The notes under the pieces: generated by a model
Databases searched by the model: none
Told to the model about the DNA's origin: nothing
The model's input: only the letters and a program-made list of their open reading frames with translations
In this document: positions 1-64,000 of the stretch, piece after piece
Position numbering within the stretch: position 1 is the stretch's first letter
Layout of the letters: the number at the start of each line of letters is the position of its first letter
Virus record (IMG/VR): IMGVR_UViG_3300018481_000023
Span: 485-64,484 of that record
Origin: a virus
Taxonomy: Duplodnaviria > Caudoviricetes
Length of the DNA stretch: 64,000 bases
Direction: 5' to 3' (one strand)
Made by a program: the position numbers and the translations under genes

Positions 1-145
1 CCTCTCTAAGGGCCTTCCGCTCCTTCGCGCCCCGATCGCGCATTATCTCGTCAGCATCAAATGGCGTTCCCCCAAACGCCAGATCGTCGTCTTCGAGTCC
101 CTCGAAGGGATCCTCCCTACCTTTACCCCGTCTAAACCAACCCAT
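1..145 (-). CDS. hypothetical protein, partial (runs off window edge)
   Basis: ATG at 145 just after the stop of the upstream ORF; open frame MGWFRRGKGREDPFEGLEDDD... continues to position 1. Confidence 0.5.
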   Translation of the reverse strand, partial: MGWFRRGKGREDPFEGLEDDDLAFGGTPFDADEIMRDRGAKERKALRE

Positions 146-147
146 CA

Positions 148-315
148 CTATTCCCCTTTCTTCAGGTTCTCTGACACCATGTGAACGATACCCATTGCCT
201 CCAACGGATGTAGCTTCCTGTTGAAGACCATCAGGATGGCGTTATTCGTCCCTTCAGGACTAGTATCTTCCTCCCGACGTTCGTAGCACACCAATGCCAA
301 TTTCCTCTTACTCAT
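148..315 (-). CDS. hypothetical protein (MSKRKLALV...)
   Basis: 3' part of ORF 148..414; ATG at 315 lies directly after the stop of 317..640 with GGAGG upstream. Confidence 0.55.
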   Translation of the reverse strand: MSKRKLALVCYERREEDTSPEGTNNAILMVFNRKLHPLEAMGIVHMVSENLKKGE

Positions 316-316
316 G

Positions 317-640
317 TTATGCCCTCCTCCGCTGCTTGAACATTGTGACATTACCGTAGGAGTGTGTGCTCCGGTATTGCTGGGCATCCAGCGTGGGCAT
401 TGCCACCAGATCATAATCGAGCGCCTGCATGAGAGCCCGAATGGAATCCATCCTGGGAAAGCGGGTCTCTTTGTACAGCCACTTGGAAATGGTATGTGGC
501 GTAGGACCCCCGCGTGCGTGGACCTCCTTCATTGTGAGGCCGGAATTGATGAATAGGGCAACGCAGTCATCTCGTAGATCCTCCAACGACGTGATCGGAT
601 CTCGTGCCCAAGCCTTCTTCCTCTCCTTACGTCCAAACAT
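317..640 (-). CDS. XRE/Cro-like helix-turn-helix protein
   Basis: SGLTMKEVHARGGPTPHTISKWLYKETRFPRMDSIRALMQAL fits the HTH_XRE pattern; GAGGGAG RBS. Confidence 0.7.
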   Translation of the reverse strand: MFGRKERKKAWARDPITSLEDLRDDCVALFINSGLTMKEVHARGGPTPHTISKWLYKETRFPRMDSIRALMQALDYDLVAMPTLDAQQYRSTHSYGNVTMFKQRRRA

Positions 641-843
641 TACATACTCCCTCGGTCAATTGCTTCCTGTAACAGGATAGCCCCTGCATGTTGCATACAA
701 TACACCCTTCCGTCCAACAAAATGCGCCCATACCTTCGGCACGATACGCGCTTCTCGACATAGGAGACATCATGCGTACAACACCGTGCGTCACTGTTAG
801 GTAGGAGTTCTACTTTGGTGACCGGCTTATTCCCCAGGATCAT
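640..843 (-). CDS. small Cys/His-rich hypothetical protein
   Basis: 67 aa, CC...C...YCMQH; coupled to neighbours by overlaps. Confidence 0.6.
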   Translation of the reverse strand: MILGNKPVTKVELLPNSDARCCTHDVSYVEKRVSCRRYGRILLDGRVYCMQHAGAILLQEAIDRGSM

Positions 844-1075
844 TGTTGTACTCCTGAACTGACTCTAGCTGCCTCAGGCTCTCAACCGCAGTCCGACGAC
901 CGTTGATGACTATGCGGCAGCCTTCGTAGATCCCCCAAGTCGGATTGTAGTCCTCCCATTTGGAGAGGCACGACGGTCGCTCGATAAAGTAGATCCCTAG
1001 GGCGATCAGCACCCCAAAGAGGGCTGTAAAAGCCGCCGTGATGATTCCCAGAATTTTCCACGAGTCCGTATCCAC
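827..1075 (-). CDS. small membrane protein
   Basis: N-terminal hydrophobic helix ILGIITAAFTALFGVLIALGIYF; packed against neighbours. Confidence 0.6.
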   Translation of the reverse strand: MDTDSWKILGIITAAFTALFGVLIALGIYFIERPSCLSKWEDYNPTWGIYEGCRIVINGRRTAVESLRQLESVQEYNNDPGE

Positions 1076-1077
1076 CC

Positions 1078-1503
1078 TTATCTCCCCTCGACATAGTTCT
1101 CGTCATCAAGCTCCTCGTTCCCGGTATCATCCGGTGTGAGTACCTTGAGTTCCCGACGTTTCTGATTTGTAGCCTTCCGCTCCCTCCGATGCGAGGTGCG
1201 CGACGCTGCCAACTGCTCAAGCATGGCGTGTTGGTCCATTAGCTCCAGGTTATCGTCGGATATCTCCAATACCTCAACTACCAAAGGGGGCACATCTTCT
1301 CGTGCCGCTCTCTTTGGAGGGTTGGACATAACATTGCGCACCTGTTGATACCGAACCCCTAAATAGGGAGCGATCTCTCGAGCCAAGTACCCGATGGCTG
1401 TCAACCACCGGATCTTGGTTGAAACTATCTTCATCTCGGGCATCTTTATACGCCCTATAGGAGGTAATCCCCTCTTGTCTACTTGTACCCCCTCATCGTC
1501 CAT
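1078..1503 (-). CDS. HTH-like DNA-binding protein with acidic tail
   Basis: Start reassigned to ATG 1503 (AGAGAGG RBS, downstream of promoter 1537-1565); STKIRWLTAIGYLAREIAPYLGVRYQQVRNVM helix-turn-helix. Confidence 0.65.
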   Translation of the reverse strand: MDDEGVQVDKRGLPPIGRIKMPEMKIVSTKIRWLTAIGYLAREIAPYLGVRYQQVRNVMSNPPKRAAREDVPPLVVEVLEISDDNLELMDQHAMLEQLAASRTSHRRERKATNQKRRELKVLTPDDTGNEELDDENYVEGR

Positions 1504-1536
1504 TCCAGTTCCTCTCTTTCTGGCGCCTACCCATCT

Positions 1537-1565
1537 ATTATATAGAATTCTTGAGGTCAAATCAA
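1537..1565 (-). promoter_or_regulatory. sigma70-like promoter
   Basis: TTGATT-17nt-TATAAT on minus strand. Confidence 0.75.
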
Positions 1566-1723
1566 GAGTCCTCAAGGGGAGGAGCAACAAATAATTTTGG
1601 GAGTCTGTGGCTCTAGTCTTTTGCCCTGGCACCAGGCCCCACCCAGCAGCTGCACCGAGCCCCAGAGCCCGATCGGCGGTGTGCAAAGAAAGTAGGCCCC
1701 GTACGGATACGGAGCCCACCATT

Positions 1724-1927
1724 CTAGGCAACGTAGTAATGGAACTTCCGCCTGCCAGTAGTTTGCTCGCGGGGAGCCTGAGTCACGCGTAGGACTCCTG
1801 CGTCGTGTAGGGCCCACAAGAACTGCTTAGCTCCTGCACGTGTTATGCCAAGTTCATGAGCAATTTCGTCACCGGTAAGCCCTGGTTTCGAGCGGAGTAA
1901 CGCCATGATCTCTCGGGGCGCGGCCAT
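1724..1927 (-). CDS. winged-helix DNA-binding protein
   Basis: IMALLRSKPGLTGDEIAHELGITRAGAKQFLWALHDAGVL...GRRKFHYY typical wHTH. Confidence 0.7.
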   Translation of the reverse strand: MAAPREIMALLRSKPGLTGDEIAHELGITRAGAKQFLWALHDAGVLRVTQAPREQTTGRRKFHYYVA

Positions 1928-2259
1928 TACTGCATACCGGCGCAGACCGTGAGAACCTTGCGATTGAAGATTCCCAAGGACTCGTAGTATGCATCGTACA
2001 CTGGAGTATCTTCCATCTCCTCCGCAGCGACATACTTGATCGTCAGGCGAAAGCCGTAGTCGTCGGTCTTCTCACGGATCTGGCGCTCGAAGCCCATTTC
2101 CCTGAGCCTCACAAGAGCCCACGCATCAGCGCATTCGGCGTACATGCCATACGCTGCCCCAATGTTATCTTCGCGCAGGGCGCCCATGAAGAAGTCATTC
2201 AGGATCGCTGCCGCTTTGGCGGTAGGCGTCTCGGAGGTAGGCTGATAGTCTCTGTTCAT
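1927..2259 (-). CDS. hypothetical protein
   Basis: 110 aa ORF, AAGGA RBS, first gene after promoter 2305-2350. Confidence 0.65.
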   Translation of the reverse strand: MNRDYQPTSETPTAKAAAILNDFFMGALREDNIGAAYGMYAECADAWALVRLREMGFERQIREKTDDYGFRLTIKYVAAEEMEDTPVYDAYYESLGIFNRKVLTVCAGMQ

Positions 2260-2304
2260 TGCGTTATCCTTACCAATGCATAGAGCCTCTCTCTATGCTC
2301 CTTA

Positions 2305-2350
2305 AGTATAGCGCATCCACTTTCGGAAATCTAGTGCCAAAATATGGGTC
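2305..2350 (-). promoter_or_regulatory. sigma70-like promoter with upstream GACC box
   Basis: GACC...TAGATT-17nt-TATACT. Confidence 0.7.
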
Positions 2351-2617
2351 CTAAAGACCGATGCGCTGGACTACGCCTTCCTCGGCTGCCTCATCAATAA
2401 CCGTGTTGATACAGCCCATAATCAGGGCATCGAAATTGTCTCCGTGAGGAACAGCAAAGTTCTGGATCCCCATCTGACGTGACAGCTCAAGGTATATAGA
2501 CCACTGCGATGATCCGCCCCCAGAGCGTGACGTTGCCCAAAGGGCCGCCAATACCTTATGCGCCCTCTCTTCGGTCAGCATAAGCACAACGACCGGATGC
2601 TTCTGTTCAATTGTCAT
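2351..2617 (-). CDS. hypothetical protein (MTIEQKHPVV...)
   Basis: ATG 2617 overlaps the stop of 2614..2892 (ATGA); AGAGG RBS. Confidence 0.6.
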   Translation of the reverse strand: MTIEQKHPVVVLMLTEERAHKVLAALWATSRSGGGSSQWSIYLELSRQMGIQNFAVPHGDNFDALIMGCINTVIDEAAEEGVVQRIGL

Positions 2618-2892
2618 AGTTCTGCCTCTTCCCAACCATTCTCTGCCGTCCACTTTAATCCGGGGAGCTGGCTTTCTCGCCCGGCCGTTAAAATCTCGTC
2701 CAGTGCCTTTAGATGTTTGCACCGTTTGAACGCTGGACATCCGCATGATCCACGGTTACCAGGACCTCCAAAGGGAAAGACCTGATATGTGACCGAGGGA
2801 ACATCGGCGAACTCTTCCCATTTATGACACTCGTAGATGCTCCTAGTCAACTGTTTGAACGTGTAGTAGTAGTCTAGGTGTGCCTTGACCAT
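2614..2892 (-). CDS. SWIM-type zinc-finger protein
   Basis: TYQV...SCGCPAFKRCKHLKAL = CxC...CxH SWIM signature. Confidence 0.7.
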   Translation of the reverse strand: MVKAHLDYYYTFKQLTRSIYECHKWEEFADVPSVTYQVFPFGGPGNRGSCGCPAFKRCKHLKALDEILTAGRESQLPGLKWTAENGWEEAEL

Positions 2893-2893
2893 G

Positions 2894-3316
2894 TCAATGG
2901 ACCTTCTTCCATACCCGGCAGACGCCGTCCTCGGGGATGTTGAAGGCCATGATCAGCTTACGGATATTGCGAGGTACATCTGGCCCATTCGGAAAGAGGA
3001 GCATCGCAACATCCCCATCTTCCGGTTCGTCCCCTTCCTCCCACTGTTTTTGCCCACCAATGGTAGCGGAGACAATCCCGTTACGGAGGATTTCGATATC
3101 GAACCGGAAGCCCGCATCAAGAATGGCTTGAGCCTTCTCGGCCAGATCGTCACCGTAACAAGGGAAGTCCATATCGACCTGACGGCCATTGGGGAGTTTA
3201 TATTCCGTGAACGGAATGAGGTATTGGCGCATATGACCAATTTTAATGGTCACAACGTGTCGGCGATCGGATAGTTCGTTCAGGGTCAGTTCGGATCTCA
3301 ATTCGGTCATGTTCAT
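2894..3316 (-). CDS. hypothetical protein
   Basis: ATG 3316 (or 3310) after GAGAGGAG RBS, downstream of promoter 3339-3384. Confidence 0.65.
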   Translation of the reverse strand: MNMTELRSELTLNELSDRRHVVTIKIGHMRQYLIPFTEYKLPNGRQVDMDFPCYGDDLAEKAQAILDAGFRFDIEILRNGIVSATIGGQKQWEEGDEPEDGDVAMLLFPNGPDVPRNIRKLIMAFNIPEDGVCRVWKKVH

Positions 3317-3338
3317 GCTCCTCTCTTCGCAATACCCC

Positions 3339-3384
3339 ATTATACCACACAAAGATGGGCAAATCTAGTGCCAAAATGATGGTC
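3339..3384 (-). promoter_or_regulatory. sigma70-like promoter with GACC box (leftward of a divergent pair)
   Basis: GACC...TAGATT-17nt-TATAAT; shares ATTTTGGCACTAGATTT with the promoters at 2305-2350 and 29523-29569. Confidence 0.78.
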
Positions 3385-3436
3385 CACTAAACACACACCT
3401 ACACCTCGCTGCCCTATGTCTCAGTCAAATATAATA

Positions 3437-3482
3437 GACCCAAAGATTCCCTCTTGCTATCCCCACAAGACTTCTATATAAT
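3437..3482 (+). promoter_or_regulatory. sigma70-like promoter with GACC box (rightward of a divergent pair)
   Basis: GACCCAAAGATTCCCTC-TTGCTA-17nt-TATAAT. Confidence 0.8.
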
Positions 3483-3514
3483 AGTGGGATAGCGTCAACA
3501 CAAGAGGGACAGCG

Positions 3515-3805
3515 ATGCCAACACCCTGGGAATTAGTCGATCAAGGCGCCACGATGGAAGACATGTGGAAGGGGTTTGCTATGATCTCCATCCCCATTCT
3601 AAAGGCCGGCGACATTCAGTACGACGAGATGAAGAAGGCGTTCTACTCAGGCGCGCTGTGTCTCTTCAACTGGATCATGGTGCAAATGGATCCCCAAGCA
3701 GAAGTCACCGCAGGAGACATCAACAAGGTCACCGTGATCGACGCTGAGATCCGGGCTTTCTTCGACTCTCTCCCTCAACAACCTGAATTCGACAGGACAC
3801 ACTGA
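3515..3805 (+). CDS. hypothetical protein
   Basis: 96 aa, GAGGG RBS, first gene after promoter. Confidence 0.7.
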   Translation: MPTPWELVDQGATMEDMWKGFAMISIPILKAGDIQYDEMKKAFYSGALCLFNWIMVQMDPQAEVTAGDINKVTVIDAEIRAFFDSLPQQPEFDRTH

Positions 3806-4272
3806 TGGTACGACAGACCTCTGAGCCCGATGGCCGGGAAGAAGAAATGCGGGAAGACCAGGATGATGTAGCCCTAGAAAACCTTCTGCGGTCTACTCTG
3901 TTCACACCGGAGGGGCTGCGCAATGGGCTAGCAGGCATTCTAGAGAGGGGTCACAGGTTTGTCGGCTCTCCTAGCATCCCCACTTTGGACGAAGACGCAT
4001 TCAACCGAGCAAAGAAGATGGCTACTGCCATGGTGGACGCCCTCTTGGCCAACGACGATAAGTACAGTTCACAAACAGTGTTCCAGGCAATCTCGTCCGT
4101 GATCGCTGCAGTATGCTTCGCGTCACTAGACCCCAGGCAGTTAAAGGTGTTCGCTGGTCAACTTCAGGGTACCGCGGAGGGGATGCTAATGATGGCTCTC
4201 GTCCAAACCGTACAGAAGACCATGGATACCCTCATGGACCCCAACCCAAAACCCAAACCCAGAGTCAACTAG
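3805..4272 (+). CDS. hypothetical protein
   Basis: 155 aa, TGATG coupling to upstream gene. Confidence 0.65.
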   Translation: MVRQTSEPDGREEEMREDQDDVALENLLRSTLFTPEGLRNGLAGILERGHRFVGSPSIPTLDEDAFNRAKKMATAMVDALLANDDKYSSQTVFQAISSVIAAVCFASLDPRQLKVFAGQLQGTAEGMLMMALVQTVQKTMDTLMDPNPKPKPRVN

Positions 4273-4289
4273 GATAAAAGGAACATAGC

Positions 4290-4676
4290 ATGGCCAGTAA
4301 GAACCTAACCAACGTCCAGAAGAAGATTCAACGGGCGATTGACAACGCCACCTCAACTACCCTTGCCTACTCAGCTCCCGAAGTTCCCCCTCTGGAGAAC
4401 CTCACTGTCCAGGGGATGGTGGAAGAACTCGGTTATATCAACGAGGCGCGCAAGGCCATCGAGAAGACGGAGAAGACCATCAAGGAGAGGCTCAAGAGCC
4501 GGCTCAATGGGCAAACGGAAGTGCGCTCCGACAACTTCCAGATGAAGCTGGAAAACCGTGGGCGTACGGCACTTGATCAGACCCGTGCGAAAGAGTACCT
4601 TGACTCTCAGGGCATTCTCCCCGAGTACATGGTCACCACTGAAGTTCCAACCATGACCATTAAGGCGCTCGGGTAA
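4290..4676 (+). CDS. hypothetical coiled-coil protein
   Basis: 128 aa, AAGGA RBS, helical LGYINEARKAIEKTEKTIKERLK segment. Confidence 0.7.
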   Translation: MASKNLTNVQKKIQRAIDNATSTTLAYSAPEVPPLENLTVQGMVEELGYINEARKAIEKTEKTIKERLKSRLNGQTEVRSDNFQMKLENRGRTALDQTRAKEYLDSQGILPEYMVTTEVPTMTIKALG

Positions 4677-4813
4677 TGAAGAGGAAGAACAAGATGAAGT
4701 ACGACGACTATAAAGACATGGAGGAGTACTACCCGACCTGCGCTCTCCTATGCGTGATCGGGGTTCTCGTAGTCATAGGAGCAATCGTGTACGAAGCATT
4801 CATAGGATTTTGA
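4676..4813 (+). pseudogene. possible frameshifted small membrane protein
   Basis: MKRKNKMKYDDYKDMEEYYPTCALLCVIG(F) continues as LVVIGAIVYEAFIGF* in the -1 frame, filling the gap between neighbours exactly. Confidence 0.35.
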
Positions 4814-4814
4814 C

Positions 4815-5153
4815 ATGGACAACAATCGGGACAAAGGAGCAACTCTTGGCGTTGGCGACGAGGACGACAACCTCTTTGTCCACGGCTCTGTTACGGCTAT
4901 TCAACGTGTCCAAGGGTATATCGCCAAGGCCGAGGCTCTTGACAGGTTCCTAGCCTGGCTCGAGAAGGATCAGGAGGTCCAGGACATCTTCTGGGACGCT
5001 ATTTCCAGCTCATTCGACGTCGACTGGAATGCCACTACTGGTGGGCGGGTCTGTAAAGAGGCCCTCCTCAAGGAGCTCCGTGAACTGCAGGTGATCCCCG
5101 ATGAAGAAGCCAAAGAAGACGACAACGTACCGAACATGTCCGGAGTGCGGTAG
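4815..5153 (+). CDS. hypothetical protein
   Basis: 112 aa ORF, AGGA RBS. Confidence 0.65.
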   Translation: MDNNRDKGATLGVGDEDDNLFVHGSVTAIQRVQGYIAKAEALDRFLAWLEKDQEVQDIFWDAISSSFDVDWNATTGGRVCKEALLKELRELQVIPDEEAKEDDNVPNMSGVR

Positions 5154-5155
5154 CC

Positions 5156-5512
5156 GTGGAACCAAAATCTGGAACCTCAACACCGGCAAGTACAGATGCC
5201 AAGCCTGCGGACATACTTACGCTTTCGGAGTCCCCGCAGCCATTGCGTTCCTGCGCTGACACACTAGCCGGACTCACGTGTGACGTCTGTCAACGCAAGC
5301 CAGTCATTGGGGTTGCTTCGAGCAGTCTAGGCCCTATCTCCCTAGCGTACTGTCGAGAATGTGCCAACAAGCCTGCTGAGCCGCTGTGGCTATTCGAGTT
5401 CACCTATGAACAGTGCGGTACCGAAGTACGGGAGGACATCAAGTCCATGTTCGCATGGATGGGTGATGAGTACATTTCGTGGGACGAGTTCGTCAAGACC
5501 AAAACAGAATAA
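5156..5512 (+). CDS. CxxC-containing hypothetical protein
   Basis: CDVC...YCREC zinc-binding pairs; GGAG RBS before GTG. Confidence 0.6.
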   Translation: MEPKSGTSTPASTDAKPADILTLSESPQPLRSCADTLAGLTCDVCQRKPVIGVASSSLGPISLAYCRECANKPAEPLWLFEFTYEQCGTEVREDIKSMFAWMGDEYISWDEFVKTKTE

Positions 5513-5515
5513 GGC

Positions 5516-5561
5516 GACCAAAAGATTCCCTATTGATTGCCCATCAACTATTCTATATAAT
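5516..5561 (+). promoter_or_regulatory. sigma70-like promoter with GACC box
   Basis: GACCAAAAGATTCCCTA-TTGATT-17nt-TATAAT. Confidence 0.8.
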
Positions 5562-5595
5562 GGACACAGATATGACAGAGAGCGAGGACGTTATA

Positions 5596-5949
5596 ATGCA
5601 AGCCTCTTCCAATGCCGCATCCGTCGACGAAATCGACGACGGCGTTTACAGGGAGCTCCAGTTGCTGCGGGAACGGATCCTGCACTCGCTCGAAATCTTT
5701 CCCTTCCTCTCCAGCTCAATGATTCATATGAGCATCGGCACCTCTACTCCTAGAGGGCTGTGGAAACCTGTCCTAGAGCGCCTAGTCGAAGATGGCGTAG
5801 TCCTTGTGACTGAAATCTTCGCCACAACCCCAAACAACCGCACACAGACCTATACAATCTTCCATTTAGCATCGCGCACATACCAACCCGCCAACGAGCA
5901 AATCCGCATTAGAGCCCCGGCTAACAACCACAATTCTGACGACGAATAA
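5596..5949 (+). CDS. winged-helix-like protein
   Basis: Start 5596 (GAGG RBS) or 5572; ILHSLEIFPFLSSSMIHMSIG...WKPVLERLVEDGVV...YTIFHL wHTH-like pattern. Confidence 0.55.
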   Translation: MQASSNAASVDEIDDGVYRELQLLRERILHSLEIFPFLSSSMIHMSIGTSTPRGLWKPVLERLVEDGVVLVTEIFATTPNNRTQTYTIFHLASRTYQPANEQIRIRAPANNHNSDDE

Positions 5950-6000
5950 GCGCGGACGCAATAGACGCGTCAAGCGTCTAGCCTGGGGAATTGCTGACCT

Positions 6001-8412
6001 ATGTCTGTTGTGGACATTTACTCTGCTGAGGTTAAAGCCGATCTGGCCGGTTCGGGGGTAGAGCCAGGGCAAATGAGAGTACGACCCCTCGGACCCAACG
6101 AGAGGTACGCCACAAATACTCCAGCCCAAGTCGAAGGCTTCGTAATACCGTACTTCGACATGCGAGGCCGTCCATTACCATTCTATCGGGTCAAGCTTTA
6201 TAACGTAGAGCCTAAATACAAACAGCTCATCAACCAACCAAACCATATCTACTACCCACCTGGTTTCTTCGAGCTGGTCACAGACCCTAAGTGCCCATAT
6301 ATCATGCTGACCGAAGGCGAAAAGAAGGCTGCCTGTGCAGTCTCTCGTGGTATAGCCTGTGTGGGTGTAGGTGGGGTCGATTCGTGGCGCAACCGCACTA
6401 TATTCATTCCCAAAGGGTCAAATCTCGTCCAAGGGAACCGCAACTCCGTCGTCGCCAAACTGCCGTCGGGTACCGAGGCCGTCGAACGACTGGATTCCCT
6501 TGCAGTCGGTATGCAGGACCTCATTGAACTCTGTATCCACCGCAAGATCCCCCTAATCATCTGCTACGACGGAGATGAGAAGGGTCGCATCAAGCAAGAT
6601 GTCCAGTCTGCCGCTGCAGCTCTAGGGTTCGAACTTCGATTCCGTGGAATGAAGGCCGTTCAGGTTAAACAACTGATCCTGAAACCGAACCCCTCTTTCA
6701 CAGGGGACAAGATCGGTCTAGACGACTTTCTTACCCACCCGAAGATGGGAATGGAAGCGTTCGAAACCCAAATGGGCGCCCTCCTAGCCAAACGAGCCGC
6801 TTTCCCGCGCCATCCCAACCCCAAGGCATTCATCAACAAGAGACTACAGCGGACGCGCATGCCCAGAAATGAACTGCATGCCCTGTCGATGTCGGTACTC
6901 TGCGACCTGGATTCCAATGGCGCCCGCCTTCGTTGTCCAGACGATGACCGCCTGTACTACTTCCACACCCCATCACACGAACTCATCCCGGTCGGCTTTA
7001 ACCTGCACAGAGGGTTCGCCAATACGGCCTTCGGTGTCCATCTCTATAGGGCCTACAATTTGGGTGGCGGCGATCACCGTCTTATGGAATGCCTAGAGAC
7101 GATGTTCACTGGCGAAGAACCAATTACCTCGGTAGATCCGGAGCGTGTGCTGACAGTCCGCAAGGATGACATCTATTACCAGATGTCCGGCGGTAGGATG
7201 TTACGCATCAATAGACATGGCGTCACCGTTCTCGATAATGGTACGGAGGACATCCTTTTTGAGGCGGGTACAGTAGAAGACCTCGACGAGAGCGTGCTCA
7301 CCCAGAAAATCGACGCCCTAATGAAGCAACCAACTATCCAGCCATATTGGTACGAGACCCTTAAAGAGTCCCGTGTCACCGCGGACAATGAGAACGACTA
7401 CGAAAGGAAGGCATTAGCATTACTCTACTCGATCAGTCCTTGGTTCTACAGGTGGCGGGGAACGCAGTTGCCCATTGAGATGATGATTGCCGAGCCGGGA
7501 GCAGGTAAGTCTACTATGTTTACCCTGCGGCTCGATATCCTCACTGGCCAACCGCGTCTCCGTAATGCACCACGTGATCTGCGCGATTGGACTGCGTCCG
7601 TCGCGTCAACAGGAGGCCTCCATGTTACGGACAACGTGAACCTATCCAATTCACAACTGCGTCAGGAGTTATCCGATGAAATATGTCGAGTCATCACAGA
7701 ACCCAACCCCACAATCGAAGCCCGGAAACTGTACACCGATAACGAACTCATCCAGGTTCCTGTCAAGACAGTATTCGCTCTTACCGCTGTTCGACAGCCT
7801 TTCAACAATCCCGACATCTTGCAGCGGGCAATCATCACCTACCTTGACAAAGGAGACGACAAGGTTACCTACGAGGCAGACTGGGAAGCCAGGCAGCTAA
7901 GAAGGTTCGGAGGGCGTGAAGGGTGGGTCGCATACCACGCAGTTGTGGCTCACCGCGTTCTTAAACTCGTCCATGAAAAGTGGGACCCGAGTTTTCAGGC
8001 CAAGTTTCGTCTTATCAATGTGGAACAGCTTCTAGGGTTAGTAGCCGAAGTGTACGGTTGGGAATCCGACTGGATTGCGGAGCATCTGGAAAGTGTGCGC
8101 GACAAGAGCGTTGCCACGTCAGACTGGGCCCTCGAAGGTCTGGTCGCCTATGCCAATGAGCAACGGGGCCAGGGGGTCAATAATAACAAGCGGGCATACT
8201 TCTCTGCGGCGCAAGTTACGGACTGGGTGATGATGGAAGAGGACTTCAATAAGTGTCAGATCCTTATCGCGCCCCGTCAATTAGGGAAGTACATCGCTCA
8301 GCACAAGAATCTGGTGAGTCGCATCGCAGGTATATCACCTCTCCCAGAAACAGTGGGCAATCGGGTAGTCTATTATATTCACGATCCCCTGGCTCCCAGT
8401 GCCCAAAATTAG
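6001..8412 (+). CDS. DNA primase-helicase (TOPRIM/DUF3854-like plus P-loop ATPase)
   Basis: IMLTEGEKKA, GVGGVDSW, ICYDGD, KIGLDDFL TOPRIM motifs; AEPGAGKST Walker A, HVTDN Walker B, RKLYTDNE. Confidence 0.85.
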   Translation: MSVVDIYSAEVKADLAGSGVEPGQMRVRPLGPNERYATNTPAQVEGFVIPYFDMRGRPLPFYRVKLYNVEPKYKQLINQPNHIYYPPGFFELVTDPKCPYIMLTEGEKKAACAVSRGIACVGVGGVDSWRNRTIFIPKGSNLVQGNRNSVVAKLPSGTEAVERLDSLAVGMQDLIELCIHRKIPLIICYDGDEKGRIKQDVQSAAAALGFELRFRGMKAVQVKQLILKPNPSFTGDKIGLDDFLTHPKMGMEAFETQMGALLAKRAAFPRHPNPKAFINKRLQRTRMPRNELHALSMSVLCDLDSNGARLRCPDDDRLYYFHTPSHELIPVGFNLHRGFANTAFGVHLYRAYNLGGGDHRLMECLETMFTGEEPITSVDPERVLTVRKDDIYYQMSGGRMLRINRHGVTVLDNGTEDILFEAGTVEDLDESVLTQKIDALMKQPTIQPYWYETLKESRVTADNENDYERKALALLYSISPWFYRWRGTQLPIEMMIAEPGAGKSTMFTLRLDILTGQPRLRNAPRDLRDWTASVASTGGLHVTDNVNLSNSQLRQELSDEICRVITEPNPTIEARKLYTDNELIQVPVKTVFALTAVRQPFNNPDILQRAIITYLDKGDDKVTYEADWEARQLRRFGGREGWVAYHAVVAHRVLKLVHEKWDPSFQAKFRLINVEQLLGLVAEVYGWESDWIAEHLESVRDKSVATSDWALEGLVAYANEQRGQGVNNNKRAYFSAAQVTDWVMMEEDFNKCQILIAPRQLGKYIAQHKNLVSRIAGISPLPETVGNRVVYYIHDPLAPSAQN

Positions 8413-8445
8413 GGACCAAAATGCTACCCAAAGATTTTTATGGGT

Positions 8446-8491
8446 GACCATAAGATACCCTCTTGCTTTGACCACTGGAAACCCTTATAAT
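8446..8491 (+). promoter_or_regulatory. sigma70-like promoter with GACC box
   Basis: GACCATAAGATACCCTC-TTGCTT-17nt-TATAAT. Confidence 0.8.
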
Positions 8492-8571
8492 GAGAGAGTA
8501 AGCACACCAACCTCAGGAAGAGGTGGGCGTATTTGCAATCCCGCCCAGAAGGGCATCATAAGGAGGCCACA

Positions 8572-8883
8572 ATGGCGAAACAAGAACCAGCGGTCGAGGC
8601 TCCCGAAGAGCAGCCAGCCGCGGAAGCAGCTGATAAGCGCGCAATCGTCCTACCAAACGGCGAGCGTCGTGCCGACTACATCCGTCGGCGTTGGAAAGAG
8701 GGCGCGAGCCGCTCGGAGATTACTGCCGAGCTGAATACGAAGGAACTTTACAGCGGCAAGCCCGGTGGCAAGATTCCTTACCAGATTGTGTTCCAGGCTA
8801 CCAAGGGTCAACCTGGTGGTCCGGCGCCCAAGACCGAGGAACCGGCTTCTGAAGAGCAGCCGGCCGAGGAACCTGCCGAGTAA
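8572..8883 (+). CDS. small DNA-binding (HTH-like) protein with acidic E/P/A-rich ends
   Basis: AGGAGG RBS; RADYIRRRWKEGASRSEITAEL...IPYQIVFQAT resembles the HTH of 1078..1503. Confidence 0.65.
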   Translation: MAKQEPAVEAPEEQPAAEAADKRAIVLPNGERRADYIRRRWKEGASRSEITAELNTKELYSGKPGGKIPYQIVFQATKGQPGGPAPKTEEPASEEQPAEEPAE

Positions 8884-8896
8884 TCGGTAACCGTTG

Positions 8897-8926
8897 ATCC
8901 TGGTGGGGGGCAACCCTCACTGGGAT
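8897..8926 (+). terminator. stem-loop after 8572..8883
   Basis: ATCCTGGTGGGG/CCCTCACTGGGAT imperfect inverted repeat; weak U tail. Confidence 0.4.
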
Positions 8927-8955
8927 TGACACCACATCCTGAAAAGGGGGGGAAT

Positions 8956-9888
8956 ATGAACAAAAGTGTATTCATTGCACTGCTTCTCTGCAGTGCGACG
9001 CCTGTGTTCGCTCAGGACACAAACGTCAACGTCAACGATCTCGCCAGCCAAAGCGCCTCTGACGCCAACGCCAACTCGGGTTCAGTCTCGGGCGCGAGCT
9101 CTGACAACCAGAACGCCAACATCCAACAGGGTAACATCGGCGTTTCGGAGAACACCAACACCTCGGAGAGCGTCTCAGGCGCCATCTCGGGTTCCAACTC
9201 TGAGTCCGTATCGGGATCCACTTCCGATCAAGCTCAGGGCCAAGCTCAGGATCAAGGCCAAGCTCAAGATCAGGGTCAGTCCCAGGGTCAAGAGCAGAAC
9301 CTCGACTCCAATCAGGCGAACCAGCAGGGTGTGACGGTCAATCAGACCTGGAACACCAAGAATCGCCGGCAGACGGAAGTCCGCACTAACAACGCGGTTC
9401 CGCTGGCAGCGAGCAGCAGCTTCTCGTCCGATTACTGTGGTGGTACAGTATCGGGTGGTGCTTCCGCGGCTCCGCTTGGTATCTCGATCGGTGCCTCGAC
9501 TAATAAGTTCGACAAGTCCTGCCAAAGCCTGCGTCGCGCTGAGAAGTTCGGCATGGCTGCGGTCAATGCTAGCAACATGGGACAGCTTGAGCTGAGTGGA
9601 CGCCTTATGTCCATGATGATCTGGTCCATCTGTACCTCCGATTCCGGTGGTACTGAGGGTAGTCACGACACAGCTCAGGCTTGTGACAAGCTTCTGCTGC
9701 TAGGTGCAGGTTCGAGTTCGTCAGTTGCATCGGCGCAGCCAGCTCCTGGAATTACGCCACAACCACGGGTTGCAGCGAAGGGCAAGGTTACGCCTGAAGC
9801 ATCCTATCGTGCCTTGGCACAGAACACGTCTGGATCAACTCCGATTCAGGCGGCACAAGTTACGGCTGCAAAAACCCCACGGCCGTAA
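8956..9888 (+). CDS. secreted low-complexity (S/N/Q/G-rich) protein with Cys-containing C-terminal domain
   Basis: Signal peptide MNKSVFIALLLCSATPVFA; SESVSG and QAQDQG repeats; C-terminal domain SSDYCGG...GISIG...DKSC. Confidence 0.75.
   Translation: MNKSVFIALLLCSATPVFAQDTNVNVNDLASQSASDANANSGSVSGASSDNQNANIQQGNIGVSENTNTSESVSGAISGSNSESVSGSTSDQAQGQAQDQGQAQDQGQSQGQEQNLDSNQANQQGVTVNQTWNTKNRRQTEVRTNNAVPLAASSSFSSDYCGGTVSGGASAAPLGISIGASTNKFDKSCQSLRRAEKFGMAAVNASNMGQLELSGRLMSMMIWSICTSDSGGTEGSHDTAQACDKLLLLGAGSSSSVASAQPAPGITPQPRVAAKGKVTPEASYRALAQNTSGSTPIQAAQVTAAKTPRP
9226..9297 (+). repeat. Gln-alternating tandem repeat (QAQGQAQDQGQAQDQGQSQGQEQ)
   Basis: Degenerate CAAGCTCAGGATCAAGGC-type units. Confidence 0.7.
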
Positions 9889-9943
9889 CACCCGATGCAA
9901 GGGAAGGCTTGAAGGGGAAGCCTGTCCACACCTTGCATCACCC

Positions 9944-9983
9944 GGAGAGGCGGCTTCCGCGCTGTAGGTCGCCTCTCCTTTCT
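9944..9983 (+). terminator. putative intrinsic terminator or processing hairpin
   Basis: GGAGAGGCGGC/GTCGCCTCTCC stem followed by TTTCT. Confidence 0.5.
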
Positions 9984-10071
9984 ACTCTACCACGGCGTAC
10001 CAGATTCGAATAGGGGGGGAGCCGGGCGACCCTATCTAGCATAGTCCGGCTATTGCAATAAGGAGAATACC

Positions 10072-10461
10072 ATGAAGAAACTGTTCCTTCTCGCCGGTGC
10101 CGCTCTCGCATTCGTTGCGACGCCGGCGATGGCTGTCGACTTCGGCATCGCGTTGGGTCAGGGCTCATCGAGCTCGACCTCACTCGCAGTTGCCGGTAGC
10201 CAGGGTTCGTCTGCCAGCCTGATCGCCGGCGCGACGACTCAGACCAGCCAGAGCCTTGCGGCTTCGGGTGGTTCGGCTGTGTCGATCATGGACGGCAATG
10301 ATCAGTCCTCGACGTCGGTCCATCAGTCCGAGACGCTCCAGACGGGTTCGTCTGCTTCTCTCGGCCTCGCTGGCTCGCAGAATAGCAACTTCGCCTTTGG
10401 CGCTGGTGGCTCGTCTGCGCAGAACAGCCTCGTCGGCGTCTGGCTCTTCGTCCAGCCGTAA
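10072..10461 (+). CDS. secreted Ser/Gly/Gln-rich small protein (curlin/HfaA-like composition)
   Basis: TAAGGAG RBS; signal peptide MKKLFLLAGAALAFVATPAMA; internal repeat GSSASL(I/G)(L)AG x2; very few charged residues. Confidence 0.75.
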   Translation: MKKLFLLAGAALAFVATPAMAVDFGIALGQGSSSSTSLAVAGSQGSSASLIAGATTQTSQSLAASGGSAVSIMDGNDQSSTSVHQSETLQTGSSASLGLAGSQNSNFAFGAGGSSAQNSLVGVWLFVQP

Positions 10462-10680
10462 GTCTTCGGACTTACGAGGTTCCTAGGGTTCACTCCCCCC
10501 AGGAGCCGAAAAGGAGAGAGTCGCGTCAAACCGGCTCTCTCCCCAGTTTCAAGGGCTAAGCTTAGCGGGAAACACTCCCCAGTCCGTACCGCGAAGCTCT
10601 CGGTGGAGGTTTGATCCTCTCTTTTCTCCACCAGCGACCCCACCACCAACGGATTGCCCTCCGGGTGGGGTCGCACTTTT
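10462..10680 (+). ncRNA. candidate multi-hairpin structured RNA ending in a terminator
   Basis: Consecutive stems at 10461-10472, 10478-10507, 10513-10542, 10602-10632 and 10634-10674 plus ACTTTT; CU-rich loops. Confidence 0.35.
10634..10680 (+). terminator. rho-independent terminator
   Basis: GCGACCCCACC/GGTGGGGTCGC 11-bp stem then ACTTTT. Confidence 0.65.
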
Positions 10681-10702
10681 CAAAGGACAAGGGAGACGTG
10701 CC

Positions 10703-11386
10703 GTGTATATGGAAGACTACCAGACCTGGCTAAACTCTAAAGGCCAGAACCTCGTTGTGGACGGGCACTGCGGGCAGACTACTCGTGAAGCTACCGAAGC
10801 GGTCTTCACCAACCTGAACGCTAAAGCGGTTACCGACGAACAGATGCATACGCTCGCAGACTACATGGAGGTCAGCTACAACCAGCTGACGGCTGTGTCC
10901 AACGTAGAATCAGCGGGTGCAGGCTACGACAAGTATGGTCGGCCGAAAATCCTGTACGAGCGGCACAAGTTCTCTGACTTCACCTACGGAATGTTCGACA
11001 TCGAATCCTGGTCGAATCCTGATCCGGGTGGCTACAACGAGGACTCGTGGGACAAGCTGGAATACGCCATCGGCGCAGACCTTAGATCGGCTTTTAAGTC
11101 CTGCTCCTGGGGCAAGTTCCAAGTCATGGGGTTCTGGTTCCCCAACATGGAGTTCTGCTCCGCACTCGAGTTAGCCTACAGCACGGTTATCTCGGAGTTC
11201 CACCAGTACAAACTATTCGTCGAATACATCAGGATGAACCACCTGACGGACGAGCTCCAAATGGTATCAACCGATCCTGATGACTGCCGCCCCTTCGCTA
11301 AGGGGTATAACGGACCTGCATACGAGGATGGCAACTACCACGTGAAGATTGCCGACGAGATGAAGCGTCTGGAAGCCGGCGGTTAG
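10703..11386 (+). CDS. endolysin, N-acetylmuramidase (DUF3380-like) with N-terminal peptidoglycan-binding domain
   Basis: LVVDGHCGQTT PG-binding motif; AVSNVESAG, PKILYERHKF, SWGKFQVMG, FAKGYNGPAY. Confidence 0.88.
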   Translation: MYMEDYQTWLNSKGQNLVVDGHCGQTTREATEAVFTNLNAKAVTDEQMHTLADYMEVSYNQLTAVSNVESAGAGYDKYGRPKILYERHKFSDFTYGMFDIESWSNPDPGGYNEDSWDKLEYAIGADLRSAFKSCSWGKFQVMGFWFPNMEFCSALELAYSTVISEFHQYKLFVEYIRMNHLTDELQMVSTDPDDCRPFAKGYNGPAYEDGNYHVKIADEMKRLEAGG

Positions 11387-11390
11387 TCAC

Positions 11391-11942
11391 ATGAACGCTT
11401 CGGACGAGAATAGGGTAGACGTTCTCGTCCCAGAGGAGATGTTCTGGAGAGTCCTCTCGGCGATGACTAAGAAGTCTGTTGCCGACCTTAAAACAGAAGC
11501 CCTCCATCGTACCATTGTGGCGATTGACCCCGGTGAAACTACGGGCATAGCCGTCTGGAACACCAGTTCCTATGGTAAGATGCAGATCAAGCTGTTCCAA
11601 GTGGAGACCAAAGATGTTGGTTCTGGTTTCGATACCCTACTAGGGGGTATCAAGACCATCGCTCCAGATCACATCCGCTGCGAGGAATACCGCGTCTATA
11701 ACTGGATGGCCGACTCCCACTCCTGGTCAGTACTCCATACGCCACAGCTCATTGGCGCGGTCAAGGTGCTTGCCCATATGCTCAACATCCCCCTTAGTTT
11801 CAAGCTCGCCCAACAGCCGAAGGCGGTTTTTAACGACTCCAACCTAAAGATGATGGGGGTCTACTCTCCGGGCCTCAAGCATGCCCGCGACGCCGAGCGT
11901 CACCTACTGTACCACATGGCCTTCCCAGAAAAGACAGACTAA
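11391..11942 (+). CDS. RuvC-like Holliday junction resolvase
   Basis: IVAIDPGETTGIA, IRCEEY, KHARDAERH RNase H-fold motifs. Confidence 0.75.
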   Translation: MNASDENRVDVLVPEEMFWRVLSAMTKKSVADLKTEALHRTIVAIDPGETTGIAVWNTSSYGKMQIKLFQVETKDVGSGFDTLLGGIKTIAPDHIRCEEYRVYNWMADSHSWSVLHTPQLIGAVKVLAHMLNIPLSFKLAQQPKAVFNDSNLKMMGVYSPGLKHARDAERHLLYHMAFPEKTD

Positions 11943-11967
11943 CCCAAACACATCCATAAATATAGGC

Positions 11968-12015
11968 GACCATCAGATTTTCGTTGCTATGATTTAACGT
12001 TTGAGCTATTATAAT
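11968..12015 (+). promoter_or_regulatory. sigma70-like promoter with GACC box
   Basis: GACCATCAGATTTTCG-TTGCTA-17nt-TATTAT(AAT). Confidence 0.7.
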
Positions 12016-12073
12016 CATCTAAACATTTATTCGTTTAGCACGTGTCACGTGTCATAGCAATGGAGAATAGTCA

Positions 12074-12475
12074 ATGGTTACGTTCACTGCAGTAGATCCC
12101 GCCACTCTCGAGACCAATAGGCTCGGAAGACGAGGGCGCGTCAGTTACCCTCTCATCAAGTCGTTCCTGGAGGCCAACATCAAGCTGGCCAAGCTGGATC
12201 TGGATGGACTCGACAAGAATCCCCAGTATCTACGCTCAGTGCTCACGTCGTACATCAAGAACCACGATCTCCCGATCAAGCTGTTCTCGGTGCAGGGCGA
12301 TATGCATCTGATGCGTCTGGACATCGACAACGACGGCAAAGCTATCCCGGATTGGAAGAGCACCCAAACCACCGAAGGCGCAGCCGGCCACCTGGAACAT
12401 CTCGAACCGAAGCCGATCGATGACTCGGAGGTCGAAGAGCGTTTCGTCCAGGAAAAGGATAAGTCAACCAAGTAA
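12074..12475 (+). CDS. hypothetical protein
   Basis: 133 aa, GGAG RBS, first gene after promoter. Confidence 0.7.
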   Translation: MVTFTAVDPATLETNRLGRRGRVSYPLIKSFLEANIKLAKLDLDGLDKNPQYLRSVLTSYIKNHDLPIKLFSVQGDMHLMRLDIDNDGKAIPDWKSTQTTEGAAGHLEHLEPKPIDDSEVEERFVQEKDKSTK

Positions 12476-12484
12476 GGAGGTTCC

Positions 12485-13093
12485 ATGGCTCGCCTACTCG
12501 TCATTTGTGCCAAACGGTACAACGGACATGAACTCTGGACCCTCTTGGGGGTCCTCAAGCAAAGGGGCCATACCTTCGAGGTGGTATCTCAAGCCACCCT
12601 AATCCGCGACGAGCTCACATTACGGCCGAACACCATCGACCGTACCGTCTACGAAGTCCATCCAGACAAGACGGGTGAGTTCGACGCGGTAGTAGTTGTC
12701 TCTGGGAACATGCAGGACACAGAGGCCTACTGGACCGATAAGCACGTGGAGGCCCTCTTGCACGAGTTCCGGGGTGCAGGAAAAGTGGTTGGGGCTATAT
12801 GTTGTTCCGTTCCTACTCTCGCCCCGGTCGCAAAAGGCGTCCACGTGTCCTATTTCCCCTTGGTCCGATCAAAGCAACGGCTACGTAACTACGGGGCCAT
12901 TCTGGAGCCCGTCTCCCTCACGGTCGATGTGGAAGCCCGTATGGCTACAGCGGAGAACCAGATGATATCCCAGATGTGGGCAGAGGAGCTCTCTAACCTC
13001 CTCGAAGACCTGCCTCCAAAGTATCACCTGCAGCCTTCCGGGTTCGTACCTAAAGGGAGCCCTCGAATTCTGCAGGCGAGATCCACGAGATGA
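12485..13093 (+). CDS. DJ-1/PfpI family protein
   Basis: TAAGGAGG RBS; YNGHEL, FDAVVVVSG, GKVVGAICCS nucleophile elbow. Confidence 0.8.
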   Translation: MARLLVICAKRYNGHELWTLLGVLKQRGHTFEVVSQATLIRDELTLRPNTIDRTVYEVHPDKTGEFDAVVVVSGNMQDTEAYWTDKHVEALLHEFRGAGKVVGAICCSVPTLAPVAKGVHVSYFPLVRSKQRLRNYGAILEPVSLTVDVEARMATAENQMISQMWAEELSNLLEDLPPKYHLQPSGFVPKGSPRILQARSTR

Positions 13094-13177
13094 TTGCGAG
13101 TGCACGCACGGCACAGGGACTAGAGGTGATTCCTAACGAGCGACCGCAAAGGAAGGACCCACAAAAACTTTAGGGGC

Positions 13178-13223
13178 GACCAGAGGAAGGACTCTTGCTT
13201 TTAGCCCCGAAATTGTGTATAAT
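13178..13223 (+). promoter_or_regulatory. sigma70-like promoter with GACC box
   Basis: GACCAGAGGAAGGACTC-TTGCTT-17nt-TATAAT. Confidence 0.78.
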
Positions 13224-13248
13224 AGAAGATCAGCAGGGAGATTGAGCG

Positions 13249-13527
13249 GTGCAGCCTGAGGAGTGGAATTCGGAGAAGTATCCAGTGCTAGCTGGTTATC
13301 CTCCTAGAGACGTCCAGGAGCATTGTGTACGACATGAAGGTTGGCAAGCGTGTAGGCGTTCGATGAAGGGTGTTCCAACGAAGGACAAGTTGTTCATACT
13401 GGAGTGCTGGTGGGATCGTCATCAGAACACGCCTTATGCGACGGAAGTACAGGTAGGGAATTATCTAGGTGCGCTACGCCGCGGAGGACAGTTAGACGAA
13501 CATAACCGAATCAGGAAGTACATCTGA
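13249..13527 (+). CDS. conserved-looking phage hypothetical protein
   Basis: 92 aa after promoter; VQVGNYLGALRRGGQL motif; TGATG coupling. Confidence 0.65.
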   Translation: MQPEEWNSEKYPVLAGYPPRDVQEHCVRHEGWQACRRSMKGVPTKDKLFILECWWDRHQNTPYATEVQVGNYLGALRRGGQLDEHNRIRKYI

Positions 13528-14225
13528 TGCCCCAAGTCAAACGTCGGGGTAAGGATAGGGTCAAGTATAAATTGATGACCCGACGGAGAAAGAGCCGCGT
13601 TCGTTCGGGGAAGCAATTCGGCGACCTTGAGGTTATGCGGCGTGTGGCTACTCGAAGTGGATCAAGCGGAGGACAAAAATGGCTAGTCCGTTGTTCCTGT
13701 GGCGTCCAGTTCACTGTGCCGCAATTCTATTTGGTACGGAGAGAGTTCCCGAAGACCCACTGCGGGTGTAAGAAGCGTGTGGGGAATGCGCATACGCGCG
13801 AACGCGGCATCTTTTACATGATGCATAGGAGGTGTTATGTTTCGACCCACGTGGCGTACTCCCATTACGGTGGGGCAACTCCGCCAATCGGGGTTTGTGA
13901 CGCCTGGAACAAGGATATTGTCGGCAACGAATCGGCGTGGGGGAGTTTTATTAAGGATATGGGACCCGCACCGACGAGAAAGCACACCCTCGATCGTATT
14001 AACCCATATAAAGGGTACGGATGGTTTCCGGATGCGAGTGGTGCCCCACGGCTTAATTGCAGGTGGGCCACGGCTAAGGAACAAGCTAATAACCTACGTC
14101 GACATTGGGCTACTCCGACAGAGGTTGAAGCAGTCATTAAGCTCGAGGAGTTCTCGGACGTCGACACCGGCGACGAAGAGGAAGAAGAAGCGGACGCCAC
14201 CGAAAACGAAACTGCAACCCAATGA
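13527..14225 (+). CDS. HNH endonuclease (homing type)
   Basis: WLVRCSCG, HCGC, MHRRCY...YSHYGG...VCDAW, HTLDRIN...NCRWATAKEQANN. Confidence 0.82.
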   Translation: MPQVKRRGKDRVKYKLMTRRRKSRVRSGKQFGDLEVMRRVATRSGSSGGQKWLVRCSCGVQFTVPQFYLVRREFPKTHCGCKKRVGNAHTRERGIFYMMHRRCYVSTHVAYSHYGGATPPIGVCDAWNKDIVGNESAWGSFIKDMGPAPTRKHTLDRINPYKGYGWFPDASGAPRLNCRWATAKEQANNLRRHWATPTEVEAVIKLEEFSDVDTGDEEEEEADATENETATQ

Positions 14226-14249
14226 GGCCACAGACTAAGGAGATATACA

Positions 14250-14780
14250 GTGATCCTTCTACTTTTAGCCGCTCAGTTGGGCTCATACACTAGTGGGGGC
14301 TTGGTTTCAGGGTGCCATGCTCCAAATGGCGAATCCATTCGATGCATTGACATCTACACGCATCGTACTACTCATATCCGTCTGAACGGTATCGAAGCCC
14401 CAACGCACTACTGCAACCAGAACCGGTGGTCTTATACCAGGTGCGGTCGCAGGGCAGTTGAGAACTCCCAGCGTTCCCTCAATCGGTATGTCCATGGGCA
14501 GACGCTCCACTACACCCCCCTTTCGCGCGAGAACATGCGCGAGGTGATCGCTAAGGTCATTTCCAATGGACGGGATCTTTCATGCACACAGGTGACGAAC
14601 GGATCGGCCGAATACTCTCGCGTACGGGATATCGGGAAAGACCTGTATCGTACCTGTTCATATGTACGCCGCAACTACCGATGGAATGGAGAACGTGCCC
14701 ATGACCGACGAGACGACCGACGAGATGAACGGCGAGACGACCGCCGGGATGAACACTACGACGACAACGGCCCCCGCTAA
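14250..14780 (+). CDS. secreted thermonuclease (SNase)-like protein, catalytic residues degenerate
   Basis: TAAGGAG RBS; hydrophobic N-terminus; NGESIRC, IRLNGIEAP, GRDLSC..V.NG.A match the SNase pattern; RDDR-repeat tail. Confidence 0.65.
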   Translation: MILLLLAAQLGSYTSGGLVSGCHAPNGESIRCIDIYTHRTTHIRLNGIEAPTHYCNQNRWSYTRCGRRAVENSQRSLNRYVHGQTLHYTPLSRENMREVIAKVISNGRDLSCTQVTNGSAEYSRVRDIGKDLYRTCSYVRRNYRWNGERAHDRRDDRRDERRDDRRDEHYDDNGPR

Positions 14781-15030
14781 ATACAGTGCCGATTGGATAA
14801 AAGAACAGACCGTCGGCAAACGTCGGCTCGAGGTCCGTGGCTGTAGCATCTGCTGCTATCCATTGGCATACCTATTTATCGGAGGCGCGGTCTACTTCGA
14901 TCCAGGCTGCCATTGTTCACGTATGGGGCCAGCCAACTACGAGCTCCGGGATTATCAGGCAATAGCCGATTGGCTCGCTATGCAGAAGGACGACGCCACA
15001 CGGGATAAAATTCTAGAACGGGTCGAGTAG
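14701..15030 (+). CDS. Cys-containing hypothetical protein
   Basis: GGAG RBS 7 nt before ATG 14701; CSICC...GCHC; overlaps SNase 3' end. Confidence 0.6.
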   Translation: MTDETTDEMNGETTAGMNTTTTTAPAKYSADWIKEQTVGKRRLEVRGCSICCYPLAYLFIGGAVYFDPGCHCSRMGPANYELRDYQAIADWLAMQKDDATRDKILERVE

Positions 15031-15041
15031 GCGCCACAGTT

Positions 15042-15088
15042 GACCCAAAGAAAGTCCCTAGATTGACCAATGGGCAATGCTATATAAT
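15042..15088 (+). promoter_or_regulatory. sigma70-like promoter with GACC box
   Basis: GACCCAAAGAAAGTCCC-TAGATT-18nt-TATAAT. Confidence 0.7.
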
Positions 15089-15116
15089 ATAGGGACAAGC
15101 AAAGAGGGGAGAATGC

Positions 15117-16073
15117 ATGGTATTCCGGGTAATGTTGGCTGACAATAAGCCATACAATGAGGGTGCTGTCATCAAGCACCTGGAAGAACAAGACTACCTC
15201 ATCATGCAGCCCAAAATTGATGGGATGCGTGCGGCTATCGATGAAGAAGCCAAGGCCCGAACTCGCTCAGGAAAGCTGCACAGAAACAGGTTCCTACAGA
15301 AGTGGGCTATGCAACACCCGTCTTTGCGCGGACTAGATGGGGAGGTAGTTTCTGGACACCAGATGCATGCTAATGTCTTTAGGGACTGCATGTCAGGCAT
15401 CCGTAGCGAAGAAGGCTCACCCGAATTCACCTTCTACGCGTTCGACTACTTCCTGTATAACATTGCCCAAGCGGAATATGCCATACGGCGTGAGTGCCTC
15501 GCGGCCATCATCGAGAACATCGGAGGTGAGCAGATTGGGGACGAATATCACGCCAAGCTTATCCTCTGCCCTCAGCGCATCGTGCGCAGCCTAGAAGAGA
15601 TCGCCGACTACGAACAGGAGCTATTGACTGCGGGATGGGAAGGAGCAATGCTACGGCATCCTTTCAAACCGTACAAGTTTAACCGTTCTACGTGGCTCGG
15701 TGGGGAGCTGATGAAGCTGAAGAGGTTCGAGGACGATGAGGCTGAGATTACCGGAACCTTCGCAAGGGAACGAAACGACAACGCCCCAATCGTGGACGTC
15801 AGAGGCTATACTACCCGTAGCGCTCACCAGGACAACAAGGTGGCGCTCGAGATGCTCGGGGGTGTCAATTGCAGACTACTTCGAGATCCCTCCATTACCT
15901 TCGACATCGGAGTATTTAGGGGATGGAATCACAGTGATCTCATTGCCCTCTGGAAGATTCGGGAAGAGCTTCCTGGCAGAATCCTTAAGTTCAAGCATCA
16001 GGGCTATGGAGGTGGGTATGATAAACCTAGGACTCCAGTCGGCCTTGGTTGGAGAGACCCTTTCGACCTTTAA
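15117..16073 (+). CDS. lig: ATP-dependent DNA ligase
   Basis: QPKIDGMR (KxDG), LDGEV, FYAFD, WEGAMLR, LMKLK, KPRTP. Confidence 0.92.
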   Translation: MVFRVMLADNKPYNEGAVIKHLEEQDYLIMQPKIDGMRAAIDEEAKARTRSGKLHRNRFLQKWAMQHPSLRGLDGEVVSGHQMHANVFRDCMSGIRSEEGSPEFTFYAFDYFLYNIAQAEYAIRRECLAAIIENIGGEQIGDEYHAKLILCPQRIVRSLEEIADYEQELLTAGWEGAMLRHPFKPYKFNRSTWLGGELMKLKRFEDDEAEITGTFARERNDNAPIVDVRGYTTRSAHQDNKVALEMLGGVNCRLLRDPSITFDIGVFRGWNHSDLIALWKIREELPGRILKFKHQGYGGGYDKPRTPVGLGWRDPFDL

Positions 16074-16117
16074 CGGACAACTACTCGAACTGAAGACACA
16101 CCAAAGGAGACTACGTC

Positions 16118-16303
16118 ATGGGAATAGGTAGTGCAAAAGTTCCGGAGCCAGAACTCACGTCTTGGCTGGAAGAAATGATCAACGCAGGGGATAGGACTCT
16201 CATCTCCATCGCGCCCTGGAATCTAATGGCCATCAGCGATGGGCAGGAGCAGTCTGAATACAGGGTGCAGTCCTATCTGGTTGTCTACAGCTTCAAGCAG
16301 TAG
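16118..16303 (+). CDS. hypothetical protein
   Basis: 61 aa, AAGGAG RBS. Confidence 0.55.
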   Translation: MGIGSAKVPEPELTSWLEEMINAGDRTLISIAPWNLMAISDGQEQSEYRVQSYLVVYSFKQ

Positions 16304-16368
16304 CGCCATGGATCTAGGAGAGGACAATCACAGGTGCGTAAATGCCTGCTGTGACATAAGGACGTCCT

Positions 16369-16653
16369 GTGCACGAGCGAATGATGAAGATTACAGCGGA
16401 CACGACCGCCTCTTTAATGGAGGGGATGGAGATGGCCAGAACTGTGGGCACTTCGTGGTGCGGAAAGCCTTGGGCAGAGGGAACCCCGATACGGTGTTCG
16501 ATCGTCGTCGGGGAAAACACGGGCGCATTCATAATGCACACGCAGGAGTGCGTACAAGCTATAGTGGCTCGGAGGCTCTATTCGGCTGCGTTCTTGGCAC
16601 ATTGCGACCCAAGTATCCGGGTGGCTCTAGGCCTTCCAGACCCAGTCCAATGA
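16369..16653 (+). CDS. hypothetical protein
   Basis: 94 aa, TAAGGA RBS. Confidence 0.5.
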   Translation: MHERMMKITADTTASLMEGMEMARTVGTSWCGKPWAEGTPIRCSIVVGENTGAFIMHTQECVQAIVARRLYSAAFLAHCDPSIRVALGLPDPVQ

Positions 16654-16702
16654 CTAAACGTCACATCCGTGACGGTGTGGATATCAACGAAGGAGAAGAC
16701 CA

Positions 16703-16903
16703 GTGAGTCATGTAAAGCGTTTCAAGGAGCCCCTTACCGCCATCCAGAGCAACCACCCAGCTACGGCGCGGGTGCTGGTCGAGGTACGGGTGAATGGCGA
16801 GTTCCTGATCACCAGTACGCTAGGGGAGCCTGAGACTGTCGACCTTTTGGATAAGGCAATGGAGGCAATCGATGGCCAACGACTGCCCCCAGAAGGGAAG
16901 TAG
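16703..16903 (+). CDS. hypothetical protein
   Basis: 66 aa, AAGGAG RBS. Confidence 0.55.
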   Translation: MSHVKRFKEPLTAIQSNHPATARVLVEVRVNGEFLITSTLGEPETVDLLDKAMEAIDGQRLPPEGK

Positions 16904-17096
16904 TTTCAGTGACCTTCGGAGGCTAAGATACCAATGGTGGTGTCTCCGCGAGAGGAAGAAAATTCCGGACCAACTTTGGCTGGCCTTAGAACCCTTTATG
17001 ACGTTCATGGCCCGACATCACCGGAGGATGCCTCACATCTCGTGGAGACACCGCTTGTTCATCCTATGGAATGGATACCTACCAGATGACTTCTGA
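16872..17096 (+). CDS. hypothetical protein
   Basis: GGAGG RBS; fills the gap; basic/Trp-rich. Confidence 0.4.
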   Translation: MANDCPQKGSSFSDLRRLRYQWWCLRERKKIPDQLWLALEPFMTFMARHHRRMPHISWRHRLFILWNGYLPDDF

Positions 17097-17655
17097 TTCC
17101 ACACCCAATCTAGACCCAGACTCCCCGACCCTTCTAGCGGAGCTGGAGAAGTGGTTGAAGGACAACAAGATAGCAGGGTCAGCCCTCGGTAAGTACCTAT
17201 GTCAAGATGCTAGCCTACTTTCAAGGTGGCGACGATCCGGAAGCAATGGTGTCGCCCCGAACAAACGTGTACAGGTAATAGTATTCATCCGGGACCACCC
17301 TAAAGGTCACCGGGACCTAAAGAAAACTGTTCGGCGAATTCGGCCGAGCCACAGCTACTCCCCAGGGTCTCACAGCCGTGTAGATGAAGTAAAACCCTCT
17401 CAAACATATCCTGTTCCTAGTATAAGCCATCTCGAGGTGAGAGCCGACGTAGAATGGGTTAGGCTCCAAGCCATGCATCGTGGAGTCCCAATTGTTCGGG
17501 TCCTCGCAGAGATGGTGCAGATAGGAATAGCGATTGCCAAGGAGCATGAACATGCCACTGAAACGCCCACCAACCCCTCGCCTCAGAGTACAGGCCAAGG
17601 AACGGGCCAAAGGCCGTACCGTGAGCCTAGTCCCCGAGGTGTGGCTCGCCAATAA
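17071..17655 (+). CDS. HTH-containing protein
   Basis: LEKWLKDNKIAGSALGKYLCQDASLLSRWRR Cro-like HTH; C-terminal RHH-like segment. Confidence 0.55.
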   Translation: MDTYQMTSDSTPNLDPDSPTLLAELEKWLKDNKIAGSALGKYLCQDASLLSRWRRSGSNGVAPNKRVQVIVFIRDHPKGHRDLKKTVRRIRPSHSYSPGSHSRVDEVKPSQTYPVPSISHLEVRADVEWVRLQAMHRGVPIVRVLAEMVQIGIAIAKEHEHATETPTNPSPQSTGQGTGQRPYREPSPRGVARQ

Positions 17656-17731
17656 CCTCGGCAAGCTGATAGGAGGCCTCGGCATTCTCATCATTGTCAT
17701 CACCTCCTTAATGATCGGTCCCAACGTATGA
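17552..17731 (+). CDS. small membrane protein
   Basis: AAGGAG RBS; C-terminal TM LIGGLGILIIVITSLMIG; ATGA coupling to thyX. Confidence 0.5.
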   Translation: MPLKRPPTPRLRVQAKERAKGRTVSLVPEVWLANNLGKLIGGLGILIIVITSLMIGPNV

Positions 17732-18711
17732 ACGCCGAGGAAGATTTCAAGGCCATAGTAATCGCCGACTCCATCTCGCCATACGGCATCCGAATGGTCA
17801 CGTTCCAGCTTCACTACCCGAGGTTCATCCACGCGGAGTTTATGACCCACCGAGTGTTCAGTCGCAATGCTCGCTCATCAAGGGCAGTACCGGTCAAGAA
17901 GCTTCTGAAGGAGAAGCCGTACCTACCTAAGTTCATGAAGAATCAGCCTGGCATGCAGTCCTTCGAAGAATTGGACCCCCGCGAACAAATTAGTGCCCGG
18001 GATGAGTGGAACGAAGCAGCGTGGTTCTGCCAGGCTACAGCAGGGGAACTCAACACCCTTGGGGTACACAAGCAGTGGGCGAACCGGATGCTTGAGTGGT
18101 TCGGCTTTATTGACGTGGTTGTCTCGAGTACCGACTGGGCTAACTTCTTCAACCTCCGTGATCACCCAGCTGCGATGCCCGAGATCCAACTCCTGGCCCA
18201 AGCCATGCGGGACGCAATGGACAGAAGCGTCCCCATACTCCGCTCGGATACTTGGCACCTTCCATATATCACCGAAGAAGACCGGGAATCTCACGAAAGC
18301 GGTGACCTTCTGCTGGCATCTACAGCACGTTGTGCACGGGTCTCCTACGCGCCCTTTGACGCAGAGCATCCTGACTTTGGTAAAGACCTTGAACTTGCCC
18401 ATAAGCTCATTGGCTCTGACCCACTTCACGCAAGCCCCGCTGAACACCAAGCCTTTCCCGACTCCATCAAAGAGGACGCATGGGTTGATCTAGCTTTGCA
18501 CGGAAACCTATACGGATGGGTTCAGTTCCGCAAAACCCTCGTCGGTGAGCAGGTGGCCGATAGAGGGAGAACAATTAAGCAATGCCTAGACTACTACGAA
18601 AGGTACAGAAATGCCGAAGAACAAAGACAAGGCGAAGCCGAAGACCCTAGCGCCCTCAAAGGACCCGAAGACAAGCACGGAAACCTCCAAGGCTGGGATT
18701 CGCGTCTATAG
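17728..18711 (+). CDS. thyX: FAD-dependent thymidylate synthase
   Basis: YPRFIHAEFMTHRVFSRNARSSRAVP, HKQWANRMLE, WHLPY, ARCARVSY, HASPAEHQA. Confidence 0.92.
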   Translation: MNAEEDFKAIVIADSISPYGIRMVTFQLHYPRFIHAEFMTHRVFSRNARSSRAVPVKKLLKEKPYLPKFMKNQPGMQSFEELDPREQISARDEWNEAAWFCQATAGELNTLGVHKQWANRMLEWFGFIDVVVSSTDWANFFNLRDHPAAMPEIQLLAQAMRDAMDRSVPILRSDTWHLPYITEEDRESHESGDLLLASTARCARVSYAPFDAEHPDFGKDLELAHKLIGSDPLHASPAEHQAFPDSIKEDAWVDLALHGNLYGWVQFRKTLVGEQVADRGRTIKQCLDYYERYRNAEEQRQGEAEDPSALKGPEDKHGNLQGWDSRL

Positions 18712-18850
18712 AGGCAGAGAGCGTCATGCTCCTCCGAACATGGAGCGTTTCTATGCTAAAACGTGGGGCATGCACATGGCTGTCTCTGGACAGGCAGAGC
18801 GTAATCTCCTTCGGCGTCAACGCCAAAACTTCTCAGGCACTAGTCGGTGA
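18611..18850 (+). CDS. basic hypothetical protein
   Basis: AAGG RBS; GTGA coupling to helicase; overlaps thyX 3' end. Confidence 0.5.
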   Translation: MPKNKDKAKPKTLAPSKDPKTSTETSKAGIRVYRGRERHAPPNMERFYAKTWGMHMAVSGQAERNLLRRQRQNFSGTSR

Positions 18851-20346
18851 CCCAAATGCCAATGCCGAAGCTGGACCGTAGTCACTCCTTCCCCGCCAAC
18901 AACGATGACGAGGTCTTGGTAGAAGAGTTAGGGCTGCACCAGCCCATGCTCGAACGGGGTGTTACCCTGAAGAACCCACAGCTGCTGGCGGTCCAGTTCG
19001 GCAAACAATCTCCCCGCTTTATCCTCTCCTTCGATAAGGGGATGGGCAAGACACTTACGTACCTCAGGATCGCCGAAGAATCAGGGGTAGAACAGATCCT
19101 CCTGCTGTGCACCCGTGGTGCAATGCTTCGGCAGTTCGAAGAGGTCAAGAAGTACTTTCCCCAATGGCTGGACCAGATAGTGTTCATCCGTGGGAGCGCA
19201 ACTCAGAGGGCCAAAGCCTGGCATACGAAAGGTAAAATCTATGTCTGCACATACGCAACCTTCTTGGCCGACATGGGCAAACGTAAAATGCCTCGTGAGG
19301 GAGTCTCTTCTCGTATCGCCCCTGACTGGTGTAATTCACCCGAGCTGGTCATTGCCGACGAGTACCACCGCGTCATGCGTAACCGAAGCCAACAACGGAA
19401 GAAGAATGCTACCCTTGATCTGCTTAAGCAGACCGCCAAAAAGAGACTAATTCTCAGTTCAGGTAGCGCAGCCAACAAAGGGCCCCATTCAATGTGGGCC
19501 GCCCTGAACCTGATTGAGCCCCGTTTGTTCTCCTCGTACTGGAAGTATGTGGGGACCTATTGTGTGGTGGACGATACTCCGTTCGGGAAGCAGATCATAG
19601 GGGTCAAGAACGTAGAAGGGTGGCGCAACTTTATCGCCCCTTACGTGTTCCATAGGAAGAAGGACCTTAAAGACTATCCTCCAAAGACTCGTCAGGCGCT
19701 CCCCGTCCAGATGGAAGGGTGGCAACAGAAGATCCACGATGACCTAAAGAAGAAGCTGATCACCATCCTACCTAACGACGCTATATACTTTGCGCCTAAC
19801 ACCCTTGCAGCCCTGACAAGAATTCGGCAGATGATGATCTGTCCCAAGTTTCTCGACCCCAGCCTAGACTACGGGGCTGGTCTCCAGGGAATATGGGACG
19901 ATGTGGAGGACTCCGAGCTGACCCACTGGGTTATCTCGACCCCATATGTTGGTCCAATGCCCTACATCGCAGAGTTCTTCGCCTCCAAGGGGTTCGATAC
20001 CGAATTCCTGAGGGGCGGCATGGATATGGACCAAATGGCCCTTGCTATACGGAGGTGGACCGAAAAAGGTGGTCCTATGGTCCAGTCGATAGAATTTGCA
20101 GAGTCCTACGAGCTACCAGCCGCCAACGTGATGTACATGCTAGGATACAGTCATGACCCAGAGCGAAACTCCCAAGCAGAGGACCGAATCCATCGTGACC
20201 TCCGTGTTACTCCACATCCTGTTGATATTTACTACGTCAAACACCTTGGCGCTGTGGACGAACTCATCATTGACACAATGTCCATGCACGCCGACAACGT
20301 GCATGCCCTTCTCAACGCCCCGATCCACCGCGTCCTAAACCTGTAG
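18847..20346 (+). CDS. SNF2-like SF2 helicase
   Basis: DKGMGKT, IADEYH, LSSGS, QAEDRIHR motifs. Confidence 0.87.
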   Translation: MTQMPMPKLDRSHSFPANNDDEVLVEELGLHQPMLERGVTLKNPQLLAVQFGKQSPRFILSFDKGMGKTLTYLRIAEESGVEQILLLCTRGAMLRQFEEVKKYFPQWLDQIVFIRGSATQRAKAWHTKGKIYVCTYATFLADMGKRKMPREGVSSRIAPDWCNSPELVIADEYHRVMRNRSQQRKKNATLDLLKQTAKKRLILSSGSAANKGPHSMWAALNLIEPRLFSSYWKYVGTYCVVDDTPFGKQIIGVKNVEGWRNFIAPYVFHRKKDLKDYPPKTRQALPVQMEGWQQKIHDDLKKKLITILPNDAIYFAPNTLAALTRIRQMMICPKFLDPSLDYGAGLQGIWDDVEDSELTHWVISTPYVGPMPYIAEFFASKGFDTEFLRGGMDMDQMALAIRRWTEKGGPMVQSIEFAESYELPAANVMYMLGYSHDPERNSQAEDRIHRDLRVTPHPVDIYYVKHLGAVDELIIDTMSMHADNVHALLNAPIHRVLNL

Positions 20347-20366
20347 GCCCACTTTATTTTATGGTC

Positions 20367-20411
20367 TACCAAAAGATTCCTCTTGATTGACCAGTCGAAA
20401 TGTGCTATAAT
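20367..20411 (+). promoter_or_regulatory. sigma70-like promoter with TACC box
   Basis: TACCAAAAGATTCCTC-TTGATT-17nt-TATAAT. Confidence 0.8.
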
Positions 20412-20464
20412 AATGGAACAAGCACAGCATCAACAACTCCGCATTAAGCAAAGAGCCTAACCGC

Positions 20465-21760
20465 ATGAACGTTTTGAACCTTGCAACGCTGAAGGATGGG
20501 CGCAAAGCCATTATCATCCGGACAAGCGACCGCATCACGTTCAAGCAGTGTCGTCGGAAGTGGGCTTGGAGTTCTCACCTTAAAGGGAACTATGGATCAA
20601 CCTCGCTGGCGGGCCCATTATGGTTCGGCTCTGGGGTTCACTACGGTCTTGAAGACTATCACGGGTATAACTATTTTGGGTCCGCTGCAGATGCGTTCCG
20701 GGCATATTGCATAGCTACCAGTAAACAGTACCAACGGGATCTTCCTCCAGATGCACAAGAACTCTTCAAGCTTGGAACAGCCCTCCTCGACTACTACTGT
20801 AATGTCTGGCTCGCCCATCCGGGACGTCCCCTCAATCCTACCTTTTACTATCCTGATGCAGATACTGGAGAAAGCCGACCGCAAGTCGAGGTCAACTTCG
20901 AAATCCAAGTACCATTGGAGTCGTGTCCTCGCTTGGCAGCTTTGGCAGAGGCGCAAGGTGCTGATTGTGTTCTCTACCGTGGAACAATTGACCGTATGGG
21001 TGAGGACCGTGATGGTAACCTATGGGTCTATGAATACAAGACAGCGAAGCGGGCTGAGCATATGCATTACGAAACCGACCCGCAGGTTACTGTTTACCAA
21101 TGGGCCGCCCAACATATCTATGGACGACCTATTGCTGGAGTTGTCTATCTTCAGCTCGTCAAGAATGAGCCTAAGGTGCCGACTCCACTGTCGACAGGCA
21201 AAATCTCAACGGCGTCAAACCTTGTCACATCCGCTCCTCTATATCGACGAGGCCTTGAGCTTATGTACGGAAGCGCATCCAACGCTCCCGAGCCTAATCA
21301 AAAATTCCTGACCGATCTCCAGCTCAAGGAAAACGAGAACAAGGATCGGTTCATCATCCGGGAATATATCACTCGGAACGAGACCCAGTTGCATATGGAG
21401 TCGCAGAAGATCCTCCTCGAACTGGAAGACATGTTGAATCCGGATCTAGCATTATACCCCAATCCTACTCGCGAGTGTTCGCGCATGTGCGGTTTCTTGA
21501 GCCCATGTGTAGCGTTTGACGCCGGAGCAGATTGGGAAGGAATGATCGGGGCACGTTTTGGACAGCGTGATTCCGATCCGGACACGTTCTGGAGACGTAG
21601 GCTACCTTCCGTCGAGAAGATGAAAGCCCTACGCGGGACTAAGCTTATTCCAGACTTGGAAGAGATGCAATTACGTCTCCAGGACATGTCAGAAGCAGAC
21701 CGCGATTCCATCGTTCGCGGGGAGCAGGAGGTCGAGTTCACAATGATGGAAACCTACTAA
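20465..21760 (+). CDS. PD-(D/E)xK exonuclease, Cas4/AddB-like with Fe-S cysteines
   Basis: FKQCRRKW, GSGVHYGLE, GTIDR, YEYKT, QVTVY, CSRMCGFLSPC. Confidence 0.83.
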   Translation: MNVLNLATLKDGRKAIIIRTSDRITFKQCRRKWAWSSHLKGNYGSTSLAGPLWFGSGVHYGLEDYHGYNYFGSAADAFRAYCIATSKQYQRDLPPDAQELFKLGTALLDYYCNVWLAHPGRPLNPTFYYPDADTGESRPQVEVNFEIQVPLESCPRLAALAEAQGADCVLYRGTIDRMGEDRDGNLWVYEYKTAKRAEHMHYETDPQVTVYQWAAQHIYGRPIAGVVYLQLVKNEPKVPTPLSTGKISTASNLVTSAPLYRRGLELMYGSASNAPEPNQKFLTDLQLKENENKDRFIIREYITRNETQLHMESQKILLELEDMLNPDLALYPNPTRECSRMCGFLSPCVAFDAGADWEGMIGARFGQRDSDPDTFWRRRLPSVEKMKALRGTKLIPDLEEMQLRLQDMSEADRDSIVRGEQEVEFTMMETY

Positions 21761-21796
21761 GTCCAAGCAGTTCAACACGTGAGAAAGGAAGAAGAC

Positions 21797-22204
21797 ATGG
21801 GTGTTACCGTTGGAGCAATCTACAACTACAACGACTCGAACTACAAGGTGACCCGTTACCAACCGGGCAACCTTCTGGTTCTCGGAATGGACGATGCCTG
21901 GGAAGACGGTGTCGAATTCGTCGACGAGCCGAATGCCGGCGTTACGTATGTCTGCGAGGTCGATGACTTCGAGCAGAACTACAACGAAGGTTCAGTCGGC
22001 GACCAAGAAGGCGAAGAGCATCCTCCGGAAGAAGGCGAAATCGACAACACGCTGCCGGGTGAACAGCCGGAAGTTGATAACGAGCTGCCCGAACAGCAAC
22101 CCGAAGTCGACAACACGCTTCCCGAACACGGCGGGGACGTCAACCTTGATCCCGATCTCGATCCCGACAAAGACGATCCGCGGCCGACTCCCTACAAGAA
22201 GTAG
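21797..22204 (+). CDS. acidic protein with (I/V)DN(T/E)LP repeats
   Basis: Three 11-aa repeats EIDNTLPGEQP/EVDNELPEQQP/EVDNTLPEHGG. Confidence 0.65.
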   Translation: MGVTVGAIYNYNDSNYKVTRYQPGNLLVLGMDDAWEDGVEFVDEPNAGVTYVCEVDDFEQNYNEGSVGDQEGEEHPPEEGEIDNTLPGEQPEVDNELPEQQPEVDNTLPEHGGDVNLDPDLDPDKDDPRPTPYKK

Positions 22205-22246
22205 GTTTCGCGCAAGTTACCTACGACTCATAAGTGAGGGAAGACT

Positions 22247-23209
22247 ATGGCGACCGAAGCACCTGTACAGGCCGAAGAAGTAATACCTACCGCTAACGCG
22301 GGTCCAGCCTTTACGGGTGCTTCGGCTCCCTTGCGGCCAAAATCTGATTCCCCCTCCGCCTTCATTGGTTCGTCCATGATGGGCAGGGGGCACTCACGAT
22401 TCCTCAACGCCCTTTTCTATGGGCGGCATGGATCGGGCAAATCGACTCTAGCGGGGTCTGCCATTGACGTAAAGGAAATGGCGGATGTGTTGGTTGTCAC
22501 CGCAGAAGGCGGAGACGTCGTCTTCGAGGGCAACCCACGCATCAAGAACTGGGAGGGATTAGATGTCATTAAAGTCGACCGCGTCGAGCAGTTTCAAAAG
22601 GTTTACGAGTGGCTTAGGGCGCATGTTCAGTGGCGGGATAAGCCAGAGCATGAAGAGAAGCTTCGTGGCCTTCAAGACATGGCTTTTCCGCCGGAAATCA
22701 TCCCCAACCCAGAAAAACTCCGACGATACCGAACCGTCGTCGTAGATTCTCTGACCGAGATTGAAGCCCTCAACCTCACAAAGATCCTTGACCTAGACAA
22801 CATCGGATTCGATGCCGGTGATGAGATGGCTGTGGCAGGATATCCGCAGTTCCGCAAGAACATGCACATGATCCAGAAGATTGTGCGGCAGTTCCGCGAC
22901 CTGGATATTAACTTCATCGCCATATGTTCGGAAACCTGGATTCAGGACGAGCGCAAAGCCTACCACTACTCCCCCCGTCTAACGGGCCAGCTCAAGGACA
23001 TCATCCAAGGATTCTTCGATATTGTAGGCTGGCTCGTACCCAGTTCTACTACAGATGCAACCGGCGTTTCACCCAGACGCCTGTTCGTGCAGCCTCAGAC
23101 TGCACCGAGGGCAGACGCAAAGTGTCGTCTGGCCACGTTCAAGGCCCCAAGCTTTGATGATCCCGTTATGCAGGATATTATGCTGCAGACGGGTTTCATC
23201 AGGCGTTAA
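22247..23209 (+). CDS. Sak4-like AAA ATPase (ssDNA annealing/recombinase)
   Basis: LFYGRHGSGKSTLA, AEGG, VVVDSLTE, FFDIVG, AKCR. Confidence 0.8.
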   Translation: MATEAPVQAEEVIPTANAGPAFTGASAPLRPKSDSPSAFIGSSMMGRGHSRFLNALFYGRHGSGKSTLAGSAIDVKEMADVLVVTAEGGDVVFEGNPRIKNWEGLDVIKVDRVEQFQKVYEWLRAHVQWRDKPEHEEKLRGLQDMAFPPEIIPNPEKLRRYRTVVVDSLTEIEALNLTKILDLDNIGFDAGDEMAVAGYPQFRKNMHMIQKIVRQFRDLDINFIAICSETWIQDERKAYHYSPRLTGQLKDIIQGFFDIVGWLVPSSTTDATGVSPRRLFVQPQTAPRADAKCRLATFKAPSFDDPVMQDIMLQTGFIRR

Positions 23210-23277
23210 TTAAGGCTAAGATCTGAGAGGTATCCGTGGCCTCTACACGGACAACTGCAAACAAGCAAGGAAGCAAC

Positions 23278-23814
23278 ATGGCAAAGAATCAAGCCAATAC
23301 AGCGGAAGCTGGTGATACCGAAGTCCTCGAGCAGGAAACTCAGGGCATCCTGGACGAATCTGGCGAAGGCTTTACCTTCGACATGGAGTCTCAGGAAGCT
23401 GACGAAGGCTTTCCTACCGCGGACGCTGGCATCTATGACCTGTCTTTGGACCAGTGCGAGTATAAGAACTCGCAGTCGTCCGGTCATCCGATGTGGGCAA
23501 TGCGCTGGGTAATCGTTGGGCCTGACCCTGCGATTGCCGAGAAGAAGATCGGTGTTCGTCACTTCCAGTCGTTCAAGCCGGAGCAGATGGGTCGTGCGAA
23601 ATTCATGATCCAGCGTATCGGCCGTGAAGACCTCCTGACGAAGGACTTCAATCCCAAGAAGATTGCGGATGACGCTCTCCTCACCGGGACTGTTGCTCGC
23701 GCTCGTCTGGGCGTCAGGGACGACCCCCAGTACGGGAAGTCGAATGAGATCAAGCAGTTCCTGCCCTTGAACGCCGAAGGCGTGAAAGCTGGGGCCGGCA
23801 ACTTCCAGATGTAA
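23278..23814 (+). CDS. ssDNA-binding protein (DUF669-like)
   Basis: DAGIYDL...CEYKNSQSSGHPMW, NEIKQF; follows Sak4-like gene; AAGGAAG RBS. Confidence 0.7.
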   Translation: MAKNQANTAEAGDTEVLEQETQGILDESGEGFTFDMESQEADEGFPTADAGIYDLSLDQCEYKNSQSSGHPMWAMRWVIVGPDPAIAEKKIGVRHFQSFKPEQMGRAKFMIQRIGREDLLTKDFNPKKIADDALLTGTVARARLGVRDDPQYGKSNEIKQFLPLNAEGVKAGAGNFQM

Positions 23815-23824
23815 TCGACTACTC

Positions 23825-24070
23825 GTGCGTTCGGCGGCTGAACATCGTGGAGATGCACTCAACCAATTGTCCAGTTTGGGAAGGGCAAGTATTCCTAATG
23901 CGGCGGTGTTGATGGGAATCCATCACCACACACTACGTGTATACATCGAACTGGGGCTGGTACAGCCCTTCTGGATCGGTGAAAGGGCGTGGATAACCGC
24001 AAAGGAAATTACCCGCTTCAAGAGGGACGAGGAGTACATCAAGAGTCAACGACGGAAGCTCGCCGGATAG
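23825..24070 (+). CDS. MerR/excisionase-like HTH protein
   Basis: SIPNAAVLMGIHHHTLRVYIELGLV...IGERAWITAKEITRF. Confidence 0.6.
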   Translation: MRSAAEHRGDALNQLSSLGRASIPNAAVLMGIHHHTLRVYIELGLVQPFWIGERAWITAKEITRFKRDEEYIKSQRRKLAG

Positions 24071-24078
24071 AGGCCAAC

Positions 24079-24114
24079 GGGAGAGAGTGTTGCACGGCGC
24101 TCTCTCCCAACTTT
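24079..24114 (+). terminator. stem-loop upstream of queC
   Basis: GGGAGAGAGTG/CGCTCTCTCCC stem then AACTTT. Confidence 0.45.
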
Positions 24115-24132
24115 CCGGAATTGAGGCCAAAA

Positions 24133-24846
24133 ATGGATCACAAGGTATTCGTCCTCCTCTCAGGAGGTGTCGACAGTACTACCACACTCGCCATCGCGGG
24201 GAAAGAATTCCCCGCCGATATCATCGAAACCGTTACCATTGATTATGGGCAACGTCACATTCGCGAGAAGGAATGTGCACATTTCCAGTCAGTGGTCTAT
24301 GCCAACATTTCCCACACCATTGATGCCAAAGGTCTACTGACCGGCATGTTGGTTGAAAAGGGTGCAGCCAACGAGGACATCCCTAATGCTTCCTACGCCG
24401 ATCTTCCCAAGGGAATTTCCCCTACTTATGTTTCGTTCCGCAACGGAACTATGCTTAGCCTACTGGCTGCACGCGCGCAATCCTGGATTATGGACCAGCA
24501 AAAAGTTCAGCCCGACGAAGAGTTCAACGCTACCCTCTACATCGGAGTCCACGCCGACGACGGAGTCAACTGGGCTTACCCCGATTGTACTCCGGAGTTC
24601 ATCGGAGCTATGGCCAATGCCATTTTTGTGGGCACCTATAATCGCGTACGCCTACGCGCTCCGCTTCAGTACGACAACAAGATCGAAGTAGTCGCGAAAG
24701 GCCTCAGGCTAGGCGTGAATTACCAAGAAACTTGGTCCTGTTACCGTGGTGAAGACGCTCACTGCGGTACCTGCCCGACTTGTCGCTCCCGCAAGGAAGC
24801 GTTCGAGATGAATAGCGTCCCAGATCCGACGAGGTACGCAGCATGA
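24133..24846 (+). CDS. queC: 7-cyano-7-deazaguanine synthase
   Basis: LLSGGVDST, DYGQRH, TYVSFRN, YPDCTPEF, TWSCY, HCGTCPTCRSR. Confidence 0.95.
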   Translation: MDHKVFVLLSGGVDSTTTLAIAGKEFPADIIETVTIDYGQRHIREKECAHFQSVVYANISHTIDAKGLLTGMLVEKGAANEDIPNASYADLPKGISPTYVSFRNGTMLSLLAARAQSWIMDQQKVQPDEEFNATLYIGVHADDGVNWAYPDCTPEFIGAMANAIFVGTYNRVRLRAPLQYDNKIEVVAKGLRLGVNYQETWSCYRGEDAHCGTCPTCRSRKEAFEMNSVPDPTRYAA

Positions 24847-25298
24847 TGCAAGTAATTAAGACGTATGGCCACGAGCGAGGACTCTCCGCTACTTTCCGCC
24901 AGCATAGGTGCAACACGCACTGCAGGTTTATCCACGGCTATGCACTAGCCTTCACTCTTACCTTCGAATGTCCCGAAGACGAGGTAGATGATAACGGTTG
25001 GGTAATCGACTTCGGCGGGCTTAAGAAGGTGGAGCAGTTCCTTAAGGATAACTTCGACCACAAGTACCTTGCCGCTGGAGACGACCCCCTGCTCTCCAAT
25101 CTGGAGCGTGATGAGGAAGAGGGTCTTATCCAGTTAATCGTTCTTCCCGACGGAGTAGGCTGTGAGGCTTTCACGAAGTACGTGGCCATGCAGGTCGAGG
25201 AGATGCTTGCCTGCGGTGACTTCGGTGATACGCAGGCTCAGCTGGTGAGCGTGGAAGTACGGGAACACGGATCGAATGGAGCTCGCTATGTCCTCTAA
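24843..25298 (+). CDS. queD: 6-carboxy-5,6,7,8-tetrahydropterin synthase
   Basis: HCRFIHGY, WVIDFGGLK, FDHKY, GCE, VEVRE. Confidence 0.92.
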   Translation: MMQVIKTYGHERGLSATFRQHRCNTHCRFIHGYALAFTLTFECPEDEVDDNGWVIDFGGLKKVEQFLKDNFDHKYLAAGDDPLLSNLERDEEEGLIQLIVLPDGVGCEAFTKYVAMQVEEMLACGDFGDTQAQLVSVEVREHGSNGARYVL

Positions 25299-26190
25299 CC
25301 CCGATGAGACAATCCGCAAGGGCATAGACGATCTTCCGGCTGACCTCGAAGAGCCGCCTATCTCTCAGGAGGACAAGAAGGAGAAGAAGCTCGCCATAGT
25401 CGAGATCTTCGGACCCACGATTCAAGGCGAGGGGCCTCATGCTGGGATGAAGACAATGTTCATCCGCTTTGGTGGATGTGACTATCGTTGTGTCAAATGT
25501 GATTCCCTACATGCTGTTCTCCCCACCGCAGTCAGAGCCCATGCGCGCTACATGACTCCGGACGAAATTATCGACGAGCTGGTCGAGAAGCGAGGTAATT
25601 CGGGAACACACTGGGTAGTGTTTTCAGGAGGCAACCCATGCATGTGGGATCTCAACCGCCTCATCTCCTACGTTCACGGAGCCGGCTTCGGGATAGCCGT
25701 AGAAACCCAGGGTACCATCCTACCAGACTGGCTTATTCGTTGCCAACAGGTTACCATTTCCCCAAAATCACCTGGCATGGGAGAAAAGTTCGAGCCGGAC
25801 AAATATGTCGCCATGATCACTCGGCTCTACGACGCGGGGACACCATTTGCTACCAAGGTGGTTGTGTTCTCGGCCCTGGACATTGAGTTTGCCGTCGAGG
25901 TCTGGAACATTATGAATACGGTGGTGCCTATCAATCTCGAACCATTCATGATGTTGAGCCTCGGCAATCCTTACCCCCCTATCATAACGCAGGAGGGTGT
26001 GCTACGTGAGAACCCCTCTCTGACAGGGGAATCAAAGCTGGACGATCACAGTGACCGCGATCACAGACTGATCCTTCTAGACAACTACCGCCAGCTGCTG
26101 GAAGAGTACGTGCAGGATCCTCGTATCCACCACATGCGCTTCCTTCCACAGCTTCACGTCTTAGCTTGGGGCAACGAAACGGGGAGATGA
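25288..26190 (+). CDS. queE: 7-carboxy-7-deazaguanine synthase (radical SAM)
   Basis: EIFGPTIQGEG, FIRFGGCDYRCVKCDS, SGGNP, ETQG, ISPK, LPQLH. Confidence 0.93.
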   Translation: MSSNPDETIRKGIDDLPADLEEPPISQEDKKEKKLAIVEIFGPTIQGEGPHAGMKTMFIRFGGCDYRCVKCDSLHAVLPTAVRAHARYMTPDEIIDELVEKRGNSGTHWVVFSGGNPCMWDLNRLISYVHGAGFGIAVETQGTILPDWLIRCQQVTISPKSPGMGEKFEPDKYVAMITRLYDAGTPFATKVVVFSALDIEFAVEVWNIMNTVVPINLEPFMMLSLGNPYPPIITQEGVLRENPSLTGESKLDDHSDRDHRLILLDNYRQLLEEYVQDPRIHHMRFLPQLHVLAWGNETGR

Positions 26191-26194
26191 CTCA

Positions 26195-27004
26195 ATGGCC
26201 CACTTTATGCCTGTCGCACCTATCCAGGTCTTGGAACAACTTTACGATCACGATCCTGCTGTGTTCGGGAACTACCATCTACTGCTTGCTCATCACACCG
26301 TACAGTACGCAGATCGCTTCCATGCACTATTCTCGCGGATTGCTGCGGATGGGCTTCTTACGCCGACTATCATCATGGATAACTCGGTGGTCGAACAAGG
26401 CGGCTCGGTTGACATCGGGGTAATGAAGAACGCAGTTGCGGCATGCTTGCCTGACACCAACGAGGTCATTTCCGTTCTCCCCGATGTCATGGGTGATGGG
26501 CTTGAGACCCGTAAGGCAACGGAAGCAGCCTACGAACGGTGGGTAGCAGAGATCCCAGGACCTCCGAATTTCATGGCTGTCTGCCAGGGCAATGACATGC
26601 CTGACTTCGAGCAAAGTGTTCAATTCTTTGCCGATCGGGACTACTTCCCAGACGTCAACTATCTAGGGGTGCCCCGATACCTCGTCTATCTGATTCACAC
26701 GCGTACGTGGGCCATGGATTTCATCGGCCCCTACGTCGAGGACTACAAAACCAACCACATGATCCACCTGCTGGGGTATTCGGACCTTACTCTCGATGAC
26801 CTCGAAGTCTCCAACTACCCAACAGCCTTTAGCATCGACTCTGCAGTTCCCCTGCGGACCGAAGGATCATTCCGTTTCGGCGACCGTACTATGCCACGCC
26901 CCAAAGACTGGTTCGATACCGCTTCCATCGGAGGCAACATGATTGCCAACCTCTCCTATGCACGTCAGATGCACTCGTCAGGGGGCCATGATCCAGAGGT
27001 GTGA
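26195..27004 (+). CDS. dpdA: divergent DpdA/TGT-like deazaguanine transglycosylase
   Basis: IIMDNS, LPDVMGD, MAVCQG, IHLLG, SIDSA motifs of the TGT barrel; directly follows queCDE. Confidence 0.62.
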   Translation: MAHFMPVAPIQVLEQLYDHDPAVFGNYHLLLAHHTVQYADRFHALFSRIAADGLLTPTIIMDNSVVEQGGSVDIGVMKNAVAACLPDTNEVISVLPDVMGDGLETRKATEAAYERWVAEIPGPPNFMAVCQGNDMPDFEQSVQFFADRDYFPDVNYLGVPRYLVYLIHTRTWAMDFIGPYVEDYKTNHMIHLLGYSDLTLDDLEVSNYPTAFSIDSAVPLRTEGSFRFGDRTMPRPKDWFDTASIGGNMIANLSYARQMHSSGGHDPEV

Positions 27005-29498
27005 GCATTGTCCCTTTAGGACAGGCCTTGTAGGGTCCAAGGGTCCAGAGGACTCCCCTTTTGTTATCGTGGGCGAAAGTCCTGGCACCTCTGAACTAAG
27101 GGCCGGGCTACCCTTCGTAGGCGAGTCGGGAAAACTCTTAAACGCCGTCCTAGAACAGGTTGGACTCAACTCCCTCGAGCCCAAGTGCGCCCCATACTAC
27201 GTGAACGCGCTTCAATGCTATCCTCCGCCGAAAGCCAAGGAGAATGGCGCCACAAAGATGACGGAGGCTACCAAAGCATGCCAACAACGCCTAATCGAGC
27301 AGATAGGAAAGTACCCCCGCAAGGTGATCCTCTGCCTAGGAGCAGCCGCTTCTTGGAGCGTGACGAACAGCTTTGGCATCAAGATCACACAGGAACGAGG
27401 ACGTGTACTGCCTTCCCCATATGCCTCAGAGGGCGTCGTATTAGCTGTACATCCAGCCTTTCTAATGCGTCAAGGTGGTGGCTTGCCCTTCTGGAAGAAA
27501 GACCTTGCCAGTGCTATCAAGCTGCTACGGGGTGAGGCTCTCTCAACATGGCGACCACCAACTTGGGGCCTTATCCAAACACCTACGCAACTTATCGACC
27601 TAGCTACGGAGTGCTGGAATGCCCCATATAACACGGCGGATCTGGAGACGGATCAACTTCACTGGTACGGCGGCCGCATACTCTGTGCTGGTCTTACTCG
27701 CGGTGCTGGGGATCATGTCGATATTATACCAGAAGAGGTTTTTTACCGAAACATTGGGCTTATCCGAAGACTGTTCAGTCGAGGACACTGGAGTTTTCAC
27801 AACGCGCTGTTCGATGCCACCTGGCTAGGAGCTCCCCAACACGAGATCCCTATCGAGGTAGGCGACGACACCATGTTGATGTCGTACTCTCTAAACGAGA
27901 ACCGAGGCTTCCATGACTTGGACCAAGTTGCTCAAGCGCGCATTGGGGCTCCGCCGCATAAGAAGTCCATCGAGAAGTACCTCCCCAAGAAGGGTGCCTC
28001 CTATCGCAACATTCCCCTTCCGGAGCTGTACAAATACAACGCTTACGACCTTTCCAAACAACACCTTATCCACCCCTCTCTCAAAGAAGACATCCTGGCA
28101 GATCCCCACTCGAAGAAGCTGTACTACGGACTCCTCGTACCCGCCATTCCCGAGTTCGTAAAGATGCGCCTCAGGGGTGTGCATGTCGACCGTGATATCG
28201 TCATCCGCAACCAGGGCATTCTACAAGGACAGATTGATGAGCTGGACAGGCAGATCAACGTCTATGCGCACAAGCATATTGGTCGTGCAATCAACGTTGG
28301 ATCCCCAATCCAGATGGCGGATCTATTGTATGACAGGATGGGGCTACGAATACCTGGAACCCGTTCCACGGACAAAGACACCATCATCCAGATCCAACGC
28401 CGATACGACCATCCCATTTGTAACATCCTCCTCAACCGGCGTGAGCTCGCCAAGACCAAGGGTACCTACGTCGACAATCTTCTCTGGAGGAAGGAGAACA
28501 ACAAGATCATCCTCGGAGCGGGACATCTTAAACCCGACGGAAAGGTATATCCAGATTTCAAACTACACGGGACCACTACGGGTAGACCTGCAGGGTCAGC
28601 CCCAAACCTCCTAAACCAACCTAGAGGCCCCCTCATCAGGGGACAGTATAGAGCTGCCCCCAAGAAGCTCTTCGTAGAGGTCGATGAGAACCAAGCCGAG
28701 CTGCGTTCCCTAGCCATTATGTCCAACGACGCGGTGCTCCTCGACATCTACACGAAGAACGAGGTATCCATTCACGACACTACTACCGCTGCCTTCTACG
28801 GCTCCATAGAACAGATGAGGGAGAACAAGTTCATCCTGGATAAGGTGATCATGCAGCTCCAATACCACAAAGAAGACCGGAGCCCAGAGGCCCTGTATAA
28901 GGAAGCGAAGATGCGCGGTAAGGCCGTGAACTTCGGAGTCGTGTATGGTCGAGAAGCCTACTCCTTGGCAATGGAGTTCAACATCTCCGTTCACGAAGCC
29001 CAAAGGTGGATCGATACCTGGTTTGAGACTTATCCAGGGGCTGCGAAGTTTATCCGGTGGTGTCGATCTCGTCCTCGTCTCCGCAGAGACCTTATCACCA
29101 ACTTCGGGCGTAAGAAGCGTCATGGTGTTGTGTCCCGCGAAGCACTCCATGCTATAGAGAACGAGGCCGCGAATTTCCCCCACCAGTCGACAGCCAGTGA
29201 CATCATGGTAGAGACTCTAATACGGGCTGGCCCAGTGCTCCGCGAGAGGTGGGATGCACATCCGTGGCTCGAACTGTACGACGCCGTGTACTATGAGATT
29301 GACATTGACGAGGTCAAGGTTCGAGAGTCAATCGAATATGTCCAGAGCGTCATAACTCAGGTGCCCAAAGATTATGGTCTTACTCGAGTACCGTTCATTG
29401 GGGATGCAAAGATTGGGTTAGACTGGGGACATATGAAGGATTGGAAAGGGTCGATCGAACTTACCCTCGGTGAGGAAATACTAAGGCTAGCAGCATAG
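26988..29498 (+). CDS. polA: family A DNA polymerase with N-terminal uracil-DNA-glycosylase-like domain and 3'-5' exonuclease
   Basis: CEHC, VGESPG..E...GLPFVGESG, HPAFLMR (UDG family 4-like); DLET, HNALFD, YNAYD (exo); TTTGR, NLLNQP, DENQAELR, KAVNFGVVYG, LYDA. Confidence 0.92.
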   Translation: MIQRCEHCPFRTGLVGSKGPEDSPFVIVGESPGTSELRAGLPFVGESGKLLNAVLEQVGLNSLEPKCAPYYVNALQCYPPPKAKENGATKMTEATKACQQRLIEQIGKYPRKVILCLGAAASWSVTNSFGIKITQERGRVLPSPYASEGVVLAVHPAFLMRQGGGLPFWKKDLASAIKLLRGEALSTWRPPTWGLIQTPTQLIDLATECWNAPYNTADLETDQLHWYGGRILCAGLTRGAGDHVDIIPEEVFYRNIGLIRRLFSRGHWSFHNALFDATWLGAPQHEIPIEVGDDTMLMSYSLNENRGFHDLDQVAQARIGAPPHKKSIEKYLPKKGASYRNIPLPELYKYNAYDLSKQHLIHPSLKEDILADPHSKKLYYGLLVPAIPEFVKMRLRGVHVDRDIVIRNQGILQGQIDELDRQINVYAHKHIGRAINVGSPIQMADLLYDRMGLRIPGTRSTDKDTIIQIQRRYDHPICNILLNRRELAKTKGTYVDNLLWRKENNKIILGAGHLKPDGKVYPDFKLHGTTTGRPAGSAPNLLNQPRGPLIRGQYRAAPKKLFVEVDENQAELRSLAIMSNDAVLLDIYTKNEVSIHDTTTAAFYGSIEQMRENKFILDKVIMQLQYHKEDRSPEALYKEAKMRGKAVNFGVVYGREAYSLAMEFNISVHEAQRWIDTWFETYPGAAKFIRWCRSRPRLRRDLITNFGRKKRHGVVSREALHAIENEAANFPHQSTASDIMVETLIRAGPVLRERWDAHPWLELYDAVYYEIDIDEVKVRESIEYVQSVITQVPKDYGLTRVPFIGDAKIGLDWGHMKDWKGSIELTLGEEILRLAA

Positions 29499-29502
29499 GA
29501 CG

Positions 29503-29523
29503 GACCCAAAAAATCTTTGGGTC
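29503..29523. repeat. inverted repeat / operator-like palindrome
   Basis: GACCCAAA-AAATC-TTTGGGTC immediately upstream of a promoter. Confidence 0.55.
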
Positions 29524-29569
29524 GCCTATAATTTTGGCACTAGATTTCCACCACGAAGTATGTTATAAT
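29523..29569 (+). promoter_or_regulatory. sigma70-like promoter
   Basis: ATTTTGGCAC-TAGATT-17nt-TATAAT. Confidence 0.75.
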
Positions 29570-29597
29570 GGGGTATAAGCAAAAGAGAGGACAGCGT

Positions 29598-29864
29598 GTG
29601 GACACTGACGACGATCGACCTGGTGCAATCATCCCATCTATCACGATGAGGAACTCGTTAGAGGAAGCGGCTAATAGATATTGGCGCGCTGCCCTCATGT
29701 GGAACTCACGTATTCCTACCAACTGGACGACTGGGGATATGATCCACGAGTGCGTGGATATGCAGCGGTACAGAGGGGCAGTGATCCCTCTTGTCAATAA
29801 GCTCCTGGGCGAAGTAATCCAGGGTAATTTCGTTGTTCATCGTGAGCACGAAGTAGGAGGCTAA
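29598..29864 (+). CDS. hypothetical protein
   Basis: GTG 29598 after GAGAGG RBS (the listed ATG lies inside the -10 box). Confidence 0.55.
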   Translation: MDTDDDRPGAIIPSITMRNSLEEAANRYWRAALMWNSRIPTNWTTGDMIHECVDMQRYRGAVIPLVNKLLGEVIQGNFVVHREHEVGG

Positions 29865-29865
29865 T

Positions 29866-30546
29866 ATGGTTTTGCACTCGTATGTACCCCCGGAAGATTC
29901 TCTATTGACTACTCGGGCCCTAGCTAATGAACTCGTGGCCCTTATTCCTGATAAAGACACACAGCGCATATGCGAGAAGTCCCTTCTGCTAGCCCCTGAC
30001 ATTGTTCTCTGCGTGAAGGCCTTTCACAAGCTCTACGGCTTGCCTGTTTTACGTCCTTCCCAAGCGCGAGAGGATTTCTCCCATATTGCGCCAGAACGCC
30101 TGGCCATGAGGTTCGCACTTATCGAGGAGGAGTACATAGAACTCTGCGAGGCTATGGACTTCAAGGTCGAACTGAGTTACTCCTACATGAACGAGGACGA
30201 AGAGTGGGTGCCGGCCGAAGATCTGCAGGACGCGATCGTTAACACAGAGAACCGTGACATGGGTGGTGTGGGCGATGCGTGTGAGGATCTCAAATACGTT
30301 ATCACCGGCTTCGAGCTGGAGATGGGCATCGATCCGCATGCGTGCCTGGAGGAGGTGCAGGCTTCTAACCTCACGAAGATGGGGGACGATGGTTTGCCAC
30401 TATTGAGGGAAGACGGCAAAGTGCTTAAGGGGCCGATGTATCAGGAAGCAGACTGTGACGATGCACTTCGTACGCGTGGTATGATGTGTGCCCGTCCTGG
30501 TCCGCTCTCTACTGCTCCCTATACAGAACCGGTGCTGACGGAATAG
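29866..30546 (+). CDS. MazG-like / all-alpha NTP pyrophosphohydrolase
   Basis: VKAFH, LIEEEYIEL, DACEDLKYV, EVQASNLTK, REDGKVLKG. Confidence 0.82.
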   Translation: MVLHSYVPPEDSLLTTRALANELVALIPDKDTQRICEKSLLLAPDIVLCVKAFHKLYGLPVLRPSQAREDFSHIAPERLAMRFALIEEEYIELCEAMDFKVELSYSYMNEDEEWVPAEDLQDAIVNTENRDMGGVGDACEDLKYVITGFELEMGIDPHACLEEVQASNLTKMGDDGLPLLREDGKVLKGPMYQEADCDDALRTRGMMCARPGPLSTAPYTEPVLTE

Positions 30547-30624
30547 CTCTTCACCATAGCACCCGGCCCGCTAGGCTGCGGCCCTGTGGACCAAATTGAC
30601 CAGGAGGCCAAAAGGAGAAGAAAG

Positions 30625-30777
30625 ATGGACGTACCTACACTGATAGTGCTAGCAGTTATTATCTGCCTAGCCGTTGTGTTAGCCCGGGTGTACAAGGGCG
30701 ATACGACTACGACAGCAGCGGCTGCGGTGGGGCTGGTGTTGAGTATCATCCTGCTGTTCGCACCTAACATCTACTAG
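30625..30777 (+). CDS. small two-TM membrane protein (possible holin)
   Basis: AAGGAG RBS; two hydrophobic helices in 50 aa. Confidence 0.5.
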   Translation: MDVPTLIVLAVIICLAVVLARVYKGDTTTTAAAAVGLVLSIILLFAPNIY

Positions 30778-30787
30778 GAGTACCCGC

Positions 30788-31522
30788 ATGTCAATTGACC
30801 TGGATCACGTCTACAAGGACAGCAATGGCCGTGCCGTTCGTATTATAGGCTTGTGCGGACCTAAGTACTGCGGCAAGGATACAGCTGCTAGTAGGCTGAT
30901 CCAGGTCAATGATGACTACGAGAAGCTTGTATTCCGGCGAGCTCCAATGGCCGAAGGGGTCAAGAAGATCTGCTCAGAAGTCTTCGGATGGTCCTGGGAG
31001 CTTCTAGAAGACCCTGTGCTCAAGGAAACGAAGCTGGACGCATGGCCTCACATCGAACCTCGTTGGCCTATGATGGATATTGCCAACTGGATGAGGGCGA
31101 AGTATGGGGGAGATGTCTGGTGCCGCAGATGGGCTAGAATTATGCATCAGCTTAACCATGCTTGGGGTGCACACGTTATTACCGACGTGAGATTCCCTGA
31201 GGAGGTCGATATGATCTCTTCCTACGGTGGGCTGCTTATCTATATCAACCGACCCGAAGCGGAGGAAGCTCTGGCTAAGGGGAAAGCGGCCGGCAGCGAG
31301 ATGGCTAAGAACCAATCGGAGTCTCACTATGACTTCCTGCGTAAGCAGGCGCACTTCGAAGTGAACAATACGGCTTCGGTATACTACCTTCAGATGCAGA
31401 TGATGACCTGTGTCCGCAAGCACTATGACCACTGGGCCTACTGGCCTGACCTTGTTGAACGTTACGCACTTGGAGGCCCTAATGACGAATCCGCACCACT
31501 CGCACACCCAGTACGTGCGTGA
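30788..31522 (+). CDS. deoxynucleoside monophosphate kinase
   Basis: IIGLCGPKYCGKDT P-loop; VITDVRFPEE; SES. Confidence 0.85.
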   Translation: MSIDLDHVYKDSNGRAVRIIGLCGPKYCGKDTAASRLIQVNDDYEKLVFRRAPMAEGVKKICSEVFGWSWELLEDPVLKETKLDAWPHIEPRWPMMDIANWMRAKYGGDVWCRRWARIMHQLNHAWGAHVITDVRFPEEVDMISSYGGLLIYINRPEAEEALAKGKAAGSEMAKNQSESHYDFLRKQAHFEVNNTASVYYLQMQMMTCVRKHYDHWAYWPDLVERYALGGPNDESAPLAHPVRA

Positions 31523-32219
31523 GTTAGCCGACGACAAAACCGACCCGGCCCTTGGAAAGAAGGTACGCAACTACCTAATCGAAAAAGGCCTAGTCAAGCT
31601 TCCACTACCCTCTCCGAATCCTCAGTATAATCCTCGTGCAGCGGTGCAGCAGATCTCCCAGGGCATATCTTCGGGGCTCGGCTTCCTGGGGCTCGACATG
31701 GAAGACCCGTCTCTGCGCGAAACACCGTTGCGCTATGCCAAGATGTTGGTGGGAGAATTGACGGTAGGGCTAAACTTCGATTTCTTCCCTAAGATGACCG
31801 TCATCCCTAACGGCGATGCGGAGGGTGTGGGTAGATATGACCAGATGATCCTGGAGAAGAAGATTGAGGTCATGTCACTTTGTGAACACCATCTCCAGAC
31901 CATCGATGGGTATGCTCATGTAGCTTATATCCCAGACGAGAAGGTGTTAGGCCTCTCGAAGATGGCACGTGTGACGGAGTTCTTCTGCCGCCGGCCACAG
32001 ATCCAGGAGCGCCTAACCGAACAAATCTACCACGCACTGGCGTTCTGTGTAGGCACACCTGATGTGGCTGTGGTCATTGAGGCTACGCACTACTGTATGA
32101 AGGCCCGCGGCGCTTTGCAGCACACTGCTTCGACGATTACCGACAAGCTTGGTGGTCGCTTCTTGACGGTCCCCTCTCTGCGGCAGGAATTCTTCGATAG
32201 GGTGAACAATGGCCGATAA
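31482..32219 (+). CDS. folE: GTP cyclohydrolase I
   Basis: ETPLRYAKM, SLCEHH, GLSKMAR, RRPQIQERLT, HYCMKARG. Confidence 0.95.
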   Translation: MTNPHHSHTQYVRELADDKTDPALGKKVRNYLIEKGLVKLPLPSPNPQYNPRAAVQQISQGISSGLGFLGLDMEDPSLRETPLRYAKMLVGELTVGLNFDFFPKMTVIPNGDAEGVGRYDQMILEKKIEVMSLCEHHLQTIDGYAHVAYIPDEKVLGLSKMARVTEFFCRRPQIQERLTEQIYHALAFCVGTPDVAVVIEATHYCMKARGALQHTASTITDKLGGRFLTVPSLRQEFFDRVNNGR

Positions 32220-32679
32220 AGTCATAGAGTATAAGCATCTCACCTGGCAGGAAATAGCCTGGATGATTGACATAACCATCGCCGAGATGCACCGCAACAA
32301 CTATGTGCCTTCATACATTGTGCCCATCGGATATGGGGGTATTATTCCAGCGGCGATGTTTACGTACAGGTACTGCAAGACTAGGCACGTTCCGCTTCCT
32401 ATGCTGCCTCCAGTGCTTTGTACCTCGTACGACTCGGACAATAGGCGTTCCGAGGTTAGATCTGTTTGGCCCAGAGAAGTTGGTTCTCACATCGATACCG
32501 AGGTGACCCTGTTCATCGACGACATCTGTGACTCCGGATCAACTATACGCCACATTAAGCAGACTATGCCCAAGTCCAAGTTCTTCTGCCTGGTTACGAA
32601 GGACGACGACACCCCAGATTGGTACGCCACATACGACTCAGCGCCTGTGTGGTGGGTGTTTCCGTGGGAGAAAGGATAG
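32209..32679 (+). CDS. purine (xanthine/guanine-type) phosphoribosyltransferase
   Basis: LTW, IGYGGIIPA, LFIDDICDSGST PRPP-binding loop, WWVFPWE C-terminus typical of Gpt-like PRTases. Confidence 0.85.
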   Translation: MADKVIEYKHLTWQEIAWMIDITIAEMHRNNYVPSYIVPIGYGGIIPAAMFTYRYCKTRHVPLPMLPPVLCTSYDSDNRRSEVRSVWPREVGSHIDTEVTLFIDDICDSGSTIRHIKQTMPKSKFFCLVTKDDDTPDWYATYDSAPVWWVFPWEKG

Positions 32680-32684
32680 CGTTC

Positions 32685-32984
32685 ATGTCGTCGGCAGTGG
32701 AGCGGGCCGGTTGTGCTGGTGAGAAGACGGTTCTTCCGATAGCCGGGCATTCTGGGTACTTCGTGACTAATTCGGGAGAAGTGTGGGGACCTAGAGGGCC
32801 GCGCAGACTGTTTAAGAGCGCCTATGGCTATCTACGGGTATATATCCAGCGTAAGAACTATTCCGTGCACAGACTGGTATGTGAGGCCTTTCATGGCCCA
32901 CCACCTGAAGAGGATTCTCCTGCCTTGCATCGGGATAAGAATAGATTGAACAACGTCGCCTCCAACCTGTACTGGGGACTTTGA
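32685..32984 (+). CDS. NUMOD4-HNH endonuclease (short)
   Basis: YFVTNSGEV, GYLRV, SVHRLVCEAFHG, LHRDKNRLNNVASNLYW. Confidence 0.78.
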   Translation: MSSAVERAGCAGEKTVLPIAGHSGYFVTNSGEVWGPRGPRRLFKSAYGYLRVYIQRKNYSVHRLVCEAFHGPPPEEDSPALHRDKNRLNNVASNLYWGL

Positions 32985-32985
32985 G

Positions 32986-33252
32986 ATGACACTGCCTAGG
33001 GACGAATTCTTTGGGGGCGATAGGACCTGCGGACGATGTTCGTACCATCGGGCTACAGAAGACGAGGAAGAGGACTTCGTGGCTTGTGTCTGTCCCGTGG
33101 AGGAGAATCCTATTTGGGCGATCCGCAAGTTCTCCCGGATTGGAATGAGAGACGCAGAAGCGTATAAGGGAACTCACGAATACCTAGGACAGGATCCTGG
33201 CAAGATGCGCAGTGACGACGGAGTAGCCTGTGAGGCCTTTGTTAAGGATTAG
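32986..33252 (+). CDS. Cys-rich hypothetical protein
   Basis: CGRC...CVCP...CEAF; last rightward gene. Confidence 0.55.
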   Translation: MTLPRDEFFGGDRTCGRCSYHRATEDEEEDFVACVCPVEENPIWAIRKFSRIGMRDAEAYKGTHEYLGQDPGKMRSDDGVACEAFVKD

Positions 33253-33307
33253 GTGGAAATGAAGCGGGCCAGGAGGCCATTCCAACCCGCTCCACCCTCT
33301 CATCCGG

Positions 33308-33661
33308 CTAACCGGATTCGATCCTGTCCTGCCTCTCCTTAAGGATAAGCTCCTTAACCTCCCGCATAATTAGGTCGTACAGCTCGGAGTTGGAGGACAT
33401 ATCAAGCGATGCCTCCCTAGCACGCCGGGCACGAAACTCCTCGTCTGGAACAAAGACTCGGTTTTTGGGATCCCAGAATTCATGTCCCTGAGGGAACTGC
33501 TCTACCCGAATCTCTTCCCAGCCCTCTGAGTTTGAACCGTTCTCCGTTGGAGTTTCACCCGCAGTAGTAATCCCTGCACGGAATTTCCCCTGGTGGTCAA
33601 TCAACACCCAGTGGAATAAGGGCTGCGTGAGCGATTTAGGAGGAGGAGTCATACGGGCCAC
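33308..33661 (-). CDS. hypothetical protein (tail-tip associated)
   Basis: Coupled to the tail tip gene; WDPKNRVFV. Confidence 0.6.
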   Translation of the reverse strand: MARMTPPPKSLTQPLFHWVLIDHQGKFRAGITTAGETPTENGSNSEGWEEIRVEQFPQGHEFWDPKNRVFVPDEEFRARRAREASLDMSSNSELYDLIMREVKELILKERQDRIESG

Positions 33662-36348
33662 TAGTTCACCGCCTTCGCTATCATGCCACCGACCACTACA
33701 GCGAGGCCCCAGGTTCCAGACGTGGCATCGTGCTTACCCACTAGTTGCACGTCGTAGTTGCCTGCAGCAAGAGCCCCCGTAGTCTGATTTACGGTGACTT
33801 CTCCAATCACCTTTTCTTCGAATACGGGCTCTCCGTCCATCCCTCCTCCTTGTTGAATACCTCCCCTAGACGCCATTGAGCCCGTGACCTGAGACCCGAC
33901 GTCAACCCACGTGTTGGCCCCTGCAACCGAGTACTGCAGCTTGACGGTCAGATACCGGGCAATAAACTTCGTACCATCGTAGACTGAATAGCTAAGTGTG
34001 CCCTCTGCTTTGATCTTCTGGTTGGCAGTTAGAGTGATCGTTCCTATCGGAGTAGGCTCGAGGCTAAATGGGTCAAAGGCGTTTGTGGTGACTGTTTCAA
34101 AACCTGTCCAGACGAACTGGGTTCCACTACTGCCTCCTCCACCCCCTCCAGTGGGAGGAGGAACCGCTGCATCCTGACGTTGGAAAGCAGTCTCCGCTTG
34201 GGCTGTTACCCCAGAGTTGGTCACGGTAAGAACTACCCTGCCCGCTGCAGCTCCAATAGTGTTAATTGTGATCATGCCTTTGTCGGGACTTCCGTTGGTA
34301 TTATTGACGGTACCCGTACAGGTAATGAAGTTTGCTGAGTAGGTAGTTCCATTATCGAGACGGACGTCGACTGCACCCTTTTTGACTGACGGAAGGAACT
34401 CTCTGGGCAGCTGCCCAGCGTTAGGAACCCCGAGGTAGTTCGCGGTGATGACCACCATCACAGGAAGGGTCACGATCAGGGAATAGATTGGCTGCGCCGT
34501 GGTAAAGTTTTTCCAGGCTGTCCAGGAGCTAGTGCTAGGTCCTCTAACTGAACGAGCACGGACTGAGTAGGCTGTGGCTGCGTTTAGCCCGTAGTATTCA
34601 AGAGTCTGATTCTGCCCAGAAGCTGAGGGGAGATCACTAACCGGAGTCTTTGTGGCCTGGGGAGCAATTTGAACGTGCATAGAGGTGGGCGCAATCGTGT
34701 TGGGCGCATCCATGCCGGTTACCTCCAACTGGACTCCGAAGGACTCAGTCTTCGTAGTGGCGTTGGAGGAATAGAGTGCCTCAACATCAATGATCGGGAT
34801 GGGCAGTTGGACTTGTGGAGCGTTCCAAGTAGTATCAGTCCGAGGCTTCTCATGGACTGCCGGATCCCATCCGTCGATGGTTAGCGAGGTCTCACGGCCA
34901 ATGACCATTACGTGCATGGTGTCAACGACATCCACCGTCATGGCGTCGAAGTACTTGGTCGTGAAGCCGAAGCGTGCAGAAGTCAGAGTAAACCAGTCGT
35001 TCTGCTCCATCTCCAATCCCCAGAGGGGAAGATAGAACGCGACAGTGCCTTGAAAGCGTGAGTGGTCATGAATCCGTTTGCTAATACGTTGGACACGAGA
35101 CCAGTCGTTGACCGCTGCGAAGGAGACTTGGTAGTTAAAGCGTTCTCCTCCGTCGTCTATTTCCCACTGGGCATTGGTTAGAGGCGGATAGCCTTTCTCA
35201 CTCCAGACCTCATACTCCTCAACATATACGCCTGCCACGGAGTTGTAGATCTCCGACAGGGTAGCTAGCGGTTGCCAAGACGATTCACGTGTCCAGATGA
35301 TGTCTGCATCAGTCAGGTTGAAGACCGGTGTATGCGTAGCGCCGGGCCTAATGGTGATGGCCCCTCCGCGATCGATAACACGTCCATCCATCCCTGATTG
35401 TAGCTCTAGAAGGAGGTTGGCTAGAGGCTCAGCGGAGTTAGCCATGATACCCGATTCGTATCGCTTCTGAGTGCCGAAGATCCCACCCTGTACAATTTCG
35501 TCACAGGTAGCGTAGGCGGAAAATAGCATGGCGGTATCTAGATCCCGCTCTTCTGCTCCGGCCCCGACGATTAGCTGTCCCTTACTATACCATCCACGCA
35601 TCGCCTGAGCAACTAGGATGGCAGTATTCCTCGTGAACTCCCAAGTTGAGGGGGTGGCAAGGCGATGAGAGCCAGAGCCTCCGGGCTTAGTAGAATCTTT
35701 CCTGTCGTCGTAACACTTCACTCCATCCATGACAAAAGTCAGAACTGGCTCGCCGCTCGGGAATGCATCGCCCTCGATATCGAATTGATACCGGAAGGCG
35801 GCATAGCACATATTCGTGCCCTTGTGCTGACTAGACCAACCGCCTCCTGACCAGGATATGAGGTTAGAGTCGGCGATAGGGCTTTCACTTCCGAGCCACA
35901 CGCGGCCCATCATTCTGGGGTTGTGAGCATCTGTGTAGTGACCACCATTCATTGTACGCCAACCAGTTGTAACATCACCGTCCCAGGTTAGAGAGTTCAT
36001 GCCCTCGAAGATGAAGGCAAGTGCCGTGCATGGAAGATCGCTGATTGCGATAATGCGGACTAGATAAAGGCCACCAGGCGCATTTGACGAACTACCATAG
36101 GTGAACGCCCATACGACAGATCCTCCCGTTGCCATCCGCCCAAGCATAAGCTGCCTGGGCATAGTTGGGTCAAGTTTTAACTTGAGCTCCATCCCCTGAT
36201 TGGTCTTGCCGGCAGGCCGTCTCATTAAGAGGGCAGCGGCAACGTTGATGGCAATGATTAGGATCGCGGCAATAATAATGTTCGTGACCGTGTAGTAAAC
36301 TACGGCCGTAGCTACTGCGGCAACGACGGCGACGATTGCAGGAGGCAT
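33661..36348 (-). CDS. tail tip / central tail fibre (host-specificity J-like) with FN3-like domain
   Basis: PRQLMLGR, GVKCYDDR, HRLATPSTWEFTRN; YGLNAATAYSVRARSV...SSW FN3; last gene of the TMP-Dit-hub-NlpC series. Confidence 0.8.
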   Translation of the reverse strand: MPPAIVAVVAAVATAVVYYTVTNIIIAAILIIAINVAAALLMRRPAGKTNQGMELKLKLDPTMPRQLMLGRMATGGSVVWAFTYGSSSNAPGGLYLVRIIAISDLPCTALAFIFEGMNSLTWDGDVTTGWRTMNGGHYTDAHNPRMMGRVWLGSESPIADSNLISWSGGGWSSQHKGTNMCYAAFRYQFDIEGDAFPSGEPVLTFVMDGVKCYDDRKDSTKPGGSGSHRLATPSTWEFTRNTAILVAQAMRGWYSKGQLIVGAGAEERDLDTAMLFSAYATCDEIVQGGIFGTQKRYESGIMANSAEPLANLLLELQSGMDGRVIDRGGAITIRPGATHTPVFNLTDADIIWTRESSWQPLATLSEIYNSVAGVYVEEYEVWSEKGYPPLTNAQWEIDDGGERFNYQVSFAAVNDWSRVQRISKRIHDHSRFQGTVAFYLPLWGLEMEQNDWFTLTSARFGFTTKYFDAMTVDVVDTMHVMVIGRETSLTIDGWDPAVHEKPRTDTTWNAPQVQLPIPIIDVEALYSSNATTKTESFGVQLEVTGMDAPNTIAPTSMHVQIAPQATKTPVSDLPSASGQNQTLEYYGLNAATAYSVRARSVRGPSTSSWTAWKNFTTAQPIYSLIVTLPVMVVITANYLGVPNAGQLPREFLPSVKKGAVDVRLDNGTTYSANFITCTGTVNNTNGSPDKGMITINTIGAAAGRVVLTVTNSGVTAQAETAFQRQDAAVPPPTGGGGGGSSGTQFVWTGFETVTTNAFDPFSLEPTPIGTITLTANQKIKAEGTLSYSVYDGTKFIARYLTVKLQYSVAGANTWVDVGSQVTGSMASRGGIQQGGGMDGEPVFEEKVIGEVTVNQTTGALAAGNYDVQLVGKHDATSGTWGLAVVVGGMIAKAVN

Positions 36349-36833
36349 TATGCAACCTCCTCAGGTGGAGGCTCGTCGTCGGGCTCACGTTCAATGTCAA
36401 AGCATGCTACTGCGTCTAGGATAAGCCCACGACCAATACCTGCAGTGCCTAATGCGTGAAAAATGGGTGGCTCCGCGATTCCGAGGGCGTGTGCCATTCC
36501 AAGACCTTCCCACTGGTCTCCTTCTGCCCGCACAAAAACGATATCACCCCGATGAGCAAAGGCTATAGGCTTTTTCCGGAAGTTCTTCCGAATAAGATCC
36601 TCCAAGTCATCATAGCCGGCACGTTTGATCTCCATGTACGCGGTGTACGGGTCTTTGATGTCGCGGAGGCGGCCGTATACGTCACGTCCAGTTTGTTCTC
36701 TAACGGCACCGGATACCCACTTCCCGCAGTTCTGATTCTCCCAGTCACACGAAGTCCCTGCCTGCATAGAGGCAACGATATACTCCGTGAGCTTCTGTGC
36801 CCAATCCCAACGCCGTGGGTAACGTGACTTCAT
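36348..36833 (-). CDS. tail-associated NlpC/P60-like protein (DUF6950-like)
   Basis: WENQNCGKWVSGAVREQTG, AHRGDIV, HALGI. Confidence 0.72.
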   Translation of the reverse strand: MKSRYPRRWDWAQKLTEYIVASMQAGTSCDWENQNCGKWVSGAVREQTGRDVYGRLRDIKDPYTAYMEIKRAGYDDLEDLIRKNFRKKPIAFAHRGDIVFVRAEGDQWEGLGMAHALGIAEPPIFHALGTAGIGRGLILDAVACFDIEREPDDEPPPEEVA

Positions 36834-36857
36834 CCTATTAATTGTGGCCTCCTTGTA

Positions 36858-37580
36858 CTATGTTGCTAGGTTCATGTTGTATCCGCCGCCACTATCAATG
36901 GGGCTTCCGCCTGAGGTTCCATAGCCCCCACCGCTGTACGACCCGCTGCCCCCAGCCGCAGTTGACTTTTTACCCCAGTAGAGCCTACGCTCATTGGCTA
37001 CAGCCCCCGTGACATAAGAGAAGAAGTTATCCGTGGGGTCAAGCTGGAGTTGGTCAGCGTGGCAGCGCGTGCGGTACGGAGCGCGAGAGTAACGCCCAGC
37101 CAGGGAATCAAGGACTATCTCCAGCTTGGCAATAACCTCCTGGTTGGGGTTCGAGATATCTGCCTGTTCATCGATGAGGCGGCAGTAGTTAATTTTCAGT
37201 GCTGCCATGGGCATAACCATATTGATCTGCTGCTGCTCTGGGTAACCGAAGCCAAAAGCTATGTCCACACGCCTTTGCTGATGGAGATAACCCATAATGT
37301 CACGAAGGACTCTAGCGGGATCCTGAATCCCAGCCTGCGTCATTCTGTTACCGTCCAAGATGAGTGTGATGGGCTCAGCCGACAGATCTCGTCCTGAACG
37401 AATCTCGACCCCAGCGGCTAATGGCTGCGCGCCAATCCATGTGTACGTACCATCGAATTTGTTCATGATGTCGTCACAGAACCGGTAGGTACCCTGATCG
37501 AGCCAGAAGGTCATAAGGACGTTTAGCTTCAGGCTAGCTGCCCGAAGAAGATCCTTTTGTGCCTGGGTAAATTGTCGCAT
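36858..37580 (-). CDS. baseplate hub / minor tail protein
   Basis: TYTWIG, HADQLQLDPTDNFFSYV...YWG; position after Dit. Confidence 0.72.
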   Translation of the reverse strand: MRQFTQAQKDLLRAASLKLNVLMTFWLDQGTYRFCDDIMNKFDGTYTWIGAQPLAAGVEIRSGRDLSAEPITLILDGNRMTQAGIQDPARVLRDIMGYLHQQRRVDIAFGFGYPEQQQINMVMPMAALKINYCRLIDEQADISNPNQEVIAKLEIVLDSLAGRYSRAPYRTRCHADQLQLDPTDNFFSYVTGAVANERRLYWGKKSTAAGGSGSYSGGGYGTSGGSPIDSGGGYNMNLAT

Positions 37581-37584
37581 GATG

Positions 37585-38247
37585 CTAACTCGTTGACCTG
37601 TCCATGAGCTGTATTGCTTTGAAGGTGAAGCTTGGGTAAGTCTCCACAGTATCCTCCTCTTGGTATCCGCCCATCATTTTCATCTGCGCACTTGCCTTGC
37701 GGTAACGGATGTTGACGGGAAGTCCCGTGGTAACATCGGGCCGCGGACGTACATGAACGACGATAGTGTTAGTGCCTGACACCACTCCTCCGGCTACAAC
37801 GCGGTGCAGATACCAGAGCAGGCCTAGCTTGTAGGAGATGTAGTCTCCCATGGTGACGATAGCGCCTGTTGCCATCCGGTCGAGGGTGAGAGTGCCGACA
37901 TTGAATGAAACGGCAGTAACTCGCGGAGCACTTTGACCCGCGAGGGTCCAGGGGTCAGCAGCCACAGTGAGATGCTGATAAGCACGAGGCATAATACGGC
38001 GAGGATCGTACGCAAGGAAGGACTCCATTGAACCTTCGAGTTTCATGAGGAACGCGATAGACTCGTCGTAGCGGTCATCGCGCAGTGGAGGGGTTGAATA
38101 TTCTGCAACCCAAACAGGAGTACCACGTTCGATCGTCTGGATCATGCCGCCTCCACCAGGAGAAATCTGTTGGAAGCGTCCAAGCTCAAACTTCTTAGAC
38201 GTGAATCCCATCACCAGTGGGATCTCTAGGGGAGCATTAAGAGCCAT
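37585..38247 (-). CDS. distal tail protein
   Basis: Follows TMP; W.AEYSTPPL, LEGS..SFLAYDP, GDYIS. Confidence 0.72.
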   Translation of the reverse strand: MALNAPLEIPLVMGFTSKKFELGRFQQISPGGGGMIQTIERGTPVWVAEYSTPPLRDDRYDESIAFLMKLEGSMESFLAYDPRRIMPRAYQHLTVAADPWTLAGQSAPRVTAVSFNVGTLTLDRMATGAIVTMGDYISYKLGLLWYLHRVVAGGVVSGTNTIVVHVRPRPDVTTGLPVNIRYRKASAQMKMMGGYQEEDTVETYPSFTFKAIQLMDRSTS

Positions 38248-38248
38248 A

Positions 38249-41200
38249 CTACTGCCTTAGCCTCTGTCTGTTCTCCCTTGTGCGGGAATCGATGATGTAG
38301 GGAAGATGAGAGCGTATGCGTTCATCACGTGCAGCCATCTCTGCCCTAAGCTGTTTAATAGCGTCCTCGGTAGCTCCACGTGCATCGATCTGGGTGGACA
38401 TGTCGTAGACAGTAGGCCCGCCCTTTGAACGTTTGTCTTGCCCGATGAAGCCTGAGGTACCTGGAATGAAGACTTCGTCTCCAGCGCCTTGTTCACGTAC
38501 CTGATATGCCCAGCCTTTGGTGACCGGCCCACCCATTGCACGTCCAGGCATCGTGGTGATGTTGTCGGTATAGGTGGCGCTCGTCATGGTAGTAGACCCA
38601 CCAAACATTTGTCCGCCGTACATACCTACTATCTGGCCTGCAGATTGGACGACGGCTCCTGCTATCGTAGCCCAGATGCTCTGGCCTCCACCTGACAGCA
38701 TAGCACCGATGCTATTGAGGATACCTGCTGCCCCCTGAGCGAAGGCCTCCAACCCTATCTTGGACTTCTCGGTAGCTGTTCTCATGTCCCTCAGGCTGAG
38801 AGTCATATCATCTTCTACGGTGGTGCTGAGGGTCTCAAAGGAAGTGGTGACTCCACCGGAAGTCCCGGCTGCTAAGGCCATAGTCTGTAGGGAAGTTGCA
38901 GCTAAGGTAGCAGCAGTGGCCAAGGAGGTAACGGCTATACTGGCCGAACTTGAAGCCGCGGCGGCCACAGAAGCGCCAGCCTGTGCGTTTACATCTACTC
39001 CGCCTTCCTTACCTCCACCGAACAGGCCTCCGAAGGTCGTATCGGATAGTCTACCCAAGGCCTTCTCGGTGATGTTGTGCATTATGTCTAGGGCGACGTC
39101 CTTGATAGCTTCGCCGAAGGACTTCGTCCCATCGGCTAGTGCCATTAGGTTGTCGTACAGGGAGTTGAAGGCGTTGTCCCAGGTATCCTTCATGTCGGCG
39201 ATATGCGCCTTCGTCTTGTCAATTGCCACGGTATAGGCATCTTGCGCAGTCAGCAGACGTGCATAGTCGGCAACCATCTTCTCGACGTCTACGTTCGACC
39301 CAGGAACCGCGGCAACAATTTCAGTGTCCTTACGGAAGGCCTGGATCTTCCTGGCCATCTCCAACTGCTTCTCGGCGGCCCTACCAACATTCTCGCCCTT
39401 GCCGTATGCGTCGAGGAGAACCTTAGACTCGTAGATACTGGTAGAGAGTTCCTCTGCGGCCTTCTTCATATCCTTGAAGGCTTCTATCGCACTCTTCGTA
39501 TTGGCCAGCGCCAGGTTAAATTGAGTCAGGCGTTCTTCTGCTGTACCGGTAGTAAACCCAAACGCTGCCATCTTCCTTTCGAGAGCCGCTAGAGCGTCCT
39601 GCCCTGCTTGACCCATCTTGGCAAAATCGGCTAGTGTCTCCTTAGCCTGGTTGAGAGCCTCGATGCCCTGCATCTTGTCAGGATCGCCTCCACCCAGCAA
39701 GTGGTCGAGAATACTTTGTTCACCTGCCATCTCACGGGCCATGCCCTCAATTTCTTCGACCACGCTACGATACTTCTGGACGGCATCAGTTGCCTCGTTA
39801 GTCTTGAGGATAATACCGGAGACTGCCTGCTCAATGTTCGTGGTATCAACGCCTGCAGCTTGCAAAGCGGTACGGAAGGCGGCGAGCTCTTCACCCGACA
39901 TGCCTTGGAGAAGTTCACGTGCCTCCATGATAGCGTCGACGGATTCAAAGCTCAGATCCTGGTTGAATAGAAGATCCATGGCGGAGTAGGCGTTCTCAAG
40001 GGCGTCCATAAGCTCCCGGACAGCCTCCGCCGCACGCTCTGCAGCCTTCTTAGCCTTATCAGCTCCGTCTCCAGATTCAAGGGGAGCCATCGGGTTCGGT
40101 GCTGCGCCTGGCAGATCGAAGCCCTTCTGCAACTCGAAGTAATTCCTGAGAGCCGCTGCGGATTCTTGTTGAGCTGTACCTAGTCTTCCCCGAGCACCTT
40201 GTTCACGTCCCTGACGGAAGGACTCAGGAGATACGGCACGTCCGTGGCGCGCAGCGCCGCCAGATCCTAAGACGTCTCCAAGGCTGACTCGACCAGCATA
40301 GTAGAGTTCACTCTTAGCCTGTTCAATACGCGCAGCTGCCCCTGCCACCTCGAGAGCCGCCTTCTGGAGCATCAGCTTGTGGGTTACGTCACTGACTCGA
40401 TAGCCTAATTCCTTCTGCTGGTTAATGTATTCCTTGATGGCAGAGTTGTTCGCCATGGAGTCGTTGGCGCCACTGACTGCTCCCTCAAGGGCCTTATAGC
40501 CGAAGATAGCTCCGGCAATCGCAGTGACGATGAGACTGAGTACCGTCAGGAGACGTCCCCACGGAGTGACAGCCATCACAGCGTACAATGTCATCTGTGC
40601 CGCAGTTAAAGAGACTGTTGCCGCTCGGACAACTGAAAGTGCAGTGCCTATGGCTCCCCAAGCCGTTGCAAGTCCTGCCAATACAGTGGGGGCAATCATT
40701 GCAAGACCCAGTGCGACCATGGCTCCGACAAGGGCGCCGATGTACTGAATAACCTGCGGCATAGAGGACGCTAGGCCATTGAGTGCTCCTGTTACCGCTT
40801 TGAGAAGACCGATCCACGCGTCGGTAATTCCAAATGCTTCGTCCGCAGCCTGCCCAAAGAACAACCAGGAATTGGACAGACGATTCATGTTTGCCTGCAG
40901 GGTTTCGACGTTCTTCGAAGTATCCAACCCGAAGGCAATTTTGACCTGCTCGGCAAACTTGGGCAAGAAGTCGGCGGAGAGAAGTTTCCCCTCCTTCATC
41001 ATCTTGTTCAGTTCCGCTGTGGTTTTACCCATAGCAACAGCGGCAATGGAGAAAGCACCTGGCAGACGATCACCCAACTGGCCTCGAAGTTCCTCGGCCT
41101 GCACAGTGCCCTTGGACATCATCTGGTCGAGAGCCCTGAAGACACCTTGGGCATCTTCTGCCGACAGTGCCAGCGTGCCCGATGCCTGGGCGAAGGTTTG

Positions 41201-42313
41201 GAAGATGTCATTGGTTTGCTTGGCGGTATAGCCTGCAGCTTTACCAGATGCGGATAGACGCATGTAGGAACTAGCAATAGACTCAACCGAGAGACCTGTT
41301 CGATCGGCTGTCTGCCTGACGTTCTGGAGAGCTGCCTCTGCTGCAACGGTGCTACCCTCCACAGCTGTGAGGGCATAGGTCATCTTCTCGAGGACAAGAC
41401 GGCTCTTAATAGCAGCTTGACCCATCGTAGTGAGAGCGGCACCAAACCCAATAACACCTGCAGCGGCTAGGCCAAACGCAAGGCCGTTGTTCTTGACGAT
41501 AGTTGAGAGGGCATACATGCGGGTGGACATACCACCTAAGTGGCCCTGCATCACCAACGCAGCTGCGCCTAGAGACTGAAACCCCTCACGCCACGCACCG
41601 AGTCCACCTGCAGAGGGCATGCCTCCCATATCTTGGAAACGACGCCTAACGTCGTTAATCGCCACCTCCCACTGACGCTTCCAAGCTTGCGCCTGCGCAT
41701 TGGTGGCGCCAGGAGCACTAAGCTGTGTCCGGAGACGTTGAGTAGCCCTCTCAATCTCATCCGTCAGCCCGGAACGCGTAGCTCCTCCAGCAACACCAAG
41801 ACCCCCAACCTTCGATCTGTCGATGGCGCGGGAAAGATTCTCTGCAGCTTGGTGTGCCCGATGGAGCATTGCCACCTGGCGCTCAGTAGATGACTCCGCT
41901 GCACGAGCCCCTCGTACCATCTCACCGTAGGTGCGGTTGACGTTGTTGGCCATCTGGCCAAAGGCTTGAGAAGCACGGTCGATCTTCGTAGGATCAAGAC
42001 CAGCTGCAGTAGAGGTTACACGTCGAGATAATTGCTCGTACGCCTGGTTGAGCTGGTTGATCATCCCCATCTTGACAGTGGGAGATAGAGACGAGGAGTT
42101 AATCTTCTCCTGAATGCCTCGGACCTTTTCCAGCCCTTGCAACAGGGTATTCTCTTGACGTCGTAGGGTAGCAATAGAGGTAGCGAAGCCACGGTTAGCT
42201 GCGGTCTGTGCCCCTTGGACTGTGCGTCCAAAGGATTCCACACGAGACATGGCAGCAGTAAGGCCGCTTGTATCGACGCCAATCCCGAACTGGAGTGTAC
42301 CCAGGTTTAACAT
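38249..42313 (-). CDS. tape measure protein
   Basis: 1354 aa Ala-rich helical; ALDQMMSKGTVQAEELRGQLGDRLPGA tape-measure domain; GRAMGGPV...E.G..EVFIP C-terminus. Confidence 0.93.
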   Translation of the reverse strand: MLNLGTLQFGIGVDTSGLTAAMSRVESFGRTVQGAQTAANRGFATSIATLRRQENTLLQGLEKVRGIQEKINSSSLSPTVKMGMINQLNQAYEQLSRRVTSTAAGLDPTKIDRASQAFGQMANNVNRTYGEMVRGARAAESSTERQVAMLHRAHQAAENLSRAIDRSKVGGLGVAGGATRSGLTDEIERATQRLRTQLSAPGATNAQAQAWKRQWEVAINDVRRRFQDMGGMPSAGGLGAWREGFQSLGAAALVMQGHLGGMSTRMYALSTIVKNNGLAFGLAAAGVIGFGAALTTMGQAAIKSRLVLEKMTYALTAVEGSTVAAEAALQNVRQTADRTGLSVESIASSYMRLSASGKAAGYTAKQTNDIFQTFAQASGTLALSAEDAQGVFRALDQMMSKGTVQAEELRGQLGDRLPGAFSIAAVAMGKTTAELNKMMKEGKLLSADFLPKFAEQVKIAFGLDTSKNVETLQANMNRLSNSWLFFGQAADEAFGITDAWIGLLKAVTGALNGLASSMPQVIQYIGALVGAMVALGLAMIAPTVLAGLATAWGAIGTALSVVRAATVSLTAAQMTLYAVMAVTPWGRLLTVLSLIVTAIAGAIFGYKALEGAVSGANDSMANNSAIKEYINQQKELGYRVSDVTHKLMLQKAALEVAGAAARIEQAKSELYYAGRVSLGDVLGSGGAARHGRAVSPESFRQGREQGARGRLGTAQQESAAALRNYFELQKGFDLPGAAPNPMAPLESGDGADKAKKAAERAAEAVRELMDALENAYSAMDLLFNQDLSFESVDAIMEARELLQGMSGEELAAFRTALQAAGVDTTNIEQAVSGIILKTNEATDAVQKYRSVVEEIEGMAREMAGEQSILDHLLGGGDPDKMQGIEALNQAKETLADFAKMGQAGQDALAALERKMAAFGFTTGTAEERLTQFNLALANTKSAIEAFKDMKKAAEELSTSIYESKVLLDAYGKGENVGRAAEKQLEMARKIQAFRKDTEIVAAVPGSNVDVEKMVADYARLLTAQDAYTVAIDKTKAHIADMKDTWDNAFNSLYDNLMALADGTKSFGEAIKDVALDIMHNITEKALGRLSDTTFGGLFGGGKEGGVDVNAQAGASVAAAASSSASIAVTSLATAATLAATSLQTMALAAGTSGGVTTSFETLSTTVEDDMTLSLRDMRTATEKSKIGLEAFAQGAAGILNSIGAMLSGGGQSIWATIAGAVVQSAGQIVGMYGGQMFGGSTTMTSATYTDNITTMPGRAMGGPVTKGWAYQVREQGAGDEVFIPGTSGFIGQDKRSKGGPTVYDMSTQIDARGATEDAIKQLRAEMAARDERIRSHLPYIIDSRTRENRQRLRQ

Positions 42314-42350
42314 CTACAGGCGGCCCTCTCTACTGCCTTTACTGCCCTGA

Positions 42351-42542
42351 CTAGTCGTGGATAACGCGCATCCCTCGTTTGACCTTTGGAGGAGCAGGCA
42401 TTGAACTCTTCATCTGCTCGTTCCTTAGTCGGAAGAATGCTGCCCACCTGACTATATCTTCAAGTGGCCAGTGGGCTACGTCCTCCTCAGCCTTCCCCAG
42501 CTCCACCGCTATCGACATCGTCAGCACTCTCAGATAGTCCAT
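42351..42542 (-). CDS. tail assembly chaperone, downstream (T-like) portion
   Basis: IAVELGKAEEDV...IVRWAAFFRL; lies between TAC and TMP, overlapping TAC in the +1 frame. Confidence 0.65.
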   Translation of the reverse strand: MDYLRVLTMSIAVELGKAEEDVAHWPLEDIVRWAAFFRLRNEQMKSSMPAPPKVKRGMRVIHD

Positions 42543-42966
42543 CCTTAGGACTTTTCATGGCATTCTTCACCTGCTTTTCCAGAGCCTCCGTATCCACTCC
42601 GAGGAGCTTGTTGCAGGCACCGTATAGACGTTGAAGGTCGGGGCCCATGGGGATCTCACGAATAGAGTCCTCATCGGCAACCTCGAACACCTTCTCTTCT
42701 GTTCCGGGAACAAAGGCGAAGTTCAGGAGCATCTGAACCGACGCTTCTTCGATAGACGCATTCCGGGCTTCAAGCATAACACCGAGTGACGGCTGGCGAA
42801 GTTCAACCCGCGTGCCGAAGAAGTCGATAGTTTCCTTTTCGGGCTTGGCACCGAAGATTTTGGCGCGCATGGCGTCGCGTGAGAGGGGAACCTGCGCGGC
42901 TTGGGTAGCCTCGGCTGATCCCAGCTTGGCGTCTACTTTGGCTTCTGCTACTTTCGTCCCTGACAT
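42487..42966 (-). CDS. tail assembly chaperone (G-like)
   Basis: AGGAGG RBS before ATG 42966; VELRQPS, FVPGTEEKVF...D. Confidence 0.75.
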   Translation of the reverse strand: MSGTKVAEAKVDAKLGSAEATQAAQVPLSRDAMRAKIFGAKPEKETIDFFGTRVELRQPSLGVMLEARNASIEEASVQMLLNFAFVPGTEEKVFEVADEDSIREIPMGPDLQRLYGACNKLLGVDTEALEKQVKNAMKSPKDGLSESADDVDSGGAGEG

Positions 42967-43069
42967 TTTGGCCTCCTGTCTGGGTGGTTGTGAGTGCCCG
43001 GCGGGTTTTGCTGGCTCAAGAGTGGCCAAACGGCCCGCCGGACGAGCGGATAAGCGTTACTCGATTAAC

Positions 43070-44104
43070 CTATGGTACCACTGCCGGAGATCCCGAGCCG
43101 CGGAGGCTGAACCTGAATTCGTTCAGGCCTTCCAGCGTGTTGGCGAGGGTGGCCTCCGTGACAATGCAGTCACCCACGTAGCCGGTGACTCCATCAGGAA
43201 GATACTGCACCTTGATGGGGAGAGCAGTCTGCCATGCCCCCAGGCATTTCTTGATGGCAGTGTTGAGGGTCGAGCCGGCGCTGAGATACCAGCCGAACGG
43301 ACGTTCGACAAGGTTCCCGTCGGGCACGAAGAGGTTTAGAGTGAGGGTACTTTCCTCTAGTGCCCCGACATCACCTGACTGGCCGAAGTTCGAACGCTTG
43401 AAGAACCCACGGAAGAGGGTATCAGGTGTATTAGCCGGCGAAATCTCCACGTACATAATGGAGCGGCTAGCAAGAGCAGCCTGAAGGCCTAGAGACTCGT
43501 TGTAGATGCCTCCGATTTCGAGGCCCACAGTGCGAAGGCCGATAATGAACGTACGCCAGCCACCATTGGACTGTGCCGTCTCATAGTCGGTCGTATCGAT
43601 TTCGGCCGCTGTTTGCGTGAGCGTGAAGTTCCGACTCTTGCCGATAACAGTGGTCGGAACATAACTGCCAGTGAGTGCGACGGCGCCGAGTACCGTATAG
43701 GTGGGCTTGAAGGTCACCGAACCATTCAGGTAGTCGACTGATAGCACCTGAACGGTAACATCAGTCGCGCCGTCCTTCACGATGAGAGGCGTGTTATAGT
43801 CGATCATGCGCTTGGCTGTGGCAACGACCTGGTAGGTTTTACCCGTTACCAGCGCCGTTGGTTCGGAGGTCATAGCAATAGGGGTACCGCCCTGCTTCAG
43901 GGTGGCAATGTAACCGGCGACACCTTTGTAGAAGGAGTTAGCCGTAATCATCCACTGACCAATGCTCATGTCTTCGGACTGGAAATCCTGTCCGAAGATG
44001 GTGTCATTGACAGCGGCCATTTCACGACGCATATCACCGGTATTGCCGGGAAGCGTATAATAGGTGGTGCCATTATCGTCCGAGATGCGAATACGCTTGG
44101 CCAT
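43070..44104 (-). CDS. major tail protein
   Basis: 344 aa; EIDTTDY...GWRTFIIGLR, FSLRGSG; position before TAC. Confidence 0.82.
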   Translation of the reverse strand: MAKRIRISDDNGTTYYTLPGNTGDMRREMAAVNDTIFGQDFQSEDMSIGQWMITANSFYKGVAGYIATLKQGGTPIAMTSEPTALVTGKTYQVVATAKRMIDYNTPLIVKDGATDVTVQVLSVDYLNGSVTFKPTYTVLGAVALTGSYVPTTVIGKSRNFTLTQTAAEIDTTDYETAQSNGGWRTFIIGLRTVGLEIGGIYNESLGLQAALASRSIMYVEISPANTPDTLFRGFFKRSNFGQSGDVGALEESTLTLNLFVPDGNLVERPFGWYLSAGSTLNTAIKKCLGAWQTALPIKVQYLPDGVTGYVGDCIVTEATLANTLEGLNEFRFSLRGSGSPAVVP

Positions 44105-44118
44105 CGTCCCGTTCCTTT

Positions 44119-44541
44119 CTAGAGATCCCTATGCCCCTCAGGGGGTTTGGAGATGATGAGGTTGAAATTCACCGACCACACGGGAAGATCTTCCTCGTCA
44201 TACCCAACAAATATGGGCTGGGTAACTGCTACTGCCGAAGTGAGCTCTGGATATGCTGGAGGCTCAGAGGGGATTGCCTGCAGAATCTGCCATATCTCTT
44301 CGGCCTTTGCCCGTGCGACAATGTAGTTTTGCGGCATCGACCGGATAAGTATTTGCATACTCGGGTAGTCGATGGCAATGCGTACTTCTGGCTGCCGTCC
44401 CCCGGTGACCTTGACCAGTATACACTGATTGGTCTGATCGGGAAAGGTAGCTTCGAAGATTGGCCATAGTCCAGGGGAAGGAGCTGCTACACCCGCACCT
44501 TCTGCGACTAGGATCGCGGTGACGCCTTCTTCTGGACTCAT
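44119..44541 (-). CDS. tail terminator / tail completion protein
   Basis: TGGRQP, DYPSMQILIRS, VGYDE...WSVNF. Confidence 0.75.
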   Translation of the reverse strand: MSPEEGVTAILVAEGAGVAAPSPGLWPIFEATFPDQTNQCILVKVTGGRQPEVRIAIDYPSMQILIRSMPQNYIVARAKAEEIWQILQAIPSEPPAYPELTSAVAVTQPIFVGYDEEDLPVWSVNFNLIISKPPEGHRDL

Positions 44542-45008
44542 GTGCCTGCCCACTCCCTAATCATACGGGGAATGGAATTGAGGATGGTGTAGTAATCCTC
44601 ATCGACCGCAGCCCGAAGGAATTGAGAACGAGTGGGAGGCTGCCGTGGAATGGGCATTTCGTGGACGAAGACCGCATAGTGTGGATGTCCTCCACGACCG
44701 AAACCAATCTCTACCTCGGATCGTCCGCGAAAGCGACGTGCTTCGAGATAGGCTGATTTACGGAGATCGCCCGTATCAATTGGGCAATACTCTATTGCCT
44801 TGCCTAGAGTAGGCTCAAGGGCTTCGACAAGAATCGCGGGGGAGACCGCATCTAGTTCGTCGATAAATGCCTTCAGGTTGCCGAGTACGTCGCGCATAGA
44901 GGCTTGGAACTGTTGATTAAGAGCCTGCCTCGAAGCAGAAGAAGACATCGTGGCCTTTATCTGCTTGTGCCCCATAAAGGACGATATGCGGGTACCCGAC
45001 GCGGCCAT
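44538..45008 (-). CDS. neck protein (HK97 gp10-like)
   Basis: CPIDTGDLRKS, YAVFVHE, QFLRAA. Confidence 0.78.
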   Translation of the reverse strand: MAASGTRISSFMGHKQIKATMSSSASRQALNQQFQASMRDVLGNLKAFIDELDAVSPAILVEALEPTLGKAIEYCPIDTGDLRKSAYLEARRFRGRSEVEIGFGRGGHPHYAVFVHEMPIPRQPPTRSQFLRAAVDEDYYTILNSIPRMIREWAGT

Positions 45009-45340
45009 TACAACACCGCCTTCCGATCGGCGGATACATTCCGCAGGTCAGGGATATGTTGAAAGGCTTGAATGGGAGCAGCCCTATCCGGTAGGAGGGT
45101 TGGGTTCTGCGCAGCAGTGACGTCACCTAACGCAAGGTATCCGTCGACGGCTAGATCACGGTCACAATAGACGATGGCCGCGGAGACAATGGCTTCACCA
45201 CCAATTGTGGTTACTTCCTCGTTCCTGTCTTCCCAGCGGCCTTTGATGATGATAGGGGGAGCATAGGTTTGCTGGCCGTACTGATCCTCACCAGTTGGGG
45301 CCCAGTAGGTGATGTCTTGAGGTAGTCCGAACTCTCGCAT
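45008..45340 (-). CDS. head-closure / stopper protein
   Basis: TYWAPTGEDQYG...P...KGRWED. Confidence 0.72.
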   Translation of the reverse strand: MREFGLPQDITYWAPTGEDQYGQQTYAPPIIIKGRWEDRNEEVTTIGGEAIVSAAIVYCDRDLAVDGYLALGDVTAAQNPTLLPDRAAPIQAFQHIPDLRNVSADRKAVL

Positions 45341-45342
45341 GT

Positions 45343-45711
45343 CTATACCAACCTGAACTCTGCCTTTTTCGAAGCACTCCCCATCACCTTTTCCAGTTCG
45401 CCGGTAGAATCAAAATCTATGACCTGCTGGCCGAACCGTGTACCAGCAAGTCCATTCCCTTCGAACTTGGCGTAGGTAAGAGAAGCATCACCTCTGGTTT
45501 CCCCAGTATGCCCGCCCTTCTCTTCCGCCAATACCCAAAGATGCGCCGCCAGGTACTTTTCAATGAGCTTGAGGCGCTCATTCGTTAGACCTGAATCTGT
45601 GCCCAGGGTTTCGTCAACGAGCAAATGTGCGTCGTCGATATACGGGGTTAGCAGTTCGCCTTCCGCCGCCTCAACGAGTAACCTAAGCTCGCTATCCGCA
45701 ACCCTGGACAC
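45343..45711 (-). CDS. head-tail adaptor protein
   Basis: IEKYLAAH, GDASLTY, L.GTRFGQ...D.TG.L. Confidence 0.75.
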   Translation of the reverse strand: MSRVADSELRLLVEAAEGELLTPYIDDAHLLVDETLGTDSGLTNERLKLIEKYLAAHLWVLAEEKGGHTGETRGDASLTYAKFEGNGLAGTRFGQQVIDFDSTGELEKVMGSASKKAEFRLV

Positions 45712-45725
45712 ATCTCACCCCCGTG

Positions 45726-46226
45726 CTAGTTCCGCTTGGGCTGATCAGCCGCCTTGGAGGCAACAGCAGCTTTACCGGCCGGGCCACGTACCTCGTCCTT
45801 CGGCGCCGGATTTGCATCCGACGTTGGATGAAGCTCCGGCTCATCAGATGGCGAGGCTTTGACGTCATCGCCTTCGGCCGGAGGAGTTTCACCCTCGAGG
45901 CCTTGGGCGCTGCCGATCTTGGCATTGGCTTCGACGATCGTGGTCGTATCCCCGATCGTTTCACCCACAGGCCACGTAGCCACGTCCTCATGAGGAGGGG
46001 CTTCCTCGATGGTTGCGTCGTTGAACGAAGCGGCCTGGTCGGGCGTCAACTCGACCGTGCCGCCACCGGACACGACTTTCACCACGCCCTTGTCGATCAC
46101 CTCGATCTGATACCCTTCCTTTACCGTATAGGTCGAGGTCTCAGCAGGAGCGGCCTGCTCTTCGGCCCCACGGCCTTCTGCACGCGCAGGAGCGGCTGCT
46201 CGGCCTTCGTCTTTGACTTCAGTCAT
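45726..46226 (-). CDS. acidic virion-associated protein
   Basis: AGGAG RBS directly after MCP; GGTVELTPDQAA. Confidence 0.6.
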   Translation of the reverse strand: MTEVKDEGRAAAPARAEGRGAEEQAAPAETSTYTVKEGYQIEVIDKGVVKVVSGGGTVELTPDQAASFNDATIEEAPPHEDVATWPVGETIGDTTTIVEANAKIGSAQGLEGETPPAEGDDVKASPSDEPELHPTSDANPAPKDEVRGPAGKAAVASKAADQPKRN

Positions 46227-46255
46227 TACCTGTCTCCTAGGAGCATACCGGCTCC

Positions 46256-47359
46256 TTAACTGATGTGGGCGATACCCGTCTGACCATCACCGTTTGCACG
46301 GATCCGCGGCAGTTGGATAGCGAACAGCTTGAAGTTGTGCTGGAACCCGGCATGCGAATCCCACTCAACCAACGTCGGCGGAAGGCCGTCGATGATCTCG
46401 ATCACGTCCGAGGTCATCTGCACCAAGAGGGCGCCGGCAACGAGCTTCGTGGTGAAGACCACTCGCGCGATGCCATCAACAGCCTCGATCCTCTGCAGGA
46501 TCGTATCGTCCGATTCCACCTTGTAGTCTTCCGCGAAGTGCGAAGCGTACTGCCGAGCAACAAAGAGGGTGTATGGACCCTCCATGAAGTTCGGAGACAA
46601 CGCCAAGGCGTCGACCATGCGACGAACGTCGGAAACGATAACCGACCCCGCTGCAGTAAGCCAACCCGGGGCAGTCATCGTCAGGAGCTTACGACTTGGA
46701 TGATTCGTAAGTCCATAGATGGTGCCGCCGGCAATCGTGAGGCCGGTGAAGATCGTCCGTTCGACCAGTTCCGCCACCTTGCGAGTAGCGACCTGTGCGT
46801 GCGTCGTCTCGATGTTACGACCACTGCGACGTGCAGCTTCCAGATGCCGGAGGTTGTAGAAGAACTCCTTGTGGAAGATCGGAATCGGCATGGAAGTCGA
46901 AACGAACTCCAGTCGATCCTTGGTCGCTTCGACGAGTCCGGACATCGTGACCTCGGCGTCAACCAGGTCGCCCTTCTCCATTTCCCAATCAAGGGTCATG
47001 GTGCCAAGAGCATTCGGTAGTTCATACCGAAGTCCTGCCGAGAGGAGCATCTGGGTGATCGCCAGACGTTCACGAGCCGTCTGCATGACGACGCGGTCGA
47101 ATTGAACCCATTCGTCACGCATAAGCGTTCCGTAAGGGTTGATGCGCAGACCATCTCCGAAATGGCCGTTGACGGACAGATGTGGTTCCGCAGGATTCGC
47201 AGGACCGTCAAGCGTCTGCCGAAGCACGGAAACGTTGAAGTTCCCCTGAATCAGTCGTTTGCCTGCAGATCCACCGAGGACCGACTGAGCACCATTGGCG
47301 CCAGCAAAACCAATCTGGGCGGGACCCATTTCGAGGCCGCCGGTAGGTTCGTAGTTCAT
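46256..47359 (-). CDS. major capsid protein (HK97 fold, linocin-like family)
   Basis: TLMRDEW...D..V, PIPIFHKEF...R.LEAAR, IYGLTNHP, GPY.L, P.IR. Confidence 0.87.
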   Translation of the reverse strand: MNYEPTGGLEMGPAQIGFAGANGAQSVLGGSAGKRLIQGNFNVSVLRQTLDGPANPAEPHLSVNGHFGDGLRINPYGTLMRDEWVQFDRVVMQTARERLAITQMLLSAGLRYELPNALGTMTLDWEMEKGDLVDAEVTMSGLVEATKDRLEFVSTSMPIPIFHKEFFYNLRHLEAARRSGRNIETTHAQVATRKVAELVERTIFTGLTIAGGTIYGLTNHPSRKLLTMTAPGWLTAAGSVIVSDVRRMVDALALSPNFMEGPYTLFVARQYASHFAEDYKVESDDTILQRIEAVDGIARVVFTTKLVAGALLVQMTSDVIEIIDGLPPTLVEWDSHAGFQHNFKLFAIQLPRIRANGDGQTGIAHIS

Positions 47360-47372
47360 GGCGTACCCCTTT

Positions 47373-47795
47373 CTATGCTACGAGGACACGCAGGCGAACG
47401 GCTGAGCCACCACCTGAGTTGTCCACGGCTTGGCGAGCCTTGCCGATTGCAGTCGCCAGCGTGCCTTTTGCGACACATCCGCCAGTGACCAGGGAAATCG
47501 GATCGCCGAATGCAATGGCTGGTGCCGCTGCCGGAACCAGAGCCATAAATTCGCAACCCGCGCGGAGATGCTGGTAGATGACACGATCGTTGATGGCATA
47601 GGCATCATCGAGGCCTTTGCCGAAAATGTCATTTTCCACAGCCACCGTGATGGGCGTAACGATGTCCACCGCGGTGTTCTTGATTGCCTTAGCCAAGTTG
47701 TTGAGTGCAACAACGTGACCAGGCGTAATAGCCTCTGCTGCGTCCGCCTCATTATAGACGGGTTTGTCAGGGCCGATGACTACGACGCGAAGCAT
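47373..47795 (-). CDS. capsid decoration / cement protein
   Basis: AAEAITPGH, VAVEND..GK.LDDAY, A.QAVDNS; between protease and MCP. Confidence 0.75.
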   Translation of the reverse strand: MLRVVVIGPDKPVYNEADAAEAITPGHVVALNNLAKAIKNTAVDIVTPITVAVENDIFGKGLDDAYAINDRVIYQHLRAGCEFMALVPAAAPAIAFGDPISLVTGGCVAKGTLATAIGKARQAVDNSGGGSAVRLRVLVA

Positions 47796-47819
47796 GCTTC
47801 GTCTCCTTCTAGCCTAGCC

Positions 47820-49469
47820 TTAGGCGTTGCCTGCCGGCGCGGGCATGAGGTAGTTGCGATCGACGCTCATATATGGCGACGGAGGCGTACCACCCGCGTT
47901 GATGGAAAGGGGCTCAAAGCCTGCACCCTGACCTTCGTAGGTCGGGACATCGGCAAGAGCGGCGAGATTCTCCAGCACCGGAATGTCGAAGCCGTTCAGC
48001 TCTTCTTCGCTGAACTTGTTCCGCGCATTCGCCTTTATGCTGTTCACCAGAACGGTCTTCTTCTGGTCGCGGAGCCCGATGGCTTCCGTCAACACGCCAC
48101 GGAGAGCATCCGGAACGGATTTAAGGAACACGTCGAGCGTCGGGGCCGCTTCAACAGTGGGAGCAGGGGCCGACTGACCGGATTCCTGCGTGCCTTCTGC
48201 CGGCGCGGCGGCGGAGGGAGCGAGCCCCTCCTGACCGGATTTTGCGGTCATAGCACCTACCTCTTCAGTTGTGGGACCCGAATTTACATCGACCGCCTGA
48301 CGAGGAAGAATCTTCGTCATTAGGTTCACCGGCTCGGGGTCACCGGTGAAAGTAACCTTGCCCTCATCGGACACGGAATACTTGATCTGGTTGAATCCTT
48401 TGAACGCGTCATTGCCGTAGCAATAGAACACCGCGGAATCGGTCGTCATCGCCATAACGTCGACCTGCCACGATTCGACGCCCAACCTTTCAGGAAGGGC
48501 CTGATACACAGCCCGGCGGGCGTCATCAAGTGTAACCTCACCGCCCAACGCCTGGGCCGCTAGACCTTGGAGAGTTGTCAACCTCTCCCCGGCGATCTCT
48601 TCTTGATGAGCGGCCACTAACGCGAGGGCGGCCGGCTCACTAGCCTCTGCAGCAATCGGCGGTGTCGTGCCCGGCGACGGGGCCGGATCTGAGGGCACTG
48701 GATTGCTGGGCGCCGGTGAAGGCGTTGGAGTTGGTGTCGGCGTGGGCGTAGGGGTGCCCTGAGCTGCCGTTGGTTCTGCGGAGGTGTTCATGCAAGGATC
48801 TCCTTGTGCACATGCGTCGCAGCAAGGAGGAGTACCCACGAGACGGATCTCTGGATGGGCTTCCAAAACCTGGAGACTGGATTGTGCGACGCGGTTCGTA
48901 CCACACCCGTCAGCTATTGTGCACGCACCTTGCTGATTGGGCAGGATGGCGAGATGGTCGGGAACAACATTCTCCCAACGCTGTGAAAAAGCTTTGCCTG
49001 CGTGGACACCTGGATTGAACCTAGTGTCCATAAAAATACCGACGGAGACATCAATGACTTCGCCGGAGTTGATGCGGTCTAGCGTTTCCTGGAACCTACC
49101 GTTGAGGGTAGCGACTCTGGCGTTATCGATCCACGCCTCCGTCTTGAGCTTCTTGTCCTCCACCTTGGTGTTGAACATGTAGCCCATGTTCCAGTCTTCA
49201 AAAATCTGCGGGTGATTCGCCGAGACGAATATACCGGACACTTGGGGATGTCCCAGGACGATAGGGCGGCCGTCCCACGCAGATGGGTATTTGCCGAACT
49301 CGTTCGCCGCAGCAAACTCAGGCTCGGTGGAATTGACTCCTTGGAGCACGCCTTCAACAATGGCGATGACCGGTACAACAGTGTACTCACGACCCTGCAT
49401 GGTCTCGGTGCGGACTTTAGCGGTATCCGCAGCCCCCACCATCAAAGTCATGACACGGTTGAGGTCCAT
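47820..49469 (-). CDS. prohead protease / scaffold (DUF2213-like)
   Basis: VVPVIAIVEGVL, WDGRPIVLGHP, DVSVG, PDHLAILP...GAC...DGCG; PT linker; start moved to 49469, downstream of the promoter. Confidence 0.82.
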   Translation of the reverse strand: MDLNRVMTLMVGAADTAKVRTETMQGREYTVVPVIAIVEGVLQGVNSTEPEFAAANEFGKYPSAWDGRPIVLGHPQVSGIFVSANHPQIFEDWNMGYMFNTKVEDKKLKTEAWIDNARVATLNGRFQETLDRINSGEVIDVSVGIFMDTRFNPGVHAGKAFSQRWENVVPDHLAILPNQQGACTIADGCGTNRVAQSSLQVLEAHPEIRLVGTPPCCDACAQGDPCMNTSAEPTAAQGTPTPTPTPTPTPSPAPSNPVPSDPAPSPGTTPPIAAEASEPAALALVAAHQEEIAGERLTTLQGLAAQALGGEVTLDDARRAVYQALPERLGVESWQVDVMAMTTDSAVFYCYGNDAFKGFNQIKYSVSDEGKVTFTGDPEPVNLMTKILPRQAVDVNSGPTTEEVGAMTAKSGQEGLAPSAAAPAEGTQESGQSAPAPTVEAAPTLDVFLKSVPDALRGVLTEAIGLRDQKKTVLVNSIKANARNKFSEEELNGFDIPVLENLAALADVPTYEGQGAGFEPLSINAGGTPPSPYMSVDRNYLMPAPAGNA

Positions 49470-49500
49470 TGCGCTCGCGAAATCCTTTCCTATATGACCC

Positions 49501-49555
49501 ATTATATTGGTAACTCTATGGACAGTCAAGTGGTCCATCAAGGAATCTTTGGGTC
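49501..49555 (-). promoter_or_regulatory. sigma70-like promoter for the capsid genes
   Basis: TTGACT-17nt-TATAAT with GACCCAAAGATTCC upstream. Confidence 0.75.
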
Positions 49556-49888
49556 CTAATTGAGCTCCCTAATGTTCAGGTATCTCACAGTGACTAGTGT
49601 ACGCGGAGGAGCTGAAGTAGTAACAACCTTGTTCTCCAGCTTATATTGGCTCCCGAGGGTACCCCCTTCAAGCCAGACCGACGTAAACTCACCACCCTCG
49701 GCAATACCTGGAACCGAATCAACTAGGGTCTCATCGGGACCAAAGATCTCCCACACAGACGTTGATACCATTTCACCTTCCGAGAGTGAGGAGCGCCAAT
49801 CGAGGGTATAAAGCCTCTTCTCCTCCGGATGCTTGTTCGGAAAAGTATCCATGTGTCGCTGGGGAAGTACATTCGGGAACGGATCCAT
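49556..49888 (-). CDS. fibre adaptor-like beta-sandwich protein
   Basis: KHPEEKRLYTLDW...SVW.....SVWLEGGT.G..Y...N.V.T....RT; TAGGAGG RBS. Confidence 0.65.
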   Translation of the reverse strand: MDPFPNVLPQRHMDTFPNKHPEEKRLYTLDWRSSLSEGEMVSTSVWEIFGPDETLVDSVPGIAEGGEFTSVWLEGGTLGSQYKLENKVVTTSAPPRTLVTVRYLNIRELN

Positions 49889-49897
49889 TGGGGCCTC

Positions 49898-52800
49898 CTA
49901 ATGCGCGTGAGTGGTTGTGTTTTGTCTGGGAGCGATGAGGGTATCGTCTCGTCCTCCACCGCTTCCAAGAACATCCGCCGATATCGTAACAGGGGCGTCG
50001 TCTGCTTCTAAGAACGCGGGCATCTTGATAACCTCTAGTATCTCCGGGATCCGATTCGCGAATAATCCCAATCCAGGATCAGTAGCGGTCTGTGGTCCTT
50101 GACCAGTAGCCAGAAGCAGCACATTACCGAAGTTAGTGTCGACACTGCCGTAGATCTCACCCATGATGGCTGAGACGGATGTGGCCTCCTCTAGGGTTAC
50201 GTTCAGCGTGGCTCTAATCTCTGTGGCCGAAGCCGTGACTAGTGTTAGCTCACCTAGGGTGGCGGTGAGGCCAGCGCCGAGTGCAAGCTTGGCAGAGGAA
50301 GATACCAACAACTCCTGCAGGGTCGCAGGCACCTGAGCTGTCAGTGCTAGGGTGGCACTGGCAATAGAGGTAGCCATGTCCAGCGTAGTATTGGTCTGCC
50401 CCGAGACTTGAGCACCACTTGATGCGGCAAGAGTTAGGGGGGCTAGTGTGGCAGAGCCCGTAGCAGTGAGGGCTAGATAGCTTACACCTGCAGACAGCAG
50501 TGTCCCTAGCTGGGCATTTACTGTAGCCGAACCTGCTAGTTGAGTTAACGTGCCGTTGGCGGTAGCCGTTAGAGCATCTAACGAGGGGGCAGCACTTCCC
50601 TTGATAGAAGAGGTCCCTGTACCCGTTGCAGTTAGGGCACTCAGCGTTTGGGAGAGAGTACTCTTCAGCGCCAGCTTGGCACCTGAGGAGAGCAGCATCT
50701 CTGCAAGGGTTTGAGTAGTGGAGGCCTTGAGCGCCAGCGTAGCTATGGAGGCTGAGGTTAGCGGCTCTAGTGTCGCCGCTAGGGTGCTACCGATCTTTAT
50801 CGTGGCCGTAGAAGTAGAAGTCAACGTTCCTAGGGTTGCAGAGACAACACCTGAGCCCTCTACCAATATGGGGACTAGTACGCTCGTGGCATCTAGGACT
50901 AGTACTCCTAGTGTCTGTGCCGAAGACCCTGCAAGGGCTATCTTAGCCTGTGAAGCTGCAGTAAGAGGATCAAGCGAGACCCCCAGTGTTCCCGATAGAG
51001 GCGGACGAGTAGTTGTTGACGCCGCTGTGAGAGGGTCTAGAGCCTTGGAGAGGGTGCCTACAAGAGGTAGCTTACCAACACCGGCTCCAGTGAACGGATC
51101 GAGAGTAACCCCTAACGTGCCCCCGATTGGCGGGCGTGTTGTAGTCGACGCCAGAACGAGTGGATCTAGGGTCTTAGAGAAAGTGCCTACTAGAGGCAGC
51201 TTGCCAACGCCAGCTCCGGTAAGCAGGTCTAACGTTTGTGCGAGAGTGCCCTTAACCTCCAGTTTGCTCTGCCCGGCACCTGTTAGAGTGCCCAGAGTCT
51301 GTGCGAGTGTGCCCTTGACGAGTAGGTCGGAGTCTCCTAGGACAGTAAGGGGGTCTAGGGTCTTGGAGAAGGTTGCCACGAGGGCTAGTTTGGATACACC
51401 AGCGCCTGTCAGGGGATCGAGAGTAACTCCCAAGGACCCTACCACAGGGGGTTGGTCTACTATAGTAGCATTAGCTGCAAGGGTGAGTGGATCTAACGTC
51501 TTTGCGGAAGTAGCTACTAGGGGCAGCTTGCCTTGGCCCGCTCCAGTAAGGGGATCTAGGGTCTGAGCGAGAGTACCCTTGAGAGGTAGATCAGTATCTC
51601 CCAGAGCAGTGAGAGGATCTAGGGTTTTAGCGAGGGTAGCAGCGAGGGCCAGCTTGGACTGTGCAGCCCCAGTGAGAGGGTCGAGTGTTTGTGCTGAGGT
51701 AGCCTTCAGAGCCAATGTGGATGTGCCCGCACCCGTTAAGGCATCGAAGGTAGCGTTCAGAGAGCCTAGGATTGTTACACCTAGCGTAGAGGCTAGGGTC
51801 AGGGCGTCAAGGCCAGTAGTCAATGTACCTACTATGGCAGGTAATGATACGGCCTGGACTTCGACCTGGGGCATAACACTATTTGTGAGAACCCCGATGT
51901 CGGAACCGGTCTCAACCAGACGGAAGGAGATAATATCGTCGGGACTAGTATCCGCTATCTGAAGCTGGAGGGAAAAGACTAGTTCGGTATACCCATTGAC
52001 ATTGGTGATAGCTGGCCCAGCTATACCATCACCTTCATCAGCTACGCCGTTGTTAAATGTCCCAGTGCCTCCAGTAAGACGTGCTGCTGTTAGCGCGGCG
52101 CCGTCAGTAAAATTCGCAGAGGCAAAAGGCCGTACCATCGCAGACGAAGCATTGACATCATTCCAGCTTATGCCGTAAAAGTATTGCAACTGTACCGAAG
52201 AGGAGGAGAACGTAACCCCCGACGTCATCTGCAAACGGTAACGAAGCTGAAAGGTAGGCGCACTCTCATAGCGGAAGATGGGGACCCCTTGAGCCTCGAT
52301 CGCAGTTGAGCTGGCAAGTGGCCCATCTTCGTAGAATTGGTAGGCTGCAACGCTTACGGCTGCACCGACAGATACCTCCCAAGTGATACGAAGCTGACCA
52401 CGCCCGCCTGCACCCGATGCACCAGACGAAGAACCTCCGCCGCCTCCTCCTCCTCCAGGAGCGCCACCTACTCCGCCCGCGGCCGCAGAAGCACCTCCTC
52501 CTCCGCCTCCTCCGCCACCACCTGCTGCAGCAGCACCTCCGGCTCCGCCAGACGGAGACCCTGAAGCCGCCATGCCTGTGCCTGTATCATCAAGGCCGCC
52601 CGCGCCACCTCCGCCTCCCGCGGCACTGCTCCCTTGATTGCCTTGCGGGCCAGCACCGTTAACACCCGGAGCTCCGCTACCTCCTGTGCCTCCTCGGCCG
52701 CCGCCGCCACCCTGAGCTGCTACACCGGCTGTACCCGCCCGAACAATAGTACCTAAACAATTAGCAGCTGCTCCCGCAGTCTGGTTATTAGCGCTGTCTG

Positions 52801-53653
52801 CGAGACACCCGTCTGTTGCCGACGTGGGCGCACTGTTGGTATTCTTCCGAACCCAGCAGTCGGATGGAGCTGCTCCGTTATATGTCTGCCCAGCAGGGAC
52901 GTTGTAGTAGAAAACATCTCCATTGGCACAAGGTATAATGTTAAATGCATGGGCTCCAGAGGCTCCTCCAGCCTTCTGTGCGGCCAAAGTTGCTGTTGAA
53001 CCGCCTGCGCCCCAACATTCAAACTGTACCGCCGTAGTTCCAGCGGGTGGGTCGTTTCCACCAGCTCCGCCGACTGTAATTGATCCTGCTCCAGTCGCAG
53101 TAATCGTCTTGACAGTCGTGGCGGCTGCCGACTGAACCAAAAGATAGGGGCGATTTGAAGTGGCCTCACTGGCTGCTACTGTAGTGACAACCTGAATGGC
53201 GGCGGTATCTGTTCGCTGGTTTGGGCAATGACACATTAGCCCCCAAGAGGAAGATACTGGGACACTGGTTATCGAGCCTGATGCATATCCATTTCCCGGC
53301 ATCGAGATAGTAGTGACCAATGGTAGAGAAGCAAGTGCAGAACCTGCCCGGAAGTTATTGCTGCCAGAACCGCTCCAAGAAAATTCGCGTACCTCAACAA
53401 TACTGGCACCAGACTTGACCGACGAGTAGAAGAGAGTCCCAGCTCCCTCGCCAACGAGCGACGACGTGTTGTAGTGTTGAAACGTCTGGTGAATAAGCCA
53501 CGGAGCGGAGGAGGCTATGCCGATATTAAAACCTGTGCCTCCAGTGAAAACCTGCAGGGTTCCCGCACCCTCACGCGCAGTGGCGAAGACAGTGTCCGAG
53601 CAGCTGACCCAGTAGTCGTCCGTGTTTGGGTAGAAGATATACTTCAGACCCAT
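49898..53653 (-). CDS. large fibre/scaffold protein: Gly-rich domain plus ~27 x 21-aa TLDPLT repeats
   Basis: 1251 aa; FECWGAGG and poly-Gly segment; C-terminal tandem repeats. Confidence 0.75.
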   Translation of the reverse strand: MGLKYIFYPNTDDYWVSCSDTVFATAREGAGTLQVFTGGTGFNIGIASSAPWLIHQTFQHYNTSSLVGEGAGTLFYSSVKSGASIVEVREFSWSGSGSNNFRAGSALASLPLVTTISMPGNGYASGSITSVPVSSSWGLMCHCPNQRTDTAAIQVVTTVAASEATSNRPYLLVQSAAATTVKTITATGAGSITVGGAGGNDPPAGTTAVQFECWGAGGSTATLAAQKAGGASGAHAFNIIPCANGDVFYYNVPAGQTYNGAAPSDCWVRKNTNSAPTSATDGCLADSANNQTAGAAANCLGTIVRAGTAGVAAQGGGGGRGGTGGSGAPGVNGAGPQGNQGSSAAGGGGGAGGLDDTGTGMAASGSPSGGAGGAAAAGGGGGGGGGGASAAAGGVGGAPGGGGGGGGSSSGASGAGGRGQLRITWEVSVGAAVSVAAYQFYEDGPLASSTAIEAQGVPIFRYESAPTFQLRYRLQMTSGVTFSSSSVQLQYFYGISWNDVNASSAMVRPFASANFTDGAALTAARLTGGTGTFNNGVADEGDGIAGPAITNVNGYTELVFSLQLQIADTSPDDIISFRLVETGSDIGVLTNSVMPQVEVQAVSLPAIVGTLTTGLDALTLASTLGVTILGSLNATFDALTGAGTSTLALKATSAQTLDPLTGAAQSKLALAATLAKTLDPLTALGDTDLPLKGTLAQTLDPLTGAGQGKLPLVATSAKTLDPLTLAANATIVDQPPVVGSLGVTLDPLTGAGVSKLALVATFSKTLDPLTVLGDSDLLVKGTLAQTLGTLTGAGQSKLEVKGTLAQTLDLLTGAGVGKLPLVGTFSKTLDPLVLASTTTRPPIGGTLGVTLDPFTGAGVGKLPLVGTLSKALDPLTAASTTTRPPLSGTLGVSLDPLTAASQAKIALAGSSAQTLGVLVLDATSVLVPILVEGSGVVSATLGTLTSTSTATIKIGSTLAATLEPLTSASIATLALKASTTQTLAEMLLSSGAKLALKSTLSQTLSALTATGTGTSSIKGSAAPSLDALTATANGTLTQLAGSATVNAQLGTLLSAGVSYLALTATGSATLAPLTLAASSGAQVSGQTNTTLDMATSIASATLALTAQVPATLQELLVSSSAKLALGAGLTATLGELTLVTASATEIRATLNVTLEEATSVSAIMGEIYGSVDTNFGNVLLLATGQGPQTATDPGLGLFANRIPEILEVIKMPAFLEADDAPVTISADVLGSGGGRDDTLIAPRQNTTTHAH
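50110..51840 (-). repeat. ~63-nt degenerate tandem repeat coding G/A-T-L-x-x-T-L-D-P-L-T-x-A-G-x-x-K-L-x-L
   Basis: About 27 units counted by eye in the translation. Confidence 0.8.
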
Positions 53654-54000
53654 TATCTTGGCTCACGTGCCATATCTGGCATTCCTCTGTCCTCCGAGAA
53701 GGAGTAGAAACCAAACCCGGTGTAGAACTTTAGTAACTGTCTCCCTTCCAAAACAAGACCGTTAAACCCGTCTACTGGAGAAGCCAGCAGCTTCAGTATG
53801 ACTCCATGACGATCAGCAGCCTCGCATAGAGCAGCCATCGCTTCGCGTCCTGCACCACGCTGTTCCGCTATGACACGATCAATTACAACAGCGTCCGGAG
53901 ACTCCTTGAGAACTACCTTGCATTTCCCAAGGGATGTCTTCATAGAATCTCCATCCCCGAAGAACTGCCAGAACTCTGAAAAGAAGCCAGCATAGCTCAC
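53653..54000 (-). CDS. GNAT-family acetyltransferase-like protein
   Basis: QRGAGREAMAALCEAADRHGVILKLLA (motif A) and LLKFYTGFGF (motif B). Confidence 0.68.
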   Translation of the reverse strand: MSYAGFFSEFWQFFGDGDSMKTSLGKCKVVLKESPDAVVIDRVIAEQRGAGREAMAALCEAADRHGVILKLLASPVDGFNGLVLEGRQLLKFYTGFGFYSFSEDRGMPDMAREPR

Positions 54001-54347
54001 CGACGGGCATTTTCAAGAAGCATCTTGACCTCTTCCAAGAGTTGTGCAGCGGTCACATCCTCGGGAAGTTCAATAGATCCCAACACGAGAACATCCCGCT
54101 CTGCATCAACTCTAGGACGACTACCGAAAGCCGGACAAGAATAGCGAACAACAAGTGCCGAATGGCCTTCTTTCACCACCTCTCTCATGTCATAGAAGCC
54201 ATCGACCTCGCAGAGCTCATAGTGAGGCCCTGTGACACTTTCACACTGGGTCAGGACATACTTGATGCCCGCACGCTTGTAAGAGAGGTCAAGCAGACCC
54301 TTCCCCGCCTCAGCAAGCCTGTCGAATACTGCCCTGCCCTTCAGCAT
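53997..54347 (-). CDS. hypothetical protein
   Basis: 116 aa, GGGGG RBS, GTGA coupling to the GNAT gene. Confidence 0.6.
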   Translation of the reverse strand: MLKGRAVFDRLAEAGKGLLDLSYKRAGIKYVLTQCESVTGPHYELCEVDGFYDMREVVKEGHSALVVRYSCPAFGSRPRVDAERDVLVLGSIELPEDVTAAQLLEEVKMLLENARR

Positions 54348-54357
54348 GGTCTACCCC

Positions 54358-54759
54358 CTAGGCGTTGGCATCCGTTAGGGTGAAGGACGTGATCGAGAAC
54401 GCTTGGCCGAGGGCGAAGTTGGTGTTGTCCACGATCATATCTGCGCCAGACGTTCCGACAGTACCCTGAAGGTGCTGGGTCGTGCCGTCAGTAGCATAGA
54501 TCCGGAAGTGCTGTGCAACACCGGCCGCATCGGCAGAGTTGTCTGCCCATGAACCAAGCATTGTCTTTGCGCCGGCAGCGGCATCGTTCATCCAGTTCGC
54601 CGGAAGAGCGAGTGTTGCAAGCACAGTACCCGCATCAGCAGCGGCTACGTTAGCAGGCGCTGCTCCTGACCGAATCTTGAGAACAGCCGAAGCGCCGATG
54701 GCAACCTCGATGGCATCGAGGCGCGCATTACGGACAGCAGTGGATAGTTGAATAGCCAT
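54358..54759 (-). CDS. virion structural protein, paralog B (fibre subunit-like)
   Basis: MAIQLSTAVRNARLD...GTVLATL...ADAAG...FRI...QGTVG...TSFTLT; strong RBS. Confidence 0.75.
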   Translation of the reverse strand: MAIQLSTAVRNARLDAIEVAIGASAVLKIRSGAAPANVAAADAGTVLATLALPANWMNDAAAGAKTMLGSWADNSADAAGVAQHFRIYATDGTTQHLQGTVGTSGADMIVDNTNFALGQAFSITSFTLTDANA

Positions 54760-54795
54760 GGTAATCCTTTCCTTCTACCTAGTTTCTATACCTAA

Positions 54796-55197
54796 TTAGC
54801 CGTTGGGCTCGTTAATGGTGAACGCAGTCACTGCGAACTGCTGTCCAACGGAGAAGTTGACGTTGTCAACGGTCATGTCGCCGCCACCACCAGTGGCTGT
54901 GACTGAGCCTTGCACGTGACAAGTCGCTCCCTGATGGATGCGAAAGTGCCCAGCAGCGCCAGCTGCATCAGCAGCGTTGTCCTGCCAGGAACCCAGCATT
55001 CCCTTCGAGGCGTTAGCCGCAACGGCCATCCAGTCCGAGGGCATAGCGATGGTAGCCAACACCGTTCCAGAGTTCGCTGCTGCGCAGTCAGCCGGTTTCA
55101 CTCCCGTACGGATAGTCATGGTTGGTGAAGCGGCAATTGTGGCCTCGATAACATCGAGTCGTGCGTTACGCACCGTCATTGAGAATTGTAGAGCCAT
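54796..55197 (-). CDS. virion structural protein, paralog A (fibre subunit-like)
   Basis: Tandem paralog of 54358..54759, same length; AGGAGG RBS. Confidence 0.75.
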   Translation of the reverse strand: MALQFSMTVRNARLDVIEATIAASPTMTIRTGVKPADCAAANSGTVLATIAMPSDWMAVAANASKGMLGSWQDNAADAAGAAGHFRIHQGATCHVQGSVTATGGGGDMTVDNVNFSVGQQFAVTAFTINEPNG

Positions 55198-55233
55198 ATG
55201 TGCCTCCTGTAAGTGTTATGGTACTGTAGTATC

Positions 55234-55911
55234 CTAGGTTGTGTCGAGTTCCCAACAACAAGCGCCCCACGGCTGCTGTCCTGGAGAAGCGCCCCAGTTG
55301 ATGCCTGTTGCTGTCTCACCTCCATTACGGTACATGAGTTCCCACATCAGGCTCGGTGTGGTGATATTTGCTTCAACATCCTCGGTGTAACCCGCACGGG
55401 CTGAGATAACACCAGCCTGTTGAGCCACAAACCCACCGAAGATAATACTTGCTGGTAGCGGTGAGCTGCTTAGCACCGGACCTGGAACACTGGCAGCAGA
55501 TGTGTTGTTGACCTGTTGCCCTTCAGAACGGTTGGCAAGTGCCCCAACTTTAGTCACTCCCGTAATCCGCCACACAGCAATACCACTGCCCTGGTGGCTG
55601 CTTGCAGTAGATGTAATCGTGATAGATCCTGATCCAGTAACAAAGCTGTCACGGATGTGGAATATGAGTGCCATAGTAGCAGAGGCGTCAGGCCAGGTCG
55701 CGACAGTCGCTGTGTAGGTACCTCCTGCGCTGTCAGTGACAACCTGGTTAGCGGAGACTGTCGAAATCGTGGCTACAACATACGTCTCACCAATCACACG
55801 ACTTGATATAACCAGGGTCTTATCTGTGTCGTTCGTGTCAAAGGTAGTACCAGCGAAAGTAACTACCGCTGGAGCTTTCTGCTTACCGAACAAGGCTTTG
55901 AATGGCATCAT
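55234..55911 (-). CDS. beta-rich fibre tip / receptor-binding-like protein
   Basis: Thr/Ser/Gly-rich, VTDSAGGTYT motif; follows the fibre gene. Confidence 0.6.
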   Translation of the reverse strand: MMPFKALFGKQKAPAVVTFAGTTFDTNDTDKTLVISSRVIGETYVVATISTVSANQVVTDSAGGTYTATVATWPDASATMALIFHIRDSFVTGSGSITITSTASSHQGSGIAVWRITGVTKVGALANRSEGQQVNNTSAASVPGPVLSSSPLPASIIFGGFVAQQAGVISARAGYTEDVEANITTPSLMWELMYRNGGETATGINWGASPGQQPWGACCWELDTT

Positions 55912-55915
55912 CTGC

Positions 55916-58756
55916 TTATGCTTCCGTCATTATTGAGGTAATGTCCCACTTGGTATCGAGCGAGTTGTAGATCATGCCGATGTAGGTTGTCTTGCCACTG
56001 ACCAACGCTGTCGGCAAGGTCACACCTATGGCGCGGTAGATTGCAGCAAAGCCGATCGAGACTGCGGCAGTCGCTTTAATCCTGATAACGTGGCCGAGGC
56101 CGTCAGATACTGTACCGGTCGGTGCATTGACAGTCAGGCCAACCGTTTGAGTTGTACGGACGGATATATCGTTGGCAATGTTAGGCGTGATGCCTGCGTT
56201 GCTGGTTGTAGAACCAACGACCGGCGTCCTCAAGGACTCGATCTTGTCGTAGACCGCGTCCTTGGTCGGCACTGCGTTCGACCCGTTCCAGCCAGCCGCA
56301 TAGGCGTCAGCTGCTACTGTAAGGACACCAGCCGAGGATATGGTGACGACATCAGCGGTACCATTGTAGAACCGGAGCGTGTCGGTGTTGTTGTAGATAG
56401 AGAATGTACCTGAACCATCCCGGTCGACGCATTGGAATGCGCCCGACGCCCCGGTTACAGAAACGATCCCAGTTACCGAGCCGCCTGTCAGAGGGAAGAA
56501 GAGTTGCAGAGCGTCATACACAGCATTCCTAGATGGAGCAGTTGTGCCATCGCCATTCCAGCCAGTAGGATAAGCGCCATCGCTAGGAGCGCCTCCAATC
56601 GCAACGCCGTTGATCTTGTATGTCTCGCCGGTTGGCAGGTTAATGCCGGTGCTATCGATGGTAGCTCGCGTCGTGCCCGTCGAGCTTAAATGAATAGGCC
56701 CGTCGAGTTCCTCGATGAATAGCGCGTTGCTGCCTGTCCGATAAACTTGGGCGCGAACCATACCGCCATTGTCGATGATCCGAAACGCGCCTTGCGCCAG
56801 CCCGCCCGCGCCGTCCGTGTCCCAGCAATCAACCGCAGGATTGGCCGATTGCACCCTGATAAGTGCTCCGGTCGAGGTGATGTTGCCCGTCGCAGTGACA
56901 ACGCCAGTAACTTCTAAGCCAGTCGCTCCGAGTGTCGCATAAGTAACGGTCTGCGCCGTATTTTTGAAGGCGAAAGCGTCCCAACAGAGCCAACCATGAC
57001 TGCCGAGAATTGACCCGGTATCCTGCATTGTCCCGCCGCCGAAGGCGCTTTGAAACCTTAAGGAAGAGTAATAATTGGTCGCTCGGATTGTGACGCTGCA
57101 GTCGGCGTCGGCAAGTGCAATGCCTGGCCCAAAAAAGTTTGCGCCGCCGTTAACACTTAATCCGTTTGTATCGAGTCCGGCGCAGTTGATCGACCTGTCC
57201 AAGTTGTCGAACGCATGACTCGCTGCACAATGAACAAAGCCACCACCATGAACGAGCAGCCGCCCACGCGAAGTCATCGCTCCGCCAGCGGTGATGTAAT
57301 AGTCGTGGAACTGATAATAATTAGTCGAGTAGTAGTTCATTGTCAAATCGGTAGGCGCGCCGACCTGAGGACCGAACGAATGGTAGTTTCCGTAGGCACC
57401 AATGTTTCCAGTAACATTCACAATGCCTGTAACGTTTAGACCAGTGCTGCTAAACGTCGCCCAATCCGTGAAGTCTGCTTGTGCGGCTGAAGGAGGAGTA
57501 ACGCCACCAATGATGACGTTTTGCGTATACTGTGAAAACAGGCGGGTCGCATATTTGCCACCAGCATAGCCGAGTTCAATGCCGTTTTCGGCAACCCCCG
57601 CATTGTCATAAACAGAAACGCCGGGATTGCGGTTTGTGCCGCTGGCGGCAAGCGCCAAATTGGCGTTGACTCCATTTAACACGGACAATCTGCCCGCGTT
57701 GGTTAGGGTCATGCGGTCCGCGCCAGCGGAATAGAAACGGAGCGTATCGGTATACGCCATAAGCAAAAAATTGGCGGTATAGTCGCGAGCGGTTACATTG
57801 ATAGTCGCGCTTGCTCCTTGGGTGCCAACAGGGCCATCAACCATTAGCCCTGCGCTGCTGATCGTGGCAAAGGCGACGCTATTGGCACGGTTCTTAAAGG
57901 TCTGGGTGTCGCCGCAGTAAGTCACCGTCGCGCCGGAGGCTCGAAGACTGAGGCCATCGTTGGTAGAAGCGGTACCCCTCAAGTCGATGGTCGAGATCCC
58001 CGAGGTGGGGTTGAACGTCAACGCAGGACTGGCCGCCGAGATGGTGACGTTGCCTGTGATGGTTCCACCCGCTTTGGCAAAGCGCAGCTCCATTTCGTCA
58101 TACACGGCGTTTTGGCTAGGAGCTGTAGTAGTTGTGCCATTCCAACCGGTAGGATATGCAGTATCAGAGACTACGCCCGAACCCATCGACTGGATTTTGG
58201 TGTAAAGCGCCCCCTTGGTGGGGACTTGCAGTGAGCCACTCCAGCCTGCGCCATAGATTTCGTCTGTGACCGTAACGTAGCCGGTTACAGCAACGCCAAG
58301 CGAGGAGAAGACTGCACGCGTGCCACTACCTGCCCGATTACGGACAGAGAATGTATCACAGTCGAGAAAGCCGGTGTTAGCACTGGCTTGCATACGAATG
58401 CCGTCGGATCCGGCGTTGGTGCCTCGTAGGGAGAGATAACTATCACCCGTCGTCGGGTTGATAACGATTGCCGCAGTCGCGTAGGAAACCGTTAGGGAAC
58501 CAGTCATGGTCCCGCCGGCTTTAGGCAGTCGTAGTTCCATCTCGTCATAGACGGCATTCTTGGAAGGTGCAACCGCAGTAGCTCCATCCCATGATACGGC
58601 GTAGGGGGTGTTATCAGCAGAAGCGGGGGCTAGGGCCGCCTTGATCGTTGAGCCTTTGGCCTTCATGCCGTCGCCGTTTGCTTTGACGACGTACATCCAG
58701 TCAAGATCGGCAAGGGCCAGAGTTTCAAGGTGGCCGGTTAGTGCCTTATTAGTCAT
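55916..58756 (-). CDS. long fibre protein with repeated YxxxWxG...P(S/T)xxA(V/L)Y modules
   Basis: Five such modules; LPKAGGTMTG fibre motif; C-terminal LPTALVSGKTTYIGMIYN...KWD. Confidence 0.78.
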   Translation of the reverse strand: MTNKALTGHLETLALADLDWMYVVKANGDGMKAKGSTIKAALAPASADNTPYAVSWDGATAVAPSKNAVYDEMELRLPKAGGTMTGSLTVSYATAAIVINPTTGDSYLSLRGTNAGSDGIRMQASANTGFLDCDTFSVRNRAGSGTRAVFSSLGVAVTGYVTVTDEIYGAGWSGSLQVPTKGALYTKIQSMGSGVVSDTAYPTGWNGTTTTAPSQNAVYDEMELRFAKAGGTITGNVTISAASPALTFNPTSGISTIDLRGTASTNDGLSLRASGATVTYCGDTQTFKNRANSVAFATISSAGLMVDGPVGTQGASATINVTARDYTANFLLMAYTDTLRFYSAGADRMTLTNAGRLSVLNGVNANLALAASGTNRNPGVSVYDNAGVAENGIELGYAGGKYATRLFSQYTQNVIIGGVTPPSAAQADFTDWATFSSTGLNVTGIVNVTGNIGAYGNYHSFGPQVGAPTDLTMNYYSTNYYQFHDYYITAGGAMTSRGRLLVHGGGFVHCAASHAFDNLDRSINCAGLDTNGLSVNGGANFFGPGIALADADCSVTIRATNYYSSLRFQSAFGGGTMQDTGSILGSHGWLCWDAFAFKNTAQTVTYATLGATGLEVTGVVTATGNITSTGALIRVQSANPAVDCWDTDGAGGLAQGAFRIIDNGGMVRAQVYRTGSNALFIEELDGPIHLSSTGTTRATIDSTGINLPTGETYKINGVAIGGAPSDGAYPTGWNGDGTTAPSRNAVYDALQLFFPLTGGSVTGIVSVTGASGAFQCVDRDGSGTFSIYNNTDTLRFYNGTADVVTISSAGVLTVAADAYAAGWNGSNAVPTKDAVYDKIESLRTPVVGSTTSNAGITPNIANDISVRTTQTVGLTVNAPTGTVSDGLGHVIRIKATAAVSIGFAAIYRAIGVTLPTALVSGKTTYIGMIYNSLDTKWDITSIMTEA

Positions 58757-59310
58757 AGAACCTCCTCGCTCAGGAATAGATCCGTGGCGATGTCTTGCAT
58801 ATTGGGTTCGAGCAGCATTAAGTCTGTACCAGACTGTATAGCGCCCTCAAGTAGTAATCCGAAGTATTCGATGGTCAAACTCGATGTCTGAGTGGTAGCC
58901 GGATCGAGCGTAGCAATGACTAGACCCACACGTCCAAGCTCGGTTGTCTGATCCAAGGTGACAGGAGCAAGTGTAATCGTCATTGCCGCGAGGATCTCTC
59001 GGCTGATTACACTGAGCGTGTCGGCTGGGGCCAGAGTCGCTACGACCACGCCCTCCTTGCCATGCTCACCAGCAGCCACCGAGCTGGCGAAGCCCAGTGT
59101 TTCGTTGGTTACGGCCTCGATACCTATCGATAGGACGGCAATGAGGAAGGCCTCGTCGAGAGTAGTAAAGGAGACCCCCACTCTCTCCAGCATACCTGTG
59201 ATGGTAGCAGTGACTGGAGCTAGCGTATTAAGGGTAGCTCCGTAGCGACCCCGCGGCGATACATAATCGCCTTCCAAAATGGCAGTCTCATCCGGTATAA
59301 GGATGGGCAC
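58753..59310 (-). CDS. structural protein with ~6 TL(A/D)P repeats (start uncertain)
   Basis: NTLAPVT, TTLDEA, ATLAPA, ITLAPVT, ATLDPAT similar to repeats in 49898..53653; ATGA coupling to the fibre gene. Confidence 0.65.
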   Translation of the reverse strand: MPILIPDETAILEGDYVSPRGRYGATLNTLAPVTATITGMLERVGVSFTTLDEAFLIAVLSIGIEAVTNETLGFASSVAAGEHGKEGVVVATLAPADTLSVISREILAAMTITLAPVTLDQTTELGRVGLVIATLDPATTQTSSLTIEYFGLLLEGAIQSGTDLMLLEPNMQDIATDLFLSEEVL

Positions 59311-59445
59311 TCCGATGCTGGAATCGAACGTATATCGAGGCGGGGTGTACTTCGTGGTCCGATCCTTTCGCTCGTACTGGTCGTCCGCAGCTAAGCGGGG
59401 CGGGTGCTACGGTGATGGCAATTCTACCGCACTTCGGTTCTACGC

Positions 59446-60960
59446 TTAGGAACCATCTTCCGGGAACTCCGCAAGGAGTTTCTGATCGGTTGAGAGCCCG
59501 ATAATACGGCGTGCTTCGTCTCGAGTAATAAGAGCCTCCTCCGTAACCGCCTCCTTTCCCTCCTGTCCCTCACTCCCAGGAACAACCGTGCCGTCAGGTA
59601 GAGAGCTTTCAGGAGTAGCAGGAATTGCATCGACGCCCTCCTCGATGATGATGGGCTGCATTCCTTTCTGGATGTTGGCGAGACTCCTTGCAGTTTGAGC
59701 CGCCGTTTGGCCTCGCTCCAGGGGAGACATACGGTACGCGTCAGGCCATAGGCAGCGGGCCGACTTAATGTCGGTATCGGCTGGCAATGGGGTAATTCCG
59801 TTATTGATAGCCCACATGACGAATGGCCAGATTATTCTAGGTTCAGCATGTAGCTCTCGGTACTCTTCGATTCGTTCTGCCCAGGAGGCCTTGTCCTGAG
59901 ACGAGGCCAATTGTCCTGCTTCGGAACCCAGGAGAATGCGCTTGGGGATTCCCGAGGTACCGGAGATGAGGGTAAGGAGGACGTCGAATGCGCCCCTGGG
60001 GTCTGCCACCTTCGCCATGAGATTCTCAATCTCAACCCCACGGGTCCGCATTGCACGTCGGAAGCCATGCTCATACTCGTCCACCTCAGCAGTAAGGTTG
60101 AGTTCATCTTCCTCGTCGAGATCCATATCCTTGTCGACATTGATGTGCAGGCCGGGATAGCTTTGCTTCCAGTAGGATTCGCTGGAGGCACCCACAACCT
60201 TCATCAGGTCGGTCAGGTAGTTCCAAACCGGAGCATATTCGGGGATACCGAAGACGTTGGATGTAAGGATGCCACGACTAATGTGAAGAACCCGACTGTG
60301 GTGAACATCGAAGGCCGAACCTTGGGGACGTGTGTCCGTATCGACTAGGCCCATACGATCTTCGCCGGCATTACGAGTAGTAGAGACCGGAGAGATGGTA
60401 TACATCGTAGGCTGGCCGAAACGGGGATTCATAGGATCCCGTTCCCAATCCTTGATCTTGACCTGCGTTTCGCCATAGGGCTGAAGGTAGGTGATTTGAA
60501 GAGTGCCGGCGCCACCTTTGGGAATAGGCAAATCGATACGTCCACGGTTAGTGCCAATGAGAACAATGGCAAAACGTCCTAGACCGGCAAGGATGTCGGC
60601 ACGACGGAGTACGGACCAGAGATCACTGTCCCATGCCAGGCGGGCAAATTCTTGACTCCACTCAACCTGATCCGGAAGGTAGATCCTGGGGGGCCGTCCC
60701 CATGTTGAATCGGGTTTGGCCTCGACTAGGCGCTTGGCGATTCCACCTCGGGTGTACATGTCGTACATCTGCTGGACGTTGAGTTGGAGATCCCAACCGA
60801 ACGCCTCGTATAGATCACGTTTCCCGCCAAATTGGACGCCCATTTGCCGAGCCCAGCCGGCTCTTTCGAGCATAAGGTAGACCCGATTCATGAATCCGCC
60901 ACGAAGTTGCCCTTTATCAGGGTTATTGGCTGCTTCTGTGATCCGAGGCCGCGTAGCCAT
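59446..60960 (-). CDS. portal protein (DUF1073-like)
   Basis: RDLYEAFGW, YTRGGIAKRLVE, RFGQPTMY, VHHSRVLH, GIPKRILLGSEAGQLASSQD. Confidence 0.88.
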   Translation of the reverse strand: MATRPRITEAANNPDKGQLRGGFMNRVYLMLERAGWARQMGVQFGGKRDLYEAFGWDLQLNVQQMYDMYTRGGIAKRLVEAKPDSTWGRPPRIYLPDQVEWSQEFARLAWDSDLWSVLRRADILAGLGRFAIVLIGTNRGRIDLPIPKGGAGTLQITYLQPYGETQVKIKDWERDPMNPRFGQPTMYTISPVSTTRNAGEDRMGLVDTDTRPQGSAFDVHHSRVLHISRGILTSNVFGIPEYAPVWNYLTDLMKVVGASSESYWKQSYPGLHINVDKDMDLDEEDELNLTAEVDEYEHGFRRAMRTRGVEIENLMAKVADPRGAFDVLLTLISGTSGIPKRILLGSEAGQLASSQDKASWAERIEEYRELHAEPRIIWPFVMWAINNGITPLPADTDIKSARCLWPDAYRMSPLERGQTAAQTARSLANIQKGMQPIIIEEGVDAIPATPESSLPDGTVVPGSEGQEGKEAVTEEALITRDEARRIIGLSTDQKLLAEFPEDGS

Positions 60961-62702
60961 TATAAACTCCTCATTGGTCTGCCACGGGAGTCAGTTATGG
61001 TCGTTTTAGGGACCAAAAGTCCCTTACGGCGCCCAAATGTCGCTCCCCGACGATGAGATTGTACCGGTCCATCCCCAGCTTCTAGCGTAGACAGGGGCGT
61101 GTGGGCTGTGTTTCTGCCCAAGTGGCGCCCAATAGAGGCCTTGAGGCCAAGTTTACCCGTCAACATCTGGTATGTGATGGTTACGCCGTCGATCTGGTCA
61201 TCATGATCTCCCTCTGGGAAGACCTCCGCCTCGATGAACAATTCCCTCACCCACACCGTCCGCAACTCGTTCTTGTCCTCTACCAGCAGATCGTGATCCT
61301 CGTCGACGACCACATAAACCTTCCCATGCTCGAGGGCCGAGAGGAAACTTGCCGCCCTCAACAGCTTAGAGGTTACGGCTGGGAACTCTTTGACCTTCGC
61401 TCCCTTGACCTGTTCGCGCGCCAGCTTCTCGAAGTACCGGATGGAGTATTTGCCACTGGAACCAGGCTCTTGTTCCATGCCAACATTAAAGTCCGGGTCC
61501 AGATCGTAATCTGACCGGGTAGCCTTGCAGAACTCCAATTCGGCCGTCGCCGCACTCCACTGTCCCCTTTTCATGCCTTCGATAAAGAATAGGTCGTCGT
61601 CCTTCTGATACATGCACCGTGGGCCCGAGGTATAGTCCCCGGCTTCCTTGGTGGAGGCCATGTCCCAGCCCCTGCCCCACTTCATCTGCTTCTGGCTCTT
61701 ACGCCAATCTTCAATGCGAGCAATGAAGTCCTTACGGGTAATCTTCCTAAACCACTTCAGGTTGACAACCACGTTTTCGTCGGACAGGGGGTTCTGTTGG
61801 AACATCGCCTCGAACCACCTCGAGGTCAGGTCGATCTTGATGTTGTTCACGGTCTCTGCGTCGTAACGCTCGGGAAACAGTACGTCGCCGTACTTCCGAC
61901 CAAGGATGTCTCGAGCTTGGTAATCGGGCACTTGAATTAGACGCCCATCTTCTCCCTGTTGGGTGAGACTGGGCTCGTAGATGGCTGGCAGTCGGATGTA
62001 CTTGAAGAAATTGCGTCCCGTGCGCTTCTGCGCAGCTTCGATGCGGCCATGGAGATCATTAGCGACCCACCGCGTGGCAAGGATGATAACGATGGCGCCA
62101 GGCTCTAAACGAGTCCGCGCAACTGTTAGCCACCAGGTCCAGAGGTCCTCGAGGTAGGTGGGGGACATGGCTTCTTTCGGTTCTTTGATGTAGTCGTCCA
62201 GGACAAATACATCTGCACCTCTTCCTGTGATAGCACCGCGGAGCCCCACAGCCTTAAGACCTCCGCCTTTGGTGGTAAGGAAGTTTTGGACACGCATAGT
62301 GTCAGATCGGAGCCGGACATTGAGCAACTCCTGGTTCTGGAGGATGGTGTCACGGATCTCACGAGAGAAGTCGGTTGACAGGTCTTCGCCGTATGTAGCG
62401 ACGACTACGTTTTTCTGGGGGAAATTCTCCAGAACCCAAAGGGGAGTAGCCACGGTGGAGAGCTTCGACTTACCGTGACGCGGGGGAGCTGAGATCAGAA
62501 GGCCACAGTTGCCTTGCATGATACAGCGGGCAATTTCCATGGAGAGGTATTGAAGCCACTTGGCAGGGATCCACCAAGGGTTGAGTCGGGACATGAGAGT
62601 TGCAGGAGTAAGACGCCAATCGGCAAGAACAGCCGCTGCCCTAGCTTCTCGGAGAGAGGTTTGTACGCCCCCTCCTACGCCCTGGGCGGGTGCGGTGGCC
62701 AT
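60960..62702 (-). CDS. terL: terminase large subunit
   Basis: APPRHGKS, ITGRGAD, LDDYIK, TRW...DLHGR, FQQNP, GWDMAS, EQEPGSSGK, FPEGDHDDQID. Confidence 0.95.
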   Translation of the reverse strand: MATAPAQGVGGGVQTSLREARAAAVLADWRLTPATLMSRLNPWWIPAKWLQYLSMEIARCIMQGNCGLLISAPPRHGKSKLSTVATPLWVLENFPQKNVVVATYGEDLSTDFSREIRDTILQNQELLNVRLRSDTMRVQNFLTTKGGGLKAVGLRGAITGRGADVFVLDDYIKEPKEAMSPTYLEDLWTWWLTVARTRLEPGAIVIILATRWVANDLHGRIEAAQKRTGRNFFKYIRLPAIYEPSLTQQGEDGRLIQVPDYQARDILGRKYGDVLFPERYDAETVNNIKIDLTSRWFEAMFQQNPLSDENVVVNLKWFRKITRKDFIARIEDWRKSQKQMKWGRGWDMASTKEAGDYTSGPRCMYQKDDDLFFIEGMKRGQWSAATAELEFCKATRSDYDLDPDFNVGMEQEPGSSGKYSIRYFEKLAREQVKGAKVKEFPAVTSKLLRAASFLSALEHGKVYVVVDEDHDLLVEDKNELRTVWVRELFIEAEVFPEGDHDDQIDGVTITYQMLTGKLGLKASIGRHLGRNTAHTPLSTLEAGDGPVQSHRRGATFGRRKGLLVPKTTITDSRGRPMRSL

Positions 62703-63715
62703 TACATGTGATCCCCGAGGGTAGCGTCATGGTTTTGGGAGGAGGTCATATCCGTGCGGGATATCTTAAGGATGGCTTCCTGCAGCACCATGCCAGAGTC
62801 TTCGTCACTAAGCAGGGCTTGCAGCTTCGCCGTGAAGTTGTCGGAGCCTTCTTGAGACAGGTTGGCACCGCGGGTTATGTGCTCCATGATCGATTGGACA
62901 CTGGCCCCGTCAGGGAGACGATCCTTCGGGAGACTTGAAGCATATTGTCCCGTGAGGCCGACAGAGAGCCGCATCAGCTTGATAAGGGTGTCCATGGCCT
63001 CGATGGCTTCCTTGGCATCGAGCTCTTCGATCCACTCCGGATCCTTGAAGCGGGTCTCAAGGGTCGCCAGCAGAGTCTCGGCACGTGTGTAATGGTCTGA
63101 TTCCATCTTACGCGTCCGGAGCTGGCGTTTGCGCTCCTCCGCAGCCACAATGAACAAGTCGTATGCTCGCGCACGGGAACTCCAGTAGAATTCGAGGTAA
63201 CATTGGCGGAGGACTTCGAGACCGGTACCTTCTTGGGCCGAGAGAAGGTCAAGTTGCCTAATCCCATGTTCCTCCGCCTGATCGATGTACCTTTGGAATA
63301 GGTTGTGTGAGGATTGCGGCTCGTGTGGAAGCTGATTCCAGAAAGGGGTTCCAGAGGCGAGGGTTGGGTACCCTTCGTTGTAGAATAGGCCTACCGACGC
63401 AGAGTCCACTTCATCCTGAGCGACAGACCCCGTGAGTAGGGAAGGCAAGAGGTCGGAGCGAATGAAGTGCGTCGGTAGACCAAACTGGTTCTGTTCAATG
63501 TTCTTTGACAGAATGGCGATGGCGTCTCCACGGGAGCATTGATCGGGGAGTACGATAATCTCCGCACCGTAGAGACGCCCGTCTTCTTCGCGAGTCGCGG
63601 GAGCAAAGAAGACGTCCTCGCCAAAGTCTTTACCAGAGTCGTCCGTTAGCGGGTTACGGTCGCTCTGCAGACTGTGGTCTGTAGTTACATTAAGGGGATG
63701 GTCGTTGGTTGACAT
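62702..63715 (-). CDS. terminase small subunit (putative)
   Basis: W.QLPHEP....NLFQRY and WSSRARAYD motifs; directly upstream of terL. Confidence 0.65.
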   Translation of the reverse strand: MSTNDHPLNVTTDHSLQSDRNPLTDDSGKDFGEDVFFAPATREEDGRLYGAEIIVLPDQCSRGDAIAILSKNIEQNQFGLPTHFIRSDLLPSLLTGSVAQDEVDSASVGLFYNEGYPTLASGTPFWNQLPHEPQSSHNLFQRYIDQAEEHGIRQLDLLSAQEGTGLEVLRQCYLEFYWSSRARAYDLFIVAAEERKRQLRTRKMESDHYTRAETLLATLETRFKDPEWIEELDAKEAIEAMDTLIKLMRLSVGLTGQYASSLPKDRLPDGASVQSIMEHITRGANLSQEGSDNFTAKLQALLSDEDSGMVLQEAILKISRTDMTSSQNHDATLGDHM

Positions 63716-63744
63716 GGGCCCTCTGTAGATTTGCGTATGGACAT

Positions 63745-63790
63745 ATTATAATGGTCATTTGATGGGGAATCAAGAGCGGATTGTTTGGTA
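63745..63790 (-). promoter_or_regulatory. sigma70-like promoter for the packaging genes
   Basis: TACCAAACAATCCGCTC-TTGATT-17nt-TATAAT. Confidence 0.78.
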
Positions 63791-63857
63791 CTCCGTATTA
63801 TTTTTGGCATGGATAGTGTAATGCTCTTGATGGGGCAGTAAGAGCGGATTGTTTGGT
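63760..63857. repeat. ~30-bp imperfect direct repeat
   Basis: TGATGGGGAATCAAGAGCGGATTGTTTGGT (63760-63789) vs TGATGGGGCAGTAAGAGCGGATTGTTTGGT (63828-63857). Confidence 0.75.
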
Positions 63858-64000
63858 CCGTCCGATTTACTTTAGGACACTGACATTAATCCCCCCGGCA
63901 CTATTTTTACCCCCTACTACGTTTTTTTACCCGTTAAGCTACAACTATAGTCAAACAATAGATTCCGCAAACTAAAGTTACTAGCAAGTCAACGACAACT

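What the first reader, a model, noticed from the sequence alone, without database searches (positions are those of the whole stretch)
24133..32679. 7-deazaguanine locus with PRTase, dNMP kinase and NTP-PPase: possible pre-replicative base substitution
Established: FolE-QueD-QueE-QueC make preQ0, and DpdA inserts it into DNA after replication. Seen: no QueF, ArcS or Gat domain was recognised, so preQ0 is the predicted base. The DpdA-like protein is short and divergent. folE overlaps a Gpt-like phosphoribosyltransferase and is co-transcribed with a dNMP kinase and an NTP pyrophosphatase, while polA overlaps dpdA. Inference: PRTase and kinase could convert preQ0 into a nucleotide, the PPase could deplete dGTP and PolA could incorporate it, by analogy with dZ genomes. 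The simpler alternative is that the PRTase recycles guanine released by DpdA back into the FolE pathway.
Basis: partly seen in the sequence, partly recalled or inferred. Interest (0 to 1): 0.72.

Follow-up and report, generated by a model that had tools for sequence, protein, structure and literature searches.

The report
Phage guanine-replacement operon with salvage enzyme
This complete uncultured phage genome carries the genes for making the modified base preQ0 and a compact base-swapping enzyme related to those that replace all guanine in some phage DNAs; the neighbouring phosphoribosyltransferase, kinase and pyrophosphatase look like optional nucleotide-metabolism helpers, not a new route into DNA.

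Summary
On the + strand of a 64.5 kb, CheckV-complete virus record lie QueC, QueD, QueE, a 269-aa unknown protein ("X"), a UDG-exonuclease-PolA fusion, a 98-aa ORF, a MazG-like pyrophosphatase, a dNMP kinase, FolE and a Gpt-like PRTase.

No Pfam, PHROG, NCBIfam or PDB sequence model recognises X. It folds as a TGT-type TIM barrel, and profile comparison links it to the DpdA3 family of Cellulophaga phage phiST (96.3%, E 1.8e-9, full length, same invariant Asp/Gln/His motifs). DpdA3 phages have all guanine replaced.

In 58 of 59 related loci a PolA match follows X, and QueC/QueE/FolE matches lie mostly upstream. The helpers are rare. In whole records, a PRTase is in 5 of 20, a dNMP kinase in 3 of 20, and a MazG-like match in 1 of 20 (weak). 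This genome has no RNR, QueF, ArcS, GATase, dUTPase or NDT.

The PRTase keeps the PRPP motif and the Asp and Lys shared with E. coli Gpt. I read it as 6-oxopurine (guanine) salvage feeding FolE.

This scan noted the same pattern before on other DNA (59 notes, at least 55 genomes).

The parts
24133..24846 (+). QueC (7-cyano-7-deazaguanine synthase), with a C-terminal Cys-rich zinc motif; no Gat domain
   Evidence: PF06508, E 6.8e-43. phrog_1550, E 6e-50. TIGR00364 scores 122.8 bits, below its cut-off of 150.3.
24843..25298 (+). QueD-like 6-carboxytetrahydropterin synthase (T-fold)
   Evidence: PF01242, E 6.7e-15. phrog_2389, E 5.2e-39.
25276..26190 (+). QueE (7-carboxy-7-deazaguanine synthase, radical SAM)
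   Evidence: TIGR03365, E 8.9e-57, 192 bits against a cut-off of 206. phrog_2076, E 6e-36.
26195..27004 (+). X: a compact (269 aa) TGT-fold protein in a DpdA3-like sister clade; the predicted 7-deazaguanine base-exchange enzyme
   Evidence: AF2 model with pLDDT 94. Best structural matches are ArcTGT (Z 15.8) and DpdA 7ui4 (Z 14.2). The phiST 259-aa protein matches with Foldseek E 6e-10 and TM 0.70/0.72. hhalign against the DpdA3 profile gives 96.3%, E 1.8e-9. Invariant D62, D97, Q131, H191, G194 and D215-S216.
26988..29498 (+). Family-4 UDG-like domain + 3'-5' exonuclease + family A DNA polymerase, overlapping the end of X by 17 nt (the ORF is open from the TTG at 26943)
   Evidence: PF00476 8.4e-50, PF03167 2.1e-18, PF01612 1.8e-6. 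Start region read. The Fe-S cysteines and the GE..PG / HPA motifs are nearly invariant in 28 orthologues.
29568..29864 (+). 98-aa protein of unknown function, conserved just downstream of PolA
   Evidence: jackhmmer finds it in the window and 10 loci. No family match.
29866..30546 (+). All-alpha MazG/PRA-PH-type NTP pyrophosphohydrolase, sitting where close relatives carry a ribonucleotide reductase
   Evidence: PF01503, E 1.4e-8. phrog_671, E 1.3e-24. PDB 3nl9 at 1.9e-8 and DR2231 at 5.5e-3. RNR at this position in L001, L004 and L005.
30788..31522 (+). Phage-type deoxynucleoside monophosphate kinase
   Evidence: PF21448, E 3e-7, 30.7 bits against a cut-off of 27.1. phrog_139, E 1.9e-31.
31410..32219 (+). 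GTP cyclohydrolase I FolE. The true start is probably later in the ORF, since the family match begins at ORF residue 50
   Evidence: NF006824, 218 bits against a cut-off of 202. PF01227, E 7.5e-52.
32209..32679 (+). Gpt-like (xanthine-guanine type) type I phosphoribosyltransferase; its start overlaps the FolE stop by 11 nt
   Evidence: NF006613, E 3.2e-14, below cut-off. Matches P. horikoshii purine PRTase 1vdm at 2.4e-7 and E. coli XGPRT 1a95 at 3.7e-7. Invariant G43, D105, D108, G110, T112, K131 and P152 together with E. coli Gpt.

Best explanation
This is a DpdA3-like 7-deazaguanine DNA-modification module built into the replication operon of a complete 64.5 kb phage genome.

FolE, QueD, QueE and QueC convert GTP into preQ0. 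Sequence alone cannot exclude that QueC stops at the amide ADG.

The 269-aa TGT-fold protein X is a distant sister of the DpdA3 enzymes found in phages with fully replaced guanine. I infer that it exchanges guanine for the deazaguanine base in phage DNA. It is made together with the UDG-exo-PolA polymerase through an overlapping stop/start.

The Gpt-like PRTase is an accessory 6-oxopurine salvage enzyme. It most likely turns guanine, including the guanine released by each exchange, back into GMP, which becomes the GTP that FolE consumes. Its gene overlaps folE.

The dNMP kinase and the MazG-like pyrophosphatase are ordinary phage nucleotide-metabolism genes. They cover re-phosphorylation of dNMPs and a dUTPase-like or house-cleaning function next to ThyX. 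They are not steps of a dedicated deazaguanine nucleotide route.

Shown here: gene identities, fold, homology to DpdA3, synteny, and the rarity of the helpers. Inferred: the DNA substrate of X, the extent of replacement, the substrate of the PRTase, and the specificity of the pyrophosphatase.
For: X as a DpdA3-like enzyme:
- The AF2 model has pLDDT 94 and pTM 0.91.
- TGT-family chains lead both PDB searches: Cap10 9ntn at E 1.9e-6 plus many TGTs; ArcTGT Z 15.8, DpdA 7ui4 Z 14.2, Cap10 Z 14.2 and TGT Z 13.9.
- In BFVD, rank 2 is the 259-aa phiST protein (E 6.4e-10, TM 0.70/0.72). By length it is CGPG_00065, the founding DpdA3 (PMC10516641, passages read).
- hhalign of the X family (50 sequences) against 34 phiST-type DpdA3 sequences gives 96.3%, E 1.8e-9, over 239 columns. 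D62/D51, D97/D81, QG131/QG116, HxLG191/182 and DS215/205 are aligned.
- The Bacillus BSTP phage gene is hit by both X (2e-4) and phiST DpdA3 (8e-5).
- An ESM Atlas neighbour cluster carries PF23859 DpdA in 17% of its members.

Synteny:
- Of 59 related loci, 58 have a PolA match after X. It begins within 1.3 kb of the start of X in 53 loci and 1.7-3.0 kb away in 5. L059 ends inside X.
- QueC, QueE and FolE matches lie mostly upstream; L021's QueE match and the FolE matches of L001, L004 and L005 lie downstream of X.

Helpers are accessory:
- PF00156 is in 5 of 20 whole records, and in 3 of the 12 that are at least 90% complete.
- DNMK is in 3 of 20 records (1 of 12).
- PRA-PH is in 1 of 20 records, below cut-off.
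- In the locus ORFs the MazG-like gene is found only in the window.

PRTase as 6-oxopurine salvage:
- It aligns with E. coli XGPRT and P. horikoshii purine PRTase.
- G43, D105, D108, G110, T112 and K131 are invariant with E. coli Gpt.
- It lies directly after FolE in the window, L001, L004 and L005.
- A different, Hpt-type PRTase sits inside the que cluster of L028.

No other route is encoded: the genome has no RNR, NDT, QueF, ArcS or GATase_7.
Against: - No activity of any DpdA3 has been shown. Cui et al. report that their tests of DpdA3 in E. coli failed (PMC10516641).
- X matches neither PF01702 nor PF23859. Only 1 of 50 family members touches PF23859, at E 0.007.
- hhalign of the X family against a single E. 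coli Tgt sequence finds nothing.
- Generic TIM barrels score Z 13-14, close to the TGT matches.
- X is strongly acidic (pI 4.65, net charge -19.5; family median -12) and lacks the zinc subdomain of TGT. This is unexpected for an enzyme that must work on every G of duplex DNA.
- Two unrelated PRTase types recruited into que clusters, the tight FolE-PRTase overlap, and the proven CDG-specific PRTase TubE (PMC6112128) keep a deazapurine substrate possible.
- The roles I assign to D108 (N7) and K131 (O6) are recalled from the HGPRT/XGPRT literature and were not tested here.
Confidence: 0.6

Rival explanations
1. Nucleotide-level exchange by X, following the T4 hydroxymethyl-dC logic. The MazG-like enzyme turns dGTP into dGMP. 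X swaps guanine for preQ0 on dGMP (or dGTP). The dNMP kinase and host NDK raise the product to dPreQ0TP. The co-translated PolA incorporates it. The PRTase recycles the released guanine. Replacement would then be pre-replicative, but through X and not through the PRTase.
For: - The gene order X-PolA-g98-MazG-dNMPK-FolE-PRTase contains every step.
- X and PolA overlap and are linked in 58 of 59 loci.
- X is very acidic and lacks a zinc or nucleic-acid-binding subdomain.
- DpdA3 phages have 100% replacement, and DpdA3 could not be shown to modify DNA in E. coli (PMC10516641).
- The same paper cites ADG nucleoside in the cytoplasm of CP220-infected cells.
Against: - The MazG-like gene and the dNMP kinase are missing from most relatives that keep X and PolA: 1 of 20 and 3 of 20 records. 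The scheme would have to lean on host enzymes there.
- All characterised TGT/DpdA enzymes act on polynucleotides (established knowledge).
- No TGT-family enzyme is known to act on free nucleotides (recalled).
- The nearest solved relatives of the MazG-like protein are 3nl9 and the DR2231 group, which I recall as dUTP-directed.
Confidence: 0.12
2. The Gpt-like PRTase phosphoribosylates preQ0 (or CDG), as TubE/ToyH do in deazapurine antibiotic pathways. Kinases and a reductase then yield dPreQ0TP, the pyrophosphatase depletes dGTP, and PolA incorporates the analogue.
For: - TubE is a proven CDG + PRPP phosphoribosyltransferase (PMC6112128, abstract and results passages).
- PRTases of two types occur inside or beside que clusters.
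- Close relatives carry an RNR between PolA and the dNMP kinase.
Against: - A PRTase is in only 5 of 20 related records, and in 3 of the 12 near-complete ones.
- This genome has no RNR, and a dNMP kinase does not act on a ribonucleotide.
- Every relative keeps X, which this model would make redundant.
- The Asp and Lys shared with E. coli Gpt are kept.
- The PRTase sits beside FolE, the GTP consumer, and not beside QueC, the preQ0 producer.
Confidence: 0.06
3. The PRTase, dNMP kinase and MazG-like enzyme are generic nucleotide-supply genes with no specific tie to the deazaguanine pathway. The FolE-PRTase adjacency is a by-product of grouping nucleotide-metabolism genes together.
For: - They lie in a block that in relatives also holds RNR.
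- ThyX and a ligase lie elsewhere in the same early region.
- The helpers are patchy across the family.
Against: - The PRTase follows FolE directly in all four Gpt-type cases (window, L001, L004, L005). In L028 a different PRTase type lies between QueE and FolE. That is a repeated association in two architectures.
- Earlier notes of this scan report the same pairing in many unrelated phages (unchecked AI notes).
Confidence: 0.2

Closest known systems
[quoted passage not shown] Source: Cui et al., NAR 2023, PMC10516641; abstract and passages read.
   Same: - A compact (~260 aa) TGT-fold enzyme without a Pfam TGT hit.
- Profile homology of 96.3% with the same invariant residues.
- It lies next to FolE/QueD/QueE genes and close to the DNA polymerase.
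- phiST also has a MazG-like gene in the cluster.
   Different: - X is only about 17% identical to DpdA3 and forms a sister clade with the Brevundimonas, Bacillus BSTP and Weizmannia phage proteins.
- Here QueC is present and no DpdL, QueF or tailoring enzyme was found, so the end product would be preQ0 or ADG.
- The partner polymerase is a UDG-exo-PolA fusion that gave no tblastn match (E <= 0.01) in the phiST and MA9V-3 loci I held (L062 covers 30000-79114 of the phiST record, L064 is 18.8 kb of a 103 kb record).
- The Gpt-like PRTase is not mentioned in that paper (0 occurrences of 'phosphoribosyl').
- Its Supplementary Data S1 lists the DpdA3 members. I could not see it, and it may already include some of these phages.
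Brevundimonas phages vB_BpoS-MaInes and vB_BpoS-StAshley (ON529866.1, ON529865.1)
   Same: For MaInes: the same gene order QueC-QueD-QueE-(small ORF)-X-PolA-small ORF-...-dNMP kinase-FolE-xanthine PRTase. X is 36% identical in MaInes and 35% in StAshley, and the N-terminal half of PolA about 42% in both. StAshley's gene order was not fetched.
   Different: - MaInes carries a class I RNR where this genome has the MazG-like gene.
- X is annotated there as a hypothetical protein.
- Searches for 'Brevundimonas phage' + 'MaInes' and for Brevundimonas + phage + deazaguanine listed no paper on their DNA modification.
Bacterial DpdA (preQ0 insertase, PDB 7ui4) and tRNA-guanine transglycosylases
   Same: The TIM-barrel fold: Z 14.2 for 7ui4, Z 15.8 for ArcTGT and Z 13.9 for bacterial TGT, over 235-242 residues.
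   Different: - No sequence-level match: PF01702 and PF23859 give nothing.
- X has no zinc subdomain and is about 100-300 residues shorter.
- Bacterial DpdA modifies under 0.1% of G and needs DpdB (PMC10516641 passage; the DpdB requirement is recalled).
E. coli xanthine-guanine PRTase Gpt (PDB 1a95/1nul) and P. horikoshii purine PRTase (1vdm)
   Same: Same size. Shared GG loop, the DD..D.G.T PRPP motif, the Lys of strand 5 and the C-terminal W..PW(E/D) motif.
   Different: - 27% identity to E. coli Gpt.
- NCBIfam score 52.8 against a cut-off of 138.
- Only 2 other relatives found by the word-based search of 5.8 billion proteins.
- Substrate untested.
TubE/ToyH deazapurine PRTases of tubercidin and toyocamycin biosynthesis (PMC6112128)
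   Same: A PRTase encoded together with FolE, QueD and QueE homologues. TubE joins CDG to PRPP in vitro.
   Different: - Those clusters lack any TGT/DpdA and make free nucleoside antibiotics.
- No TubE or ToyH sequence was available to me, so no sequence comparison was made.
dZ (2-aminoadenine) phage genomes: PurZ, DatZ, MazZ, DpoZ
   Different: - No PurZ-type nucleotide-level synthase.
- PolA scores 47.5 bits against the DpoZ cut-off of 500.
- A base-exchange enzyme is present instead.

Membership tests
TGT/DpdA superfamily | TGT-type (beta/alpha)8 barrel fold | tested here: met
   The model has pLDDT 94. The top VIA rows are ArcTGT (Z 15.8, rmsd 3.7, 236 aa), DpdA 7ui4 (Z 14.2) and Cap10 (Z 14.2). 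Foldseek returns Cap10 and many TGTs at E 2e-6 to 4e-4. Atlas structure rows include PF01702 clusters at TM 0.70-0.73. Caveat: unrelated TIM barrels reach Z 13-14.
TGT/DpdA superfamily | Match to the curated sequence models (PF01702 TGT, PF23859 DpdA) | tested here: not met
   No hit for X. Of 50 family members, 1 matches PF23859 at E 0.0069. The phiST-type DpdA3 set also fails: 0 of 34.
TGT/DpdA superfamily | Pair of catalytic aspartates, with the Gln and Gly of the base pocket | tested here: inconclusive
   D62, D97, Q131, G194 and D215 are invariant in 50 sequences and align with the invariant D51, D81, Q116, G185 and D205 of DpdA3. Their equivalence to Asp102/Asp156/Gln203/Gly230/Asp280 of Z. 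mobilis TGT is my recollection of the motifs. No residue-level superposition was available.
TGT/DpdA superfamily | Zinc-binding C-terminal subdomain | tested here: not met
   There is no conserved Cys/His cluster among the invariant or near-invariant columns of A1, and the protein ends soon after the barrel.
DpdA3 subfamily | Sequence-profile homology to phiST CGPG_00065 and its relatives | tested here: met
   hhalign of A1 against A6 gives 96.3%, E 1.8e-9, over 239 columns. With only 2 DpdA3 sequences it gave 68.5%, E 4.6e-5. Pairwise BLASTP is not significant (E 0.065). This makes X a sister clade and not a close member.
DpdA3 subfamily | Encoded beside CDG/preQ0 synthesis genes and near the polymerase | tested here: met
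   Seen in the window, in 58 of 59 related loci and in the phiST layout.
DpdA3 subfamily | Complete replacement of dG in virion DNA | not testable with these tools
   This needs LC-MS/MS of virion nucleosides.
preQ0 pathway (FolE, QueD, QueE, QueC) | All four enzymes present and recognisable | tested here: met
   FolE is above the NCBIfam cut-off. QueC, QueD and QueE are above Pfam cut-offs but below the NCBIfam equivalog cut-offs. PHROG annotations agree.
Xanthine-guanine PRTase (Gpt) | Type I PRTase fold motifs (PPi loop, PRPP motif) | tested here: met
   GYGG and FIDDICDSGST align with SRGG and VIDDLVDTGGT of 1a95. The invariant residues are listed.
Xanthine-guanine PRTase (Gpt) | Curated equivalog score | tested here: not met
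   NF006613 scores 52.8 bits against a cut-off of 138. PF00156 scores 23.6 against 26.3.
Xanthine-guanine PRTase (Gpt) | 6-oxopurine substrate (guanine, xanthine, hypoxanthine) | not testable with these tools
   K131 and D108 are conserved with E. coli K115 and D92. Their roles in O6 and N7 recognition are recalled.
MazG / all-alpha NTP pyrophosphohydrolase | Family model above cut-off | tested here: met
   PF01503 scores 35.4 bits against a cut-off of 21.3. PDB 3nl9 matches at 1.9e-8. Specificity (dUTP or dGTP) is not testable here.
dZ-type pre-replicative system | DpoZ-type polymerase and a PurZ-type nucleotide synthase | tested here: not met
   NF038380 DpoZ scores 47.5 bits against a cut-off of 500. 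No adenylosuccinate-synthase-like gene appeared among the ORFs I scanned. The minus-strand structural half of the genome was not scanned.

The most novel reading that the evidence does not exclude
X is not a DNA transglycosylase but a nucleotide-level base exchanger. Together with the MazG-like dGTPase, the dNMP kinase and the co-translated PolA it would form a T4-hmC-style pre-replicative pathway: dGTP -> dGMP -> dPreQ0MP -> dPreQ0TP -> DNA. The Gpt-like PRTase would close the loop by returning the expelled guanine to FolE. This would explain how DpdA3-type phages reach 100% replacement, and it would overturn the published view that all 7-deazaguanine DNA modification is post-replicative.
Probability: 0.1. 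Interest if true: 0.85.

Novelty: new variant of a known kind. Interest (0 to 1): 0.38.

Why it matters
The X clade is very large: 2623 representatives at 50% identity with E <= 0.001. Pfam, PHROGs and NCBIfam do not see it, and the isolate genomes annotate it as hypothetical or give it wrong names (hypothetical in the Brevundimonas, Weizmannia and BSTP8 records; "NadR", "integrase" and "polynucleotide kinase" in the other three BSTP records). Recognising it as DpdA3-like flags a large group of environmental phages as likely carriers of guanine-replaced DNA. That matters for restriction evasion and for sequencing and cloning artefacts.

The cultured Brevundimonas phage MaInes shows the same gene order, including the PRTase, and its sister StAshley carries X and PolA homologues of similar identity. 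They give a direct experimental handle on two open questions: how DpdA3-type enzymes achieve complete replacement, and whether released guanine is recycled. The guanine-salvage helper appears in none of the papers my searches returned (listings only; 0 occurrences of 'phosphoribosyl' in PMC10516641).

Tried and rejected
- Megablast of 24000-33000 against 50,697 phage records found no match.
- phmmer and a profile hmmsearch of X against PDB sequences returned 0 hits at E <= 10.
- hhalign of the X profile against single-sequence E. coli Tgt found nothing (prob 0.1). The link to canonical TGT therefore rests on fold and on the DpdA3 bridge.
- Pairwise BLASTP of X against phiST CGPG_00065 was not significant (E 0.065).
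- Complex prediction with PolA residues 1-730 (28-row alignment) and X (50-row alignment) gave "no answer": ipSAE 0.01 and 0.00 against a mark of 0.32, and the controls were not run. This is neither for nor against binding. PolA had to be cut at residue 730 to stay under 1000 residues.
- I asked whether the UDG-PolA fusion is specific to X phages. It is not: Serratia and Lysinibacillus phages have it at 95-99% query coverage, and none of them was among the 7 records that matched X.
- I asked whether the DJ-1/PfpI protein (12485-13093) could be a Gat-like amidotransferase for dG+. I rejected this as unsupported. It lies 11 kb away, and GATase_7 is absent.
- tblastn of the window's PRTase, MazG-like protein and g98 against the loci at 1e-4 missed even the annotated MaInes PRTase. 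I replaced it with jackhmmer on the locus ORFs and with Pfam six-frame searches of whole records. Those searches can still miss very divergent copies: the window's own PRTase scores only 23.6 bits on PF00156.
- The 795-aa ORF of L003 at the RNR position was not scanned.
- I did not compare the PRTase with TubE or ToyH because no sequence was available.
- Supplementary Data S1 of PMC10516641 (the list of DpdA3 members) could not be read.
- Papers: for PMC10516641, PMC6112128 and bioRxiv 10.64898/2026.04.15.718813 I read only the passages returned by 'find'. All other papers I saw only as search listings.

Full report
WHAT IS THERE

The window is bases 485-64484 of a 64,484-base IMG/VR virus record that CheckV rates 100% complete. 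It has no tRNA genes, and its GC content is 51-58% in 2-kb windows.

The finding's coordinates hold a same-strand block of ten genes:
- QueC 24133-24846
- QueD 24843-25298
- QueE 25276-26190
- a 269-aa protein "X" 26195-27004
- a family-4-UDG + 3'-5' exonuclease + family A polymerase fusion, 26988 (or 26943)-29498
- a 98-aa ORF 29568-29864
- a MazG/PRA-PH-type pyrophosphohydrolase 29866-30546
- a phage-type dNMP kinase 30788-31522
- FolE, ending at 32219
- a Gpt-like PRTase 32209-32679

The PRTase start overlaps the FolE stop by 11 nt. The PolA ATG at 26988, preceded by AGGGGG, overlaps the stop of X by 17 nt.

Upstream on the same strand are replication and recombination genes: a DUF3854 protein, a ligase, ThyX, an SNF2 helicase, a PD-(D/E)XK nuclease and an AAA_24 protein.

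Over the whole record there is no QueF (only a 12.7-bit T-fold echo inside FolE), ArcS/DUF5591, GATase_7, ribonucleotide reductase, trimeric or dimeric dUTPase, or nucleoside deoxyribosyltransferase. The positive controls worked for each search except dUTPase_2, where no control genome passed the cut-off.

WHAT X IS

X has no hit in Pfam, PHROGs or NCBIfam and no hit among PDB sequences, even with a 50-sequence profile. It nevertheless belongs to a large family. The word-based search found 170 relatives, and an exhaustive profile search found 2623 representatives at E <= 0.001, of which 484 are at E <= 1e-30. All of the 150 listed are small proteins: 147 have 242-332 aa and three are shorter, 154-204 aa.

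The family alignment shows the invariant motifs IMDNS (D62), LPDVMG (D97), QG (131-132), PR (160-161), HLLG (191-194) and IDSAVP..R (D215, S216, R221).

The AlphaFold model is confident (pLDDT 94.1, pTM 0.91) and is a (beta/alpha)8 barrel. The structure searches gave the following:
- Foldseek against the PDB puts the TGT-family protein Cap10 first, followed by many tRNA-guanine transglycosylases.
- The Foldseek-independent search ranks archaeosine TGT (Z 15.8), the DNA preQ0 insertase DpdA 7ui4 (Z 14.2), Cap10 (Z 14.2), bacterial TGT (Z 13.9) and QTRT2 (Z 13.8) among the top seven. Unrelated TIM barrels follow closely at Z 13-14, so fold alone is not decisive.
- Against predicted viral structures, rank 2 is a 259-aa phiST protein (E 6.4e-10, TM 0.70/0.72). 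By length this is CGPG_00065 (780 nt), the protein on which Cui et al. founded the DpdA3 subfamily. They report an HHpred match of 98.83% to PF01702 (PMC10516641, passages).

I then built a 34-sequence profile of phiST-type DpdA3. hhalign against the X family gives 96.3% probability and E 1.8e-9 over 239 columns. The five invariant motif positions line up: D62/D51, D97/D81, QG131/QG116, HxLG191/HxLG182 and DS215/DS205.

A Bacillus BSTP phage gene is hit by both X (2e-4) and phiST DpdA3 (8e-5) at the same place, and it belongs to the X family at 99.4%.

X is therefore a distant sister clade of DpdA3, about 17% identical. Neither clade matches PF01702 or PF23859 by hmmscan: 1 of 50 and 0 of 34 members respectively.

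CONTEXT ACROSS RELATIVES

A pattern-plus-tblastn scan of IMG/VR returned 57 loci. I added two isolate loci: Brevundimonas phage MaInes and Weizmannia phage Youna2. Of these 59 loci, 58 have a PolA match downstream of X. It begins within 1.3 kb of the start of X in 53 loci and 1.7-3.0 kb away in 5. L059 ends inside X. QueC, QueE and FolE matches lie mostly upstream of X; the exceptions are L021's QueE match and the FolE matches of L001, L004 and L005, which lie downstream.

In nearly all loci that hold a whole polymerase ORF, the neighbouring polymerase aligns from about residue 4-30 of the window's PolA, so it includes the UDG-like domain. The four Fe-S cysteines, GE..PG and H-P-A are nearly invariant in 28 aligned orthologues. 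The same fusion also occurs in Serratia and Lysinibacillus phages, none of which was among the 7 records matching X, so it is not specific to this system.

The conserved core is therefore the que genes, X and PolA.

THE HELPERS ARE NOT CORE

jackhmmer over the 4026 ORFs of the window and loci gave these counts:
- PRTase: window, L001, L004, L005 and L028. The L003 contig ends just before the expected position.
- dNMP kinase: window, L001, L003, L004 and L028.
- MazG-like gene: the window only.

Of the 26 IMG/VR loci with at least 6 kb upstream and 8 kb downstream of X, 3 have the PRTase.

Six-frame Pfam searches of 20 whole records that carry X (the window's own record not included) gave:
- PF00156 in 5 of 20 records, and in 3 of the 12 virus records that are at least 90% complete.
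- DNMK in 3 of 20 records (1 of 12).
- PRA-PH in 1 of 20 records, below cut-off.

In the closest clade a ribonucleotide reductase sits where this genome has the MazG-like gene. It is class I by annotation in MaInes, and carries Ribonuc_red_lgC plus TSCPD domains in L004 and L005.

THE PRTase

Its best matches are P. horikoshii purine PRTase (2.4e-7) and E. coli XGPRT (3.7e-7). It scores 52.8 bits on the Gpt equivalog model against a cut-off of 138.

In an eight-sequence alignment that includes E. coli Gpt, the invariant positions are G43, D105, D108, G110, T112, K131 and P152. D108 and K131 correspond to D92 and K115 of Gpt. I recall these as the residues facing N7 and O6 of the purine, but that assignment was not tested here.

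The Gpt-type PRTase follows FolE directly in the window, L001, L004 and L005. In L028 a different, Hpt-type PRTase (VEDIVDTG ... FVVGYG) lies between QueE and FolE, next to a SLOG/LOG-like protein and a dUTPase. Two PRTase types recruited to the same pathway argue for a real functional link.

I read that link as guanine supply and recycling. Each exchange consumes one GTP-derived base and releases one guanine, and FolE is the GTP-consuming entry enzyme. The alternative, a deazapurine PRTase, has a biochemical precedent in TubE, which joins CDG to PRPP (PMC6112128). It would, however, give a ribonucleotide in a genome without an RNR, and it is dispensable in most relatives.

THE PYROPHOSPHATASE AND THE KINASE

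The nearest solved relatives of the MazG-like protein are 3nl9 (1.9e-8) and the DR2231 group (5.5e-3). I recall DR2231 as dUTP-specific. The genome has ThyX but no recognisable dUTPase, so a dUTPase-like role is plausible. dGTP depletion is not excluded. The dNMP kinase is of the common phage type (phrog_139).

MECHANISM, WITH STATUS

- Shown: the identities, fold, homology and synteny above.
- Established: FolE, QueD, QueE and QueC make preQ0 from GTP. DpdA-family enzymes exchange guanine in DNA. Phages with DpdA3 have fully replaced guanine (PMC10516641, Table 1 and discussion passages).
- Inferred: X inserts preQ0 (or ADG) into this phage's DNA, probably to a high level. The PRTase salvages guanine. 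The other two enzymes are general helpers.
- Against: no DpdA3 has ever been shown to be active, and X is very acidic (pI 4.65, charge -19.5; family median -12) and lacks a zinc subdomain. I therefore keep about 10% for a nucleotide-level exchange by X, in which MazG, the dNMP kinase and PolA would act as in the T4 hydroxymethyl-dC pathway.

COMPARISON AND NOVELTY

This is a DpdA3-like system in a sister clade. Its features are a plain preQ0 pathway, a fixed link to a UDG-PolA polymerase and, in a minority of genomes, a guanine-type PRTase beside FolE.

The PRTase helper appeared in none of the papers my searches returned (listings only). 'Phosphoribosyl' occurs 0 times in PMC10516641.

This scan has noted the same pattern before on other DNA: 59 notes in at least 55 genomes. 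Several follow-ups reached the same reading, a helper PRTase and not a new route. Those are unchecked AI notes. My tests here were independent of them, except that one note prompted the dUTPase check.

VERDICT

The feature is a new variant of a known kind, of moderate interest.

Noticed in passing
window 26988-27590 (N-terminal ~200 aa of PolA): The polymerase carries an apparently intact family-4 uracil-DNA-glycosylase domain. The four Fe-S cysteines, GE..PG and H-P-A are nearly invariant in 28 orthologues. The domain is present in nearly every whole PolA ORF that follows an X gene. Its role beside a base-exchange enzyme is unexplained.
   Followed up: partly
window 29568-29864: A 98-aa protein with no family match is conserved directly after PolA in the window and 10 related loci (jackhmmer).
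   Followed up: partly
window 12485-13093: A DJ-1/PfpI-family protein (PF01965, E 1e-9) lies in the early region. It has a class I amidotransferase-like fold and no evident link to the que genes.
   Followed up: no
window 17728-18711: A ThyX-type thymidylate synthase is present, while the genome lacks any recognisable dUTPase, dCMP deaminase-type neighbour or RNR. The MazG-like enzyme may supply dUMP.
   Followed up: partly
window 32619-32984: An HNH_3 endonuclease ORF starts inside the last 61 nt of the PRTase gene, at the end of the operon.
   Followed up: no
L028:4289-7017: In a 112 kb relative, the que cluster between QueE and FolE contains a SLOG/LOG-like protein (PF18306/PF02481), an Hpt-type PRTase, a sigma-70-like factor and a dUTPase. 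A LOG-like nucleotide N-glycosidase next to a PRTase is a second hint of purine-base handling.
   Followed up: partly
L065 (Bacillus phage BSTP12, MW354678.1) 7899-8687, and sister records: The X homologue is annotated as NadR, integrase/recombinase or polynucleotide kinase in three of the four BSTP records, and as hypothetical in BSTP8. These are probably mis-annotations of a DpdA3-like enzyme.
   Followed up: partly
window 26195-27004: X has a calculated pI of 4.65 and a net charge of about -19.5 at pH 7. The family median is about -12. This is unusual for an enzyme expected to work along duplex DNA.
   Followed up: partly
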